Part shown: one piece after another, positions 1-64,000 of the stretch | How the letters are laid out: every line of letters starts with the position of its first letter | How positions within the stretch are numbered: the first letter of the stretch is position 1 | DNA from: an uncultured candidate division Zixibacteria bacterium | Lineage (GTDB): Bacteria; Zixibacteria; MSB-5A5; GN15; FEB-12 | DNA length: 64,000 nt | Direction of reading: 5' to 3' | NCBI GenBank assembly: GCA_963735035.1 | Contig: CAVTJJ010000004.1 | Span: 1,120,001 to 1,184,000 of the forward strand | The notes under the pieces: generated by a model | Seen by the model: the letters and a program-made list of their open reading frames with translations, nothing else | Told to the model about the DNA's origin: nothing | Databases searched by the model: none | Translations under genes and position numbers: made by a program

Positions 1-1853
1 GTCTCGACGAACTTCGGCGCGCCTGGGACAGCCTGCGTCGCGATTTCGACGGTACCACCATAGAATCTAAGAAGATCAGCGCCAAGCTGGAAGACGCGCT
101 GGAGAAGTTGAACCATTCGCTGGTGGCCCCGTTGGTCGCGGACAAGATCAATTTGCTCAAGCGACGTTACCCCGATGCCAGAGTTGTCGGCTACCTCGAG
201 GACGTGGACAACGCGTTGATGAGCGATCTGGATCGATTCCTCGAAGCGCGGCCGCGACGGGGCGAGGAAGATGCCCCGGCTTTTCGCAAGCAGGAGCCTT
301 TTGAAGAATTCTCGGTCAATCTGATCCTGGACAACTCCGAGACGCAAGGGGTGCCGATTGTTATCGAGAAATCCCCTTCCTATAAGAACCTATTTGGCTC
401 TCTGGAGCGCGTAGTAGACCGGTTCGGGTACTGGCGCACCGATTTTACCCGAATCTTTAGCGGCTCGCTTCTCCGCGCCAGCGGCGGGTATCTGGTCATG
501 AACGCGACCGATGTCTTTACCGAGCCGGGCGTATGGGTGTTTCTGAAACGGGCGATCCGCAACGGCGAGCTCGAAATTGCCGCCTACGATCCATTCTCGA
601 TGATGGCCGGTTCGGGGATCAAACCGGAACCGATTCCCCTGAACGTCAAAGTCGTGTTGATCGGCGATTCCAATATCTACAACATTCTCTGGCATTACGA
701 CGACGATTTCAAGAAGATCTTCAAAATCAAAGCCGAGTTTGACACTGTAGTGCCGTTCGACCACGGCAGTATGGACAACTACTATGGTTTCATCGCGCGC
801 CTGGTGCGCGATGAAAATCTGCCCTCGCTGGATCTTTCGGGCATGCACGCGGTGGTCGAATACGGCCGACGCCTGGCGGGACACCGCGACAAGCTCAGCG
901 TCCGGTTTACGCCGGTCGCGGACATTATTCGTGAAGGATCGTTTTTCGCTCGGCAGCGGAAAGCCAAACAGATCTCCCGGCGTGATATCCAGGAAGCGGT
1001 CGTGAATCGCCGCCGCCGTCTCAATCTGATCGAAGACAAAGTCCAGGAAATGTATGATCACGAAATGCTCCTGGTCACGACCACCGGCAAGGCGGTCGGG
1101 CAGATTAACGGTCTGGCCGTGTATTCATCGGGTGAGTATCCGTTTGGACGTCCGGCTCGAATAACGGTCAACACATCGCTTGGCAAGGCCGGGATTATTA
1201 ATATTGAGCGTGAAGCCGATCTGTCCGGGCCGCTGCATACCAAGGGAGTGGCGATTCTGGCCGGCTACTTCCGCCAGATGTTCGCCCAGGACAAACCGCT
1301 CTCGATGTCGGCTTCGATCTCATTTGAACAGTCGTACTCCGGGGTTGACGGCGATTCGGCATCATCAACAGAGATTTACGCCATTCTCTCCTCTCTGACC
1401 GGACTGCCTATCAAGCAGAGTATCGCCGTCACCGGGTCGGTCAATCAGAAGGGCGAGATTCAACCTATCGGCGGTGTGAATGAAAAGATCGAAGGTTTCT
1501 TTGACGTATGCAAAAGCCGCCGTCTCACCGGAAGTCAGGGTGTAATCATTCCCTGGCAGAACGTGCAGGACCTGCTACTTCGCCCGGATGTTATCGATGC
1601 CGTCAAGGCCGGCAAGTTTCATATCTATCCGATCAAGACGGTGGCGGAAGGCATTGAGATTCTCACCGGCGTGCCGGGAGGGAAACGTCTCGTGCGCGGA
1701 GGCTTCACACCTAAATCGGTCTTCGCTTTGGCCGATGAGAAGCTGCGACAGATGGCGTTGGATTTCGAGCGTTTCGGTCGACCACCTTCAGGCAAGGACA
1801 AGAAGAACAATCGCGGCAAGAAGGCGGGCAACGGAAACAACAACGACGATTGA
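1..1853 (+). CDS. Lon-family (LonB/LonC-like) AAA+ protease, 5'-truncated by the window edge
   Basis: The frame is open from nt 3. It has an AAA_32-like region (GSLLRASGGYL) and a Lon protease domain with the Ser-Lys dyad (DGDSASS ... GGVNEKI). Confidence 0.9.
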   Translation, partial: LDELRRAWDSLRRDFDGTTIESKKISAKLEDALEKLNHSLVAPLVADKINLLKRRYPDARVVGYLEDVDNALMSDLDRFLEARPRRGEEDAPAFRKQEPFEEFSVNLILDNSETQGVPIVIEKSPSYKNLFGSLERVVDRFGYWRTDFTRIFSGSLLRASGGYLVMNATDVFTEPGVWVFLKRAIRNGELEIAAYDPFSMMAGSGIKPEPIPLNVKVVLIGDSNIYNILWHYDDDFKKIFKIKAEFDTVVPFDHGSMDNYYGFIARLVRDENLPSLDLSGMHAVVEYGRRLAGHRDKLSVRFTPVADIIREGSFFARQRKAKQISRRDIQEAVVNRRRRLNLIEDKVQEMYDHEMLLVTTTGKAVGQINGLAVYSSGEYPFGRPARITVNTSLGKAGIINIEREADLSGPLHTKGVAILAGYFRQMFAQDKPLSMSASISFEQSYSGVDGDSASSTEIYAILSSLTGLPIKQSIAVTGSVNQKGEIQPIGGVNEKIEGFFDVCKSRRLTGSQGVIIPWQNVQDLLLRPDVIDAVKAGKFHIYPIKTVAEGIEILTGVPGGKRLVRGGFTPKSVFALADEKLRQMALDFERFGRPPSGKDKKNNRGKKAGNGNNNDD

Positions 1854-2024
1854 CGTGTGTAGCGACTGCGTCGCTCCGATCGCACCGGGCCAAAACACAT
1901 TTTCCCCTTGACTTATTTGCGAGTGGAGCTTTGTTTCATTCGAACCAAAGAGGTTCAATGCGCAAAGCTAACGAGATCAGTGTCGTCGGTGATTCACTTG
2001 AGCGATCAATCTCTTAGCAAAAAT

Positions 2025-2056
2025 AAGGCGCGGCCTTGATTCAGCCGCGCCTTTTC
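2025..2056. terminator. Bidirectional intrinsic terminator
   Basis: Perfect 10-bp stem AAGGCGCGGC/GCCGCGCCTT, flanked by A and T tracts, between convergent units. Confidence 0.8.
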
Positions 2057-2114
2057 TATTGTGCAATTACTCTTGTATGACTCGTTGCACTTCGAATAAC
2101 ACCTCTTGTCTCGA

Positions 2115-5100
2115 TCAAAAATCCGCGCCGAATGAGAAATAGTGGGTGGGGTGGGCGCTGACCGTATTAAAGTCGGTCGCCCAGGCAACGTCATAGCGCA
2201 GCAGTGCGAAACCGAACAAGTTGACTCGCATGCCCCAGCCGAATCCGGTCTTGATGTCGTTGAGGCGGCTGACACCATTCTCCTTAACCCGCCCCTTGAA
2301 TTTGTCCCCGTACCAGGCCGAGCCGATATCGGTGAACAGCGCGCCGGTGATATTGCTCAGTAAAATCGGCAGAGGATACTTCATGGCGAAATACTGTACG
2401 AGCGGGAAGCGCAGCTCCCAGTTGATCAAGCCGTAGCGGTCGCCGGAGAGGCCGTAGTTTTCCCAACCGCGCAATGGCGTAATGACGTCGGAGAAATATA
2501 GATTCTCGACATCATAGACCTTGGGTTCAAGCGTGCGGTTGCCGAGCCAGTTGGTGGTGCCGCCGAGAAAATACAGTTTCGGTGTGTGGCCGAATGAGGC
2601 ACCGCCGCTGAAGCGAAGCGCCATCGATACCGTACTGGCAATGTGCCAGTATTTGCGGTAATCGAAACCGGCGGAATAGAAGCTGATACCGTTATTGTCA
2701 AACAGGTCGTTGCCGCCATCGAGAGTAAATTTCACTCTCCGTCCGTTCATCGGCGCGGTATAGCCCCACAGGACGTTGTCGAAAACGTACGAACCTGAGA
2801 CACTGGTTATTCGCGAACTGCGGTTGGGACGAGGGTCGCCCAGATCGCGATCGTAGTACTTGCGGTCGATGAATACTTCGCCCAGCGATGCTTCCAATCG
2901 GCTGAAGGTGGAAAACGGGCGAGAGGCGAATCCCTGTATACCGTAGAAACGATCGGAGAACAGAAAGTTGTAAGAATCCACGTAGTAGTTCTTGGTGTGG
3001 AACCCACCCACCCCCAGACTCGTCCGATGAGTATTGTTGAAATAGAATGACTGAATGAACGACTGATCGAGGCTGTTGACAAAATCAGTAGCGACATACA
3101 CCTGATGGTCACCGACATAGTCCGAGAAGAGAAAGACCGTCTGGCCGCGTACGCCGAAGAACGTGTCGTAGGTGAAGCCGCCCCCCACAAAATCGGTCGT
3201 CAGTCTGGCCTTGTAGCGATTGACGGTGTATTCGCCGCTGGGCAGCCGGGAAGGAATCGAGTCAAACGCGGCCGGTTCTGCTCGACGCCAGTTGGCCTGG
3301 GAGCTGTCGCGGTCCTTTTTGACATCCTGTAGGACTGAATCGAGTGCGATTTCATCGGCGCTCGCGACCCGCACAAACTCGTCGTTATATATCCCGGTCT
3401 TGGTCTCTGTCTTAGTCGTATCGGTCTTGGTCGGAGGAGTTGCCGCGACAGCCGAAGTAGTGTCCGTCAGGCTGGTATCCGTCGAGGCCGTCAAAGCCGT
3501 GTCCTGAGGCGGAATTATGGTAGCGACGGAACTGGTGTCGACCGTTATCACGCTAACAGTGTCAACCTTCACAGAATCGGCTGCGGCTATCGCGCCTGAC
3601 TTGGTCGAGTCTGCTTTCGCGACTGGTCCGGCCTGCGATTCTTCCTTGGGCGGCTCGGGAATATTGTATTTGCCCTGGACGAAATCCGTCTCGGCCAGAA
3701 CGCCGTTATTGCCCGCGGGCACCAGATTCTCGAGCATGAAGATATCAAAGGCGCCCTTATAGAATGCGGAGAACGCAATCTTTCCTCCGGTGGGCGCCCA
3801 GCAAATGTGTCGCACTCCGGTCAGGATATCGGTCACCGCGTAATAGCGCGTCGAATCAAGTGACCCGACATAGATATTGTCGATCCCGTTTCGATTGGAA
3901 ATAAAGGCTATCCTGGTGCCGTCTGGGGATACCATAGGCTGATGGTTTTGTCCGGGCCCCACATTAACCGGCCGAAGGTTGGTGCCGTCCACATTGACCC
4001 GAAACAGATTGTACATGCCGTACTGGAAGTCACCGGACAAGAGTGTGTCGGCCGGATTCGTCTTCGCGTGGCCCTGCTTATTGCCTACGATATTCGCCGG
4101 ATGCGGCCGATCGGACGAGAATACTATCTCGGCGGAATTTGGCAGCCACGACGGCTCCACATCGTCGTAACGGTCTTCGGTTATCCGGCTGATCTGGTCG
4201 GTGTCTACATGGTAGATGTAGATGTCCCGGGTGGGCCCATCGAGCGCCGAGAAGGCAACCATTTTCCCGTCGGGTGACCAGGACGGATCGGTAACGTTCT
4301 GATAGTTGAAGCGACGTTTCAGATATACGTCGCCGTTCGAGACTTTGACGAAGAAGAGCGATTCCTTGCCGTTGGACTTGGCCACGAATACGATGTTGTT
4401 GCCGTCGGGCGAAAACGACATCCCCGACACGTAGGCATGAAGCGATTCCAGGTCGCCCGAGCGCTCCGCGTGAACCAGGCGCTTGATTAGCTTGCCGTCG
4501 TAGGGTGAGATCAACACGATTTCGGTGTAGTCGGATTTGTCGGTGAAGATCGCGATCTCTTCGCCACCCGGAGCGAAGGCCGGCTTCTCGTTGAAATAGG
4601 AACCGTCCTCGCGGGCCTTCGTCAGTTGTTTGCCGACTTCGTTGGCTTCTTTCAAAGTGGCAATCGACGGCCAGTAGCGCCGTTTCATTTCCTTGGAGAA
4701 ACCCTCCCAGAAATCCTTTTCCTCAACTCCGAGCACCGCTTTCAAAGTCTTGCTCATGGTGAGGAGGATCTTGCCCTTCTGGATGATCTTGTAGATTTTG
4801 TCCTCACCGTATTTGTCGGCGATATACTTCACCATCGCCTGACCCTGTCGGTAGGCGAAGTAGTTGTATTCGAGATATTCCGGAGGCACCAGGTAGTTGT
4901 TGATCGTGGCGTCCCGCATAAACATGTCGGAATTGTAGTCCCAGCCGTGATTCGATGAATATTCGGCATACCCTTCAGAATACCAGGTCGGGAGATCAAA
5001 GAATCTCTGACGGGATATTATCGAGGAGAAGTTGGTTCCGAAGAGCATGTTGTGAATTACCGCATGGGTCAATTCGTGGTGAAGCACATGACGGAAATCC

Positions 5101-5483
5101 TCATAGGATCCGGTAAACGGGACGGCGATACGATTCTTGAAAGGTTCCGTGAACCCGCCGATCCCCTCGCTCAACATGCCTGAGATAATGTTGGTCTGCT
5201 GCATCTCGTTCTGAGAGTTGTAGAGAAACACCGGGACACGATTCTGGAGATTGTAGTTCAATTGGGCCGAGACCTCTTTGTAGGAGGACTCCAATACGTC
5301 AGCGGCGAACTTGGCTACGGAATAGGCGCCCGCGTAGAAATAGATGTCGAAATGGCGCGTCTGGATGTAACTCCACTCGAAGTCACGGTAGCGGACCTTG
5401 TTCTGGCCGAAGTAGGTTTCCTGAGCTCCGACCGTCGCTGCAAACATTACTAACGCTACTACCATCACCAGGACTTTTCGCAT
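2115..5483 (-). CDS. Peptidase MA-like + PD40/TolB beta-propeller + Omp85 (BamA/TamA) barrel outer-membrane protein
   Basis: Signal peptide MRKVLVM...VGA, HELTH and downstream EGYAEY zinc motifs, repeated PSWSPDG (PD40) motifs, barrel with LRGW and C-terminal FSFGADF. Confidence 0.85.
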   Translation of the reverse strand: MRKVLVMVVALVMFAATVGAQETYFGQNKVRYRDFEWSYIQTRHFDIYFYAGAYSVAKFAADVLESSYKEVSAQLNYNLQNRVPVFLYNSQNEMQQTNIISGMLSEGIGGFTEPFKNRIAVPFTGSYEDFRHVLHHELTHAVIHNMLFGTNFSSIISRQRFFDLPTWYSEGYAEYSSNHGWDYNSDMFMRDATINNYLVPPEYLEYNYFAYRQGQAMVKYIADKYGEDKIYKIIQKGKILLTMSKTLKAVLGVEEKDFWEGFSKEMKRRYWPSIATLKEANEVGKQLTKAREDGSYFNEKPAFAPGGEEIAIFTDKSDYTEIVLISPYDGKLIKRLVHAERSGDLESLHAYVSGMSFSPDGNNIVFVAKSNGKESLFFVKVSNGDVYLKRRFNYQNVTDPSWSPDGKMVAFSALDGPTRDIYIYHVDTDQISRITEDRYDDVEPSWLPNSAEIVFSSDRPHPANIVGNKQGHAKTNPADTLLSGDFQYGMYNLFRVNVDGTNLRPVNVGPGQNHQPMVSPDGTRIAFISNRNGIDNIYVGSLDSTRYYAVTDILTGVRHICWAPTGGKIAFSAFYKGAFDIFMLENLVPAGNNGVLAETDFVQGKYNIPEPPKEESQAGPVAKADSTKSGAIAAADSVKVDTVSVITVDTSSVATIIPPQDTALTASTDTSLTDTTSAVAATPPTKTDTTKTETKTGIYNDEFVRVASADEIALDSVLQDVKKDRDSSQANWRRAEPAAFDSIPSRLPSGEYTVNRYKARLTTDFVGGGFTYDTFFGVRGQTVFLFSDYVGDHQVYVATDFVNSLDQSFIQSFYFNNTHRTSLGVGGFHTKNYYVDSYNFLFSDRFYGIQGFASRPFSTFSRLEASLGEVFIDRKYYDRDLGDPRPNRSSRITSVSGSYVFDNVLWGYTAPMNGRRVKFTLDGGNDLFDNNGISFYSAGFDYRKYWHIASTVSMALRFSGGASFGHTPKLYFLGGTTNWLGNRTLEPKVYDVENLYFSDVITPLRGWENYGLSGDRYGLINWELRFPLVQYFAMKYPLPILLSNITGALFTDIGSAWYGDKFKGRVKENGVSRLNDIKTGFGWGMRVNLFGFALLRYDVAWATDFNTVSAHPTHYFSFGADF

Positions 5484-5545
5484 GACACGCAGCCTTTTTT
5501 CAGTTGACGTTTCCTTGACCCGATCGTTCAGGCGAGTCGCCGCGA

Positions 5546-6808
5546 TCAAGCCTTGACTCTCTCAATATCGGCTCCCAGGCGGGCGAACTGTTCCTCGATC
5601 CGGTAATACGCCCGGTCGAGATGATACACGCGTGACAATTCAGACCGGCCGTGGGCAGCCAAACAAGCCAGAGCAATCCCTGCTCCGGCCCTTATATCAG
5701 GTGCCATAACCGCGGCGCCCTGGAGTCGTTCCACGCCGTTTATGATGCCTTCGCCGCCCGAGGCGTTTATGTCGGCGCCCAGACGACGGAATTCCATGGC
5801 ATGGGCGAATCTATCTACGAAAACAGTGTCTCTGATATGAGAGGTTCCCGACGCTACGGCGCAGGCGGCCGATATACAGGCCTGCAAATCGGTCGGAAAT
5901 CCGGGAAAGGGGAAGGCCGTAACGTTGGTTGCGGTCAGTCGTTTCGGGGCTTTGACCACAAAACTCTCTTTGCGATATTCGATCGTACAGCCCATTTCGA
6001 CCAACTTGTGGAACACGACCGTGAGTTGATCGGCCGGGACGCCGGAAATTTCCAGTTGCCCGCCCGTAACTGCTGCGCCAATGGCAAACGTTCCCGCCAC
6101 CAGACGGTCTCCCGATACAGTATAGTCAGTCGCTTTCAGTTTTTTTACCGGTTCAATCGTGATTTCCGGTGTCCCGGCGCCGTAGACCTTGGCTCCGGCG
6201 GCGTTCAGGAAATTGGCCGTGTCGACCACTTCCGGGTCGCAGGCGGCATTCGTGATGATCGTGCGTTTCTTGGCCATCACAGCGCCGTACAGCAAGTTTT
6301 CCGTGCCGGTGTGGGAAGGTTTATCGAAATAGACCGACCCACCTGCCAGTGGTTTCCCCTTGGCGATCACATAGCCGCCCTCTTCGGTGACCGTCGCTCC
6401 GAGAGCCGCGAAGCCTTTTATGTGATAATCGACCGGCCGCGAACCGAGGACACACCCGCCGGGGAGCGATACTCGCGCCTCGCCCAAACGGGCCAGCAGC
6501 GGTCCCAGCACTAGGAACGAGCCCCGCATTTTGCACATCAGGTCGTACGGAGCGGTGGTCTCAGTAAGCTTTTCGGCGTTGATCGTGACAATTCGTGTCT
6601 TGCCGTCGTAGGTCACTTTCGCGCCGATATATTCCAGCATTTTTGACAGGGTATAGATGTCCTGGAGAGGCGGGACATTTCTGATGATCGTTTCCCCTTT
6701 GTCGATGAGCAGGGTGGCGGCGAGAATCGGAAGCGCCGCGTTCTTGGAACCATCAACCTTGATCTTGCCCTTGAGCACCGTTGGGCCGTTAATAACGAAC
6801 TTATCCAT
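5546..6808 (-). CDS. murA: UDP-N-acetylglucosamine 1-carboxyvinyltransferase
   Basis: GSKNAALP, LPGGCVLGSRPVD (catalytic Cys loop), PGFPTDLQ and DIRAGA motifs. SD AAGGA precedes the ATG at 6808. Confidence 0.97.
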   Translation of the reverse strand: MDKFVINGPTVLKGKIKVDGSKNAALPILAATLLIDKGETIIRNVPPLQDIYTLSKMLEYIGAKVTYDGKTRIVTINAEKLTETTAPYDLMCKMRGSFLVLGPLLARLGEARVSLPGGCVLGSRPVDYHIKGFAALGATVTEEGGYVIAKGKPLAGGSVYFDKPSHTGTENLLYGAVMAKKRTIITNAACDPEVVDTANFLNAAGAKVYGAGTPEITIEPVKKLKATDYTVSGDRLVAGTFAIGAAVTGGQLEISGVPADQLTVVFHKLVEMGCTIEYRKESFVVKAPKRLTATNVTAFPFPGFPTDLQACISAACAVASGTSHIRDTVFVDRFAHAMEFRRLGADINASGGEGIINGVERLQGAAVMAPDIRAGAGIALACLAAHGRSELSRVYHLDRAYYRIEEQFARLGADIERVKA

Positions 6809-7006
6809 GTCGTTCCTTTGTATTGCGAGTGATCGGGAATGTTCCCCGGCGCCGACGAAACTACGCCCGGCAGGCACACCTCCACCCACTAATTTCCCCA
6901 AAAGTGACCACTGGAAGCAAACTAAAGATTAATTGGATGGGCACTGGCGCAACAGAGTTAGGTCGCGTCAATGGAAAAACAATCCCACCGTTGGGTGGGT
7001 ACTGTA

Positions 7007-7570
7007 TCAGGCGGGTGGCTCTTCGGTCACCATCTCGGCGGGTTCATCGACCATTTCAAACGATTCCCGCACCCGGAGGAAGAACTCAATCGCTTCGCCC
7101 TGACAGAAATCAACCACCGTCCACGGGAGCCGCACGAACCGACCGCGCGAATAGACCAGCGCCAGTTCCGCGAAGACCCCGTCGCGAAGGTAGATGCGAT
7201 GGTTGTATTCCCGGTGGGTCGCCATGATGAGGTTGTCGGGGGTCAGAATGCCGGGGTCGATGTTGACCGTGCGAAAAGCGTAGTCCTGGACCAGGTCGCC
7301 GAACTGATTTTCGACTTTATGACAGGCCGCCTTGATTTCCGGCAGCCGGTCGCGCTCGACCAGACGCTCGAACGAATAGAACCGACGTTGCAGGCCGCTT
7401 CCCATTTCTTCGGTGTACTTGTCCGAAGTGTAAGCCAGTTCCATGGTTTCGCACTGGACCCGGCCGAACTGTTTTTCGAGCAACTTGAGCGCGTCGGCGA
7501 GACCGTCGAGGGAGTTGTAGATGATGGAGACGACGAGGCGTCCTTTGGGAGGTTTTTGAATCCGTGCCAT
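7007..7570 (-). CDS. DUF4416-family protein
   Basis: YTEEMG, RTVNIDPG, HRIYLRDG and LPWT motifs typical of DUF4416. Start placed at MARIQKP. Confidence 0.75.
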   Translation of the reverse strand: MARIQKPPKGRLVVSIIYNSLDGLADALKLLEKQFGRVQCETMELAYTSDKYTEEMGSGLQRRFYSFERLVERDRLPEIKAACHKVENQFGDLVQDYAFRTVNIDPGILTPDNLIMATHREYNHRIYLRDGVFAELALVYSRGRFVRLPWTVVDFCQGEAIEFFLRVRESFEMVDEPAEMVTEEPPA

Positions 7571-7665
7571 GGGGTGAGAGATACGCGGGGGAGGGGCCGA
7601 TGCGCAACAAAAACTCAGGGTGGAAGCGGATTTTGCGGGGGTGGGGGCAACAAACGATTTCGCCT

Positions 7666-8208
7666 TTATCGGCTCTTCCACTCCGTCCGCACCACCGAAA
7701 ACAACATCAAATCCCGCCAGCGACCACGATGCTTGATCCGTTTGCGTTCCGTCCCCTCATAAGTGAATCCGCACTTCTCCAAGACCCGCACTGACGACCC
7801 ATTCCCCTCGAACACATGCGCCTGAACCCGCATCTGCTTGAGGTCCTTGAATGCTACCCGAAGCGCCAATTTCACTGCTTCGGGCACGATCCCGCGACCA
7901 CGATATGACTGTCCGAGCCAATATCCCAACTCCACACAGCAATGTTTCCGGCTGATAACTTCCAGACCGATCCCGCCGATAAATTCGCCCGTCGACGGGT
8001 CCTCCAGCGCGTAATGATACGCCTCACCTTTGCGCCAGAACTTCGCCGACCGTCGGATAAATTCATGAGCTTCGCCCGGACCGTACGGGTACGGTATGAA
8101 TGTATTGCGAGCGACGGTGATATCGTTGGCGTGGCGGGCGATGTCGATGAAATCGGTGTGTCGAATCCGTCGAAGATTGACCAGGTGTCCCTGTACTTGC
8201 TCGATCAT
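7666..8208 (-). CDS. RimJ/RimL-family GNAT N-acetyltransferase
   Basis: IPYPY, ELGYWLG..YRGRGI and N..SVRVLEKCGF..EG motifs. Confidence 0.9.
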   Translation of the reverse strand: MIEQVQGHLVNLRRIRHTDFIDIARHANDITVARNTFIPYPYGPGEAHEFIRRSAKFWRKGEAYHYALEDPSTGEFIGGIGLEVISRKHCCVELGYWLGQSYRGRGIVPEAVKLALRVAFKDLKQMRVQAHVFEGNGSSVRVLEKCGFTYEGTERKRIKHRGRWRDLMLFSVVRTEWKSR

Positions 8209-8215
8209 GGGGTCT

Positions 8216-8244
8216 ATGATATTGCGCAGTTTGTTTCACGGCAA
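8216..8244 (-). promoter_or_regulatory. Sigma70-type promoter of the GNAT gene
   Basis: TTGCCG-N17-TATCAT on the minus strand, 7 nt before the ATG. Confidence 0.6.
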
Positions 8245-8255
8245 GGCACAAAACG

Positions 8256-8680
8256 GTGTGCCGTCGGGCTGCGCTATCCGTGGGCGGCACACGTCCTAGT
8301 TCGTACCGTGCCCCTTCTCTTTTGATCGGCAGGGTTCCAACCCTGCCGCACGTTTTCCGGCAGGCGCTGAGGCCTGCCGATTGAAATAGATGCGGTGTCG
8401 GGTTGCTCACGCCTCGCTTCGCGAAGCGTTCGTGAACCCGAATTACCAATTCATCGACCGCGGTCAGGCAGAGGCGCCTGGCTGCACACGAGCCGGCAGA
8501 TGTGGGCATCTGCCGGGCACGGCACTATGGGTGCCCCGCCTGAAGCGGGGCAAGACAGAAAAGGTCCATGACGAGGTGCCGTCGGGCGTCTCTGCCCGAC
8601 GGTTGGTGACAGGTCATCTGCGGTCAGGCAGAGGCACCTGGCTGCACAAGAGCCGGCAGATGTGGACATCTGCCGGGCAC
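8256..8680. repeat. Cluster of REP-like palindromes including a 61-bp direct repeat
   Basis: 8460-8520 and 8620-8680 are near-identical (3 mismatches), each containing CCGGCAGATG-N4-CATCTGCCGG. Further stems lie at 8256-8292, 8327-8348, ~8398-8442 and ~8579-8602. Confidence 0.75.
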
Positions 8681-8746
8681 ATTCACGGCATGCAGGGCGA
8701 TGCCTGCGAGACTCCTGACCGTACGATACCCACCCAAAACGACCGT

Positions 8747-8776
8747 TTGACTAAGGCCCACCATTCCCCGTATATT
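8747..8776 (+). promoter_or_regulatory. Sigma70-type promoter of hutU
   Basis: TTGACT-N18-TATATT upstream of an AAGGAG SD. Confidence 0.55.
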
Positions 8777-8809
8777 CCACGGCGTAACAAGGTTACCAAG
8801 GAGCCAGGA

Positions 8810-10466
8810 ATGCCGCCGAAATCCGTCAAAGCTGCGCGAGGTCTCAAGATCTCCTGTAAGGGTTGGGCCCAGGAAGCCGCCCTCCGCATGCTTAATAACA
8901 ATCTCGACGCCGAAGTCGCCGAAAAGCCAAAAGAACTGATCATCTACGGCGGTTCCGGCAAAGCGGCCCGCAACTGGCAGTGCTACGACGCCATCGTCAA
9001 GTCGCTCAAGTCGCTCGGTAACGACGAAACGTTGCTGGTACAATCCGGCAAACCGGTTGGCATTTTTCGTACGCACGAGTACGCTCCCCGCGTTTTGATT
9101 GCCAACTCGCATCTGGTACCGAAATGGGCGACCTGGGAGAACTTTCGCGACCTTGAAGACCGAGGGCTGATCATGTACGGCCAGATGACCGCCGGAAGCT
9201 GGATTTACATTGGCACCCAGGGGATTATCCAGGGGACCTACGAGACCTTCGCCGCCATCGCCGACCAGCATTTCAAAGGTGACCTGACCGGACGCTGGAT
9301 CCTGACCGGTGGTATGGGGGGGATGGGTGGCGCCCAGCCGCTCGCAGGCACCATGGCGGGAGCATCGATCTTGTGTGTCGAAGTCGATGAAGCGCGGATC
9401 GACCGTCGCGTCAAAATCGGTTATTGCGACATCAAAGTGAAAGCGCTGGACAAAGCCCTCAAGCTGGTCAAAGAGCACGCCAAATCAGGCGAGCCGATCT
9501 CAATTGGTCTGGTAGGCAATTGCGCTGAAATATTCCCAGAAATCTACCGTCGTGGGATTATTCCCGACATCGTCACCGATCAAACTTCGGCCCACGATGA
9601 ACTAAACGGTTACGTTCCCGAACGATTGACAATTCAAGAGGCCGGGCATCTTCGCAAGAACAATCCCAAAGGGTATATCGCACGTTCCTTCGAGTCGATG
9701 GTCAAACATTGCGACGCGATGGTGAAGTTTCTTCGGGCCGGTTCGATCGTATTCGACTACGGCAACAACCTGCGCGGACAGGCGGAAACCGGTGGCTTGA
9801 AGACCGCTTTTTCGTACCCCGGTTTTGTCCCGGCGTATGTTCGCCCGTTATTTTGCGAAGGTCGCGGCCCGTTCCGCTGGGTGGCGTTGTCGGGCGATCC
9901 CAAAGATATAGCCGTTACCGACGAGAGTCATCCTGTCGACTTTCAAGAAGAACAAGTCACTTGTTCGCTGGATAAACAAGGCGCGCGAACGGATTCCGTT
10001 CCAGGGCCTTCCGGCTCGCGTCTGCTGGCTCGGTTACGGCGAGCGGGCAGAGTTCGGTGACATTATCAACACGTATGTCAAGAACGGCAAGATTTCGGCT
10101 CCGGTTGTCATCGGCCGGGACCATCTCGATTGCGGCTCGGTGGCGTCGCCGTATCGCGAGACCGAGGGCATGCTCGACGGTTCCGATGCTATCGCCGACT
10201 GGCCGCTCCTTAACGGCCTGCTCAACACGGCGTCGGGGGCAAGTTGGGTGTCGATACACCACGGCGGCGGAGTCGGGATTGGTCTGTCGATTCATGCCGG
10301 AATGGTGATTGTCGCCGACGGCACGAAAGAGATGGGGGATCGACTCAACCGGGTGCTGACTAACGATCCGGGAACGGGTGTGATGCGCCATGCCGACGCC
10401 GGATACAAAGACGCCCGGGCGTTCGCTAAGAAGCACAAAGTGAAGATCCCGATGGCGGGAAAGTAG
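8810..10466 (+). CDS. hutU: Urocanate hydratase (one +1 frameshift near 9926)
   Basis: [30 protein letters not shown] and VTDQTSAHD motifs. After removing one base at ~9926 the frame continues [16 protein letters not shown]...GRDHLD...HHGGGVG. Confidence 0.95.
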
Positions 10467-10490
10467 CCGCTCAGTCAGCAATCTGTTCGG

Positions 10491-10576
10491 GTGGCTGGTG
10501 GACGTCCTCGTCCACCAGCTTCGGGCGTGAAGAAGCGGAGCCATGGTGTTGGCGCACGAGGACGTACGCCAACCAC
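10491..10576. repeat. Inverted pair of REP-like palindromes (REPIN-like)
   Basis: GTGGCTGGTGGACGTCCTCGTCCACCAGC on + and GTGGTTGGCGTACGTCCTCGTGCGCCAAC on -, with compensatory stem changes. Confidence 0.7.
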
Positions 10577-10619
10577 GTCAGTGGCGTAGCGGCAGGTAAC
10601 TTGCCGCTCCAGTTTATGT

Positions 10620-10647
10620 TTGACCCTTTGCACTATCGCCGTATATT
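10620..10647 (+). promoter_or_regulatory. Sigma70-type promoter of hutI
   Basis: TTGACC-N16-TATATT, 6 nt before the ATG. Confidence 0.55.
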
Positions 10648-10653
10648 CCCCCA

Positions 10654-11922
10654 ATGCCACGTGAGAAGAAAGCCACACTCTTAATCAATAATATCGGTCA
10701 GTTGATTACCATGGCCGGACCGGTACCGCGCACCGGCGCTTCCATGAACGACCTGGGTCTGTTCGAAAACGGCGGCGTGGCGGTAGCCGGCGAAGAAATC
10801 CTGGCGGCCGGACCCTGGGAAGAAGTCCAGGGGAAGGTCCAGCTTTCGGAAGGGTGTCGAGTAATTGATGCCGGCGGGGGATTGGTGACGCCCGGTCTGA
10901 TCGACCCGCACACGCATCCGGTTTTTGCCCGCACCCGCGAGCGGGAATTCGAGATGCGGGCCCAGGGCAAGTCGTACATGGAAATCGCGCAGAGCGGCGG
11001 TGGTATTCGGTCCTCGGTCCGCGATTTGCGCGCTGCCGATTCGGAGACACTCAGGAAACACACCCGGCAGGTTCTCGACCGCATGCTGGCTCACGGCATC
11101 ACGACGGTCGAAGCAAAATCCGGCTACGGTTTGTCACTCGAGGCTGAAGTCAAATCACTCGAAGTAATTCGCGATCTCAACCAGGTACACCCCATCGATC
11201 TGGTCCCGACTTTTCTCGGCGCCCACGAAGTTCCCGACGAATATCGCAAAGACCGCGAAGAGTACATCCGCATTATTGTCGAAGAAATGATTCCGGCGGT
11301 CGCCAAGCAGGAACTGGCCGAGTACTCGGATATCTTCTGCGAAGTCGGCGTGTACAGTGTCGAAGAATCACGGGGTATCCAGCAGGCGGCACTCGATGCC
11401 GGTCTGAAACTCCGTTTTCACGCCGATGAGTTGGCCGGTACGGGCGGTTCCGAGTTGGCCGCCGAGATGGGCGCGACTTCGGCCGACCATATTGTCTATA
11501 TTTCTGATGTTGGCATTAAAGCTCTGGCCCAGTCGGGTACAGTTGCGGTACTGCTTCCGGGGACGACTTTTTCACTGGGCGGGACCAAATACGCGCCGGC
11601 CCGAAAGCTGATAGAGGCCGGGGCGACCGTGGCGTTGTCCACCGATTGCAACCCGGGTTCAAGCTATACTGAATCGCTGGCAATCATAATCTCGCTGGCG
11701 GTGCTGCAATTGAAAATGACCACGGCCGAGGCATTGTCCGCCGTGACCGTCAACGCGGCCGCCGCGGTCGACCGGGCCGGCAAGATCGGCCGTCTCGTGC
11801 CGGGGCTCCTGGCCGATCTGGTCGTCTGGGACATGGCCGATTATCGGGAACTCCCGTATCATTACGGTGTCAACCTGGTTTCGAAAGTCGTCAAACGGGG
11901 CAAGGTTGTGGTCGAGCTCTGA
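10654..11922 (+). CDS. hutI: Imidazolonepropionase
   Basis: PGLIDPHTH, GGGI..SV, EAKSGYGL, TFLGAH, HADEL and TDCNPGS motifs. Confidence 0.96.
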   Translation: MPREKKATLLINNIGQLITMAGPVPRTGASMNDLGLFENGGVAVAGEEILAAGPWEEVQGKVQLSEGCRVIDAGGGLVTPGLIDPHTHPVFARTREREFEMRAQGKSYMEIAQSGGGIRSSVRDLRAADSETLRKHTRQVLDRMLAHGITTVEAKSGYGLSLEAEVKSLEVIRDLNQVHPIDLVPTFLGAHEVPDEYRKDREEYIRIIVEEMIPAVAKQELAEYSDIFCEVGVYSVEESRGIQQAALDAGLKLRFHADELAGTGGSELAAEMGATSADHIVYISDVGIKALAQSGTVAVLLPGTTFSLGGTKYAPARKLIEAGATVALSTDCNPGSSYTESLAIIISLAVLQLKMTTAEALSAVTVNAAAAVDRAGKIGRLVPGLLADLVVWDMADYRELPYHYGVNLVSKVVKRGKVVVEL

Positions 11923-11964
11923 ACGACGGAACGTGAACGCGGCTCGCGGGTTTAAGATATAACG

Positions 11965-12465
11965 ATGCGCACTTACCGAGGAGTCATCATGACGGTGTTG
12001 GTACTGGCTTCGAGCCTGATGCCGGTAGCCTGTGGGGTGTACTCTTTCAATTCCAGGGGCAAATCCGATACCTCGACTTTGGCCGTTGAGCCGTTCGAAA
12101 ACCAGACCACCCAGTACGATCTGGCCGACCGGATGACCGAGGCCGTGGTGGATGCTTTCATCACCGACGGCACCATGAAGGTCGTCCCTCCGGATGTAGC
12201 GCAAGCGCTGCTGGTGGGCAAGCTGACGCGGTATGAGCGGGTGGCCCACGAGTTTGACCAGAACGATCAGGTTTCGAAATACAAAGTCATTGTCGGGGTT
12301 GATGTCGCGCTCAAGAACCCCAAAGATCAAAGCGATATCTGGACGATTCAATTGACGCTGGACGGAATTTACGACGCCGTAAGTCAGACCGAAGAAGATG
12401 GACAGCTGCTGGTGGCCGGGCAGCTAGTCGAGGCGGTTTTGAACAAAACGACCAAATCTTGGTGA
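11965..12465 (+). CDS. LptE-family LPS assembly lipoprotein
   Basis: Lipobox PVAC-G-V-Y-S-F, PFENQT, and C-terminal W as in FCB-group LptE-like proteins. An alternative start is at 11989. Confidence 0.7.
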   Translation: MRTYRGVIMTVLVLASSLMPVACGVYSFNSRGKSDTSTLAVEPFENQTTQYDLADRMTEAVVDAFITDGTMKVVPPDVAQALLVGKLTRYERVAHEFDQNDQVSKYKVIVGVDVALKNPKDQSDIWTIQLTLDGIYDAVSQTEEDGQLLVAGQLVEAVLNKTTKSW

Positions 12466-12537
12466 GGAGAAAGTCGATCGAATCCAATTGCTATCGGTGA
12501 AACGACTTGATATCCTAACTCAGGAGCGACGACAAAG

Positions 12538-13496
12538 ATGCAGATTTCCAGATTGAATATGGCGGTTCTGTTGACCGTTCTCACCCTGATCAACGGTGCC
12601 CGCGATGGTATACGGCAAGACCATCAATTCCGGCGCCGGGACCAGTGCGTTTCTCGTTCTTGAAAATCAATGTGGGCGCGCGCTCGGTGGCCATGGGGGG
12701 CGCGTTCACCGGTCTGGCCGACGATGAAACGTCGCTGTACTACAATCCGGCCGGCATAATTTCGTTTGAAGAGTCCCGGTTCATCGCCGAGTACAACAGT
12801 TACATTGCCGATCTTCAGTCAGGTTTCGCCGGATATATTCATCCTATTTCCGACAGCAAGGCGATCGGTTTGCAGATTTCATATCTGAATTACGGCGACT
12901 TCATTCAGACCGATCGTTCCGGCAATATCGAAGGTACTTTCGGGGGCGGCGATCTGATGGTGGCCGGAAGTTTTGCTTTCCGTCACGGCTATTACTTTTC
13001 CGCCGGAGCGACCGCGAAGTTGATATACGAGAAGATTCAGGATTTTTCGTCCACAGGCATAGCAATGGACCTGGGGCTGCGATATGCCGGTGATCGCAAT
13101 CGATACTCCGCCGGTCTCATGATTCAGAATATCGGCTCCCAGTTGTCCAGTCTGGGGACCGGCGAAAGCGACGCGTTGCCGACTACCGTTCGTATCGGTG
13201 GCTCAGCTCGGCCGCCCGGATTAAATACCGTCTTTACGAGTGATTTGATTCTGCCGTTCGACAACGATGCCCTGGTGGCGGTCGGCGCCGAATATTTCAA
13301 GCTCGATCCGCTCTTTCTTCGAATGGGCTGGAACAGTTTTGGTTCCAACTACCGGACTCAGTATGCCAGCGCCGGTGCGGCGGGAATGTCATTTGGTATC
13401 GGTCTTCGCTATCGGACCATGCAATTTTCCTACGCCTTTTCACCGGCGGCCGATTTGGGTGATTCTCACCGTGTGACTCTCACCGGAGGATTCTAG
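12538..13496 (+). CDS. PorV/PorQ-family outer-membrane beta-barrel (two +1 shifts near 12593 and 12650)
   Basis: FLKINVGARSVAMGGAF...YYNPAG motif and terminal Phe. The signal peptide (MQISRLNM...) and GAGTSAF lie in the two preceding frames. Confidence 0.8.
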
Positions 13497-13499
13497 GCG

Positions 13500-13968
13500 A
13501 TGTTTCGCGTGAACACTGTTTCAGCAATTACGCTGCTCGGTTTGATCGTCATCGGGCTGCTAGCCAATGGTTGTGGCGGTGGTGTCCGATATGACTGACC
13601 CTCGTAAGGTAGTAATTTCCTTGTTCGGCGCCATGGAGAAGAACGACGAAGCTGCATTGACACATCTTCTGGACTTGCCGGAGTTGATGCGTAACAGCCA
13701 GAAAGATTACGCCATTCAGCAGGACCAGGCCCGTGTTTTTACCAATCCTGAAGAAATTCTCAAAGACCTGACCGGTGATGGTGAGACGAAAAAAGTCTGG
13801 TTCGCTCATCAGCGGATTGTCGCCAATTCACGCATTACCGGCGAGACCGCCTCGGTGGAAGTTACTTTCATCGACAAGGCAGCTTCGCGCGGATATCGTA
13901 CCCTGTTCGGGTTGCACCTCAAGAACGGCGAATGGCGCATCTACTCGTTCAAGACGGTATCTGAATAG
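13500..13968 (+). CDS. Hypothetical lipoprotein, NTF2-like/DUF4878-like (+1 shift near 13580)
   Basis: ATG 13500 gives MFRVNTVSAITLLGLIVIGLLANG-C (lipobox), which joins the 13567 frame (DPRKVV...L.LKNGEWRI). Confidence 0.6.
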
Positions 13969-14090
13969 AACAACTACCCGCCGATCTTCAGCAAACGTCA
14001 CAATAATCCGGCTCTGAGGACGAGTTCTTGGGCGCATCCTTTATCCCCTGAACTCATACCAACTCCGCTTTTGGGCCGCCCAACAAGCTA

Positions 14091-14119
14091 TTGACTTCGG
14101 GGGGCGAAGAGCCTACCAT
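14091..14119 (+). promoter_or_regulatory. Sigma70-type promoter of the aspS operon
   Basis: TTGACT-N17-TACCAT. Confidence 0.6.
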
Positions 14120-14203
14120 ACCCGGCGCTATGAGCAAGTCGTGTGCGGCCTCAATCTTTGGCGAAATCGGCCGATAAACCTATAAATTACAGGAAGTTAA
14201 GGC

Positions 14204-16043
14204 TTGACTGTGCCTCCGTATTCCGAACTTAAACGCACTCATACCTGTGGCCAACTCAGAGCCGCCGACGTTGGTGTTGAAGTGCGCCTCAACGGCTGGG
14301 TTAACAGCAACCGTCACCTTGGCGGACTGCTCTTTATAGATCTTCGCGATCGGTACGGTCTGACCCAGGTCCTGATAGACCCCAAGACGCTCGATCCACA
14401 GATGTTGTCAGAGGCCGAGCGTTCCCGCCACGAGTTTGTCGTGGCCGTGGCCGGTACCGTGCGCCTTCGGCCTGAAGGAACCACCAACCCCGGCATGCCG
14501 ACTGGAGAAGTCGAATTAGTCTGTCGCCAGTTCCACATTCTCTCAGAGTCGAAAACGCCACCGTTTGAGATCGAAGACGAATCCAGCGCCAAAGAGTTGT
14601 TGAGACTCGAATATCGTTATTTGGATTTGAGACGCCGCCCGCTTCAGGAAGCTCTCAGAATCCGTCACGAGGCGACCCAGATTATCCGTCAGTACATGGA
14701 CAAGGCCGGATTCTACGACATCGAAACGCCGCTGCTGATTCGCTCCACTCCGGAAGGCGCCCGTGACTACGTCGTGCCGAGCCGTATCCAGAAGGGAAAA
14801 TTCTACGCCCTGCCGCAGTCGCCGCAGCTCTTGAAGCAGATCCTGATGATTTCGGGCTTTGACAAGTACTACCAACTGGCCCGCTGTCTGCGCGACGAGG
14901 ATCTCCGCTCCGACCGCCAACCGGAACATACTCAGTTGGACATGGAGATGTCTTTCGTTACGCCGGAAGATGTCTGGAATGTTATCGAAGGGGTCATAGT
15001 CGAACTGTACGGAAAGCTACTTGGGGCAACAATACCGCGTCCATTCCCGCGTTATGAATATTCTGAAGTGATCGCTCGCTGGGGTATCGACAAACCGGAT
15101 CTTCGGTTCGGAATGGAAATTGTCGACTTGACTGAAATCGCTGGGCAGAGCGAGTTCAAAGTGTTCAAGGATAACGTTGCGGGTGGAGGGGTAGTCAAAG
15201 GCATAGTACTCGAAGGCGGCGGTTCATACAGTCGCAAGCAAATTGACGATCTTACGGCGCTGGCCAAGGAAAACGGCGCGGGTGGCCTGGCCTATGTCCT
15301 GCGCGCTTCCGACGGCGACAAATCGCCCATTCTGAAATTCATCGGCGATTCTATCAAAGACCGTCTGATCGAAAAAGCCGGGGTCAAACCGGGCGACGCT
15401 CTGTTCATTATCTCGGACAAGCGTCTCAAGACGGAAATGATTTTGGGCCAGCTCAGACTTCATCTGGGACGTGAACACGGCCTGATCAAGGCGAATGACT
15501 ATCGTGTCCTGTGGGTCACGAATTTCCCCTTGTTTGAATTCGACGAGGCGACCGGACGCTTCAATGCCATGCATAACATCGTTTCACATCCGGTCGAAGC
15601 AGATTTGCACATGATCGACGAAGGCTTTCATACTTCGTTGCCCGGTACAAGTCCGGACCATCCGTGGCGTCGGGCCCGCGCATCGCAGTATGATATAGTC
15701 ATAAACGGTTGGGAAATCGGTTCCGGCGGACAGCGAATCAATCGACGTGAATTGCAGGAGCAAGTGCTTGCGATCCTGGGCATCGATAAGCAACGGGCCG
15801 ACCGCATGTTTGGATTTCTGCTTAGGGCGCTCGAATACGGCGCCCCGCCTCACGCCGGTGTGGCATTGGGTGTGGATCGACTTGGTAGCCATGATCTGTG
15901 GTCGGAGTTCGATCCGCGACGTTATCGCGTTTCCCAAGACCACTAATGCATCATCGCTCATGGACGACGCTCCATCATATTTGGATCCGGAGCAGCTTGA
16001 GGAACTCGGTCTTATAGTCAAAGAGGAGCCGCCGAACAGGTAG
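14204..16043 (+). CDS. aspS: Aspartyl-tRNA synthetase (+1 frameshift near 15883)
   Basis: [30 protein letters not shown] and GAPPHAG.ALG.DR motifs. The C-terminus ([11 protein letters not shown]) is in the +1 frame and ends at 16043. Confidence 0.96.
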
Positions 16044-16046
16044 CTT

Positions 16047-17030
16047 ATGAATCTGGACGAGCAAGACAGGAAAACGGTCGTAGTCGACCTCCACGGAGTG
16101 GATCAGAGACTGTTGTTCGGGCAGAACGACATGTTTCTTCGCGCCATCGAGACTCGTTTTGTCGCCAACATAGTCGCCCGGGGAGATCGTGTGACAGTGG
16201 AGGGAGACCCGCACGAAGTCGATCTCGTGGTGCGTTTGCTTCAGGACCTGGTAACACGCACGCGGACGGGGGATCACATTACCGATCAATACCTGAACTA
16301 TGCGATTTCGATGGTGCGCGAGAACGGTCGCGGGCCGGCCGCTGATATCGCTACTGAAGCGCTGTTGACCAGCGCCCTCAAGAAAGTCATCAAGCCGAAA
16401 ACGGTCGGGCAGACTCGCTATGTCGAGACGGTCGATCACAACGATATCGTATTTTCCATCGGCCCCGCCGGCACCGGCAAGACTTATCTGGCCTGCGCTA
16501 TGGCGGTGGCGGCGCTGAAGAGCAAGCGGGTCAACCGGGTCGTCTTTACCCGTCCGGCAGTCGAAGCCGGGGAGTCGCTGGGATTTCTCCCTGGTGACGT
16601 TCGCGCCAAGGTCGATCCATACCTGCGTCCGGTGTACGACGCTCTCTATGATATGCTGCAACCGGACAAGATTCGCAATCTGCTCGAGATCGGTGTGATC
16701 GAAATTGCTCCGCTCGCTTTTATGCGCGGGCGGACGCTCAATGAAGCGTTTGTCGTGCTCGACGAAGCTCAGAACTGCACCCAGGCTCAGATGAAGATGT
16801 TTCTGACCCGCATCGGCGAGAACTCCAAGGCTGTTATCACAGGCGATATCACGCAGATCGATCTGGCGGACCGTAAGGATTCAGGTCTGGTGAGGGTGCA
16901 GGGAGTACTGAAGAACATTCCAGGAATCGAGTTTGTTTATCTGACCGAGAAAGACGTCGTGCGCCATCATCTGGTGCAGAAGATCATAAAAGCGTACGAA
17001 CGATACGAAAAATCCAAACGGAAGAGTTAA
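16047..17030 (+). CDS. phoH: PhoH-family ATPase
   Basis: GPAGTGKT, RPAVEAGE.LGFLPG, APLAFMRGRTL and DEAQN motifs. Confidence 0.95.
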   Translation: MNLDEQDRKTVVVDLHGVDQRLLFGQNDMFLRAIETRFVANIVARGDRVTVEGDPHEVDLVVRLLQDLVTRTRTGDHITDQYLNYAISMVRENGRGPAADIATEALLTSALKKVIKPKTVGQTRYVETVDHNDIVFSIGPAGTGKTYLACAMAVAALKSKRVNRVVFTRPAVEAGESLGFLPGDVRAKVDPYLRPVYDALYDMLQPDKIRNLLEIGVIEIAPLAFMRGRTLNEAFVVLDEAQNCTQAQMKMFLTRIGENSKAVITGDITQIDLADRKDSGLVRVQGVLKNIPGIEFVYLTEKDVVRHHLVQKIIKAYERYEKSKRKS

Positions 17031-17051
17031 GGCGACAAGGACGCTCGCCCC

Positions 17052-19295
17052 ATGTTTACGTTTCTGCTGAGAGTGAAGCGCCGTATTCGGCGCCTCTTGA
17101 AGGTGCAAACCGAGGCACGTCAGGCCCAGGCCGTGACGCTTCGGTCGCGTACTTTGCGGTATTTGATGCTGGTACTCGCGGCGGTGACGATTAGCGTCTT
17201 TTATCCCGGTGAAATCTTCTACGACCCGCTCGATATGCCTCGCCAGGGTGAGATTGCCCGCGAGGATGTCACGGCTCCTTTCCCCATAACCATTCTCAAG
17301 AGCGAACAGCAGGTCAGGGAAGAGCGGGAGCAGATTCGGCGCTACACACCGTTCGTGCTGGATCGTGATACCCAGGTGGTGGCTGAAGCCGTCGACCGTC
17401 TCCGTCAGTTTGCTGATCTAGCTTCATCTTTGCGTCGTCATGCGAACGCCTCACGAGTGGGGCAGCGGTCGGATTTTCTCGATTCACTGACCAACGCTTT
17501 CCCCGGCCTCGGCCAGACCGCACTGGTCAAGGCTATCGATACCGACGTCAATTTCAAAGAATTGGCTGGCCGCTTGAGCGCCATATACCGCGAGCAAATA
17601 TATCGGGTCGGCGTCATGGCGGACATCGAGGCGCTCCCCCGCTACGGCAACCCGGCGGTGTCGGTTCGGGAAGGTGATCGCGAAAGCCAGTATGATCGCT
17701 CGCGCATCCTGGATATCAGCCTGGCGAATGCGCGTCTCACGACCGTTTTGAATCGCATAGCGGTCGATTCTGCGCTGGATGTCGACTTCTACTACAACGT
17801 AGGCAAGTGCTTTATTCTCCCCAATCTCACGGCCAATCCGGTGGAGTATGCGCGCCGGGTCGACGAGGCCCTGGGGCATATCTCTCCCGTTCTGAAGGAA
17901 ATCAACGCCGGCGACATAATTGTGTCGGTGCGCCAGAAAGTGACGGCCGAGCAGGAAGAAATTCTCAAGGAAATGGTCCAGATGATGCGACGGGAGGAGG
18001 CCGGTCGTGGCTGGTGGATTCCACTCATGCCGGTACTGGCCCGTTTCATTCTCGTGTTAGCCGCGCTTGCGGCGCTCTATTTGTTCCTGAAATATTTCCG
18101 GCCGGATGTGGCCAAGTCGAACCCCAAACTGCTGGCCATTTTCCTGGTCTTCGGTTTTCAGATATTTCTCGTGTTTCTGCTTGATAAGTTGGGACCGCAT
18201 TCGATCTACATCTATCCCGTCGCAGTGCTACCCGTGATGATTACGATTCTGTTCGACTCGGAAATAGGCATCCTGTCGACCTTCGTTCTGGCTATACTTC
18301 TGGGGATAATGCATCGATTCAGCTTCTCGCTGACTCTGGTAACGGCGGTGGTGGGATATGTCGGCTGCCTGACTTCGAGCAAAGTACGCAAGCGATCCGA
18401 TTTCTATCGCATCATGCTTTCAATCATACTGTCATACATCTTGCTGATTCTGGTGGTTGAGAAGCTGAAGCTCACCCCGAACGACGAGATGATCGTGGAA
18501 ATGGTGTACGGCGTGGTAGTGGGCGCGCTCTCTGTGATACTGGTGACGGGTGTGCTTCCGGTATTTGAATCGCTCTTCGGGATAACCACCGACACAACTC
18601 TGCTGGAACTCTCCGACTTGAATCATCCGCTCTTGCGTCGTCTCTCGATCGAGGCCCCGGGAACCTATCATCATTCGATTTCGGTGGGGAATCTGTCAGA
18701 ATCGGCGGCCGAAGCAGTCGGAGCCAATGCGCTACTGGCGCGGGTGGGCGCATACTACCACGATATCGGCAAAATCGAAGTGCCGGAATATTTCGTGGAA
18801 AATCAGTTCAGCGTACGCTCGAAACACGACGCCCTGACCCCGTCAATGTCGGCCATTATTCTTTCTTCGCACGTCAAGAAAGGCCGCATGCTGGGTGAGG
18901 AAGCGGATATACCCGACGATGTACTGAATTTTATCGAAGAGCACCACGGCACGATCGTGATGGAATATTTCTACAGTCGGGCGCGCGAACACGAAGGCGA
19001 TTCGGTCGACATTAACAAATTCCGGTATCCGGGGCCGAAGCCTCAGACGAGGGAAACCGGTATTGCCATGTTGGCGGACGCGGTCGAAGCAGCCAGTCGA
19101 ACGCTGGACGATCCCAAGCCGGCCCGGATTGACGCCCTCATACAGCGAATCATCAATGCCCGCTTCCAGTCGGGCGAACTCGACGAGTGCCCGCTGACCC
19201 TGCGCGATCTGGCCGGCATTCGAAAAGCCTTCACCCAGGTGTTGATTGCCGCCTTCCATCATCGTGTAAAATATCCCGGCGATCCGAAAGGTTAG
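17052..19295 (+). CDS. 7TM-HD (HDIG) membrane phosphohydrolase, PgpH-like
   Basis: Extracytoplasmic domain, ~7 TM helices, APGTYHHS, YYHDIGK, EHHGT and LADAVEAASR motifs. Conserved phoH-HD-ybeY context. Confidence 0.9.
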   Translation: MFTFLLRVKRRIRRLLKVQTEARQAQAVTLRSRTLRYLMLVLAAVTISVFYPGEIFYDPLDMPRQGEIAREDVTAPFPITILKSEQQVREEREQIRRYTPFVLDRDTQVVAEAVDRLRQFADLASSLRRHANASRVGQRSDFLDSLTNAFPGLGQTALVKAIDTDVNFKELAGRLSAIYREQIYRVGVMADIEALPRYGNPAVSVREGDRESQYDRSRILDISLANARLTTVLNRIAVDSALDVDFYYNVGKCFILPNLTANPVEYARRVDEALGHISPVLKEINAGDIIVSVRQKVTAEQEEILKEMVQMMRREEAGRGWWIPLMPVLARFILVLAALAALYLFLKYFRPDVAKSNPKLLAIFLVFGFQIFLVFLLDKLGPHSIYIYPVAVLPVMITILFDSEIGILSTFVLAILLGIMHRFSFSLTLVTAVVGYVGCLTSSKVRKRSDFYRIMLSIILSYILLILVVEKLKLTPNDEMIVEMVYGVVVGALSVILVTGVLPVFESLFGITTDTTLLELSDLNHPLLRRLSIEAPGTYHHSISVGNLSESAAEAVGANALLARVGAYYHDIGKIEVPEYFVENQFSVRSKHDALTPSMSAIILSSHVKKGRMLGEEADIPDDVLNFIEEHHGTIVMEYFYSRAREHEGDSVDINKFRYPGPKPQTRETGIAMLADAVEAASRTLDDPKPARIDALIQRIINARFQSGELDECPLTLRDLAGIRKAFTQVLIAAFHHRVKYPGDPKG

Positions 19296-19301
19296 ACCTC
19301 T

Positions 19302-19736
19302 ATGGAATTGAAAATCTATAAAGAGATACCGGCCCGACTGCCGTCCCAACAGCTTCAGGAACTTTTTGGCAGAGTAGTTCGCTCCGAAGGGAAAAGTCGC
19401 TGGGCGGCGCACGTGAACCTGATTGTCTGCTCCGACGCCCGTATTGCCAGCCTCAATCAACGGTTTCGCGGGATCGACCGCCCCACCGATGTCCTTTCTT
19501 TCAACCTGGATTCCCCGGAAGAAGCGGGTGACACTTTCGGTGAGATCTATATCGCCTGGCCGTATATTCGTCGTCAGGCGGCCGGACTGGGACGGGGACT
19601 CCATGAAGAATTTCTGCTACTGGTTTGTCACGGTCTTCTGCACCTTTTCGGACACGATCACGACATGCCGGCGCGCGAAGCGGCCATGTTCAAGCGGCAA
19701 GCCCGCTATCTCAAATCCGGCAAGGGAAGGAACTGA
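19302..19736 (+). CDS. ybeY: rRNA maturation RNase YbeY
   Basis: PTDVLSF and HGLLHLFGHDH motifs. Confidence 0.95.
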   Translation: MELKIYKEIPARLPSQQLQELFGRVVRSEGKSRWAAHVNLIVCSDARIASLNQRFRGIDRPTDVLSFNLDSPEEAGDTFGEIYIAWPYIRRQAAGLGRGLHEEFLLLVCHGLLHLFGHDHDMPAREAAMFKRQARYLKSGKGRN

Positions 19737-19742
19737 CGGCTC

Positions 19743-21008
19743 GTGGTATCCCTGCTTTGTCTGATCGTGATTATCTGGTGCTATGTCACCGCCTACATCG
19801 TCTCGGTGTACGCGTCCGCGATCTATATTGATCCTGAAGAAGTGTCGGAGCTGTTTCCCGGCCTCTCGCATAGACGTCGTCAGGCCTTGATGCGGCTCGT
19901 TGGCGACCCCCGCGCCTTTGTTCAGATAGCCACGATATATCGATACTTCGCCCTGGTGGTAGTGGTGGGGGCGACGATTCTATTGACCGAACAGACTGTA
20001 GGCAAATACTCCGGATATTACCAATGGTTCACTCTGCTGATGGTCTGGGTTCTCTTTGTGCTGGTGGCAGAATTTCTGCCCCGACGAGCTTCACGCGGGC
20101 CGGTCAATCGAAGAATGGTCCGCTGGCTATGGTTGATCAGTCTTCTGCGTCTCTTGCTGCACCCGTTTGTAGCAGTCTATCGCAGAGGGTTGCTCCGGAC
20201 AAATGGCGATCGTCAGGTCACCGAGGACGAGAAGGAAGAGATTGTCGAACGCGCCATCGAGACTCTGGCCGAGCAGGCTGGAATCGGCGAGACCATTGTC
20301 GAAGAAGATGAGAAGGAAATGATCGGCCAGATATTCCGGCTCGACCAGACCACGGTGAGGGAGATAATGTCGCCTCGAATCGATCTGGTTGGGATCGACA
20401 AGACCTCACGTTTTGCCGACATCCAGGACCTGGTGCGTCGGGACGGCCATTCGCGCTATCCGGTCTACGAGGGTTCGATCGACAAGATCATCGGCATTTT
20501 GTACGTCAAGGACCTTTTCAATAATCTGCCCAAACCGGGCGAAGAATTTGTGATTACCGATTATCTGCGGCGACCGTTTTTTGTGCCGGAAACCAAAGTC
20601 ATCGGAGATCTCCTGCGCGAATTTCGCGCGCGCAAGCTTCATGTAGCAGTGGCGGTTGATGACTACGGTGGCGTAGCAGGACTCGTGAGTCTCGAAGATA
20701 TTCTTGAAGAAATCGTCGGTGAGATTCAAGACGAGCACGACAGCGAGTCCGAGGAATTTAGTCGCCAACCCGACGGTAGCCTGGTAGTCGACGCCGGCAT
20801 GCGGCTGGAAAAGCTCCAGGAGGTTCTCGGAACCGAGTTTGAGCAGGACGAGCATGCGACGGTCGGAGGTCTCATCTACGATCTGGTGGGCTCGGTACCT
20901 GAGCCTGACCAGGAAGTCTGGTGGCATCGCATTAGATTCCATATACTTAAGCTCGACGGCCAGAGGATTCTCTTGGTTCGCGTCAGCTACCCATCAAAGC
21001 CTGTCTGA
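19743..21008 (+). CDS. CNNM/hemolysin-family CBS-CorC membrane protein
   Basis: DUF21-type TM region, CBS pair (VREIMSPR, GHSRYPV, VDDYGG.AGLV.LEDILEEIVGEI) and CorC domain. Confidence 0.9.
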   Translation: MVSLLCLIVIIWCYVTAYIVSVYASAIYIDPEEVSELFPGLSHRRRQALMRLVGDPRAFVQIATIYRYFALVVVVGATILLTEQTVGKYSGYYQWFTLLMVWVLFVLVAEFLPRRASRGPVNRRMVRWLWLISLLRLLLHPFVAVYRRGLLRTNGDRQVTEDEKEEIVERAIETLAEQAGIGETIVEEDEKEMIGQIFRLDQTTVREIMSPRIDLVGIDKTSRFADIQDLVRRDGHSRYPVYEGSIDKIIGILYVKDLFNNLPKPGEEFVITDYLRRPFFVPETKVIGDLLREFRARKLHVAVAVDDYGGVAGLVSLEDILEEIVGEIQDEHDSESEEFSRQPDGSLVVDAGMRLEKLQEVLGTEFEQDEHATVGGLIYDLVGSVPEPDQEVWWHRIRFHILKLDGQRILLVRVSYPSKPV

Positions 21009-21049
21009 TCTCACCCCCGGCGCAGCTTGTGCGCCTCGTAAAATACTGC

Positions 21050-21078
21050 TTGACACAGTGATAGGGATATCCTATCAT
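21050..21078 (+). promoter_or_regulatory. Near-consensus sigma70 promoter overlapped by a palindromic operator
   Basis: TTGACA-N17-TATCAT. Inverted repeat TGATAGG-N5-CCTATCA at 21059-21077. Confidence 0.75.
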
Positions 21079-21193
21079 TCCAATGGCAGAATATGCGTTT
21101 AAATCGACTCGCACTTAGTTCCCGTTTACGTAGTTTTGAAATGTAGGAAGGTATATTCGGGACGGAGTGTGAGTGGATCATAGGAGACGTTGT

Positions 21194-21466
21194 ATGGGCA
21201 GTAAGGTATTGTTAGTTGTGGCTGCAATGTTGGTGCTCCTAATCGTTGGTCTGACGTCCGGTCCCGCTTTCTCCGGGGAACATCCATGGGATTCTGATCG
21301 CACAGGTGGCGGGTCAGGTACCACGACAGGTGTTACTCATGACACTGTAACCGTAGTTGGGACAGACACTATGACTATCAACGGTAGCAGCACACCGACC
21401 ACAGTAGTGGCCCCCGGCTGGACCGTGATTGTTCAGGCCGTGTGGTCTGCAATGATGACCAGGTAG
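21194..21466 (+). CDS. Small secreted protein/propeptide (90 aa, HPW motif)
   Basis: SD TAGGAG. Sec signal peptide ending AFS, then GEHPWD, a Gly/Thr linker and a hydrophobic C-terminal segment. Confidence 0.75.
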   Translation: MGSKVLLVVAAMLVLLIVGLTSGPAFSGEHPWDSDRTGGGSGTTTGVTHDTVTVVGTDTMTINGSSTPTTVVAPGWTVIVQAVWSAMMTR

Positions 21467-21565
21467 CTTCCCGACTATGGCGGGTCAATGTGGAGAGCAA
21501 AAGTCAGTTGCCGGCCCGCGACGAAAGGACGACTGCTAAACAAGAACCTTTAGATCTTAAACGAC

Positions 21566-24505
21566 ATGGGCACAACCTCACTGAACTATGTCTTGGATCA
21601 CCGTCTATTGCTGATTGAGGAGCTTCTGCTCCAGCGGAAATATGACGAGGCCAGGAAGGGCCTGGCTAATCTTCGAGAATCTGATTTCGAAGCTGACGAT
21701 ACACAACACGGTCTGTACCTGTCATTGTCTGCCGATATCGCATTCCTCGACGGTGAATATGAGAATTCTCTTGAACTAGGTTTGAAAGCGGCCCGGCTGC
21801 TGGCCGGTTCGCCGCACCATCGCCAATACGGGCGCACCCTCCATGTATTATCAAAGACTCACTGGGCGGAGGGCAATTTCAAGAAGGCTGAAGAAAAGGC
21901 TTACGACGCTATGGCGTCGTATCGTCGGGCCAGCGACAGCGCCGGTCAGGTCAGTGTTCTGAACGAACTGGCCCACATTGCTTTCATGCGCTCCGATTTT
22001 AAGGCCGCCACCGCTTTTCTGGATGAAGCGGTGACTCTGGCCGAGAATCATTCCGCCAAAGCAGCGATGCTCGCCGGCAACGCCGGTCGTATTCGCACGC
22101 TCCAGGGTGAGTGGGCTCGCGCCGAGCAGGATATCAAATCTTCTCTGCAATATTATACTTCGACCGGCGATGAGACCTCTGCGGCCAGCGCACTGCTCTC
22201 GCTGGGTTATTTGCATCTGCGAAAGAGGGAATTCGTCTTCGCCGACGGGTGTTTTGAGAAAGCCCGTGAAATCATTGAACGCCTCGGTCTGAAGCGTCCG
22301 AGAGTATATCATCGCAAATATGCCGGTGAACTTGCTTTCGAAAAAGGCGATTTCTACCGGGCCAAGGCGCTTCTGAGCGAGGCCTACCGTGAGGCCACGC
22401 AACTTGCGCCGGAGTCGGCTCTGGTAACTCAGGCCGGCAGGCGGCTTGCCGAAGTGGAACTGGCACTGGACAATGTTGATTCGGCATCGAAATTCGCTCA
22501 CAAGACCCTCGAATTGGCTTTGAAGATTGGTGAAACCGCTGAAATTGGGCAGGCACGACGGGTTATCGCCGCCGTGTTCGCAGCGCGCTCGGGTTGGGAT
22601 GAGGCGTTTCGAAGTGGTCGCGAGGCTGTTGAAGTGGCTCGCGCAGCCGGTGACCCGATTGATCTGGCTCGTACCCTGCTGGCGTTGGCCGATATAATGG
22701 TACAAGCCGGCTCGGATGATTATGATCAGGTGAGTGGTCTCTATGACGAGGCGGCCAGGATGTTCCGTCGCTTTGACTTGCCCTTCTGGTTCGCCGAAGC
22801 AGGTTATCAGGCCGGTACGTGGGCCTGTCGCCATGGACGACTTTCCCAGGGATTCAAGCTTCTGAGTCGATCGGAAAAGGTCTTCTCGGAACTCGCTGAA
22901 ACCAGCAAAGTGCGCCGGGTGGGGCAGTACCTGACAGCGATCGCTGATCAGGCCGTGGCTCTTTCCGTGTCCGACGACAACCAGTTCAAATTGTTCGGCA
23001 AATTGATCAATCCGGCCGAACTTACCGATCTGAATTCCGGCGCGATGGATGATCTAGTCGACATATTGCGTCGGCGCACCGGAGCGGACCGCGTAGTGGT
23101 CGTCAGTCCTGACCTTGACGCTACCTCTCTGGTGTCTTCCGAACCCATGACGCCTCAGAAAATGACATTATTCATCGAAGGTTTCCGTCGATTGTTGGGT
23201 CAGGAGATTTCCACAATCAAGCCTACGCTTATGCTGGACTGCCGTCGCGATCCCTACGTAGCGGAGTTGTTTGCGGATTCGCTAGATGTCATCGCCAGCG
23301 TACTGGTGGTACCGTTCAAGATGGGCGACGGCTGTGTCAGCTTCATCTATCTCGATCGTGTCGCTGCTGACAATCGCCTGAATCCTTTCGATCAGGACGC
23401 TCTCAATTTCGCGGTAGGATTTTCGGATGTGGTGGCCTTCAAGTCGGCCGAGTTGCAGAGGCGGAAACTCCTCGAGGACAACCGTCGCCTCAAGGCTCAG
23501 ATAATGATGGAAGCGGCGTTTCCGAACATACTTACGCGAAACCACGAGATGCTTCAGATTCTCGATCAGGTCCGGCAGGTTATTGACTCCAATATCTCGA
23601 TAAGCATCCAGGGACCTACCGGAAGCGGCAAGGATTTGCTGGCCCGGGCGATTCATTACAACTCAAAACGGCGCGACAAACGCTTTATCTCCGTAAACTG
23701 CGCCGCTCTGCCGGAAACTCTTTTGGAATCAGAACTCTTTGGATATCGCAGGGGCGCCTTCACCGGAGCGGATCGTGACAAGCCGGGGCTTTTTGAGGAA
23801 GCCGACGGCGGCACGTTCTTCCTTGACGAAATCGCCGATATGCCTTTGAGTGTCCAGGCCAAGATTCTTCGGGTGTTGGAAGAGAAGGAACTGGTTCGTC
23901 TGGGCGAAAGCACACCGCGCAAGGTGGACGTTCGGATTGTCTCGGCTACCAATAAAGACCTCAAGCTGGAGATGGAAGAACGACGCTTCCGCCAGGACTT
24001 GTATTTCCGTCTGGCGGCGCTGACATACCGTTTGCCGGCGCTATCCGACCGTCGCGAGGATATCCCGTTGCTGGTCGAACATTTTGTTCAGGGGAGTGGC
24101 AAGAGGATTTCTCCTGAGGCCATGCAGTACCTGGTGGCGTATGATTGGCCGGGCAACGTCCGCGAACTGGACAACGAAATCAAGAAACTGATTCTGCTCG
24201 CCGGCTCGTCTGAAGTCATCCCATCCGACATTCTCTCGACCAAGATCGTTGCGGAGAACCGTTCGAAATCGCTCAACAGGCCGGGGAGCGACATTTCGTC
24301 GGGCTATGCGGTAGAGTTTGATGCCCAGCATTCGCTTTACGATTTTCTCGCGCAGCATGAGCGGCAGTTCATAGTCAGGGCTCTCAAGGAGCGCAACGGG
24401 GTCAAGAAACACGCTGCGGCCCTCTTGAATATCCCCGAATCGTCACTCCGACTCAAGATCAAGGAATATAATATCGATCTGGATCGCCTCGACGCGATTA
24501 ACTAA
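21566..24505 (+). CDS. TPR-repeat + GAF-like + sigma54-interaction AAA+ + Fis-HTH transcriptional activator
   Basis: N-terminal ~460 aa of TPR-like helical repeats, Walker A GPTGSGKD, ESELFG..RGAFTGA, FLDEI, FRQDLYFRL, WPGNVREL, and C-terminal AA.LL.I HTH. Confidence 0.93.
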   Translation: MGTTSLNYVLDHRLLLIEELLLQRKYDEARKGLANLRESDFEADDTQHGLYLSLSADIAFLDGEYENSLELGLKAARLLAGSPHHRQYGRTLHVLSKTHWAEGNFKKAEEKAYDAMASYRRASDSAGQVSVLNELAHIAFMRSDFKAATAFLDEAVTLAENHSAKAAMLAGNAGRIRTLQGEWARAEQDIKSSLQYYTSTGDETSAASALLSLGYLHLRKREFVFADGCFEKAREIIERLGLKRPRVYHRKYAGELAFEKGDFYRAKALLSEAYREATQLAPESALVTQAGRRLAEVELALDNVDSASKFAHKTLELALKIGETAEIGQARRVIAAVFAARSGWDEAFRSGREAVEVARAAGDPIDLARTLLALADIMVQAGSDDYDQVSGLYDEAARMFRRFDLPFWFAEAGYQAGTWACRHGRLSQGFKLLSRSEKVFSELAETSKVRRVGQYLTAIADQAVALSVSDDNQFKLFGKLINPAELTDLNSGAMDDLVDILRRRTGADRVVVVSPDLDATSLVSSEPMTPQKMTLFIEGFRRLLGQEISTIKPTLMLDCRRDPYVAELFADSLDVIASVLVVPFKMGDGCVSFIYLDRVAADNRLNPFDQDALNFAVGFSDVVAFKSAELQRRKLLEDNRRLKAQIMMEAAFPNILTRNHEMLQILDQVRQVIDSNISISIQGPTGSGKDLLARAIHYNSKRRDKRFISVNCAALPETLLESELFGYRRGAFTGADRDKPGLFEEADGGTFFLDEIADMPLSVQAKILRVLEEKELVRLGESTPRKVDVRIVSATNKDLKLEMEERRFRQDLYFRLAALTYRLPALSDRREDIPLLVEHFVQGSGKRISPEAMQYLVAYDWPGNVRELDNEIKKLILLAGSSEVIPSDILSTKIVAENRSKSLNRPGSDISSGYAVEFDAQHSLYDFLAQHERQFIVRALKERNGVKKHAAALLNIPESSLRLKIKEYNIDLDRLDAIN

Positions 24506-24525
24506 GATCGATTCGAAAATCGATT

Positions 24526-24553
24526 GCGCCCCGTCCGACGGGGCGCTTTTTTT
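24526..24553 (+). terminator. Intrinsic terminator
   Basis: GCGCCCCGT...ACGGGGCGC stem followed by T7. Confidence 0.85.
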
Positions 24554-24557
24554 GTCT

Positions 24558-25355
24558 ATGTCAGTTCTCCAGTCGTTCTGTCACTATGCTGCCGACCCCT
24601 GGTTCAATATGGCTTTCGACGAGGCCATGCTGGAGGAAGTCGATCAATGTCCCGAGAAGATTATTATTCGTCTGTATACTTGGGAGCCGGGTGCGATCAC
24701 GATCGGTGTGAACCAGCAGGTAGAACGAGCCGTGCGACTTGAGAATCTCGGTGATACCCCCTTGCTCCGGCGGATCACCGGCGGACGCGCTGTCTACCAC
24801 GATGTTTCCGAACTGACTTACGCCATAGCCCTGAATTTGGAGAATCCCGATCTCGCTGGTTGGCGCCCTTCGGTGAGTAGCGTGTACCTTCGCCTGGCCG
24901 AAGGACTGCGTCTGTTTCTCGACAGGTTAGGTCGACCGACGCAAATTGTGCGACGTGGTGTCGGCGAAAATCCCCAGCGGGCTGATTACATTACGGCACC
25001 ATGTTTTGAATCTGCTGCCCGCTACGAACTGACCTTTGCCGGAGCGAAACTGCTGGCTTCAGCTCAGCGGCAAGCCGGCTCGGCAATCTTGCAGCACGGC
25101 TCAATCAAGCTCCACGGGGCGGTGGTTCATCCGGCTCTGCGGGGAGGTGTTACGATTTCTGAACATGCCCATCAAGCGATTGAGCAAGAACGCCTTGAAG
25201 AGTTTTCCACACAGTTCATCGAGACTTTGGGTGGGTGGTTTGGAGTGGAAATGTTTGATCGCACAACAGCCACACCGTCCCTTCACCGCCTGGGTGCTCG
25301 TCTGGCAATGATTCGTTCTGATCCCTTGGGCAAGCGCATTCCTGTTGAACGCTGA
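24558..25355 (+). CDS. Lipoate-protein ligase/octanoyltransferase family (LplA/LipM-like)
   Basis: NMAFDEA, RLYTW, RRITGGRAVYH, KLLASAQ and LQHGS motifs. Confidence 0.85.
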   Translation: MSVLQSFCHYAADPWFNMAFDEAMLEEVDQCPEKIIIRLYTWEPGAITIGVNQQVERAVRLENLGDTPLLRRITGGRAVYHDVSELTYAIALNLENPDLAGWRPSVSSVYLRLAEGLRLFLDRLGRPTQIVRRGVGENPQRADYITAPCFESAARYELTFAGAKLLASAQRQAGSAILQHGSIKLHGAVVHPALRGGVTISEHAHQAIEQERLEEFSTQFIETLGGWFGVEMFDRTTATPSLHRLGARLAMIRSDPLGKRIPVER

Positions 25356-25424
25356 GCCCCTAATGTCAGTCTATAACACAGATACCGTAAAGGTCGGAAT
25401 GTCCGGCCCTGCGCAAGAATTCGC

Positions 25425-25454
25425 TTGACTTGCCAGTTCGGGAGAGCCTATTTT
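25425..25454 (+). promoter_or_regulatory. Possible sigma70-type promoter of the TBDR operon
   Basis: TTGACT-N18-TATTTT, ~225 nt upstream of the ATG. Confidence 0.4.
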
Positions 25455-25679
25455 CAAAGGTTAGTTTGTATGGTGTGTTGGTTTGGCGTAACCGTAAGTG
25501 AATGTGGAGGTTGGCGGAAATTATCCGGCACTCGAGAGTCGCTTCGCCCTTCCCGCAGAGGTTACATATAGGACAAATGGTAAGTTACAATTGCAGGCAT
25601 CAGTGGGTTCACGACTTGGCCCGCCGGCTTTTCTGGCGCACCGGTGCTTGAGCGTTTTGTGGTTTAGGAGGAAGAGCTA

Positions 25680-28600
25680 ATGGCTGGGATTGGCAAAAGG
25701 CTGCTCGCATGTATTTTGTTGGCAACGATGGCATTGCTGCTCTTGTCAACTTACTCTTTTGCTGGCACCACCGGACAGATCAAAGGACGGGTCGTCGACG
25801 AGTCCGGCAAACCTGTGATCGGAGCTTCGGTGCTGATCGTAGGAACCACTCAGGGCGCCATGACCGATGTGGACGGGAATTTCCAGGTCCTGCGTGTAGA
25901 TCCGGGAACATATGTTCTGCGCATATCGAGCGTGGAATATACCACCGTCGAGGTCACGAATGTCATCGTCAAGATTGATGAGACTTTCGAAGTCAATCAG
26001 AAGATGGCGGCCAAGGGTGCCACCGACATTAACAAGACCATCACGGTGGAAGGCACCCAGGACATTCTGGACAGATTCGTTACTGACAGCCGTGTGGTAA
26101 TAAGCCAGGAAGCGATCAGGCAGCGTCCGGTGCTTACCGTTGACAACTTGCTGGAGCAGGTGGCGGGTGTCCGTACCACGGCCGAAGGCGAAGTGTTCGT
26201 GCGTGGCGGTCGCGCCGGTGAAGTGGCGTACATCGTTGACGGTGTCCCGATCGGCGATCCGCTCGGCAGCGGTCGCGGTCAGATCGGCGCCTCGCTCTCA
26301 CTGGTGTCAGGTTCGATTGCCGAAATTCAGGTCATCAAGGACGGTTTCGATCCTGAATATGGCAATGCCCTTTCAGGTATTGTCAATATTCGCAGTTTCA
26401 CCGGCGACAAGAACAACACGCGAATGGAACTGCAGTGGATCACCGACGACTTCGGCAACCGGAGTCTCAACAAGTATTCTCGCAATTCCGATTACTTTCA
26501 GGCGACTCTTTCCGGTCCGGACCCGCTGATAAGTGACAAGCTTCTGCCGGCTATGGGACTGAACTTCCTCAAGGATCAGGAGTTTACCTACTTCCTCTAT
26601 GCCAGCGTGGACAAGAACGACGGCATCTACAAGATGCAGGATTACAATACTCCGACGACTGTGCGGAAGTGGCCTACTTTCGGCATTCTCGGCTTTGATG
26701 TGCCGGAACGCCTCAAGAACAATTACCACGTCGAGTCCAATTTTAAGTTCCGTCCGCGTCAAAACCTGAAGTTCGTACTTTCATATAAGAAGTACGTTAA
26801 CAAGATAACGCTTTTCTCCCGCAGCGAATGGGCCTATCGATATTCGAATTCTACGGCTCCAATTTACAACCAGGACTGGTATACGCTGTCTCTCGAAACC
26901 ACGCATTCGGTTTCGCGAAACATGAACTATGAGCTGATCTTCTCAATCTACAACGAAAAGAACAGCGAAAAACCTTCCGACCCCAATCATCCGGGCACGA
27001 CCCTTGATCCGTACGATATGTATACCGATGCCGGTTGGGAAACCTTTCAGGATAACAACGGCAACGGTGTTTACGATCCCCCGGAACCGATCATCAATCT
27101 GTTTGGTGACACCGCCAACTACGGCACCGGTTTCAACGGTCCGGCCTATACTTTCGGAGAGAACAACAGTTACACGAACCAGCAGGGCGGAACGCCCATC
27201 CGGAGCAATTTCCGTTTCAATAATAACGGTGTCATAGACAACCTTGAAGGTGAGCCGTTTATCGACCTCAACGGAAACGGTGTCTGGGATCGGGGCGACT
27301 ATTTGAACGATCGCAACGGCAATGGCATTCTCGACAGCGACCGTCGTCCGACCGTCCAAACGCCCAGTGCCGAACCGTTCGTTGACGGTGACTCGATCAT
27401 CGGCGAACCGTTTGTCGATCTAAACTACAATGGTGTGTACGAACCGCGCATAGATGTGTTCTTTTTCGACGCTGATCCTGCCAGAAATCAGGATCTAAAT
27501 TACAACGGCATATACGACGGCCCCAATTCTCCCTGGACCCCGGGCGTGCCTTTCCTGGATCGTGACGGCGACGGATTGTACGACTACCCTAACAATGTCT
27601 ACGATCCGGGTGAGCCGTTCACCGACGTTAACGGCAATGGCAAGTATGACTACGGCGGCTCGAGTACTTTTCTGGAGCCGGGGACTTATGCTTCCGGTTT
27701 TGTCTGGTCGGAGCAGACCGTTCGGCGAATTCGCGGCGAAGTAAAACTGACGCGCCAGATGAATCGCCACGAGGTCAAGGCCGGTTTCTTCTTGCAACGA
27801 GAGCAGTTGTATCAGGGAGAGATTACCAACCCATATTTGCAGTACAATGGTCGTCCGGACTATAGTAACCCCTACTCGACTCGCGGCCTTTTCCGCGATT
27901 TCTATCGGTACGATCCGATCTCCGGAGCCGTCTATGCTCGTGATAAGATCGAATACGGTTCGATGGTGGCGTCGCTCGGTCTGCGCTGGGATTTCTTCCT
28001 GCAGGATACGAAGGATCTGGCGCGGGCGCTCAAGAGTGATGACCGCGGCGGTAAGATTCTGGGTGATCGGCAGCAGTTTGCTCCAAGAATTGGATTCTCT
28101 TATCCGATTTCCGACAAGGCCAAAGTGTACTTCAACTATGGTCACTTCTTCCAGTTGGCCGGTCTATACACGATGTACAAGCGCAATACTATCAGTGCCG
28201 ACCAGAACAACGTTCTGGGTAATCCCAACTTGAATTATCAGAAGACGATTCAGTATTCGTTCGGCATTAAGTACGCTATGAATGAGAGCTATACTATTGA
28301 CGCCCAGGGGTACTTCAAGGACGAGTTTGACAAGATCAACGCCGGTAACATTTACGAAGGCGAGCTGGTGCGGCAGCAGTATCTCAACAAGGACTATGGA
28401 CGCAGCCGCGGATTTGAAGTCACGCTGGAGCGCTCCGGCGGCGGCCTGGTCAACGGCAACATCAGTTACACCTACGCTTTCGCGTTCGGCAAGGATTCGA
28501 AGTCGGCCGAGCAGTTCAACCGGGACCTGGAGTCGCGTGAGGCTTTGACCGAGTCTCCCATGAACGAGGACATCCGCCACACCGTCAAGGCTGCGGTTAC

Positions 28601-29033
28601 TATCGACATGCCGTCAACGGTTAAGCCGAGACTCTTTGGTGTCCCCATTCTAAACGGCTGGAGTCTGGCTATTGAGGGTCTGGTTGAGAGTGGCGCGCCA
28701 TATACTCCGTCCAGCACTTTCCCCGGTCTGGCTGGTTCGACTACCTCACCGCAAAAGAATTCGATGCGTTTCCCGATGACCGCGGCGTTCGATATCCGTT
28801 TTACGAAAGACTTCGGACTGGCGGGGCTCGACTGGAAAGGCATCCTCTGGGTTGAGAACCTGTTCAATCGGCGCAACGTGGTGGCCCTGGCGGGCGATCC
28901 GAGTTCCACCGGACGAGCTGACACCAATCAGAACATTAACGGAGTCGTGTATGGCGGCTCAGAGTTCGACAAGAATCCCTATAACTGGGGTTATGGTCGC
29001 CAGATCCGGCTCGGTATTCAAGTGAGCATATAG
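25680..29033 (+). CDS. TonB-dependent receptor with carboxypeptidase-regulatory-like N-domain and DxNxNG repeat insert
   Basis: Signal peptide, GQIKGRVVD..G.PVIGASV, plug FVRGGR..EVAYIVDG, GFDPEYGNALSG, PRIGFSYPI and C-terminal RQIRLGIQVSI. Confidence 0.88.
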   Translation: MAGIGKRLLACILLATMALLLLSTYSFAGTTGQIKGRVVDESGKPVIGASVLIVGTTQGAMTDVDGNFQVLRVDPGTYVLRISSVEYTTVEVTNVIVKIDETFEVNQKMAAKGATDINKTITVEGTQDILDRFVTDSRVVISQEAIRQRPVLTVDNLLEQVAGVRTTAEGEVFVRGGRAGEVAYIVDGVPIGDPLGSGRGQIGASLSLVSGSIAEIQVIKDGFDPEYGNALSGIVNIRSFTGDKNNTRMELQWITDDFGNRSLNKYSRNSDYFQATLSGPDPLISDKLLPAMGLNFLKDQEFTYFLYASVDKNDGIYKMQDYNTPTTVRKWPTFGILGFDVPERLKNNYHVESNFKFRPRQNLKFVLSYKKYVNKITLFSRSEWAYRYSNSTAPIYNQDWYTLSLETTHSVSRNMNYELIFSIYNEKNSEKPSDPNHPGTTLDPYDMYTDAGWETFQDNNGNGVYDPPEPIINLFGDTANYGTGFNGPAYTFGENNSYTNQQGGTPIRSNFRFNNNGVIDNLEGEPFIDLNGNGVWDRGDYLNDRNGNGILDSDRRPTVQTPSAEPFVDGDSIIGEPFVDLNYNGVYEPRIDVFFFDADPARNQDLNYNGIYDGPNSPWTPGVPFLDRDGDGLYDYPNNVYDPGEPFTDVNGNGKYDYGGSSTFLEPGTYASGFVWSEQTVRRIRGEVKLTRQMNRHEVKAGFFLQREQLYQGEITNPYLQYNGRPDYSNPYSTRGLFRDFYRYDPISGAVYARDKIEYGSMVASLGLRWDFFLQDTKDLARALKSDDRGGKILGDRQQFAPRIGFSYPISDKAKVYFNYGHFFQLAGLYTMYKRNTISADQNNVLGNPNLNYQKTIQYSFGIKYAMNESYTIDAQGYFKDEFDKINAGNIYEGELVRQQYLNKDYGRSRGFEVTLERSGGGLVNGNISYTYAFAFGKDSKSAEQFNRDLESREALTESPMNEDIRHTVKAAVTIDMPSTVKPRLFGVPILNGWSLAIEGLVESGAPYTPSSTFPGLAGSTTSPQKNSMRFPMTAAFDIRFTKDFGLAGLDWKGILWVENLFNRRNVVALAGDPSSTGRADTNQNINGVVYGGSEFDKNPYNWGYGRQIRLGIQVSI

Positions 29034-29069
29034 TCTGGAAGAGATTTGATGAGCATAAACGAGGTAGAC

Positions 29070-30080
29070 ATGTTAACGCAACCAGGTCGGACATTCCGAC
29101 GCCTTCGATCCGGGCATGGGTCAGCAATGATCCTGTCCTTGTTACTCGCAGCCTTGGTTGTTTCCCTGACGCCCGCGGGTGTTTACGCTCAGGCGAAGGT
29201 CGGCACGACCGGAGCTCAGTTCCTGGAACTGGGTGTCTCGGCACGATCTATGGGAATGGCGGACGCTTTTGCGGCCGTGGCTAGCGACGTGTCGGCGGTG
29301 TATTACAACCCGGCCGGACTGACGTCGCTGCTGGGAACAGAGGTGATGGCAACTTACATTGATATGCCGGCCGATGTTCAGTACGGCTTTGCGGGCGTCG
29401 GTTTTCCGCTCGAATCCGTAGGCGGTGTGTTGGGTGTGGGAATATATGCCCTTACATCGGGCTCGATGATAGAGCGTACCTACGAGAGCGGCGTGGACTA
29501 TCCCGCCGAGGGAAAATTAGGCACCGGTCGGACGTTCGCCTGGAACGACCTGGCAGTCTCGGTCGGATATGGACGGTATCTCACCGACCGTTTCTCGCTC
29601 GGCTTCACGGTCAGGTACATCGGTGAATACGTGCATGACTATACGGCCAGCAGTTGGTCGGCCGATGTCGGTACCTGTTACAACACCGGTTATCACAATT
29701 TCAAGCTCGCTATGGCGATCACCAATTTCGGACCTGACTTGAAATTCATCGAGAAGCCTGCGCCTCTGCCGATCAATTTCAAGTTCGGCGGTTCGATCAA
29801 TGTCATCGACGGCACCAACCATGTGTTGACACTCGTTGCCGAGGGTTCGCACCCATCCGACAACCTGGAGAAGTACAACGCCGGTATGGAGTATCTCTTC
29901 ATGGACCGGTTTGCACTGCGCGCCGGGAGCCGGTTCAACTATGACGTTGACGGCTTGACCTTTGGCGCCGGGCTGCGCTTGCCGTACGGCGAGGACGGAC
30001 AGATCACTTTCGATTATGCCTATCAGGATTTCGGCATACTCACTGAAGTGCACCGATTCTCGATCGGTTTTGCATTTTGA
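29070..30080 (+). CDS. PorV/PorQ-family outer-membrane beta-barrel
   Basis: KVGTTGAQFL..GVSARSMGM...YYNPAG, DYAY and terminal FAF. Confidence 0.85.
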   Translation: MLTQPGRTFRRLRSGHGSAMILSLLLAALVVSLTPAGVYAQAKVGTTGAQFLELGVSARSMGMADAFAAVASDVSAVYYNPAGLTSLLGTEVMATYIDMPADVQYGFAGVGFPLESVGGVLGVGIYALTSGSMIERTYESGVDYPAEGKLGTGRTFAWNDLAVSVGYGRYLTDRFSLGFTVRYIGEYVHDYTASSWSADVGTCYNTGYHNFKLAMAITNFGPDLKFIEKPAPLPINFKFGGSINVIDGTNHVLTLVAEGSHPSDNLEKYNAGMEYLFMDRFALRAGSRFNYDVDGLTFGAGLRLPYGEDGQITFDYAYQDFGILTEVHRFSIGFAF

Positions 30081-30098
30081 TAGGCTAAAGGCGGAAAC

Positions 30099-32423
30099 AT
30101 GAAAACATCGAAATTAATCATTATAGTTCTGGCGCTCGGCGCTCTGGCGTTGTCGGCTCTCTGGATTGGCGGTTGCGCCAAGAAACTGGAGGGTACCGCC
30201 TATGAAAACGAGAAACCGATCGTATGGTTCGTGAACGTTCCTCCGGAAGGTGCCCGTTCGTCGGTAAATCCGATCATCAACTGGTATGGGCAGGATCGCG
30301 ACGGACAGATCAATTTCTTCCGGTATATCGTTATCCGGGAGTCCGACTTGGGTGTCACGCTGGGAAAACCTTCGGATTGGAATCCACTCTCCGAGCCGCT
30401 CAGCGAGACTGAGATGCAGACTTTCGTCAATGATCACTTGGCGAATATTTCGGACACTCTCTGGACTCGTCTTCTGGTGCGGGCCGATTCGGTCGATCCG
30501 CACACGAGCAACATCATTCCGATGTCGGCTCAAATCGACAATCCGGTACTTACTTTTGTGCCGCAGTTTGTTTTCGTGCAGGCTTTCGATGAGAAAGGGC
30601 TTGGCTCTGATATCGTCTACCGTCGCTTCCTGCGCAATGACAATCCTCCGGCGACCCGTATCGTTGGCTTCATTGACGGTGTAGCGTTCATTAATGCCGC
30701 CGTTCCAACCGGCCCGGCGACGGGAGTTCGCATAAGATGGTCGGGCAGTGATGTAATCGACTATCCCTCTGAAGCACCGCCATTTGAATTCGAGTGGAAA
30801 TTGTTCGGACCGTACACTCAGGCGCAATACGACCACATACTTGACTTTTCCATGCGCGGGCCTTTCTTGAAGAAAGTGTTTGTGACAAACGATGCCCGGG
30901 TGTTCAAGTTCTACGAACCGGCTGTCACCATAACTGATACTATCTGGAATACTGAGCACACGGCCGAAGATTCGATCATTACGTACTTGCAGGGGACTAT
31001 ACTGGTCGTTTGTGACACTACGTTCTCGGGCGGTATCGAGACGGAGCACTGCGACACGATTCTCATCGATACTGTACCCGGTAGCAACATTTACGGCAAT
31101 GTCGATACCCTGCTTCAAGTGTGGGATGAAGTTTTTGACACGAGTTCTTACTATATCGTAGCGGACAGTTCTCACGACGAGTTCGGCAACAACTGGACGA
31201 CCGAGTTGAGTGACTCCATATATGACGTATACAAGGATCACCCCGCCGATACGACTCAGGCCGGCAAGTACATCTTTGTTATCCGCAGTCGCGACGATGC
31301 CAAGGTGCCGGATTTGACCCCCGCTTTCAAGGGGTTTACGGTCATTAATCCCCAGCATGAGCGGGATATCTTGGTTGTTGACTGGCTGCCGACGGGTGTC
31401 GAAAACAGAGCCAAGTATAACTCATCAAAGGGCTATTGGAATGCGGCTATTGCGAATTGGATGAGCGTCGATTCAGTCCCGATAGTATATTCTGCCGCGA
31501 TCGATTACCACCACATTGGAGACTACAATAACTACCCCGAAGAAATATTGATTGGCCTCCTGAAACATAAGGTTGCAGTCATGATTCAGGACGGCGCCGG
31601 AGGCGGTACTTGGGGTGCTCAGGGACCAATGACCAGATCGGTGTACACTGCTCTACAGTCTGGCGTGAATATCTGGGTTGCTATGCGTGTGCCTCTTGGG
31701 AATTATGCTTGGAATTCGCCTCGTGCTACTGACATTGCCAACGGCGATTACCAGTACTTCTTCGGAGTGCAGCAAATTGCTTTCCCCGGCTGGGGCAGCT
31801 ACTTGTTGGGAACTCCTCTGGGGGTCCCGCGTGTTGAAGATTTTGTTGGGGCGCTGTCGCTTGACAAGGACCAATGGCCTGATCTGTCGGTAGATACAAC
31901 TCTGCTTAGAATTCGCTATGTGTGGGAACCTGATTCTTCTACTACTGGAATTCTTTCAGGGTGGGGAGACGCCACTCTCTTCCCGTGCTATCCATACAGA
32001 GATATTAATGACGCCTTCGCATTTCTTGGCGCCATACCACAGGTAGGTTGGTGCGTGCGCTCCTACGACACCGAATGTATGTATCTTTTCAAGTCGCTGT
32101 ACGGCAATGAGCACGCTATTGTCCGTGATCTTAGCTACCATGGCCGTCCGGTCGGAATTAGGCTAGATCGTGGGTTGTTCAGGACGGTGCATTTCATGTT
32201 CACGCCGTCTGCTCTCGAGGCATCCACCGCCTACCCTATGACGAGGAGCGTATTGAACTGGTTGTACGAAGGCCGCAATCAGGGCTTGGCTCTGGCTAAG
32301 GGGGACGGCTCCAGTGATGATACCAAATTGGCCGCAGATCTCAGCAGCCGGTACTGGAAAGCCTATTGGGAGGCCAATGGCGACAAAGACAAGTTTTACG
32401 AGTTGCTGAAGAACGCGTACTAA
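30099..32423 (+). CDS. Large hypothetical lipoprotein
   Basis: Lipobox IGG-C, beta-rich Ig/Fn3-like segments (W.G.D.DG.I..F.Y), and a C-terminal alpha/beta domain starting ILVVD. Confidence 0.7.
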   Translation: MKTSKLIIIVLALGALALSALWIGGCAKKLEGTAYENEKPIVWFVNVPPEGARSSVNPIINWYGQDRDGQINFFRYIVIRESDLGVTLGKPSDWNPLSEPLSETEMQTFVNDHLANISDTLWTRLLVRADSVDPHTSNIIPMSAQIDNPVLTFVPQFVFVQAFDEKGLGSDIVYRRFLRNDNPPATRIVGFIDGVAFINAAVPTGPATGVRIRWSGSDVIDYPSEAPPFEFEWKLFGPYTQAQYDHILDFSMRGPFLKKVFVTNDARVFKFYEPAVTITDTIWNTEHTAEDSIITYLQGTILVVCDTTFSGGIETEHCDTILIDTVPGSNIYGNVDTLLQVWDEVFDTSSYYIVADSSHDEFGNNWTTELSDSIYDVYKDHPADTTQAGKYIFVIRSRDDAKVPDLTPAFKGFTVINPQHERDILVVDWLPTGVENRAKYNSSKGYWNAAIANWMSVDSVPIVYSAAIDYHHIGDYNNYPEEILIGLLKHKVAVMIQDGAGGGTWGAQGPMTRSVYTALQSGVNIWVAMRVPLGNYAWNSPRATDIANGDYQYFFGVQQIAFPGWGSYLLGTPLGVPRVEDFVGALSLDKDQWPDLSVDTTLLRIRYVWEPDSSTTGILSGWGDATLFPCYPYRDINDAFAFLGAIPQVGWCVRSYDTECMYLFKSLYGNEHAIVRDLSYHGRPVGIRLDRGLFRTVHFMFTPSALEASTAYPMTRSVLNWLYEGRNQGLALAKGDGSSDDTKLAADLSSRYWKAYWEANGDKDKFYELLKNAY

Positions 32424-32447
32424 CTTGTATCGAAATGGAATTACCCG

Positions 32448-32478
32448 AAGGGGCCGAGAAATCGGCCCCTTTTTCTTT
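32448..32478. terminator. Intrinsic terminator between convergent genes
   Basis: AAGGGGCCGA-GAAA-TCGGCCCCTT followed by a T tract. Confidence 0.85.
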
Positions 32479-32505
32479 ATACGATGACAATGGAATTGAA
32501 CGCTG

Positions 32506-34696
32506 TCAATGTACCTGCGTGGCCTGACGCACCATCGGATCATCGGGGAACCGGCGACGTGCTTCAGCAAGCACCGAGTCGGCTTCAGCTATTCGACCCT
32601 CTGACATATAACCTGCGCGCAGATTGATATATGCTCCGACCAGCACGCTGTCGGCAGATATCGCTCTTTGGGAATAAGTGACCGCCTCGGGCAGTCTCTC
32701 CAACCTCGCATAGCAATAGCCCAGAAGGTAGTAGCTGGTGCCGCGAAGGCGTTCCATATCGACACGCCGGTGAGCGAAAGCGGGGCCGAAAGCGTCGTCG
32801 TCAGTCTCGATGTCCGGCGCGCGTGCGGTAAGCGTACGCTGCAGAAGGGGTAGGGCTGCTTCCGGCTTGCCCTGGTTAATCAGCAGAGAGCCGCCCTCGT
32901 TGAGCACCGTGAGATCGTCGTCAGTAGCGATTGCTGCTTCTTCGACCGCGGTTATCAGCCGGCTGTCATCTACCGAAGGATCACGACCAAGAGCCCGCAG
33001 CCTTACGAGATTGGAGAGAACGTCGTAAGGGGCGATCTGCAGGCTTGTCTCGGCCAGCTCGACGGCTCGTTCGAAATCTTGCCGCACCAGGGCAATCGAC
33101 GCCAAATTCTGGTAAGCCTTGTAGCGTTGCGGGTGGAGCTGGATTTCTTTCTCGAAGCACAATTGCGCCGAATCTACCAGGCCGAGGCGCAGGTAGGCGG
33201 AGCCTCGGTTCAGGTTGACTTCGGGAAACTGTGGCTGGGCTTCGGCCGCTCGCGCGAAGACGAGCTCGGCCTCACGCCATTGACCCCTGGCGTACAAGAG
33301 CAGCCCCTGTGATGTCAGCCCCTGCACCGACAGACTCTGCGGGTAGGCAACCGGGGGTTTGAAACAGAGCACTCCTACGGCCACAACCAGAATTACCGCA
33401 CCGAGCAACATCCGGGGTTTCTTTCGGGACTCATGGACGAGCCACAAGACGCCTCCGGCGGCCATCACACAGAACCAGGGCATCAATGGCAGGCGGAAGC
33501 GACTATTCACGAAGAACAGGGCTATCCCGAGCATGAAGACGGCCACTACGATTGCTATGAACCGGGCTCCCGGTTCACGCTTCCAGAGCGCCACAAAGCC
33601 CAACAGCGCCAGGGGGAATATCAGTCCGAACACGAACGGATTATATCCAAGAACTGCGAACGAGGCAAAATGCGTATCCAGTGATCGTTCGTTTGGCACC
33701 TCGCGGTCTGCTATCAGATAGATCAGTTTCCTGGCGTAGAGACGGGCAAAGTCGCCGGGGTGGGCCCGGATCCAGTCGACGGCACGTTCCTGCCAGTATT
33801 GGGATACTTCTCCCGGCTTCAAGTTCCGCCCGAAAGCGGTCTCGGCGATGTGAGTGATCTGTCGAATCTGCCAATTGTGTCCGAGCGGTTCCGGCATGAC
33901 CGCAGAGAGACCGTCGGCAGGTCTCATTGTTTCCGATGTAGAGATTTATCCCTCCCTGTGAGGCTATCATAACCGGATCACCTGCGACGATCAGATTGCG
34001 GATGAAGATCGGCCCCACACACACTGCCATACCGGTTGCGAAGATGGCCACGCCGGTCAGCCTCGATCTCAGCCGTAGCGTTGGCGCATACTTGCGACGA
34101 GTCAATACAATCCAGGCCATCGCCACGGCAGCCACCACTAATGCCGTTGGGCGACAGATCGATGCCAGCCCGAACGCCAGACCGGCCCAGAACAAGTCGA
34201 CTTGCTTCTTACCGTCCATCCAGATCAGAAAGCGCCATATAGCCAGTTGAAGCAGCAGCGTGAACAGGGGATCGAGCAGCAGTTCCAACTCGAAGTAAAT
34301 GGCTATGGGCAAAAGCGCGTGTAGGGTCGACGCAATCAACGCTCCGGTCCGTCCCAGGAGTCTCTTGCTGATTACGTACGTCATCGTCACGGACGCCAGA
34401 CCGACACACAGTCCAAAGAGTCTTCCCACCCAGAGTGATGAGCCCAGAACTGCATAGAGCAGGCCCAGGCAGTAGACGTACAGAGGCGCTCGGAAGTAAG
34501 TTGTGTCACCCAGGACATTGCCATCGGCCAGCGATTGTGCCCAATGATGGTGATACCAGTTGTCGACGGTTAGCTGTTCCCAGGCGGGGGAGTCGTTGTA
34601 CTGGGATAGATAGATCAGGCGTAGGATCAGCGCCGGCAGCAACACTGCCAGAAACCAAAGATCCGATTTTGACATTCTCTCGCGACTGTCGGCCAT
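32506..34696 (-). CDS. GT-C fold (GT39/ArnT-PMT-like) glycosyltransferase with C-terminal TPRs (+1 shift near 33920)
   Basis: Multi-TM protein with D..YH.WA, PLY.Y.L, GLA...RP, GG.NLYIGNN and RFRLP motifs. The TPR C-terminus lies in ORF 32506-33927. Confidence 0.8.
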
Positions 34697-34926
34697 CGTC
34701 CGGAATATAGATTCGGGACAGTCGGACCCATCGCAAAAACTTTGCACTACGGCAAAATGGCGACGTAGGCCTGCTGTCCACTTGCACATGGGCGCAATCT
34801 GACATCGCCTTGCCAATGCCAGTCATGCAGTGATCGACTATCGTAACAACAAGAATAATAACGACTTGTGCGGACGGGTTGAATTGCCGGTGCACTCCAT
34901 TGCGCAGGCGGTCATATCCGGCGGGG

Positions 34927-34942
34927 CGGCACCTTCTTTGCA
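34927..34942 (+). promoter_or_regulatory. Sigma54 (-24/-12) promoter of the S8 peptidase
   Basis: CGGCAC-CTTCT-TTGCA, with exact GG-N10-GC spacing, 35 nt upstream of the ATG. Confidence 0.65.
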
Positions 34943-34976
34943 GGGAGGGGGTACGGAGAACGCAAAAGGAGTCCGT

Positions 34977-37883
34977 ATGAAATTTCTAGACAGCCCGCAG
35001 ATTTCAATCTCGACCATCATTATAGCTTTCGGGCTGAGTCTGTCCGCGCCGCCGGGGAGCGCTAGCGCGATCTCGCGGCCGGACTGGCTGGATAAGCCGG
35101 AGTTTGTCGGTAATGGCTCCGTGCAGGTCATGGTGTTTCTGGACAACGAGACCATCTCCAATCAAGTTCGTGCGGCGGCCTCACCCAATATGACTCGTAG
35201 TTCGCGCCTCCAGTCAGTCAGCGCCCGTCTCAAAGCTTATCGCGCGACCGGCGACAGCGCAGTGGAGAATTTCCTCAACGCCCATTCTCAGAGCAAGATA
35301 GAGCGGTTCTGGATCGTTCCGTCGTTCAAGGCGACTCTCAACAAAACCGACATAGAAACCCTTGCCGCCATGCCTGGCGTAAGCAGCGTGGTCCCGAATA
35401 TATCGATTGATGCCATCGAGCCGGTTGACACGAAAACGGCCGCACCGACAGCATCGTCCAGCTCGGCTCAAGTCCAGTTGATGAATATCCCTTACCTCTG
35501 GGCCCGCGGTATTACCGGAGCCGGTCGGTTGGTGTGTTCTTTTGATACCGGCGTGGAAGAGAGTCATCCGGCGCTGTCCGGCAACTGGCGTGGGAATCAT
35601 AGTTCCTTGTCGTCGGCCTGGTTCTCGACCAGTTCGCCGACTTCGCTTCCGGCCGACAAATCCGGTCACGGCAGCCACACCATGGGCACCATGGTAGGTA
35701 TAGAAGGTACCGATACGATAGGTGTAGCTCCCGGGGCTGAATGGATCACGGCCGGAGTGGTAGACCAGGGCAAATCGCTTACGTCAACTTTCGCCGATAT
35801 ACTTGCGGCTTTTCAATGGGCGCTCGATCCGGACGGCAATCCCGCTACTACCGATGATGTCCCCGATGTCATCCTCAATAGCTGGGGCGTGCCGGCGTCG
35901 CTGTTCGGTCCGTGCGACGCGACCTTCTTTGCCGCCATAGACAACGTTGAAGCCGCCGGCATCGTCTGCATCTTCTCCGCGGGCAACGAAGGTCCGGGCC
36001 CGTCCACGCTTCGCAATCCCGCTTCCCGTGCGACCACGCCGTTGAACGCTTTCTCAGTAGGCGCTGTCGACAACTCCAAGGTGATTGCCGGTTTTTCGTC
36101 GCGCGGTCCCGGTGGCTGTGGTCTCACAGAGATCAAACCGGAAGTCGTAGCTCCCGGTGTCAATGTGCGCTCGGTCAACAAAGACGGTGGCTACAAGACG
36201 ATGTCCGGAACGTCCATGGCCGCGCCGTTTATAGCCGGTCTGGTAGCACTGTGTCGGCAGTACAACCCCGACGCGACCGTCGACGAGATCAAATGGGCGA
36301 TAATCCACTCATGTCAGGACCTCGGCCCGGTCGGCGAAGACAACGCCTACGGCTACGGTTTGCCCGATGCTTCGGTCATTCTGGATTACCTCTCTACTCC
36401 CGATAATTCGCACTTCCAACTGGCCGGTTATTCTATCGCCGATGACGGCATAGCGCTCCCCGGCGAAACCTTCACGCTTCGTCTGACCCTGACCCGCACG
36501 AGCGGCCTGACCGAAAGTGTCAGTGGAATGCTCTCGGCCGCGAACCCGTCTCTGGTCTCCATACAGAATGATTCGGTCTGCTTCTTCTTCGGCCTGAACG
36601 GGACTACTTCGGTCGGGCTCGATGCTTTCAGCATTCATTACGATCCGACCCTCGTTCATGGTGACAGCGCCGCGATGACACTTCTTATTACCACGACCAA
36701 TGGTCAGGTGCTCGATACCCTGACTTTCGAACTGCCGATAGGATACAGCCCCAACGGAACGATAGGGGACGTTTCTGGCGGGTTGGCGAAACTGACGGTT
36801 TCTGACTTCGGACAATACGGCCTCGCTGCCGGTTCGATTTACAATCTCGGCGGCCTGGGCTTCCGCAGTGGCAACAGTTCCAACCTCCTCTATGAAGCTG
36901 GAATCGTCGTCGGACGCAGCTCGTTGCAGTTATCTACTTCGGTGCGCGCTCAGGACGGGAGCTTCACTCCTTCTGATTTCGCGCCGGTCTCGACGCTGTC
37001 CGATCCCTGGCAGGCCGATGACGGCGCCCAGTGTCGCACGGCCCGATTCAGTGATTTGTTTGCCGATGTGTCCATCCCCGTGGCCGTCACTCAGCAAGTG
37101 GCCGACTACTCGATGGTCGGTGACGATGGTATCGTCATCATACGTTATCACCTGGTGAACACTTCGCTGTCCAGTCTCAACGATCTGTACTTCGGCTTCC
37201 TGTCCGATTTCGATCTTCCGGGTGGATTCGAGACCGCTACTTACGATACGAGTCTGAATCTCTTGATGCAGACCGGTGGCAACGCCCCGTTGGTCGGTGT
37301 AGTGGGTCTGTCGCGATTGCCGGGGCATCAGACGCTGGCCAATGGCACCGCCAAGACCGGGTATACCAAGAGCCAGCTCTATGGCATGATTTCGTCCGGG
37401 GCCGTCTCCGATATGACGGGTTCGGGCGACCTGATGTCGCTTTTCACGGGTGGCCCTTATCGTCTGGTGCCGGGTGATTCGGTCGAAGTAGCTCTGGCGC
37501 TGGTGGTGGGCAATACGCCCGCGGAAATCCGCGATCGCGCCGCCAAAGCCGCAACTTTATATCAGCAGCCGACTGATGTCGAGAATCCTTCCGGTCTGCT
37601 TCCGGTCGCTTATGAATTGTATCAGAACTATCCCAATCCGTTCAACCCGACCACCACGATCGCGTTCGACCTGCCGGCTTCGGGTGACGTCACGCTGGAG
37701 GTCTTCAACCTCCTTGGTCAGCGTGTCAGAGGACTATCGGCCGGTCGAATGAATGCGGGCTCGTACTCGGTGGAATGGAATGGTTGTAACGACGACAGCC
37801 AGGGGGTAGCCTCGGGTGTTTACTTCTACCGATTGACGGTCGACGGGCTCAGCCGCACGAGGAAAATGGTCCTTTTGCAGTAG
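34977..37883 (+). CDS. Secreted S8 subtilase with T9SS-A/FlgD-type C-terminal domain
   Basis: Triad FDTG, GHGSHTMG, SGTSMAAP and oxyanion SAGNEG. CTD is QNYPNPFNP...SGVYFYRL...KMVLLQ. SD AAGGAG. Confidence 0.92.
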   Translation: MKFLDSPQISISTIIIAFGLSLSAPPGSASAISRPDWLDKPEFVGNGSVQVMVFLDNETISNQVRAAASPNMTRSSRLQSVSARLKAYRATGDSAVENFLNAHSQSKIERFWIVPSFKATLNKTDIETLAAMPGVSSVVPNISIDAIEPVDTKTAAPTASSSSAQVQLMNIPYLWARGITGAGRLVCSFDTGVEESHPALSGNWRGNHSSLSSAWFSTSSPTSLPADKSGHGSHTMGTMVGIEGTDTIGVAPGAEWITAGVVDQGKSLTSTFADILAAFQWALDPDGNPATTDDVPDVILNSWGVPASLFGPCDATFFAAIDNVEAAGIVCIFSAGNEGPGPSTLRNPASRATTPLNAFSVGAVDNSKVIAGFSSRGPGGCGLTEIKPEVVAPGVNVRSVNKDGGYKTMSGTSMAAPFIAGLVALCRQYNPDATVDEIKWAIIHSCQDLGPVGEDNAYGYGLPDASVILDYLSTPDNSHFQLAGYSIADDGIALPGETFTLRLTLTRTSGLTESVSGMLSAANPSLVSIQNDSVCFFFGLNGTTSVGLDAFSIHYDPTLVHGDSAAMTLLITTTNGQVLDTLTFELPIGYSPNGTIGDVSGGLAKLTVSDFGQYGLAAGSIYNLGGLGFRSGNSSNLLYEAGIVVGRSSLQLSTSVRAQDGSFTPSDFAPVSTLSDPWQADDGAQCRTARFSDLFADVSIPVAVTQQVADYSMVGDDGIVIIRYHLVNTSLSSLNDLYFGFLSDFDLPGGFETATYDTSLNLLMQTGGNAPLVGVVGLSRLPGHQTLANGTAKTGYTKSQLYGMISSGAVSDMTGSGDLMSLFTGGPYRLVPGDSVEVALALVVGNTPAEIRDRAAKAATLYQQPTDVENPSGLLPVAYELYQNYPNPFNPTTTIAFDLPASGDVTLEVFNLLGQRVRGLSAGRMNAGSYSVEWNGCNDDSQGVASGVYFYRLTVDGLSRTRKMVLLQ

Positions 37884-37985
37884 GGCTTCCGGGCTTATAT
37901 TAGTTGGTGAAATATTTTGTCACTTACGTCGTCTGCAGACGTTAATAGGAGTAGTCGGATAACCTCCTCAGGTAAGGAACAACTG

Positions 37986-40794
37986 ATGTCCATCAGACTT
38001 CGCACCATCTTGCTATTGCTTGGAATCGTAATCGTATCCGCCGCAACCTCTTGGTCGGTACCCCCGTCACCTGAAGCCAAAGCCCAATTTATCCAGGAAG
38101 GGATCTGGGACCAGGTCGTGGCCAATCTGAAGGCTTTCGAGGCGTCACAACCGCCCGATATGCTGGAGACAAACCGCCAGATGAATCTCGGCAGGTATCG
38201 CGCCAAGATGGCGACTAGCGCCGATGCTATCGATACCGTGCGGCTCTGTGTCATCCTGGTCGAATTCCCTGATTTTAGTCATACCGATAGCACGTATGCT
38301 CCGGCTGGGCCAACCTTCAAGTGCAGGCTTTCCGCTACCCCGCAGATGTTTGACTCGCTGCTGTTTTCTGAACAAGGGAAAGACGACGTCTTCAATCCCA
38401 CCGGCTCGATGACCGAATACTACATGGAAGTTTCTTACGGCCACAAGTTCATCCAGGGGAATGTATTCGGCTGGTACAAGGCTCCCAACAATTATTCGTA
38501 TTATGTGGGGGCGGACAATGGTATGAACAAAGGTCGCCAGCTTGCCCGCGAAGCAGTGCTGGCCGCTGACATCGCCGGCGTTGATTTCAGTCCGTATGCC
38601 AATGGCGGTACGAACGTGCCGAGCGTTATTATCATTCATGCCGGGCCGGGTGCGGAAGAGGACGCCTACGGTATCTGGTCGCACAGCAGCGCCATGAGTG
38701 TTTCAGTGAATGCAGACGGTGTATCTCTGAGCCAATACACTATGCAGCCGGAAGAAACGAGAAATCAGGCCAGAGTGTCCTCTATCGGCGTTTTCTGTCA
38801 CGAGTATGGCCACGCTATCGGATTCCCGGATTTGTACGATGTTAATTACAACCCTGGTTCGGAAGGACTGGGAGCTTGGAGTCTGATGGCCAGCGGAAGC
38901 TGGAACGGGGGCGGTCAGCGGCCGTCGCATCCCGACGTCTACTGCAAGTGGCTGGTTGGTTTCAACAGTGTCCAGGCGCTGCCTGCTAACATACTAAATG
39001 CGGAGATTCCACAGGCGGAAACGTCGCCCGTCGCTTATCTCCTTCAGGACAATCCGGGCGGAGCAAAACCCGGAACAGTGGTGGGTAGAGAACCGTCAGA
39101 AGACCGGCTTTGATGATGCCCTCCCGGGCAGTGGGTTGATTATCTATCATTGGGACGCGGGAGGCCATCAGACCGACACCACTCGCTATTTTTTCGCAGT
39201 GGAAGAAGCAGACAACAACAACAGCCTAAGACGCGGGGGTATCGCCGGACAGCCCGGGGACCCTTGGCCGGGTTCTTCGAACAACCGCAACTTCTTCGAT
39301 TATTCGTCGCCCAACTCTCGTACCTACGACGGCGCACTTACACAGATCAGTGTACTGAATATTTCCGACCCTGATTCAGTTATGCACGCCGATCTGGGCA
39401 TCTACTACGCAATCCCCTGGGTGCTGTTGTCGGGAGATTCACTGACACTCTCTGACGTGTCAGGTGGTAACGGTGATGGAAAATTCGAGCAAGGCGAGAC
39501 GATTGACGTCAAACTCGACGTTCGAAACGTCATGAAGATGACGTATTACCCCATGTTGCATCTCGACGTAGACAATCCCGGTGTCGAGATTCTTCAAAAT
39601 GATCAGAACATAGGGACTGTGCTCGGTCTGGATCTCAGCTACAATACTATTCCGATCAAAGTTCATATCCCGGATGATTTCGCGTCATCCAACGTAACTT
39701 TCACTCTCACTGTAAGATCCGATAGCTCCACGCGGGTTCACGACGGCTGCTACAAGACCAGCTTCAATTTTGATGTGACGCTCGGTAAGCTGCAGATACT
39801 GCTGGTTGACGACGACAACGGGTACGGTGACGAGCAATACTATGAAGATGCTTTGGATCGGCTCAGGATACCGCATGTTCGCTGGGACAAGTCGGCGCAG
39901 GGTCCGCCTGAATATGCCAATCTTTCTCTGTATCCGAACGTGCTCTGGATGACCGGCTCGTATTACCCTGGAACCAATCCCCCTACGCCCGGCGGAACCC
40001 TGACCACGGAAGACATAACTTTTCTCAAGCAGGTTCTGGACAACGGCGGTAATCTTCTGTTGGGCAGTCCGACAGCGGCCATTCAGCTTCAGACGCTTGA
40101 TCCTGATTTCCTCGCGAGTTACTTACACGCCAATGTTACCGGGAGTGGCACTCGGATTTACTTCAAAGGTGTTGCGGACAATGTAGTAGGGGGAGGTCTT
40201 TTCTACACACCGCGCAATGAGGTCATTTGGGACGGTGTCTCACCGTACATAGCTCCTATCAACGGCGGCGCCACAGCTTTCTATCAGACCAAGGCCGACG
40301 GCGTCGGTAATCCCATTACGCAATCGTGTGGTGTGATCTATGACGGCACGTATCGAACTGTCCTGCTTTCGTTCGGCATCGAGTATCTTGCGGCAAACCG
40401 CACCGCCGAAGGCTTTGCGCCGCCGGATTCATTGATTGCGCGTTCGCTTCGCTTCTTCGCTCGCGGGGCGGCGACCGGGGTGGACGATGAACCCACCGCT
40501 TTGTTGCCGACCGAGTTTGCGCTGGATCAGAACTATCCCAATCCGTTCAACCCAAGCACGACCATCAGGTATCATATCGATGCCGGCACTCCCACCCGCA
40601 CTACGTTGGCGGTGTTCAACGTGCTGGGTCAAAAAGTGGCCACGCTGATTGATCGGACCGAGACTGCCGGCGACTATACTGTCACCTGGCAGGGCGCCGA
40701 TGATAACGGCGGCAAGGTGGCGTCGGGTATCTACTTCTACCGTCTGAGCCACGGGACAGAGGTGGAATCGCGCAAGATGGTGCTCTTGAAATAA
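37986..40794 (+). CDS. M6 (immune inhibitor A-like) metalloprotease with T9SS-A/FlgD-type CTD (+1 shift at AAAA 39065-39068)
   Basis: ILVEFPD, HEYGHAIGFPDLY and WSLMASGSW. It continues VENRQ..GFD..LPG.GL.IYH, ILLVDDD and QNYPNPFNP...RKMVLLK. Confidence 0.9.
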
Positions 40795-40912
40795 CCCTCC
40801 CTTCTTTTGTATTTCTCCACGGCCGGCCGACCCTCCTCGACCGGCCGTATATGTTTGTGCGGCAGCGAGTTCGCTGGCATCGTAAAATTCGACAAGAATT
40901 GTCTTAATTTGA

Positions 40913-40940
40913 TTGACAGGAGCGCCGATATCTGTATATT
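40913..40940 (+). promoter_or_regulatory. Sigma70-type promoter of fur-feoAB
   Basis: TTGACA-N16-TATATT. Confidence 0.6.
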
Positions 40941-40948
40941 GGGCGTGT

Positions 40949-40969
40949 TGAAAATGAGTTTCGTTTTCA
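40949..40969. promoter_or_regulatory. Fur-box-like operator
   Basis: AT-rich inverted repeat TGAAAATGA-GTT-TCGTTTTCA just downstream of the promoter, resembling TGATAATnATTATCA. Confidence 0.7.
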
Positions 40970-40983
40970 TTTAGACTTGCCAG

Positions 40984-41505
40984 ATGAAAACGAGTGAACG
41001 TCAAATCAGACGAGGCAGTACCATGCGCGAATTTCTCCGGACCAAAGGCTTTAAGATGACTCCCCAGCGGGAATTGATCTTCCGGTCGTTCTTCGAGATG
41101 AATCGCCACGTCTCGGTGGACGAGATTTACGACCGGGTCCGCCAGCAGGATGCGACGGTTGGTTATGCCACGGTCTGGCGCAACATGAAAGTCATTTGCG
41201 AAGTCGGGCTGGCGCAGGAAGTGAATGTCGGTGATGGAGTCACGCGCTATGACCGCGTAACCGGGGCGCCGCATGGGCATCTCTACTGTTTACACTGTCA
41301 TAGCCTGACTGAGTTCGACGCCGGCAAAGTGATGGAATTCTTATCGACGGTAGCAAATGAGAACGGCTTCTCAGCGGACGGATTCAAGGTCGAAATACAG
41401 GGATACTGTCCGACGTGCCGCGAAGCAATGACCAATGAAGATCAGTCGCTGGCAAGCAATGGTGTCAGGCAACCGACTTCGCCTCGGAAAGGGCGGCGAT
41501 CATGA
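40984..41505 (+). CDS. fur: Fur-family transcriptional repressor
   Basis: MTPQRELI, HVSVDEIY, ATVWRN, HGHLYCxxC and GYCxxC motifs. Confidence 0.88.
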   Translation: MKTSERQIRRGSTMREFLRTKGFKMTPQRELIFRSFFEMNRHVSVDEIYDRVRQQDATVGYATVWRNMKVICEVGLAQEVNVGDGVTRYDRVTGAPHGHLYCLHCHSLTEFDAGKVMEFLSTVANENGFSADGFKVEIQGYCPTCREAMTNEDQSLASNGVRQPTSPRKGRRS

Positions 41506-41735
41506 CCTATCTCGACAAACTTCTCCCGGGGCAGAACGCCCGAGTAATCGGATACTCCACCGATGGACCGATTTGCCGTCGACTGGCGGAACTAGGTCTG
41601 ACCCCTGGACGTCAGATAAGATATCTTCGTAATGCGCCTTTGAGGGATCCGCTTCAGATTCAGATCGGCAGTGGCAGTCTCACGTTGCGTCACGCGCAGG
41701 CGGCGCTGGTGATGGTCGAAATAGAGGAGACGTAG
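41502..41735 (+). CDS. feoA: Ferrous iron transport protein A
   Basis: RRLAELGLTPG and APLRDP motifs. Confidence 0.93.
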   Translation: MTYLDKLLPGQNARVIGYSTDGPICRRLAELGLTPGRQIRYLRNAPLRDPLQIQIGSGSLTLRHAQAALVMVEIEET

Positions 41736-41757
41736 CCCGAGGCTGCGTTCCAACCCG

Positions 41758-44025
41758 ATGCATCAGCGCGTTTCTCAGTCGATCCCTTGCCGTGAACTGA
41801 CCGTCGCCATTTGCGGCAACCCCAACTGCGGCAAGACCACGCTTTTCAACGCGCTCACCGGCCTCAGCCAGAGGGTGGGGAATTATCCGGGTGTAACGGT
41901 TGAAAAGACGACCGGAGCGTTCACCGTCCCTGGCCGGGAAGACCTCAAGTTCAGCCTGATCGATACTCCCGGAAGTTATTCGCTGTCGGCCTTTTCGCCG
42001 GATGAATACATCGCGACACAAGTGCTTTGCGGCGATATCGAGAGGAATCCGCGGCCTGATATCGTGCTGTGCGTGATCGACGCCACCAATATCGAGCGGG
42101 GGCTTTATCTGCTGTTTCAGGTGATAGAAGTCGGACGGCCGGTAGTTGTGGCGCTGAATATGATCGATCTGGCTGAGCGTCATGGGACGAAGATCGACGT
42201 GGCGCGTCTGTCGGGGCTGCTCAAGGGGATTCCGGTTGTACCCGTAGTTGCCAGCAAAGTACAGGGGATAGATTCTCTGAAGGCTGTGCTTGCCGAAACC
42301 GCCACGGCAGAGGTCCTCCCGCAACTTTCCGGATATGATGAAATCGCCCGGACATTGGTTGAGAAGTTGGCCGCGAATGCGACCGACAATACTCGTACTC
42401 CGGCTCAGTACTTTCGCGTTTTGTTTGACCGCGGTGGGCCGGCCGAGAGAGAGTTTCTCAAACGCGAGGGAGAAAGCAAGCTGGTACTGATAGAGGAGAC
42501 TCGTCGAGAGATTATCCGTGAGTACGGCGCATTGTCCTCCGGCGAGACTTATCCACTTACGAGAAAAGCAACCGAGATAGCACGTCTCGTAGTCCGGGAA
42601 TCGGGTCATAGAGCCAACACCAAGTCGGAACGGATCGACCGCTTTCTGCTGCATCCGCTGCTAGGCCCGCTCTTTCTTGCGGCGGTGATGCTGTTCATGT
42701 TCCAGTCGGTGTTTAGCTGGGCCGAACCGATCATGCACTTGATCGACGGCAGCTTTGGACACCTGGGCAGCATGGTGCAAGGTGGAATGTCCGATGGCCC
42801 GCTGAGGTCGTTGCTCGTTGACGGTTTAATAGGGGGTGTCGGTTCGGTGCTGGTGTTTCTGCCTCAAATTGTAATCCTGTTCTTGTTCATCGCGCTTCTG
42901 GAAGATTCCGGCTATATGCCACGAGCGGCCTTTCTGGTTGATCGACTGTTCGGCTGGTGCGGGCTTTCGGGGAAATCGTTTGTGCCGTTGCTGTCGTCGT
43001 TCGCCTGTGCCGTCCCCGGAATCATGGCCACCCGCACGATTGAGAATAGGAAGCTCCGTATCATGACCATCATGGTGGCGCCCCTCATGAGCTGTTCGGC
43101 GCGACTACCGGTCTACACGATCATGATTGCCGCCTTCATTCCGCAGCGCAGCTTTCTCGGCGTGTTCAACACGCGGGGGCTGACGCTCACCGGACTCTAC
43201 GCGTTGGGGTTGATTGTCGCGGTGGTCGTTTCGTTCGTTATGAATCGACTGTTCTACCGCCAGGAACGGGCAACGTTCATGATGGATATGCCGTCGTACA
43301 CGTTTCCCACTCTTAGATCGGTGTCTATTCGCATTGTGAACCGGTCGAAATCGTTCTTGCTGCGTGCCGGGACGGTCATCCTGGCGATAACGGTTGTCAT
43401 CTGGGCGCTCAGCTATTATCCGAGATCGGAAAGCCTTGACAGTCAATTCGCTGCTCGCACGGTGGAGATACAGTCAGGATATGCCGCGAAGCGTCTGACT
43501 GCACCGCAGTTGTCGCCAGACGCCTTGGCTACTTTGGACCATGCCGAAAGGACAGAGACAGCAGACTTGGGGCGGGAACGCGCGGGGGCTCGGCTTCGCA
43601 ATTCCTACTTTGGCCGCATGGGACGCCAAATCGCACCGGTCTTTGCGCCGCTTGGCTGGGACTGGAAAATCACCATGGCGACACTGGCCTCGTTTCCGGC
43701 CCGCGAAGTGATAATTGCCACGCTCGGCACGATCTACAATCTGGGCGCCGATGGAGAAGAATCGTCGAGCACACTCACCGAGAAGATGCGGCAGGCGCGC
43801 TGGGAGTCTGGGGCGAAATCGGGCGAGCCGGTTTTCACCACGGCAGTGGCTCTTTCGATCATGGTCTTCTTTGCTCTCTGTGCTCAATGCGGGGCCACGT
43901 TGGTGACGATTCGCCAGGAGACGGCTTCCTGGCGCTACTCCGTAGCTGCATTCGTCTATATGACCGGCTTGGCGTATATATCGGCCTTTGCGACCTATCA
44001 GCTTTTCAGCAGGATAGGGGGGTGA
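41758..44025 (+). CDS. feoB: Ferrous iron transporter B
   Basis: GNPNCGKT, GNYPGVTVE, DTPGSYS, NMID, LEDSGY, CAVPGIMATRTI and CSARLP motifs. Confidence 0.97.
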   Translation: MHQRVSQSIPCRELTVAICGNPNCGKTTLFNALTGLSQRVGNYPGVTVEKTTGAFTVPGREDLKFSLIDTPGSYSLSAFSPDEYIATQVLCGDIERNPRPDIVLCVIDATNIERGLYLLFQVIEVGRPVVVALNMIDLAERHGTKIDVARLSGLLKGIPVVPVVASKVQGIDSLKAVLAETATAEVLPQLSGYDEIARTLVEKLAANATDNTRTPAQYFRVLFDRGGPAEREFLKREGESKLVLIEETRREIIREYGALSSGETYPLTRKATEIARLVVRESGHRANTKSERIDRFLLHPLLGPLFLAAVMLFMFQSVFSWAEPIMHLIDGSFGHLGSMVQGGMSDGPLRSLLVDGLIGGVGSVLVFLPQIVILFLFIALLEDSGYMPRAAFLVDRLFGWCGLSGKSFVPLLSSFACAVPGIMATRTIENRKLRIMTIMVAPLMSCSARLPVYTIMIAAFIPQRSFLGVFNTRGLTLTGLYALGLIVAVVVSFVMNRLFYRQERATFMMDMPSYTFPTLRSVSIRIVNRSKSFLLRAGTVILAITVVIWALSYYPRSESLDSQFAARTVEIQSGYAAKRLTAPQLSPDALATLDHAERTETADLGRERAGARLRNSYFGRMGRQIAPVFAPLGWDWKITMATLASFPAREVIIATLGTIYNLGADGEESSSTLTEKMRQARWESGAKSGEPVFTTAVALSIMVFFALCAQCGATLVTIRQETASWRYSVAAFVYMTGLAYISAFATYQLFSRIGG

Positions 44026-44029
44026 TATA

Positions 44030-44200
44030 GTGCTCTGGCAAGATGTCCTGACTGTCCTGGTTGTAGCCTCGGCCATACTCTATCTGACGGTTCGTCTGAT
44101 CAGGCTGCGGAAGCGGCGAAACGCCTGTTGCGAATGCCGTCTGCTGCAGGGAGTTACGGGTAATAGACGTAATTCTCGCGACCGGTTTACCCCCGATTGA
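44030..44200 (+). CDS. FeoB-associated Cys-rich small membrane protein (56 aa, not in ORF track)
   Basis: GTG 4 nt after the feoB stop. Translation MLWQDVLTVLVVASAILYLTVRLIRLRKRRNACCECRLLQG... has a TM helix, a basic patch and CCxC. Confidence 0.75.
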   Translation: MLWQDVLTVLVVASAILYLTVRLIRLRKRRNACCECRLLQGVTGNRRNSRDRFTPD

Positions 44201-44225
44201 CATTTGCTCCGAGTCGCCCCATATT
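44197..44225 (+). promoter_or_regulatory. Sigma70-type promoter of the ecfT-truA operon
   Basis: TTGACA-N17-CATATT. Confidence 0.55.
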
Positions 44226-44244
44226 CGCGGCACGGAGACCATGA

Positions 44245-45051
44245 GTGATTAGCACCGCACCACTTCTACTGGGGCACTATTACCCCCTCGATTCATTTCT
44301 GCACCGGCTGGACGCGCGCGCCAAGCTGGTGCCGATTATGGCGGTGATGGTGCTAGGTCTATTGACCGAATCGGCCTGGTTCTATCTGACTGTACTGGCG
44401 GCGCTGCTGGGGGGATTGCTCCTCTCGAAAGTAGAGCCGAAAATAATCGCGCGTAACTTCCAACCTATCCTGATTCTGGTCGCCATCACGTTTGCTTATC
44501 ACATTGTCTTCAGTGGCCATGATAGCCGCCCGGTGTTCGAAATCTTCGGCCTGACCTTGAGAGCCGAGAGTCTCTCGATGGCAGTGTTCTATTCGCTTCG
44601 ATTACTGCTGTTTGTTAGCGTCGTCTTTCTCGTCACCCTCACGAGCTCGCCGTCGGATCTGGCCGAGGCAGTTACGCGACTTCTGAGACCGTTGAAAAAG
44701 CTCAGGGTGCCGGTGGACGATATCGGCTTGATTCTATTTATAGCGATCCGCTTCATTCCAGTGCTGCATCAGGAATTTCTGGCGGTCAGAAACGCTCAAG
44801 TCATCCGGGGGGTCGATTTCTCCGGCGGGCTTTTGAGCAGGGCTCGCAAGACCGGAACGATTGTTGTCCCCGTGCTGGTAGCGGCTATCAGTCGGGCCGA
44901 TGAACTGGCGCTGGCCATGGAAGCGCGGGGGTACCGTAGCGGCGCGCCGAGGACATTTTTCACCCGAACCCATTTCGATGGCGCTTCGTGGCTGTTTGCT
45001 TTCGGCAGTCTGGCCGTCTTGATCATCCTGTTCTTGGTGACGGGGAAATGA
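44245..45051 (+). CDS. ecfT: Energy-coupling factor transmembrane component
   Basis: LHRLDARAKL, IRFIPVL, AQ..RG and AMEARGY motifs. Confidence 0.93.
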   Translation: MISTAPLLLGHYYPLDSFLHRLDARAKLVPIMAVMVLGLLTESAWFYLTVLAALLGGLLLSKVEPKIIARNFQPILILVAITFAYHIVFSGHDSRPVFEIFGLTLRAESLSMAVFYSLRLLLFVSVVFLVTLTSSPSDLAEAVTRLLRPLKKLRVPVDDIGLILFIAIRFIPVLHQEFLAVRNAQVIRGVDFSGGLLSRARKTGTIVVPVLVAAISRADELALAMEARGYRSGAPRTFFTRTHFDGASWLFAFGSLAVLIILFLVTGK

Positions 45052-45052
45052 C

Positions 45053-45802
45053 TTGAAGAATATCAAGCTCATAGTTCAATACGAAGGTACAGCCTATTCC
45101 GGCTGGCAGGTCCAGGAGAACGGGGAGACGATCCAGGGGCGACTGGTAGACGCTATTTTCAAGACCACCGGTCAGCAGGTCAATCTAATTGGAGCCGGTC
45201 GCACCGACGCCGGCGTGCATGCTCTTGGGCAGGTGGCCAATTTTCAGATTGAACACAATCTTCCGCCTGAACGCTACGCCCCGGCACTGAATTATTATCT
45301 GCCCGAGGATATCCGCGTGCTTGAATCTGAGGAAGTCCCGGGATCGTTCCACGCCCGCTTTGATGCCCGATCCCGGCACTATCGCTATCTATCATCCCAC
45401 GAATTGTCGGCGCCGTACCGGAACCTTCGCTATCATTACCGGCCTAAGGTCGATTTTGAACTGCTGCAGCAGGCAGCCGCAATGGTCAAAGGGGAGCACG
45501 ATTTCTCGCCATTTTGTGTCGTTTCTTCACTCAAGGAAAATAATGCCTGCCGCATTGAGTTTTCCCGCTGGTACCGGTTTGGGCCGCTCCTGGCTTATGA
45601 AATCCGGGGCAACCGGTTTCTGCACAGCATGGTTCGTTCGCTGGTAGGAGCGATGCTGAACCTGGCCACGCTGGAGCCGGATAAGAATCTGCTCAACTTG
45701 ACTTTAGCCTCCTTTTCGGATATCATTCAGGCCCCGGTCGGACAGAGGGTGACCTTTACCGCTCCGGCCTGTGGCTTGTACCTGGTAAAGGTGATCTACT
45801 AA
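45053..45802 (+). CDS. truA: tRNA pseudouridine(38-40) synthase
   Basis: YEGT.YSGWQ.Q, GAGRTDAGVHA, FLHSMVR and TAPACGLYL motifs. Confidence 0.97.
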   Translation: MKNIKLIVQYEGTAYSGWQVQENGETIQGRLVDAIFKTTGQQVNLIGAGRTDAGVHALGQVANFQIEHNLPPERYAPALNYYLPEDIRVLESEEVPGSFHARFDARSRHYRYLSSHELSAPYRNLRYHYRPKVDFELLQQAAAMVKGEHDFSPFCVVSSLKENNACRIEFSRWYRFGPLLAYEIRGNRFLHSMVRSLVGAMLNLATLEPDKNLLNLTLASFSDIIQAPVGQRVTFTAPACGLYLVKVIY

Positions 45803-45817
45803 GCGAAGGATACGCTG

Positions 45818-46468
45818 GTGAAATTTTTCATCGACACCGCCAATCTCAACGAAATCAAAGAAGCGGCCGCGATGGGCATACTCGACGGGGTGACTACGAA
45901 CCCGTCCCTGGCGGCCAAGGAAAACGCTCCGTACCGGGAAATACTTCAGGAAATCTGCCGGGTTGTCGACGGTCCCGTCTCGGCCGAAGTGATCGCTACC
46001 GACACGCCCGGCATGATCCGCGAAGCCGAGGAACTGGTCAAGATCGCGGACAACATCGTAGTCAAAATTCCGACAATTCTGCCTGGCCTGACCGCTATCA
46101 AGACTCTGCATGATCGGGGTATCAAGACCAATGCCACGCTGGTCTTCTCGCCGATGCAGGCACTGCTGGTAGCCAAAGCGGGAGCCAGCTATGTGTCGCC
46201 GTTTGTGGGGCGGCTCGACGATGTCTCATCCGACGGTATGGCGCTGATCGCCGATATCGTGAACATCTATTCGAATTATGTATTTCAGACCGAAGTGCTG
46301 GTGGCCTCGGTACGAAACCCGATGCACGTCGTTGACGCCGCCCGCATCGGTGCCGATGTCTGTACGATCCCGTTGAGTGTAATCAAGCAGTTGATTCAGC
46401 ATCCGCTGACCGATATCGGTTTACAGAAATTTCTCGACGATTACAAGAAAGCGCCGAAAGCCCGATGA
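45818..46468 (+). CDS. tal: Transaldolase (short, FSA-like type)
   Basis: DTAN, GVTTNPS, SAEV, VKIP. SPFVGR has Phe, which indicates transaldolase rather than FSA (Tyr). Confidence 0.88.
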
Positions 46469-47760
46469 TAGAACGCTACACGTTACCGGAGATGGGGGCG
46501 GTGTGGGCCGACCAGGCCAAATACCGGGCCTGGCTCGAGGTCGAAGTCGAGGCGGCCCGCGCCATGGCCAAACTCAAGATCATTCCGGCCGACGCCGCCA
46601 AAGTCATCGCGGCCAAGGCGAATTTCGATGTCAAACGCATCAATGAAATCGAGGCCGAAGTCAATCACGATGTCATCGCGTTTCTGACATCCGTGTCCGA
46701 GTTCGTGGGCGAGCCGGCGAAATATCTGCATTTCGGGATGACTTCGTCAGATGTGCTCGACACGGCCCTGTCGCTACAACTGAAACGCGCCTCGGTATTG
46801 ATTGACAAGAAACTCGATGCTGTGTTGCGGCAGATCAAACAGTTGGCCCGCAAATACCAGCACACCCCCTGTATCGGACGTACCCACGGCGTGCTGGCTG
46901 AGCCGACCAGTCTCGGATTGAAATTCGCCGTCTGGTACACCGAACTGCAGAGGCGTCGGGATCATTTCCGACACGCAGTGGAAACGATATCGGTAGGCGC
47001 GATTTCCGGCGCGGTCGGCAACTACGCCAATCTCGATCCGAGGGTCGAACAGGAAGTCTGCAAGCGACTGGGATTGAAGCCGGCCCCGGTAACGACGCAG
47101 GTGATTCAGCGTGACCGGCACGCCGAGTATGTATGTTCGCTGGCGCTGATAGGTTCATCGCTGGAAAAATTCGCGACCGAGATACGTAATCTCCAGCGTA
47201 CGGAAATCGGTGAGCTTTCAGAGGGATTCGCCAAGGGCCAGAAAGGGTCCTCGGCCATGCCGCACAAGCGGAATCCTATCACGGCTGAGCGGATCACCGG
47301 GATCGCTCGCCTCTTGCGCGGGTATACAATTCCCGCCATGGAAAACGTACCGCTCTGGCATGAACGCGATATCGCTCACTCTTCGGTGGAGCGGATCATC
47401 CTGCCCGATGCTACTATCATTCTGGATTATGGGCTTCAGAAGTTCCATGGACTGCTCAAAGGACTGGTGGTGGACGAAAAGCGGATGCTCGAAAATATCT
47501 ACTATCGCGGCGGAATTGTCTTCTCGCAGCGAGTGTTGTTGAAGTTGACCGGACCGGTCGGGTCGCGCGAAAGAGCTTACCGTATGGTCCAGCGCAATGC
47601 CATGGCGGCGCATGCCGGGAACGGTCTGTTTCGGGAGACGATTCTAAAGGATGCCGAAGTTATGGGGTATCTGAGCCAGGCTGAAGTTGACGAGTGTTTC
47701 GATCTTAGCTACTACACACGCTACGTCGACAAAATCTTCAAGAGGGTGTTCAATCCATGA
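46465..47760 (+). CDS. purB: Adenylosuccinate lyase
   Basis: MIERY, HDVIAF, GRTHG and [11 protein letters not shown] motifs. Confidence 0.97.
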
Positions 47761-48461
47761 TAGCTCGCGACGGCTGGTCATTCATTCTAATCGGTCTGCT
47801 CCTGACAGTGGCATTGCTCTGGACGGCAACACGCTGGGACAGCCGGACGGCGTTCATCGCCAGTCTGGTCTTCGCGATTCTGACGATTTTCACAGCCTAC
47901 TTCTTTCGGGATCCCGACCGGACAGCCGTTATAGAACCGGGTGCCTTGATATCCCCGGCCGATGGGCACATAGTCAAGATTGACACCCTGGCCGCGCACC
48001 CTTTCGTGGGTGAGAAAGCCATTCAGGTTTCGATTTTCTTGTCGGTATTTGATGTGCATATCAATCGTGCCCCGGCGGCCGGCAAGATCGGACAGGTGAA
48101 ATACATTCCGGGGAAATTCTTCAAGGCCTACGAAGACAAAGCATCTCTCGAAAACGAGCAGACCGAAGTCTGGATGACGACCGATTCGGGGCGACGGATC
48201 GCTTTCAAGCAGATCGCCGGTATTATTGCGCGGCGTATCGTTTGTCGTCTCTCGCAGGGTGATCGGGTGGAAGCCGGGGACAGATTCGGACTGATCAAAT
48301 TTGGCTCACGGACCGACCTGCTTGTGCCATATGACACGAGGATTGACGTGAAACTTGGCCAACGCGTAAAGGGGGGCGAAACCGTCATGGGATACCTGAG
48401 AACTCCAGCGTATGGTTCTGAAGCGCCGCAACCCGGAGAGGGGAGCCATGCAGAACTATAA
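47757..48461 (+). CDS. psd: Phosphatidylserine decarboxylase proenzyme
   Basis: FFRDP.R, SPADG, IFLS.FDVH.NRAP and IKFGSR (self-cleavage site). Confidence 0.93.
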   Translation: MIARDGWSFILIGLLLTVALLWTATRWDSRTAFIASLVFAILTIFTAYFFRDPDRTAVIEPGALISPADGHIVKIDTLAAHPFVGEKAIQVSIFLSVFDVHINRAPAAGKIGQVKYIPGKFFKAYEDKASLENEQTEVWMTTDSGRRIAFKQIAGIIARRIVCRLSQGDRVEAGDRFGLIKFGSRTDLLVPYDTRIDVKLGQRVKGGETVMGYLRTPAYGSEAPQPGEGSHAEL

Positions 48462-49212
48462 AGTCATATTCCCGGGTGTTTTCACCATGGGAAGCGTGGT
48501 CTGTGGATTTCTGTCGATTCTGTCTATTTTCGAAGGCCACGTTACCGCCGCTTGCTGGTTTGTAATCCTGGCAGGAGTGCTGGATGTCCTCGATGGCAAG
48601 GCGGCCCGCATGGCAGGGGCGACATCGCAGTTCGGGGTCGAACTCGATTCGCTGGCCGATTTTCTATCTTTCGGTGTGGCGCCGGCGGTGATAGTCCATT
48701 CGATCAAACTCAATTCAATCGGCAAGTGGGGTTGGGTCATTTCGGTTGTATATATAATGGCGGCTGCGTATCGACTCGCGCGGTACAACATCATGGCCGA
48801 CAGCGAAGAGAAGAAGGATTTCGTTGGGATGCCGGTTCCCCTGGCGGCTTTCGGGCTGGTCTCTTACGTCATCTTCAGCTACAATGTCTGGGGCGGCTTG
48901 GAATACGACGAAATCCTCATCACGATGATCGTGGTCTTCTCGTTTGTCATGGTTTCGCAGATTCAGTATGACACGATGCCAGAGAATTTTTCAAGTCCCT
49001 GGGACCGTACCAAAGCTCTGGCCCTGGTGGTGGGAGCGATCTGCATGGTCATCCGGCCAAGACTGCTGTTGTTTCCACTGGTTTCCACGTATATATTGTT
49101 CGGATTGGTAAGAGAAGGTTACCGCCTATTTTTCCTCGGTGTCGGCAAGGTAACCGGGCGGCCGTACGGTCGCCGCAAGACCGATAGAAGGAATCTTGAT
49201 GACTCAGAATAA
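48448..49212 (+). CDS. pssA: CDP-diacylglycerol-serine O-phosphatidyltransferase
   Basis: D.LDG..AR......FG.ELDSLADF.SFGVAP and RLARYN motifs. Confidence 0.93.
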   Translation: MQNYKVIFPGVFTMGSVVCGFLSILSIFEGHVTAACWFVILAGVLDVLDGKAARMAGATSQFGVELDSLADFLSFGVAPAVIVHSIKLNSIGKWGWVISVVYIMAAAYRLARYNIMADSEEKKDFVGMPVPLAAFGLVSYVIFSYNVWGGLEYDEILITMIVVFSFVMVSQIQYDTMPENFSSPWDRTKALALVVGAICMVIRPRLLLFPLVSTYILFGLVREGYRLFFLGVGKVTGRPYGRRKTDRRNLDDSE

Positions 49213-49450
49213 GAAAGCCGTTGTCTACGTCAAGCTCAAGGACGGCGTTCTGGACCCGCAGGGCGTGACGATTCAGAAGGCCCTGGCTCAGATGGGGTTT
49301 AGCGATTTCGTGTCGGTGCGCTCCGGCAAGTTCTTCGAATTGGAGTTCTCGTCGAGTGCTGAAGGCATCGATCGCAAAATAGAGGAAGTTTGTTCGCGAC
49401 TTCTGGCCAATCCCGTCATAGAAAAATTCGAGATAGAGCGCGGCGCATGA
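49199..49450 (+). CDS. purS: FGAM synthase subunit PurS
   Basis: [14 protein letters not shown] and LLANPVIE motifs. Confidence 0.95.
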
Positions 49451-50160
49451 AATTCGGTGTCGTTACATTCCCGGGGTCCAACTGCGATTTCGACGCTTAC
49501 GCCACGGTCAAGCACGTGTTGCGTGAAGAGGTCGATTTTCTCTGGCACCGGTCGTCCGACTTGATGGGTTCAGACGTCGTGATACTGCCGGGCGGATTCT
49601 CGTACGGTGATTATCTTCGGGCGGGCGCCATTGCCCGTTTCTCACCCATCATGCAGGAAGTAGTCAGGTTCGCCAATTCGGGCGGTTTGGTTATCGGAAT
49701 TTGTAACGGTTTTCAGGTCCTGACCGAAGTTGGTCTGTTGCCCGGGGCGCTGATCAGAAACGTCCATCTGAGATTCGGCGGCAAGTTCATTCATATGCGA
49801 GTTGAAGACATTAGTACGCCTTTTACCTGTGAGTATGAACCGGGTGAAGTGTTAAAGATTCCTATCGCGCACGGCGAAGGGAACTACTACAATTTTGACG
49901 GTGACATTAAGAAACTGGAAGACGCAGGACAGGTGATGTTTCGTTATGTCGATCAGGCGGGCAATGTCAGTGCGGCGGCCAATCCGAACGGGTCGCTCAA
50001 CAATATTGCCGGTATTCGGAATGCCCAGGGCAACGTGGTAGGGCTGATGCCTCACCCGGAACGGGCTGTCGAGAGCATTCTGGGATCGGTCGATGGTCTG
50101 AAGTTATTTGAATCGTTGCGGAGTTCCTGTCGCTCAGCCAAAACTGCGGGGGCGCGATGA
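49447..50160 (+). CDS. purQ: FGAM synthase glutaminase subunit PurQ
   Basis: [27 protein letters not shown] and MPHPER motifs. Confidence 0.96.
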
Positions 50161-50423
50161 AGAGACGTGAAGCTGCATTTCTTATTACGGCGCTGCTTCT
50201 GGGCGCCCTGTTGGGCGGGTTGTTAGGCGATATAATCGGCACTTTCCTGCCCGATGGAGCCGCCAAGACGGTCTTTGCCAAGTCTATCCAGGTGGGGGTT
50301 GGGCCCAGTCAGGTTGATTTCTACACGATTTCGCTGACTTTCGGTTTTCAGTTCAAGGTGAACTTTATGTCTATCCTGGTCGTACTATTAGTGATTGTGT
50401 ACTTTAGATGGTGGTATTTGTAG
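50157..50423 (+). CDS. DUF4321-like small membrane protein
   Basis: Two hydrophobic segments and the pattern G....D...I.LTFG....N..SI. Confidence 0.65.
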
Positions 50424-50451
50424 ACGCCACGCGTCTACGGAGGTTTGAAAG

Positions 50452-50685
50452 ATGCCTTTTGGAATTGGATTCCCGGAACTGTTGCTGATTTTCCTGGCTA
50501 TCCTCCTGCTGTTTGGGGCCAAGCGGCTTCCCGAATTGGCTCAGGGGCTGGGGAAGGGAATCAGAGAGTTCAAACGCGCGATGAAGGATACCGGCGACGA
50601 AGTCAAGGGCCAGAGCCCCGACAACAGCCGACCGACTATTCCACCGCCTCCCGAGCAACGCCCCGGAACGGAAGATAAGAAATAG
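50452..50685 (+). CDS. tatA: Twin-arginine translocase TatA/E
   Basis: G..ELL.I....[22 protein letters not shown] motif. Confidence 0.95.
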
Positions 50686-50691
50686 ACTCAG

Positions 50692-51171
50692 GTGACTGAA
50701 AGCATGGGCGCAACGTTCAGCCGCAATGATCTCGACCGCATCAGCACCCTTCTCGGAGCCGAGAAGAGTACCGATGAGAAGGATCATTTTCGCTTGAAGA
50801 TCACAAATAAGGAAGAGAAGCGTATTCTTATCCTCGAGGTTTATCCTGAAGTTGATCTCGGCAAGAAGCGCGGAATGCTGGTGGTAGTCTACACCGGTAA
50901 TTCCCATCTTCAGCTTCACAACTGCACGGGATACGTAGTGTCGGAAGATCTCGGCGAGGTTACTTTCGTGGCGGAAGCGTCCGAGCAGCTTTCGGGACTG
51001 GTGGTAGAAAAGGGAGCTTCTTGTTCCCTCTACGCCAGTATCAACCGCTCTCTGATTTCATCGGACTTCACGACCTTGGGTGTCGAGGTCATGCTTTCGG
51101 GTGTAGCCATGTCGCTGGCCGAGGATATTCTCGACAGTGACGACGCCAGGCCCGGCGCCAAGAAGTCCTGA
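50692..51171 (+). CDS. Hypothetical protein
   Basis: Operon-spaced ORF directly after tatA and followed by a terminator. No motif recognised. Confidence 0.7.
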   Translation: MTESMGATFSRNDLDRISTLLGAEKSTDEKDHFRLKITNKEEKRILILEVYPEVDLGKKRGMLVVVYTGNSHLQLHNCTGYVVSEDLGEVTFVAEASEQLSGLVVEKGASCSLYASINRSLISSDFTTLGVEVMLSGVAMSLAEDILDSDDARPGAKKS

Positions 51172-51186
51172 GCGGTCTGTAGATTG

Positions 51187-51221
51187 AAAAAGCCGCCGTG
51201 CCTGAAGGCGCGGCGGCTTTT
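51187..51221. terminator. Bidirectional intrinsic terminator
   Basis: AAAAA-GCCGCCGTGCC-TGAA-GGCGCGGCGGC-TTTT between convergent genes. Confidence 0.85.
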
Positions 51222-51243
51222 GTGTTCTCCCCGGAACAGCCCC

Positions 51244-53700
51244 CTAGTGAGCGGCAAAGGATTCCATGAAATCGTGCAAATCGACGATGACATCGGAAGC
51301 CTTTTGATAGCGCTCAGCCGGGTCCTTCTTCAGTGCTTTCGCGATAATATGATCGAACAGGAGCGGTACCTGCGGACGGATGCTCGACGGTTTCTCCGGA
51401 TCGTTATTAAGAATGGCGTACATAAGCGACGTGAGATTCTCACCTTTGAACGGTCGCCGTCCGAGCAGCATTTCGTACATCATGACGCCGAGCGAGAAGA
51501 TGTCGGCGCGGCGATCGATTTCCTTGCCGCGGAGTTGTTCCGGCGAGATGTAGTTGGGCGTGCCCATGGCAATACCGGTCTTGGTCATCGAGTTGGAGTC
51601 GACACGGGCGATGCCGAAATCCATCACCTTGACCCGATAGTCAGACAGCACCATGATGTTGGCCGGTTTGACGTCGCGGTGGACGATACCCTGATCGTGA
51701 GCGTACTGCAGGGCGGAACAAATCTGTGAAATCATCTGGGCGATTATTTTGTAATTGAAGCGCGTCTTTCTCTTGATCAACTCCTCGAGCGTCTGCCCTT
51801 GAAGGTATTCCATTGCGATGTACTGCAGGCTTCCTTCGGAACCGACGTCATAAATCGTCACGATGTTCGGATGTGAAAGCTTGCCGGCAGCCTGAGCTTC
51901 GCGGTGCAGGCGCTCCTTCAGCTCCGCCAATTCCTCAGGATCGCTGACGAAATCGAGGCGGATGGTCTTGAGCGCCACGGGGCGATTGATGGCCGGATCG
52001 ATGCCCCGATACACGGTACCCATGGCCCCTTTGCCGAGAATGCCCTGAATCTGATAGCGCCCCAGACTCTTGAGGTCGCTCGGGGCCAGCGTGGCGCTGG
52101 GGCTTGCGCCGAACGAAGGCGATACGTCCAGCTTTGAATCGCTTTCGGAGAACCGGTCGCCCAGCAGGGCGGCGGCATCGCTGTCAGAAAGTTTCGCCAC
52201 CGGTTCAAACCCGCCGCTTTCATGTTGCTCATGCTCGTAGACGGCGGAGCGTTCGTATGACTGCTTCTTTTCGGCGTCATCCAGGCTGATGGTTTGGTGG
52301 TCGTAGCTTACATTGCGGCCGGAATCCGACGAAGACATCGCCGAAGTCGCCACATTTTCGGCATCGTGAGGTGTGGCTTTGATTTCACGCGCGGGCGTCG
52401 CCTCGTCGAGCTTCTTGTCAGCCTTGGCGGTCTTGACCTTGGGACGAGCCGTCTTGTGGTCGGCCCGACCCCCCGAAAGCAGGGCGGTATCCAGCAAGGG
52501 CGAGACTCCCATAAACAGGAGCAGTTCGACGGCCACGAAGGCGGTCGGCAGCATCATGCCGTAAGACGAGAATAACCAGAAGTTGATATTTGCCAGAAGT
52601 ATAAGAGCGACGGCAAGAAACACAAACCGGTACATCATGCTTATCCGGGGCAGTATTAACGCCGACACCACACCCAGACCAACCAGAATCATGAGAAAGA
52701 TTTTGGCGAGGTCGGCCCGTGGCGCAATGATATTGTTGTTAATGATATTCTCTATGACAGCAGCCTTCACGAGCATTTCCGAGGCCCGATTCTGGACCGG
52801 TGTCGCAAAGTACTCGGTTTCCGCGCTGTTGAGCAGACCGACGATCACCGCCTTGTTCTTTAGGACGTCACGCTTGAAGTTGTCCGACAATACCTGTTTG
52901 GCGCTGTATTTGGCGAAGGGAACTCCCTCGGAAAATCTTATCTGGAACTCGCCGCGGTCGTTGATCGGGATATATTTGTTTGCGCCCAGTTGTACTTTTT
53001 TGTTTTCCGTGACCTTGATGTTGGCCGGTGACACCCCCAGGTAAGCGGCCGCCGTAAGGAGGCAGCTCGACGGGTAATAGTAACCTTCGTAGTTCATCAC
53101 CAGGGGCTGGTGTCTGACGAAACGATCCGGATCCGGGCGGTTGTAGTCGAAGCCCAGCAGCGGATGGTGTTGGAGCAATTTCTGAGCGGGCAGAAACACC
53201 TTGCGAACGAGCAGGCTCGAGCGTTCGTCCATCACGCCTAGAGGGTTGTCGACCGCGACCGAATTGTTGAAGAGAAATTCCGGGGTGCTCGTCTTGCTGC
53301 TTCGGAAAGTGGTCTCGGCGATGTCGTATCGAAGTACCGCCTGTTTGATCCAGCTCAGCTGGCCGGCCAGGACGTCGGTGCGTCCGGCCGCTTCCTGCGT
53401 AGCATCCTCATTCAATTCGATGTCGAGCAAAATCGCTTTGGGTTCGCCGGCGGCCACGGCCGCACTAAGATCGGCAATCAGGTCCTGGCCCCAGGGCCAT
53501 TTCCCGAACTCCTTTTGAGAGTCGGCGTCGATGTCGACCAGTACCACATTCGGACGCGGGCTCTTGGGCGCCGTCATCCGGCACAGAAAGTCATCCGATG
53601 AGCGCTGAAGGCTGCTGATGGGGCCAAAGTCATTGACCGCCAGCACGACCATCAACAGGGCGATCACCAGATATAATATGTATGGTGAGTACTTGTTCAT
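51244..53700 (-). CDS. CHASE2-sensor Hanks-type Ser/Thr protein kinase
   Basis: CHASE2 (VVLVDID..S...G.WPW, D.D..VR), three TMs, and kinase motifs GKGAMGTV, VALK, HRDVKPAN, DFG, GTPNYISPE. Confidence 0.93.
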   Translation of the reverse strand: MNKYSPYILYLVIALLMVVLAVNDFGPISSLQRSSDDFLCRMTAPKSPRPNVVLVDIDADSQKEFGKWPWGQDLIADLSAAVAAGEPKAILLDIELNEDATQEAAGRTDVLAGQLSWIKQAVLRYDIAETTFRSSKTSTPEFLFNNSVAVDNPLGVMDERSSLLVRKVFLPAQKLLQHHPLLGFDYNRPDPDRFVRHQPLVMNYEGYYYPSSCLLTAAAYLGVSPANIKVTENKKVQLGANKYIPINDRGEFQIRFSEGVPFAKYSAKQVLSDNFKRDVLKNKAVIVGLLNSAETEYFATPVQNRASEMLVKAAVIENIINNNIIAPRADLAKIFLMILVGLGVVSALILPRISMMYRFVFLAVALILLANINFWLFSSYGMMLPTAFVAVELLLFMGVSPLLDTALLSGGRADHKTARPKVKTAKADKKLDEATPAREIKATPHDAENVATSAMSSSDSGRNVSYDHQTISLDDAEKKQSYERSAVYEHEQHESGGFEPVAKLSDSDAAALLGDRFSESDSKLDVSPSFGASPSATLAPSDLKSLGRYQIQGILGKGAMGTVYRGIDPAINRPVALKTIRLDFVSDPEELAELKERLHREAQAAGKLSHPNIVTIYDVGSEGSLQYIAMEYLQGQTLEELIKRKTRFNYKIIAQMISQICSALQYAHDQGIVHRDVKPANIMVLSDYRVKVMDFGIARVDSNSMTKTGIAMGTPNYISPEQLRGKEIDRRADIFSLGVMMYEMLLGRRPFKGENLTSLMYAILNNDPEKPSSIRPQVPLLFDHIIAKALKKDPAERYQKASDVIVDLHDFMESFAAH

Positions 53701-53712
53701 AGCAGCATCACT

Positions 53713-54441
53713 CTATCTTCCCACTTGAAGCCGATCTATCAACGTCTTCGGCATATCGGCCTGGCTCATTTTGGCCTGAGTAGCCTGAATGTCATATTCC
53801 ACTCGATGAAAGCTGATGGACACTTCGCCGGCATCGTAGACAACGTAGCAGGCGCGCGGATCATTGTCGCGCGGTTGTCCCACCGATCCGACGTTGATGA
53901 GATAGCGCGACTCCTCATCCGGATCGAAATCGTGTGCGCCGATCGTCCGAATCTTGCCCACCGGCGGCTGGCAATAGATTACCGGCAGATGGGTATGGCC
54001 GTAGAAAATCAACCGGTGCTTTGATTGCCGGAAAGCTTCTTCCGCGTCGCGGGCCGACAACACGTAATGCCACTCATCGGGCTCAAATGGCGACGAATGC
54101 ACGAGCAAGGCGTTGTCAATTTCGGCAGTCATTTTGAATCCGGAAATCAGCGATAATTCCCGATCCGACAATTGCGACTGGGTCCAGAAGATCGACTGTC
54201 GAGCATTCAGATTCATGGAATCCGACGATAGCACGCCGATGGCGGCGTATTCATGGTTACCCATCAGTTTGATCCGGCACCGTTCTGTCACCAGGTTCAG
54301 ACAGGCCAACGGATCGCAGCCGTAGCCGATGACGTCGCCCAGGGAACACACCTGGTCAACCTGTCGTGTCGAAATATCATCGAGCACCGCTTGCAGGGCT
54401 TCGAGATTTCCGTGGATATCCGATATCAGGGCTGTTCTCAT
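53713..54441 (-). CDS. Calcineurin-like metallophosphoesterase
   Basis: SDIHGN, LGDVIGYG, GNHE, GHTH and NVGSVGQPRD motifs. Confidence 0.92.
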   Translation of the reverse strand: MRTALISDIHGNLEALQAVLDDISTRQVDQVCSLGDVIGYGCDPLACLNLVTERCRIKLMGNHEYAAIGVLSSDSMNLNARQSIFWTQSQLSDRELSLISGFKMTAEIDNALLVHSSPFEPDEWHYVLSARDAEEAFRQSKHRLIFYGHTHLPVIYCQPPVGKIRTIGAHDFDPDEESRYLINVGSVGQPRDNDPRACYVVYDAGEVSISFHRVEYDIQATQAKMSQADMPKTLIDRLQVGR

Positions 54442-55136
54442 CAGGCGTTACCTTCGACGAATTTGAAGACTGACTTACCGATCTGAATCAGGTCGCCGTT
54501 TTTCAACACCGCCCGATCCACCGACTCCCCGTTGATTTTCGTCTTGCCCGACTTCCCTATATTAGCCAGATAGAAACCGTCATTCTCTTTCACGATCTTG
54601 GCCTGGATTCCCGCCAGGAACATGCCTTTGGCGCGGACGTGAACAAATTTGGCTTTGCCGATCGTGGTAACTTCGCGGTCCAGTTTGTATTCGGCGAAAT
54701 CCGAATTCTCTTCGCCCATCAGAACCGACCCGCCGAACTTGGCCACGATCTGGCGTTCCATCTTATCCCGCTCGACCAGATCTTTTTGCTTTTTCGTGTT
54801 CAGCACCATGGTGCCGTCCATCGAGCTCAGCTTGTCGTCGGCAGCCCGGGCTTCGGTATGGTATACGAGAGTATACTTGCCGATGGTGATGATGTCTTCG
54901 TCGCGCAGGACTTCTTCGTTAACCTTGCGGCTGTTGACGAACGTGCCGTTCAGTGACTCATTGTCCATGATGACCGCGGCGTTGTTGTTGAACTCAATCG
55001 TGGCATGCTTGCGCGACACGCCCCGGTTTTCGAGCACGATGTCGTTGTCGTTGGTGCGCCCGATACTGATGCGCTTCTTTTCAGTGACAACGCGTTCGAT
55101 CACCTTGTCATCGAATTTGACTACTATTTCGGCCAT
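54441..55136 (-). CDS. Tandem FHA-domain protein
   Basis: IGR..NDI.L...VSRKHA...S.NGT.VN, followed by a second, degenerate FHA. Confidence 0.9.
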   Translation of the reverse strand: MAEIVVKFDDKVIERVVTEKKRISIGRTNDNDIVLENRGVSRKHATIEFNNNAAVIMDNESLNGTFVNSRKVNEEVLRDEDIITIGKYTLVYHTEARAADDKLSSMDGTMVLNTKKQKDLVERDKMERQIVAKFGGSVLMGEENSDFAEYKLDREVTTIGKAKFVHVRAKGMFLAGIQAKIVKENDGFYLANIGKSGKTKINGESVDRAVLKNGDLIQIGKSVFKFVEGNA

Positions 55137-55365
55137 ACCCGAGCCCTTTCGGTTCTATGTGCACGGCTACCGTTTTCGAAGGCCTTACGAAAGTGGACTG
55201 AACAGGCCCGAGAGGGTGGCCGTAAAGCGCTGCTCTGTCTATGATTGTCGGCATGATGGGCTCGATTCTGAACCGTCACTCTGGGACCACGTTTTTCTGG
55301 TTGCTCTGGCGGTACATCATCCCCTATATTTGCCGCTAAACTGTTGTCACTCAAGAGGTGAGTTG

Positions 55366-56328
55366 ATGAATATACTTGTTGTCGCCCTCCAGAAGAGTTC
55401 CCAGCTGATGCCGGTATCTTTTGAATTGCTGACGGCCGCTCGGCAACTGGGTGGTGGGGTCACGACTGTTGTTTTGGCCGCCGATGCCCAGCCCCTGGCT
55501 TCCCAGCTGGCGGCTCGTGGCGGCGGGAAAGTGCTGGCGGTCTCCAATACAGCCCTGCAGCACTTCAATGAAGAAGTCTTTGCGAAGGTTCTTTTGGAAA
55601 TTATGGGACGAACCAAACCGGATGTCGTCCTTGGTCCGGCCAATTCCTACGGCAAAGCCTTGTTTGCTCGTCTGGCCGGTCTGGCTGGAGGGGCCATGAT
55701 TTCCGACGCTACCGGTTTAGAGCTGGACGGCGACCGGGTAGTGGCTACCCGACCCTGTTTCGGGGGTTCCGTGATCGCGAAGATGGCGGGCAAGAATGGA
55801 GCCGGGCCGCTCTTTATAACCGTGCGCCCCAAGATTTTCGCAGAGTCCAACACCGGAGCCGGGGAAGTGGTGACTGAAACGGTCGCGGCGGGAAGTCTCA
55901 CCTCGCGAACGATCGTGAAGGATGTCAAATCGGAGTCCGGTGGCACCAGGAACCTGGCTGAGGCCGACCGGATCGTTTCCGCGGGGCGTGGTATTCGAGG
56001 CGCCGAAAATGTCGCCTTGATCAAAGAACTGGCTGATTCCCTCGGGGCGGCCTTTGGTTCCTCGCGCGCCGTAGTTGATGCCGGCTGGACCGAGTATTCG
56101 ACCCAGGTAGGGCAGACCGGACGGACCGTCAACCCCAAGCTGTATATCGCGGTCGGAATCTCAGGTGCGATTCAGCATTTGGTCGGGATGCGTTCGTCAT
56201 TCCAGATCGTCGCCATCAACAAGGACAAGGATGCGCCCATTTTCAACGTGGCTAATTACGGGATTGTGGGGGATCTGTTCGAGATCGTCCCGGCTCTAAC
56301 TAAGAAATTCCAGGCCGAACTTAAGTAG
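55366..56328 (+). CDS. etfA: Electron transfer flavoprotein alpha subunit
   Basis: SAGRG, SRAVVDAGW, QVGQTG and GISGAIQH motifs. SD GAGGTG precedes ATG 55366. Confidence 0.94.
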   Translation: MNILVVALQKSSQLMPVSFELLTAARQLGGGVTTVVLAADAQPLASQLAARGGGKVLAVSNTALQHFNEEVFAKVLLEIMGRTKPDVVLGPANSYGKALFARLAGLAGGAMISDATGLELDGDRVVATRPCFGGSVIAKMAGKNGAGPLFITVRPKIFAESNTGAGEVVTETVAAGSLTSRTIVKDVKSESGGTRNLAEADRIVSAGRGIRGAENVALIKELADSLGAAFGSSRAVVDAGWTEYSTQVGQTGRTVNPKLYIAVGISGAIQHLVGMRSSFQIVAINKDKDAPIFNVANYGIVGDLFEIVPALTKKFQAELK

Positions 56329-56348
56329 CCTTTGTCCCATGCGAATAA

Positions 56349-56387
56349 GAAACGGCCCGTCGGTCTCAGACCGGCGGGCCGTATTTG
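56349..56387. terminator. Intrinsic terminator between convergent genes
   Basis: 14-bp stem ACGGCCCGTCGGTC/GACCGGCGGGCCGT (one G-U pair). Confidence 0.75.
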
Positions 56388-56410
56388 TTGTCATGTTATT
56401 CGACGGGCTA

Positions 56411-57862
56411 TTATGGAGCGGATTGAGCCACAACTCTGACGCTGGCGCTGTCGACGAGTTCGCCGCAATAATTAAAGCGGGTGAGTTTGACCCAATACGT
56501 TCCGGCAGTGCTAAAACTATGCGATCTGGTACCGTTATCGGTCGTGTCAGGGTTCGCTGTGCCGAACTTGAATACCCTGCGAACGACGGCCATCGAGGCG
56601 GATGAATCGGCCGCAGTGAAAGAGAAATTCGTATCTACAAGTGTGTCCGATAGCCACAAATTGATCGGAGTCAGCTGATCAGAGTAAGAAACAAGGGACT
56701 TTCGTTCCATAGAGATCGCCGTGTCCGCTCCACACGCCCCACGTACAGTGAGCTTGACTGTGTAAGTGCCAGGATTAGTGTACGCGTGGTAGGGGTTCTG
56801 AGCGTGCGAAGTATCGCCATCGCCAAATTCCCATAGCCAAGTGGTATCTCCGGTGGGAACCCGGTTAAACGCCACCAGGAATTGCCGCCCACCAACCTGA
56901 CACCCAGAGTCCGGCTGGGCGGTGAAATCAGCGGACGAACTTGGATAGGCCACAATGGTATCCTGGTAAGAGGTCACTCCTCCGGCATCGGTTGTTACCG
57001 TCAACGTGACCGGGTAGGTCCCCGCCGTGGCGTAGCTAATATTCTGGACGCCCGGGGGGCCGTTAAACTCGTAGGTAATGCCATTTCCGAAATCCCATTT
57101 CCATTTGACAATGTTACCGATCGGGGCACCGGCGTTATCTACCGGAGCTTTGGAAGAATCGGTGAACGCTACTACCAGGGGAACGCAGCCGATATCGGGG
57201 ACGGCTGTGAAACTAGGAGTTGCACAGTGCAGGACTTGAACGGAATCGGAGACAGAGTCGATACCGCATTCTCCGGTCACGGTCAGTTTGAATTTGTAAT
57301 AGCCGGGTTCTGCGTAAGAGTGCGTTTGGACGACAGAGTCGTCGGTCAGGATGGTCCCGTCACCGAAGTCCCAACGCCACGTGCGTACAATGTACGGATT
57401 GTGGGCTGTGAATTTGACCTCTTCTCCAGGGCAAACCTTGGCGGATGACAGGGATACGCTGTCGACACCATTTCCGACAATCACCGCCCGTTTTTTGGTT
57501 TCGTCATCGACGCCGCCGTTGACCGAATCGATTACTACGAGCTTGACAGTGAACGCACCTTTCTTCGAGAAGGTGTGAGTGACGCCGCCATTGTCGTCCG
57601 GGGATACCCTGATAATCGTATCCGCCTTGGTGCTGTCACCGAAGTACCAAATCCAGGTCTTGATCGGGCCGCTCGAGGCGTCCGTGAAGGTGGCGGTAAG
57701 GGGGACACAACCGGAGTCCGGCGTAACGCTGTATTCCGCGGTCGGGTCGAGCCGGACGTCGGTCTTGATGGTCTGCGTTACGAGGTCGTCGCAGCCCAAC
57801 GATATGAAAACGATGCCGGCGGCTCCGGCCAAAAGAAGGATTAAGAGATTGCGTCTGAGCAT
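56411..57862 (-). CDS. PKD-repeat lipoprotein
   Basis: Lipobox SLG-C and ~5 PKD repeats (W.W.FGD, GC.PL...FTD.S, H.Y..PG.Y.V.L). Confidence 0.88.
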   Translation of the reverse strand: MLRRNLLILLLAGAAGIVFISLGCDDLVTQTIKTDVRLDPTAEYSVTPDSGCVPLTATFTDASSGPIKTWIWYFGDSTKADTIIRVSPDDNGGVTHTFSKKGAFTVKLVVIDSVNGGVDDETKKRAVIVGNGVDSVSLSSAKVCPGEEVKFTAHNPYIVRTWRWDFGDGTILTDDSVVQTHSYAEPGYYKFKLTVTGECGIDSVSDSVQVLHCATPSFTAVPDIGCVPLVVAFTDSSKAPVDNAGAPIGNIVKWKWDFGNGITYEFNGPPGVQNISYATAGTYPVTLTVTTDAGGVTSYQDTIVAYPSSSADFTAQPDSGCQVGGRQFLVAFNRVPTGDTTWLWEFGDGDTSHAQNPYHAYTNPGTYTVKLTVRGACGADTAISMERKSLVSYSDQLTPINLWLSDTLVDTNFSFTAADSSASMAVVRRVFKFGTANPDTTDNGTRSHSFSTAGTYWVKLTRFNYCGELVDSASVRVVAQSAP

Positions 57863-57900
57863 TTCGGTTTCTTCCCGTGAAAAATGGCTGTCGCCGAGGG

Positions 57901-57929
57901 TATATACGCCGGAATGGCGACGGTGTCAA
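57901..57929 (-). promoter_or_regulatory. Sigma70-type promoter of the PKD lipoprotein gene
   Basis: TTGACA-N17-TATATA on the minus strand. Confidence 0.65.
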
Positions 57930-58188
57930 TTTATAAACGCCACGGGGGGGAGAGGTTCCACGATTGCGATACAATCCTATGCGAACCTGAAGCGGGTCAA
58001 AACGATATAAGAAGAGATGGGAAGTAGAGGTTGCCACGGGGAGGTCATTTGGTTATGTTTGAGGCTTGATGTGCGGCATGCGGCCGTGGGCCCAGAAGGG
58101 AATCCGCCTTCGACCGTTATGCAAATCCGACCGGACCGGTTTCTCGGTGGACCGTGAAATTGGCGGTCGATACTCGCAGAGGTGCAGG

Positions 58189-60891
58189 GTGAGATTCTTA
58201 ACCATTCTTAGTGCAGTTCTCGTTTTGTCCGCCGGCCAGGTGTCGGCGCAACTGGCCGAAACCTACCAGGTTGAGGCTGGACGATTGACCGGGCTCGGCT
58301 CCAGCGTGGCGGTGGCTATTACCGACCACGGAGCTAATCCGGCCGGGGTCTGGCTGGCGACAGGTCACGGGGTAAGCTATTCATTTGACCAGGGGGTGAG
58401 TTGGTATGTGAACAACTCAGCCAGCGGCCTTCCGGCCGACAACCTTTCGGCTATCTTTTCCCTCCCGATGTCATCCGGCCCAGGACGGATCTGGGTAGCC
58501 AGCAATCACAGCAAGCTTATAAGCGGACTCCTGACCACTTTGTCCGACGGGCTCAGCTACTCGGACGACAACGGCGATACATGGACCACGCTGGATTTCA
58601 GTCCGAGTGGCTTGAACATCCCATACGTCATCGGGGGAGATCGCATTACCTATGACCTCACAGGTCATCACGATGTCGGCTTCCTGAACAACTTGACGAA
58701 TGATACTACCGATTGGATGTTTGCCGCATCTTTCGCCGGAGGGTTGCTGGCCTCTCAGGATGGCGGTATTCACTGGCGGCGGATCTACGCATCGCGCAGT
58801 GATTCGATTCAGTACAACACCACGACCCAGGCCCCGTCGCTGCGCAATCTCTATTTTTCTTGTGTGGCCGATACTTCGCACGGCGATTCGCTTTTCTTGT
58901 GGACCGGCACGGCGGCGGGCATATTCCAATATGTCTTCGCTCCTCCGCGTGAGAAACTGTATTCTCGCTGGATCAACCGGTTAGATATAGCCTCTTGTGA
59001 CACGTGCCCCGCCGGGGAGGGCTCTCGCGTCTTCATCGGCGGCCGATCCGGCTTGAGTCTGGCCTCGACTTTGGGCGGAGCGATTCAGTCGCGCTTCGCC
59101 GTAGATGGACTCCCGATTGCGGGTACGGATGTTGTATCGGTTTTCAGTATCGGTGACAAGCTTCTCGCCGGGACAGTGAAGCCGAACACGGACAGTTCTA
59201 CCGGGATGGTGGTCTCAGCCGACGGAGGCCAGACGTTCGAACTTGTAGCCGGCCAACCTACGGCGTTCATTGGAAACGATGTCATCTCAGACTTCGCCAA
59301 ATTGGGTGGCCGCGTTTATGCAGCGGTTCAGTCGGCGGGATTGTACGTGTCCCCGGATTCCGGGTCGAGCTGGTCTAAGTTGCCGCTCGATCTGTTGTAC
59401 ACCAGCGACGCTCTTCTTACTGCGAATTCAGTAAGTGCTGCCGGTGACACTCTCTTCGTGGGCACCGACTCAGGGCTCGTGCAATTGACTCTCGATCCGA
59501 CCGGTGATATCGTGGGAAATTCTCACGTGCCTTTCGTAGACAGCGACAGCTCCGGGGCCCGGATAGTACGAATCAGGCGCCAGGTGTGGGATAGTCACCT
59601 ACATGATACCCTCACTCCGGTACATGACGAAATTCTCTGGACGGTTCATCAGCCGCTTTCCGCCAGCGGCAGGTCCATGGTCGGTCGGTTCGGCCCGGAG
59701 CTAGATACGATTATCGCCAAGATCGATACTCCGACCGTGATTCCGCTGCATATCGACACGACCTATGCACTTGACACCCTCGGTTTCTCGTGGCGTCATT
59801 TTCGAATCGGGGCTGATGTTTACGATGTGAATTTCTTCGGCGATACGACCTTCTTCACGGGCGAAAACAGCATCATGTTCACACCGCGCATCGCGGAACC
59901 GACCAATTTCTTCTATGCGCGCCAGCTCTTCCATGATACGCTGGTGGTTGACAACCTCGACAATGATACCGTCACGACGATGGAAGTTCGTGGGGATACA
60001 GTCATCTTCGGCTGCTCGAACGGAATTGCAATTTCCAATAATCGTGGTGCCAACTTTGTAATCTACCGCGCCAATCGCGATACACTCTCGGCCGATTTTG
60101 TGGTAAACCATTCGTATCTGACATCGCTCGGCGGTCTGGCCGGCGATTTCGTTCCGTCCCTGGGAGTCCAATATCGAAGCGGCCAGCCGGCTCGTATCTG
60201 GGCGGGGTGCCGGCCGGCAGACTTCGGTGATATCGGAATTTCCTACGGTGAGTATGATACGGCTGGGATTCTGAACTGGCAGACGGTGTTCTCCGACGAC
60301 TTCGCCTGGAACTTCGAATTTCTCGGCGATACGGCTTTGGCTGCGACCAACGTCGGACTTCTTCTCAACAATGGTGTTCTGGATAGTCTGAATACTGATT
60401 GGGGCACGGTGTCGCTTACCGATCCGACCGGCCAAGTACTTGTCGAGCCGGGGACGGCCGCGTATGGTTTGAGTCTGGTCGATTCTAACGTATGGGTCGG
60501 GACCGATGGCGGTACGGTAAGGCTCAGTCGGAATGAACTGGTCGCAGAGCAGCTTTACAAACGGGTTGACTCGACCACGCCATCCGATGAGATATACGCC
60601 TTCCCGGTACCGTTCCGGCCAGGTCTGGGACAGACAGTCGATTTTCACTTTGTGGTCAAGAAGTCGGCTAACGTTACCGTCAGCGTTTATGATTTCGCTA
60701 TGAATCTGGTGGCGACACCTATCGATAATGTCTATCTCGAAGCCGGTATCTATCCTCCCGCCGACCGTCCGGGCTCGGCCTGGAACGGCTACAACGACAA
60801 GGGGGATCTGGTGGCGGTTGGAGTGTACTATTTCAAGATCGAAGACGGCTCGGGCGAATCTCGCTGGGGCAAACTGGCCGTGATACCGTAA
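58189..60891 (+). CDS. Secreted BNR/beta-propeller protein with FlgD/T9SS-type CTD (PorZ-like architecture)
   Basis: Signal peptide from GTG 58189, Asp-boxes (SDDNGDTW, SQDGGIHW, SADGGQTF, SPDSGSSW), and CTD IYAFPVPF...WNG.N..G..VA.GVYY...GKLAVIP. Confidence 0.75.
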   Translation: MRFLTILSAVLVLSAGQVSAQLAETYQVEAGRLTGLGSSVAVAITDHGANPAGVWLATGHGVSYSFDQGVSWYVNNSASGLPADNLSAIFSLPMSSGPGRIWVASNHSKLISGLLTTLSDGLSYSDDNGDTWTTLDFSPSGLNIPYVIGGDRITYDLTGHHDVGFLNNLTNDTTDWMFAASFAGGLLASQDGGIHWRRIYASRSDSIQYNTTTQAPSLRNLYFSCVADTSHGDSLFLWTGTAAGIFQYVFAPPREKLYSRWINRLDIASCDTCPAGEGSRVFIGGRSGLSLASTLGGAIQSRFAVDGLPIAGTDVVSVFSIGDKLLAGTVKPNTDSSTGMVVSADGGQTFELVAGQPTAFIGNDVISDFAKLGGRVYAAVQSAGLYVSPDSGSSWSKLPLDLLYTSDALLTANSVSAAGDTLFVGTDSGLVQLTLDPTGDIVGNSHVPFVDSDSSGARIVRIRRQVWDSHLHDTLTPVHDEILWTVHQPLSASGRSMVGRFGPELDTIIAKIDTPTVIPLHIDTTYALDTLGFSWRHFRIGADVYDVNFFGDTTFFTGENSIMFTPRIAEPTNFFYARQLFHDTLVVDNLDNDTVTTMEVRGDTVIFGCSNGIAISNNRGANFVIYRANRDTLSADFVVNHSYLTSLGGLAGDFVPSLGVQYRSGQPARIWAGCRPADFGDIGISYGEYDTAGILNWQTVFSDDFAWNFEFLGDTALAATNVGLLLNNGVLDSLNTDWGTVSLTDPTGQVLVEPGTAAYGLSLVDSNVWVGTDGGTVRLSRNELVAEQLYKRVDSTTPSDEIYAFPVPFRPGLGQTVDFHFVVKKSANVTVSVYDFAMNLVATPIDNVYLEAGIYPPADRPGSAWNGYNDKGDLVAVGVYYFKIEDGSGESRWGKLAVIP

Positions 60892-60902
60892 AGGAGTTTG
60901 GT

Positions 60903-61883
60903 ATGATCAGATTGATTTATTATCTGGGACTCTGTTTGCTTGTGGCCGGTGGTGCTTGTGCGGGAGACGGTGACGGTGGCTATGCCGCGCCGTGGCTCCA
61001 GGTGCCGATAGGCGCACGGCCTACTGCGATGGGCGGTGCCTACCTGGGGATTTCCGATGACGGGGCCGCGCCTTTGTTCAATCCGGCCGGACTCGCCAGG
61101 CTTGAAAAGTCCATGTTTTCATCGTCCTACCGGGCTATGACGCTCGACCGGAAACTCGGCTATGTGACCGCCGTTACGCCGGTGCGGGGGGAATCCACGC
61201 TCGGAGTACACTGGCTCTACGCGGGAAGCGGTTCGGTGCCGGCACGCGACGGCGACGGCTATCTGACCGGGCACGACATTTCTATGAACGCCCATAATAT
61301 CGCGATTGTCTTTGCCAAGATGCTCACGCCGTACTTGTCGGCGGGAGTGAACCTCAACTACATTCTGATCGATATGCCGGAACTGGACGCCAACTCGGTT
61401 GGTTTTGATTTTGGCGCCATGCTCTATATCGAGCAGCTTTTCGATCGCGAGAACCGCGACGCCCTGGCTGTTCGCGATCTGCAGGTAGGCGTGGTAGCGA
61501 AGAACTTCAGCAAGAGTTTCAAGTACGTCAGCGATAAGTACAACATGAAATATACCTCCTTGGCAGCCGGCACTACGCAGGAAGACAAGGCGCCTATTGA
61601 GATGGGCATAGGCGCGTCCGGTCGCTTCCTGGACCGGACCCTGGTACTCGCCTCCGATTTGGTCAAGACGAAGAACCAGAGCCTACGCTTCCACGGGGGC
61701 GCCGAGTATTTCGTGACCGAGCAGTTCATGCTCCGGGGCGGCTATTCGGATAAACGTCTGACCGCCGGTACCGGATACCTGTTCAAGCTGGGGCAGAACG
61801 CTCTGGCGATAGACTATGCGTTCTCTACTGACAAGGTCGACGAAGGATCTGAACACATATTCTCCTTCGACCTTATGTTCTAA
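60903..61883 (+). CDS. PorV/PorQ-family outer-membrane beta-barrel
   Basis: GARPTAMGGAY...FNPAG, DYAF and terminal Phe. Confidence 0.85.
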   Translation: MIRLIYYLGLCLLVAGGACAGDGDGGYAAPWLQVPIGARPTAMGGAYLGISDDGAAPLFNPAGLARLEKSMFSSSYRAMTLDRKLGYVTAVTPVRGESTLGVHWLYAGSGSVPARDGDGYLTGHDISMNAHNIAIVFAKMLTPYLSAGVNLNYILIDMPELDANSVGFDFGAMLYIEQLFDRENRDALAVRDLQVGVVAKNFSKSFKYVSDKYNMKYTSLAAGTTQEDKAPIEMGIGASGRFLDRTLVLASDLVKTKNQSLRFHGGAEYFVTEQFMLRGGYSDKRLTAGTGYLFKLGQNALAIDYAFSTDKVDEGSEHIFSFDLMF

Positions 61884-61896
61884 GAGGTGACATTTG

Positions 61897-62790
61897 ATGA
61901 CGAATCGTGTGTTGGCGGTTGTGCTGTTGATGTTCGTGCTTACCGGTCTGGCCTATGGCCAGGACGGCCTGGCTCTAATGAAAGTCGAGACGGGAGCTCG
62001 TGAGGCCGGTATGGCCGGGGCGTCGGTATCATTGTCGGGTGCGCCGAACGCGGTCTTCTACAATCCTGCCGCCGCAGCCGGCGCCGAGAAATTCGGCTTT
62101 TCATTCGGCCACAACTCCTATTGGGAGAACATTCGCATAGAGACCGGCTACTTTGTCGGCAATCTCGGCGAACGCACGGCCATCCACGGGGGCATCCGCT
62201 ACGGCGCGGTCGACAATCTCGAGAGCCGCCTGATTCCGTCCGCGGAGCCCGACGCATTCTTCTCCGCGTACGATGTTTCCTTCAAGGGTGGACTGAGCTA
62301 CGAAGCCACTCAGAAACTGGCCTTCGGACTCGCGGTCGGATGGTACATCGAAAAGATCGATATCTACCGTGGCTCCGCCTTCAACATCGATTTCGGAACA
62401 CTCTATAGGGCCACCCCTCAGATGACCCTGGGGGCGTCGGTGACTAATCTGGGTTCGACGCTTTCGCTGGCTACATCAGGGAAGCCGGGCTCCGAAGACA
62501 TATCGCTCCCGACTACTTATCGCTTCGGCGGTTCGTATCGGTATCAGAGGTATCTCGGCGCGGTGGACGCAGTGATTGTCGATGATGAATTTCATCTCCA
62601 TGTGGGAGCCGAAGCCGACCTGCACGAAGCCTTTGCGGTTCGCGCCGGGTATATGTTCGGTTACGACACGAAGAACCTGACCGCCGGGGCCTCGTTCACG
62701 CATCGCAACGTGACGGTGGACTACGCTTTCGTGCCGTATTCAAGTGATCTCGGAACGTCCCATCTATTCAACCTGACCTTTACGCTTTGA
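61897..62790 (+). CDS. PorV/PorQ-family outer-membrane beta-barrel
   Basis: GAREAGMAGA...YNPAA, LPTTYRFG and DYAFVPY..LG.SH.F motifs. Confidence 0.85.
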   Translation: MTNRVLAVVLLMFVLTGLAYGQDGLALMKVETGAREAGMAGASVSLSGAPNAVFYNPAAAAGAEKFGFSFGHNSYWENIRIETGYFVGNLGERTAIHGGIRYGAVDNLESRLIPSAEPDAFFSAYDVSFKGGLSYEATQKLAFGLAVGWYIEKIDIYRGSAFNIDFGTLYRATPQMTLGASVTNLGSTLSLATSGKPGSEDISLPTTYRFGGSYRYQRYLGAVDAVIVDDEFHLHVGAEADLHEAFAVRAGYMFGYDTKNLTAGASFTHRNVTVDYAFVPYSSDLGTSHLFNLTFTL

Positions 62791-62808
62791 GATAGGAGAA
62801 TCACTGTC

Positions 62809-63927
62809 ATGGCGAAGTACAAGATTGCCTGGCTGCCCGGTGATGGAGTCGGCAACGACGTCATGGAAGCGGCCAAGATTGTCCTCAACAGGATCAAACT
62901 CGATGCGGAATATCCACACGGCGATATCGGTTGGGAGTTCTGGAAGAGTGAAGCCAATCCGCTTCCCGATCGGACCATCAAACTCCTGAAGGAGTGCGAC
63001 TGTGCGCTGTTCGGTGCGATTACCTCGCTCCCAAAAGAAGAATCCGAAAACGAACTCGCCCCGCAATTTCGCGGCAAGGGGCTGGTGTACAATTCGCCAA
63101 TCGTGCGGATGCGCCAGGAGTTCAATCTTCGCACCAATCTTCGCCCGTGCAAGGGATATCCCGGCAATCCGTTGAACTACAAAGAAAATATCGATCTGGT
63201 GGTGTTCCGCGAAAACACCGAAGGTCTTTATGTCGGGATTGAGTTCCATCCGGTGCCGGATGAAGTGCGTCAGGTGCTCAAGCAATACAATAAGAAGATG
63301 GCTCGGTTCGACGCAGTCGACGGCAAGGACATGGCGATTTCGCTCCGCCTGAACACGCGTCAGGCCTGCCGGAACATCATAACTGATGCTTTCGAGCACG
63401 CCAAGAAACACGGCTACCAGAGTGTGGCGATAGTCGAAAAGCCGAACGTCATTCGTGAGACCTCCGGCCTAATGGTTCGCACCGCCCGCGAAGTGGCGAA
63501 GAAATATCCTGGCATTCCGCTCTTTGAGGCCAATATCGACGCCATGTGCATGTGGCTGTTGAAGAATCCGCTCGACTACGGCGTGATTGTGACGTCGAAC
63601 ATGTTCGGCGATATCATTTCTGACCTGTGTGCGCAGTTGGTGGGTGGGCTCGGTTTTGCGGCGTCGGGGAACATCGGCGACAAGCTGGCGGTGTTCGAGC
63701 CGACCCATGGTTCGGCGCCGAAGTACGCCGGTCAGTACAAGGTCAATCCGATGGCGATGCTGCTTTCAGTGAAGCTGATGCTTGACTGGTTGAACGAAAG
63801 TTCGAAAGCGCACTCGCTCGAAGATGCAATTGCGGCGGTTGTCCGAGAGGGAAGAGTCCGCACCTACGATATGGGCGGCAAGAATACGACCCTCGAGGTG
63901 GCCGAAGCCGTAGCGGCGAAGTTGTAG
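62809..63927 (+). CDS. Isocitrate/isopropylmalate (beta-decarboxylating) dehydrogenase family enzyme
   Basis: PGDGVG, RENTEGLY, K.NV, NMFGDIISD and EPTHGSAP motifs. The substrate cannot be assigned. Confidence 0.9.
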   Translation: MAKYKIAWLPGDGVGNDVMEAAKIVLNRIKLDAEYPHGDIGWEFWKSEANPLPDRTIKLLKECDCALFGAITSLPKEESENELAPQFRGKGLVYNSPIVRMRQEFNLRTNLRPCKGYPGNPLNYKENIDLVVFRENTEGLYVGIEFHPVPDEVRQVLKQYNKKMARFDAVDGKDMAISLRLNTRQACRNIITDAFEHAKKHGYQSVAIVEKPNVIRETSGLMVRTAREVAKKYPGIPLFEANIDAMCMWLLKNPLDYGVIVTSNMFGDIISDLCAQLVGGLGFAASGNIGDKLAVFEPTHGSAPKYAGQYKVNPMAMLLSVKLMLDWLNESSKAHSLEDAIAAVVREGRVRTYDMGGKNTTLEVAEAVAAKL

Positions 63928-64000
63928 GATTGTAGGTCGAAACCAGGCCGCTTCGGACGGTTTCGACATGCTTCGTGACGTGATCTATATGAAACGGCTA

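Follow-up and report, generated by a model that had tools for sequence, protein, structure and literature searches.

Does a small protein that appears to leave the cell act as the dedicated partner of a cytoplasmic sigma-54 activator? The question is raised by a two-gene unit at 21050..24553 of a 64,000-nt stretch of Zixibacteria contig CAVTJJ010000004.1 (GCA_963735035.1), referred to here as the window, in which an ORF with a signal-peptide-like start lies directly ahead of the gene for an activator with tetratricopeptide (TPR) repeats. A sequence-only reading of this DNA had proposed a peptide-signaling circuit, and taken as a whole that interpretation is partly supported by our analysis. 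The pair is a real, conserved module, and no description of such a pair was found in the literature. For its mechanism, we put at about one in two the probability that the two products form a cognate sensor pair, in which the TPR groove reads a motif of the small protein and the activator controls its own operon together with the gene for a giant surface protein.

The two genes and their products

All of the parts named in the sequence-only reading were found where it had placed them: a promoter-like site, a 90-amino-acid (aa) signal-peptide ORF, a 979-aa TPR-GAF-AAA+(GAFTGA)-HTH activator, and a terminator. The genes and all features described in this section lie on the + strand of the window. 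The small ORF (21194-21466) encodes 90 aa from an ATG, with an alternative GTG start at 21173 that would give 97 aa. Its ribosome-binding site, AGGAG, was read from the sequence at 21182..21186, and an alignment of homologous upstream regions showed that a GGAGG ahead of the small ORF is conserved. The activator ORF, designated family A, follows at 21566-24505. An SD-like site was present in just 11 of 64 activator genes, and no conserved hairpin over the activator start was seen among the activator start regions. The unit ends in an intrinsic-terminator-like hairpin with a T run at 24526..24553 (9-bp stem, 8 G-C pairs, with a shorter variant nested inside). A scan of the + strand over 20800-24800 returned terminator-like sites solely at 24526-24546, which agrees with the earlier remark that no obvious terminator separates the genes.

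The family A small protein is represented by 321 clusters at E<=1e-3, with representatives of 79-139 aa throughout (157 of them at E<=1e-10), and matched no Pfam or NCBIfam family. It is of low complexity. The signal-peptide-like start (21194..21274) consists of a basic N-terminus, a long hydrophobic run, and a P-A-F-S-G junction; of 150 representatives, 144 have an N-terminus with a net positive charge, the median length of the uncharged run is 23 aa, and a proline at -7 and small residues stand ahead of the motif. These features suggest that the protein is exported and its signal peptide cleaved. The motif itself, E-H-P-W-D-S-D, occupies residues 29-35 (21278..21298), and its proline falls at residue 29-34 in 140 of the 150 representatives. 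Its conservation across this set is highest for P (150/150), W (149/150), and D(+2) (144/150), followed by E(-2) (137/150) and D(+4) (131/150). The sequence-only reading had expected an HPW motif to be conserved; a motif is indeed conserved, but its core is P-W-D, and the histidine at -1 is found in only 83/150 family A representatives, while being constant in the paralogous family described below.

The alignment also revealed an aromatic, moderately hydrophobic C-terminal segment at residues 71-90 (21404..21463), which in most homologs is too weakly hydrophobic to span a membrane (median best 17-residue Kyte-Doolittle value of 1.0, with 1.6 reached by 7/84) and is followed by a tail of 0-46 aa before the stop. 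The protein further contains an acidic stretch that is net negative in 83/84 (median, -8.5). A cysteine lies within the long hydrophobic start of 123/150 representatives, 11-13 residues ahead of the motif, in a setting that is partly lipobox-like. We considered a bacterial lipoprotein and rejected it, as the window's copy has no cysteine, that of the relatives is not invariant, and the residue preceding it is often V, L, or F. The product is also larger than a propeptide, carries a second conserved segment, and in most representatives has the cysteine in its hydrophobic start.

Full-length orthologs of the 979-aa activator were found at 43-76% identity in the relatives searched. Residues 12-468 (21599..22969) are predicted to form a TPR superhelix of about 22 helices (six Pfam TPR_12 matches and TPR_MalT), and an AlphaFold2 model of residues 1-640 (pLDDT 90.3) placed helices over the same range, followed by an alpha/beta domain. 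Among the best 50 of at least 500 Foldseek matches, the closest to the TPR model were superhelices of the same type whose solved structures include a bound peptide or partner protein, such as LGN and TSK. For the GAF-like domain claimed earlier, at residues 483-640 (23012..23485), the Pfam score was 19.3 bits against a curated cutoff of 22.4; however, residues 470-655 modeled alone (pLDDT 83) matched the solved GAF domains of CodY, DosS, PDE5A, and phytochrome (E 9e-5 to 1e-3), and the region is thus predicted to have a GAF fold. The AAA+ sigma-54 interaction domain follows at residues 656-819 (Sigma54_activat, PF00158; 23531..24022; E 2.5e-67), with GAFTGA read directly in the alignment at residues 730-735 (23753-23770), a match to AAA_lid_14, and a Fis-type HTH_8 at residues 928-968 (PF02954; 24347..24469; E 2.6e-8). 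Pfam found no receiver domain in the protein, as the sequence-only reading had held. The DNA-binding domain of rpoN is encoded in the same genome (G000:C4:989986-990459; E 3.2e-58). With a GAFTGA AAA+ domain, a C-terminal Fis-type HTH, and sigma-54 in the genome, the activator has the features of a bacterial enhancer-binding protein.

The pair is inherited as one unit

Orthologous activators keep the upstream small gene without exception. A signal-peptide ORF with E-x-P-W-D-x-D precedes the activator at 37/37 loci of related genomes and at 70/70 testable public loci, all of them from Zixibacteria, with a gap between the two genes that varies from about 24 to 178 nt. A profile of the small protein gave a single match per genome, adjoining the activator, in all 42 of the 42 rows compared by eye, and four families of the phylum lack both genes (0/32 genomes each). 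The neighboring genes differ from locus to locus, and the pair therefore moves as a unit. Loss of the upstream gene and loss of the motif were the two grounds for abandoning the sequence-only reading that could be examined by computation; the gene is kept and the motif is conserved.

A second pair was found elsewhere in the same genome, consisting of a 120-aa signal-peptide protein with DHPWG, whose ORF overlaps the start of the activator gene, and a 757-aa TPR-AAA+-HTH activator without a GAF domain. The TPR regions of the two activators are 28% identical over 279 aa (E 9e-25). This paralogous activator (family B) keeps its small ORF at 30/30 loci of the relatives, with a gap of 0-22 nt. Across ten divergent genomes, such a small ORF with an [HDY]PW or HTW motif was present at 18 of 20 testable TPR-activator loci, and one of these genomes has five pairs. 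A genome-wide control addressed chance: among 21,135 M-start ORF variants of 60-220 aa, 1,244 have a signal-peptide-like start, of which 4 also carry x-P-W-[DG] within residues 19-75. Of those four, two lie directly upstream of the only two TPR-type sigma-54 activators in the genome. Conservation and co-duplication show that the pair behaves as one evolutionary unit.

Flanking palindromes and a candidate target gene

The promoter-like site of the unit, TTGACA-17-TATCAT (21050-21078, + strand), is of the sigma-70 type with 11/12 matches, which alone is weak, as the scan returned 4 such sites where 2.2 were expected. An alignment of 65 homologous upstream regions strengthens the case, with CTTGACA and a -10 element of the form TAnnnT kept at the same place. 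Two operator-like CGCA-N5-TGCG palindromes, assigned to neither strand, flank this promoter. The first, GCGCA-N5-TGCGC (21020..21034), starts 30 nt upstream of the -35 hexamer; GCA-N5-TGC recurs in 55/65 of the aligned regions, at the same 30-nt offset in 39 of the 55. The second, TGGCA-N5-TGCGT (21084..21098), directly follows the -10 element 64 nt from the first and is present in 60/65, and in 46 of the 60 its offset from TTGACA is 34 nt. The possibility that this second palindrome is a sigma-54 promoter was rejected, since its GG-to-GC spacing is 8 instead of 10. Together the two form the best-scoring site pair in the genome. Inspection by eye of the family B promoters revealed no obvious equivalent.

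A candidate target lies about 100 kb from the operon, in a gene for a 3,111-aa type IX-secreted surface protein with Ig-like repeats, for which the T9SS sorting domain was confirmed. A conserved sigma-54-type promoter, TGGC[CG][CT]G.TTCTTGCA, stands ahead of its orthologs in 14 genomes, and in 9 of these an operon-type palindrome scoring >=11 lies 170-445 nt upstream of the promoter. The matrix for this search was derived from the operon promoters of related genomes, which are kin and hence not independent. In 500 shuffles, a mean of 0.21 and a maximum of 3 of the 14 had such a palindrome, and the remainder of the same loci contained 4 matches in 49,874 nt. The other 5 of the 14 promoters have no palindrome at this threshold, and the genomes of one family (f4) have a different sigma-54-like site and no palindrome. 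This arrangement suggests that the activator may bind the palindromes, although another protein could do so, and that it may switch on the giant gene.

Possible mechanisms and comparison with known systems

The sequence-only reading had recommended an AlphaFold-Multimer run with the TPR region. In a related form of this check, using the whole small protein, the complex reached an ipSAE of 0.46 (runs of 0.48, 0.46, and 0.35) against 0.00 for the best control, a value that the tool grades as "weak support" and that lies in a range where, unless the pairing was likely beforehand, most positive calls of the tool are wrong. The ipSAE mark is reached by 116/157 solved complexes and by 2/215 mismatched pairs; passing scores of <=0.60 account for just 18/157 solved complexes, yet for both of the passing mismatches. 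The runs share at least 23% of contacts, with a partner pLDDT of at least 34, an uncertain fold, and interface contacts that were not returned. The prediction weakly favors an association of the two proteins, as do the nearest solved folds of the TPR region with their bound peptides or partners; that E-x-P-W-D-x-D would sit in the TPR groove is our proposal. Against such binding, the motif follows a signal-peptide-like start and comes with an acidic stretch and should end outside the cytoplasm, whereas the TPR domain is cytoplasmic.

If the two proteins are a cognate pair, the operon would be transcribed from the sigma-70-type promoter, and the strong ribosome-binding site would yield much of the small, exported acidic protein and little of the cytoplasmic sigma-54 activator. 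The ATPase of the activator would be gated by its N-terminal TPR superhelix and GAF domain; the groove would take the Trp-acidic motif, so that the cytoplasmic level of the motif sets activity. Through its Fis-type HTH, the activator may occupy the two palindromes around its own promoter, which would give autoregulation, and the palindrome upstream of the sigma-54-type promoter, with the giant surface protein as the output. As to how an exported protein might meet its sensor, re-entry of a processed fragment seems unlikely, capture of the precursor before export slightly more so, and some other route has only a slight chance. A search of this 97%-complete genome for an Opp-type binding protein (SBP_bac_5, PF00496) found none, and just 8/41 relatives have one; the genome has four OPT-family genes and one PTR2 gene, and another import route is possible.

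Precursor capture leads to a more specific proposal, which is speculative and which we think rather unlikely: the small protein may be a sentinel Sec substrate. When export is saturated, lingering precursor would be captured by the TPR domain via the motif beside the uncleaved signal peptide and would reset the activator. The 3,111-aa type IX cargo, apparently switched on by the activator, could saturate export in this manner. Transcriptional feedback on export load would then consist of a decoy substrate and an enhancer-binding protein, and paralogous pairs might watch different cargoes or routes.

It is also conceivable, though on the whole somewhat unlikely, that the two products of the cognate-pair hypothesis are partners that never bind: the small protein would have its place in the envelope or periplasm, perhaps acting on the giant type IX cargo or on the export of that cargo, and would simply share its expression with the activator in charge of that process. 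The TPR and GAF domains would respond to another protein or to a small molecule. The topology problem would disappear, and the alternative draws on the features of the small protein beyond its motif (the acidic stretch, the aromatic segment, and the frequent cysteine), on the GAF domain as a classic small-molecule sensor, and on the weakness of the complex score. However, co-duplication has left genomes with two to five paralogous pairs, one paralog lacking GAF, an outcome predicted by specific recognition and not by co-expression alone, and both the ORFs ahead of the genome's only two TPR activators and the complex-prediction controls of 0.00 speak for recognition as well.

Two further explanations deny the small protein any ligand role. 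SecM, MifM, and VemP are secretion-monitoring arrest peptides; they carry a conserved arrest motif close to the stop codon, a constant distance away from a structure that covers the start of the next gene, and this gene encodes an export factor. The small ORF could likewise be a translational monitoring substrate, whose export-dependent ribosome stalling controls translation of the activator; it is co-oriented, directly upstream, and has a signal peptide and an aromatic, Trp-containing C-terminal segment, activator genes seldom have an SD-like site, and family B ORFs abut or overlap. We consider this improbable, because conservation peaks where the mature part begins and not near the stop codon, neither the tail behind the C-terminal segment nor the gap to the activator has a constant length, the expected hairpin was not seen, and the downstream gene encodes a transcription activator and not an export component. 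That the adjacency has no specific function, or that no real gene stands behind the small ORF, is scarcely credible. Low complexity and the lack of a known family would fit, but the frame has stayed open and the motif has been kept at the protein level among activators that have themselves diverged widely; the many cluster representatives, the strong conserved ribosome-binding site, the pairing in paralogs, and the genome-wide control all argue against chance.

Were the cognate pair real, it would represent either a Gram-positive style of peptide signaling in a diderm or export-coupled feedback; neither has been found described for the phylum Zixibacteria or, within the literature searched, for sigma-54 activators. 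The pair occurs almost throughout this large uncultured phylum, and its paralogous sets would serve as natural specificity variants. As there are now candidates for both the DNA site and the target promoter, the circuit could be reconstructed and put to the test in a laboratory host, with no need to grow Zixibacteria.

The RRNPP pairs of Firmicutes and mobile elements (Rap-Phr, NprR-NprX, PlcR-PapR, and AimR-AimP) resemble the pair in that a small signal-peptide gene adjoins that of a cytoplasmic TPR-type regulator controlling transcription, and in that a genome has several paralogous pairs that differ in the residues flanking the motif. In Zixibacteria, however, an AAA+ sigma-54 activator with its Fis-type HTH at the C-terminus provides the output, the host belongs to the diderms of the FCB group, and the small protein is 80-140 aa long with a second conserved segment and has its motif at the start of the mature part, whereas that of RRNPP systems is at the end. 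The analysis found no homology to the RRNPP receptors named by the sequence-only reading: no such Pfam family matched and none was among the best 50 of at least 500 Foldseek matches. A precedent in logic for capture before export, with no homology claimed, is IpgC-MxiE of Shigella type III secretion, where a cytoplasmic TPR protein is reported to bind export substrates and transcription to depend on their exit (PMC3299695, PMC10701871). IpgC differs in being a separate 3.5-repeat chaperone that coactivates an AraC-type factor, and the export is type III and not Sec. For the chemistry, the TPR groove of kinesin light chain is reported to recognize a single aromatic residue with acidic flanks, in Trp-acidic and Tyr-acidic motifs (PMC6214655), like E-x-P-W-D-x-D. 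The likeness is one of motif type only; the kinesin system is eukaryotic and cytoplasmic, and kinesin light chain is absent from the best 50 of at least 500 Foldseek matches.

The usual switches of enhancer-binding proteins are phosphorylation, small molecules, or a partner in the cytoplasm. PspF is controlled in trans by its partner PspA, which is cytoplasmic or membrane peripheral and binds the AAA+ domain and not a TPR. NtrC, whose dyad sites have a 6+5+6 geometry, acts as a repressor of sigma-70 promoters that these sites overlap; the Zixibacteria palindromes are similarly placed around -35 and -10 but have CGCA/TGCG as their half-sites. NifA, NorR, and FhlA share with the activator the order of GAF, AAA+ with GAFTGA, and HTH_8, and in them the ATPase is gated by the N-terminal domain (for NorR, PMC2941729). 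By comparison, the Zixibacteria activator has a TPR superhelix of ~460 aa ahead of its GAF domain, or in the paralog a TPR domain without GAF, and a dedicated small exported protein is co-inherited with it. Our literature search found no published description of a TPR-sensor enhancer-binding protein, and a TPR sensor that is inherited along with a small exported protein of its own would add a further input class to sigma-54 control.

The paired genes and their products

The module lies between a corC-like gene (CBS/CorC_HlyC in Pfam) that ends at position 21008 of the window and a lipoate-ligase-like gene that starts at 24552. On the forward strand, a promoter-like site (TTGACA-17-TATCAT, 21050 to 21078, 11 of 12 matches) is followed by a 90-aa open reading frame (21194 to 21466) with an AGGAG site before it and then by the 979-aa activator (21566 to 24505). 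No terminator-like site was found in the 99-nt gap between the two reading frames, and a terminator-like hairpin of 9 bp, 8 of them G-C, with a T run lies after the activator (24526 to 24546, same strand). The sequence-only reading had described this promoter, two reading frames, terminator, and TPR-GAF-GAFTGA-HTH activator without a receiver domain, and it was right in each part that could be tested. The genome that contains the window is 3.6 Mb in size and 97% complete. A run of housekeeping genes (17052 to 21008) precedes the module; by eye, a 747-aa membrane protein in this run has an HD-type-looking C-terminal part, and a 144-aa protein carrying H-x-x-x-H-x-x-G-H-D-H resembles YbeY.

In Pfam, the activator matched TPR_12 (six stretches), TPR_MalT, a sigma-54 interaction domain, an AAA lid, and HTH_8, and no receiver domain was found; GAFTGA occupies residues 730 to 735. 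The AlphaFold2 model of residues 1 to 640 (pLDDT 90.3, pTM 0.83) has about 22 helices over residues 12 to 468, followed by an alpha/beta domain. The GAF match of the protein fell under the Pfam cutoff; folded alone (pLDDT 83), the alpha/beta domain matches solved GAF domains. Database names for the protein are generic ("sigma 54-interacting transcriptional regulator" and "transcriptional regulator with GAF, ATPase, and Fis domain"), and every sequence feature examined places it in the enhancer-binding protein family.

The small protein had no Pfam or NCBIfam family, and those of its homologs with a named source are hypothetical proteins of Zixibacteria. A profile of 36 sequences searched against 1.84 billion cluster representatives matched 321 proteins at an E value of ≤1e-3 and 157 at ≤1e-10, all of them 79 to 139 aa long. 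Among the best 150 representatives the motif proline was present in 150 and the tryptophan in 149, with acidic residues at Asp(+2) in 144, Asp(+4) in 131, and Glu(-2) in 137, and the proline stood at residue 29 to 34 in 140. The claim that an HPW motif would be conserved thus stood for proline and tryptophan but not for histidine, which preceded the proline in only 83 of the 150 (Asn in 23, Asp in 20, and Gly in 14). The protein is probably exported, since it has a signal-peptide-like start: a hydrophobic run with a median of 23 uncharged residues and, before the motif, small residues that fit a signal peptidase I site. Cysteine occurs 11 to 13 residues before the motif in 123 of the 150 representatives, in a partly lipobox-like setting; the protein in the window has no cysteine. 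After the motif comes a strongly acidic stretch rich in Gly, Ser, Thr, Asn, and Asp (net negative in 83 of 84 proteins, median −8.5), followed by an aromatic segment, in most members not hydrophobic enough to span a membrane, and a variable tail. In a protein atlas, the best score for window positions 21194 to 21463 was 0.84, under the level counted as evidence. The nearest atlas clusters (0.83 to 0.84) consisted of small proteins without a name, found most often in "Candidatus Eiseniibacteriota" and Zixibacteria. The module may extend outside Zixibacteria.

Conservation and duplication of the pair

Full-length orthologs of the activator were present in all 41 relatives of the same order, at 43 to 76% identity. 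The expectation that they would keep a small gene upstream was confirmed in two overlapping sets, some of whose loci come from the same genomes. In the first, 37 of 37 loci from those relatives had a small reading frame (79 to 156 aa) directly upstream on the same strand, always beginning with basic residues that lead into a long hydrophobic stretch and a Pro-aromatic-acid motif (P-W-[DGEN] in 36 and P-F-D in 1). For the second, public contigs were scanned with an alignment of activator residues 1 to 640, which gave 105 relatives, of which 80 were kept and the 70 with at least 449 nt of upstream DNA were counted. All 70 had the small reading frame, 65 by pattern and 5 by inspection; of the latter, one had been missed by the start rule and four carried EHAWD, EHPWV, or AHSWD (twice). 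The genes flanking the pair vary between loci, the upstream neighbor included.

In a survey of 285 genomes of the phylum, the N-terminal region of the activator and the small-protein profile were each searched, and they were found in 249 and 166 genomes, respectively, the profile nearly always with one match per genome. Both genes were missing from four families (32 genomes). In families with only distant activator homologs the profile missed the small reading frame, and inspection found one. The two matches were adjacent and on the same strand in all 42 rows compared by eye. As a control for chance, 21,135 M-start reading frame variants of 60 to 220 aa were taken from the genome of the window, 1,244 of which have a signal-peptide-like start; such a start combined with x-P-W-[DG] occurred in 4. 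Two of these four are the small gene studied here and the small gene of a second pair, each directly upstream of a TPR-type activator, and the genome has only two TPR-type sigma-54 activators.

This second pair (family B, as opposed to family A in the window) lies outside the window at about 314,490 to 317,120 on the minus strand of the same contig. Its small reading frame is 120 aa long, and its stop codon overlaps the start codon region of a 757-aa activator; it encodes a signal-peptide-like start, then DGDHPWGDDE, and after that a hydrophobic segment with a basic tail. The activator contains TPR_12, TPR_MalT, a sigma-54 domain, and HTH_8, without GAF, and its TPR region shares 28% identity over 279 residues with that of the 979-aa protein (E value, 9e-25). 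It was present in 39 of the 41 relatives, and in all 30 loci examined a signal-peptide reading frame stood 0 to 22 nt upstream, with H-P-W-G-G-[DE] in 25 and H-[TN]-W-G-G-E in 5. The motif is nearly invariant within each family, and the split between families A and B is completely confounded with phylogeny. Ten more distant families of the class, each represented by one genome, yielded 24 matching loci, of which 20 were usable after one without an N-terminal match on realignment, one without upstream DNA, and two short proteins that were not full length had been set aside. A signal-peptide reading frame with [HDY]-P-W or H-T-W lay directly upstream in 18 of the 20; of the other two, one had tandem H-E-W and H-G-W reading frames and one had a signal-peptide reading frame without the motif. 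One of these genomes held five pairs. Common to the pairs are TPR, AAA+, and HTH in the activator and a signal peptide with an H/x-P-W motif in the small protein, and the GAF domain is optional. That family B and the distant paralogous loci keep both members indicates that the two genes underwent duplication and divergence as a pair. They make up a genuine, ancient module of Zixibacteria whose parts co-duplicate.

Family B operons begin with a promoter-like TTGACA-17-TATCTT and have a leader of about 110 nt before the small reading frame. By eye, the leader contains a 5' inverted repeat with compensating changes between genomes, a C-rich motif (CCTCAC...TCCGCCAT), and a near-invariant ribosome-binding region (AACCAAGGAGTGT). 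The stem-loop rests on this inspection, as consensus folding returned no pairs, and no Rfam match was found for the leader at four loci.

Promoter palindromes and candidate targets

An alignment of 65 nonidentical upstream regions of family A showed a conserved order of CGCA-N5-TGCG, CTTGACA, a TAnnnT −10 element, GGCA-N5-TGCG, GGAGG, and the start codon. The first palindrome (site 1) was present in 55 regions, starting 30 nt before TTGACA in 39 of them, and the second (site 2) in 60, starting 34 nt after TTGACA in 46. In the window they lie at 21020 to 21034 and 21084 to 21098, 64 nt apart, and with a matrix built from family A promoter sites they outscore every other pair within 150 nt in the genome (29.5; the runner-up scores 25.5). 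NtrC autoregulation involves dyads of 6+5+6 geometry placed around a sigma-70 promoter, and the family A palindromes resemble those sites in dyad geometry and promoter placement. We infer that the activator's own HTH binds these candidate operators at its own promoter. Reading site 2 as a sigma-54 promoter was rejected: its GG-to-GC spacing is 8 rather than 10, and site 1 has the dyad without GG.

Genome-wide scans with the matrix were mostly noise. The top single site (position 1010514 of the window's contig, C4) is inside a reading frame, and one on contig C6 (110453) is 53 nt from another TTGACA. On contig C3, three weak-to-strong matches (5138 to 5250) lie beside a recombinase gene; there, a large serine-recombinase-like reading frame runs into a tRNA-like-looking stretch and then into the cluster of palindromes, so that 3000 to 5300 probably marks the edge of a mobile element, and the matches probably arose by chance. 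Within the window, one match (score 16.0) at 24939 is inside the lipoate-ligase-like gene, and GCGCAAGAATTCGC (25403 to 25425), with one good and one imperfect half-site, abuts TTGACT about 260 nt upstream of a TonB-dependent receptor gene (25680 to 29033); no sigma-54-type site was found near either.

A strong single palindrome (score 15.7) at C4:1240936 lies 297 nt upstream of a sigma-54-type site, TGGCGTGATTCTTGCA, which is itself about 260 nt upstream of the ATG of a 3,111-aa reading frame (C4:1241493 to 1250828), outside the window and about 100 kb from the family A pair. The encoded protein has PKD and Ig-like repeats and a type IX secretion (T9SS) sorting domain (TIGR04183, 42.6 bits with a cutoff of 23; PF18962, 36.8 with a cutoff of 27), and rpoN is present in the genome. 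In two other genomes of the genus, DNA similarity starts exactly at the same 16-nt promoter, the leader of about 200 to 260 nt is also conserved, and one palindrome each lies 337 and 172 nt upstream in otherwise unalignable DNA. The promoter TGGC[CG][CT]G.TTCTTGCA or a close variant was found in 14 of 30 ortholog or paralog loci of the giant gene, all in genomes of the same taxonomic family (f1) as the window. A palindrome scoring at least 11 lay 170 to 445 nt upstream of the promoter in 9 of these 14, and a tenth locus had one of about 11.0 at 166 nt, just below threshold; 500 shuffles of the upstream windows gave a mean of 0.21 of 14 and a maximum of 3, and the remainder of the same loci had 4 matches in 49,874 nt, counts drawn from kin that are not independent and with a matrix derived from related genomes. 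For these two reasons, the giant type IX surface protein as a candidate output of the activator is a good lead rather than a finding. Genomes of another family, f4, have a different sigma-54-like site at the giant gene, and no palindrome was found at those loci. Both the candidate autoregulatory operators and this candidate output are new leads that can be put to the test.

Heat-shock genes were considered as a sigma-54 target on a lead from an excerpt of a paper on Bacteroidota (PMC12316311). Upstream of grpE, which directly precedes dnaK, there was one weak sigma-54-like match (8 of 12), and no palindrome was found. Upstream of groES (C4:847,800 to 847,920, outside the window) are TTGACA and the inverted repeat TTAGCACTC-N9-GAGTGCTAA, which we take to be CIRCE-like; neither a sigma-54-type site nor a palindrome was found there, and the candidate was rejected. 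Because of this repeat and of the position of grpE just upstream of dnaK, heat-shock control in this genome looks HrcA-type rather than sigma-54-type.

Proposed recognition by the TPR sensor, and known systems

The complex of the TPR region with the motif peptide, proposed by the sequence-only reading, was modeled in a related form, by co-folding from the 640-residue N-terminal alignment of the activator and the full small-protein alignment. The cognate pair scored 0.48, 0.46, and 0.35 (median, 0.46), and each of the three controls scored 0.00. The result is graded "weak support," the runs sharing at least 23% of contacts with a partner pLDDT of at least 34, and the prediction gave no interface. 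In calibration, 116 of 157 solved complexes and 2 of 215 mismatches reached the mark; at scores of ≤0.60, only 18 of the 157 did so, along with both passing mismatches. Among the matches listed, the sensor most closely resembles TPR superhelices whose structures were solved with a peptide or partner protein bound, among them TSK (histone H3.1 tail), LGN/Pins (Inscuteable, NuMA, and Frmpd), OGT, and APPBP2 (a degron). No RRNPP receptor was found among the best 50 structure matches. Kinesin light chain TPRs, in the excerpt consulted, bind a single Trp flanked by acids (PMC6214655), which the P-W-D motif resembles in chemistry only. We give about even odds to direct recognition of the motif by the TPR sensor.

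How an exported protein would meet this sensor could be explained in several ways. One model, a membrane hairpin whose cytoplasmic tail the TPRs would bind, was rejected: the second hydrophobic segment is too weak, with a median best 17-residue Kyte-Doolittle score of 1.0 in family A (7 of 84 reach 1.6) and 1.18 in family B (4 of 25), and tail charge is mixed (positive in 34, neutral in 15, and negative in 26). Import through Opp, as in RRNPP systems, is unlikely: the Opp-type binding protein family was not found in the genome of the window and was found in only 8 of 41 relatives, against 41 of 41 for the pair. Re-entry of the ligand by another import route is possible; the genome carries four genes for OPT-family oligopeptide transporters and one for PTR2. 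It is equally possible that the TPRs capture the small-protein precursor before export, for which type III systems offer a precedent in logic: in the excerpts consulted, a TPR chaperone freed of its secreted substrates coactivates transcription (PMC3299695, PMC10701871). A translational monitoring role of the small reading frame fits poorly.

No description of a TPR-sensor enhancer-binding protein, or of its pairing with a small exported protein, was found in the full-text literature available without subscription. The sequence-only reading had likened the locus to RRNPP systems and suggested a possible role in cell communication. As membership this is not supported, since the sensor shows no homology to RRNPP receptors, its output module is of another kind, no Opp-type binding protein was found in the genome, and the bacterium is an FCB-group diderm; it is partly supported as an analogy of layout, in the pairing of a small-protein gene with a TPR regulator.
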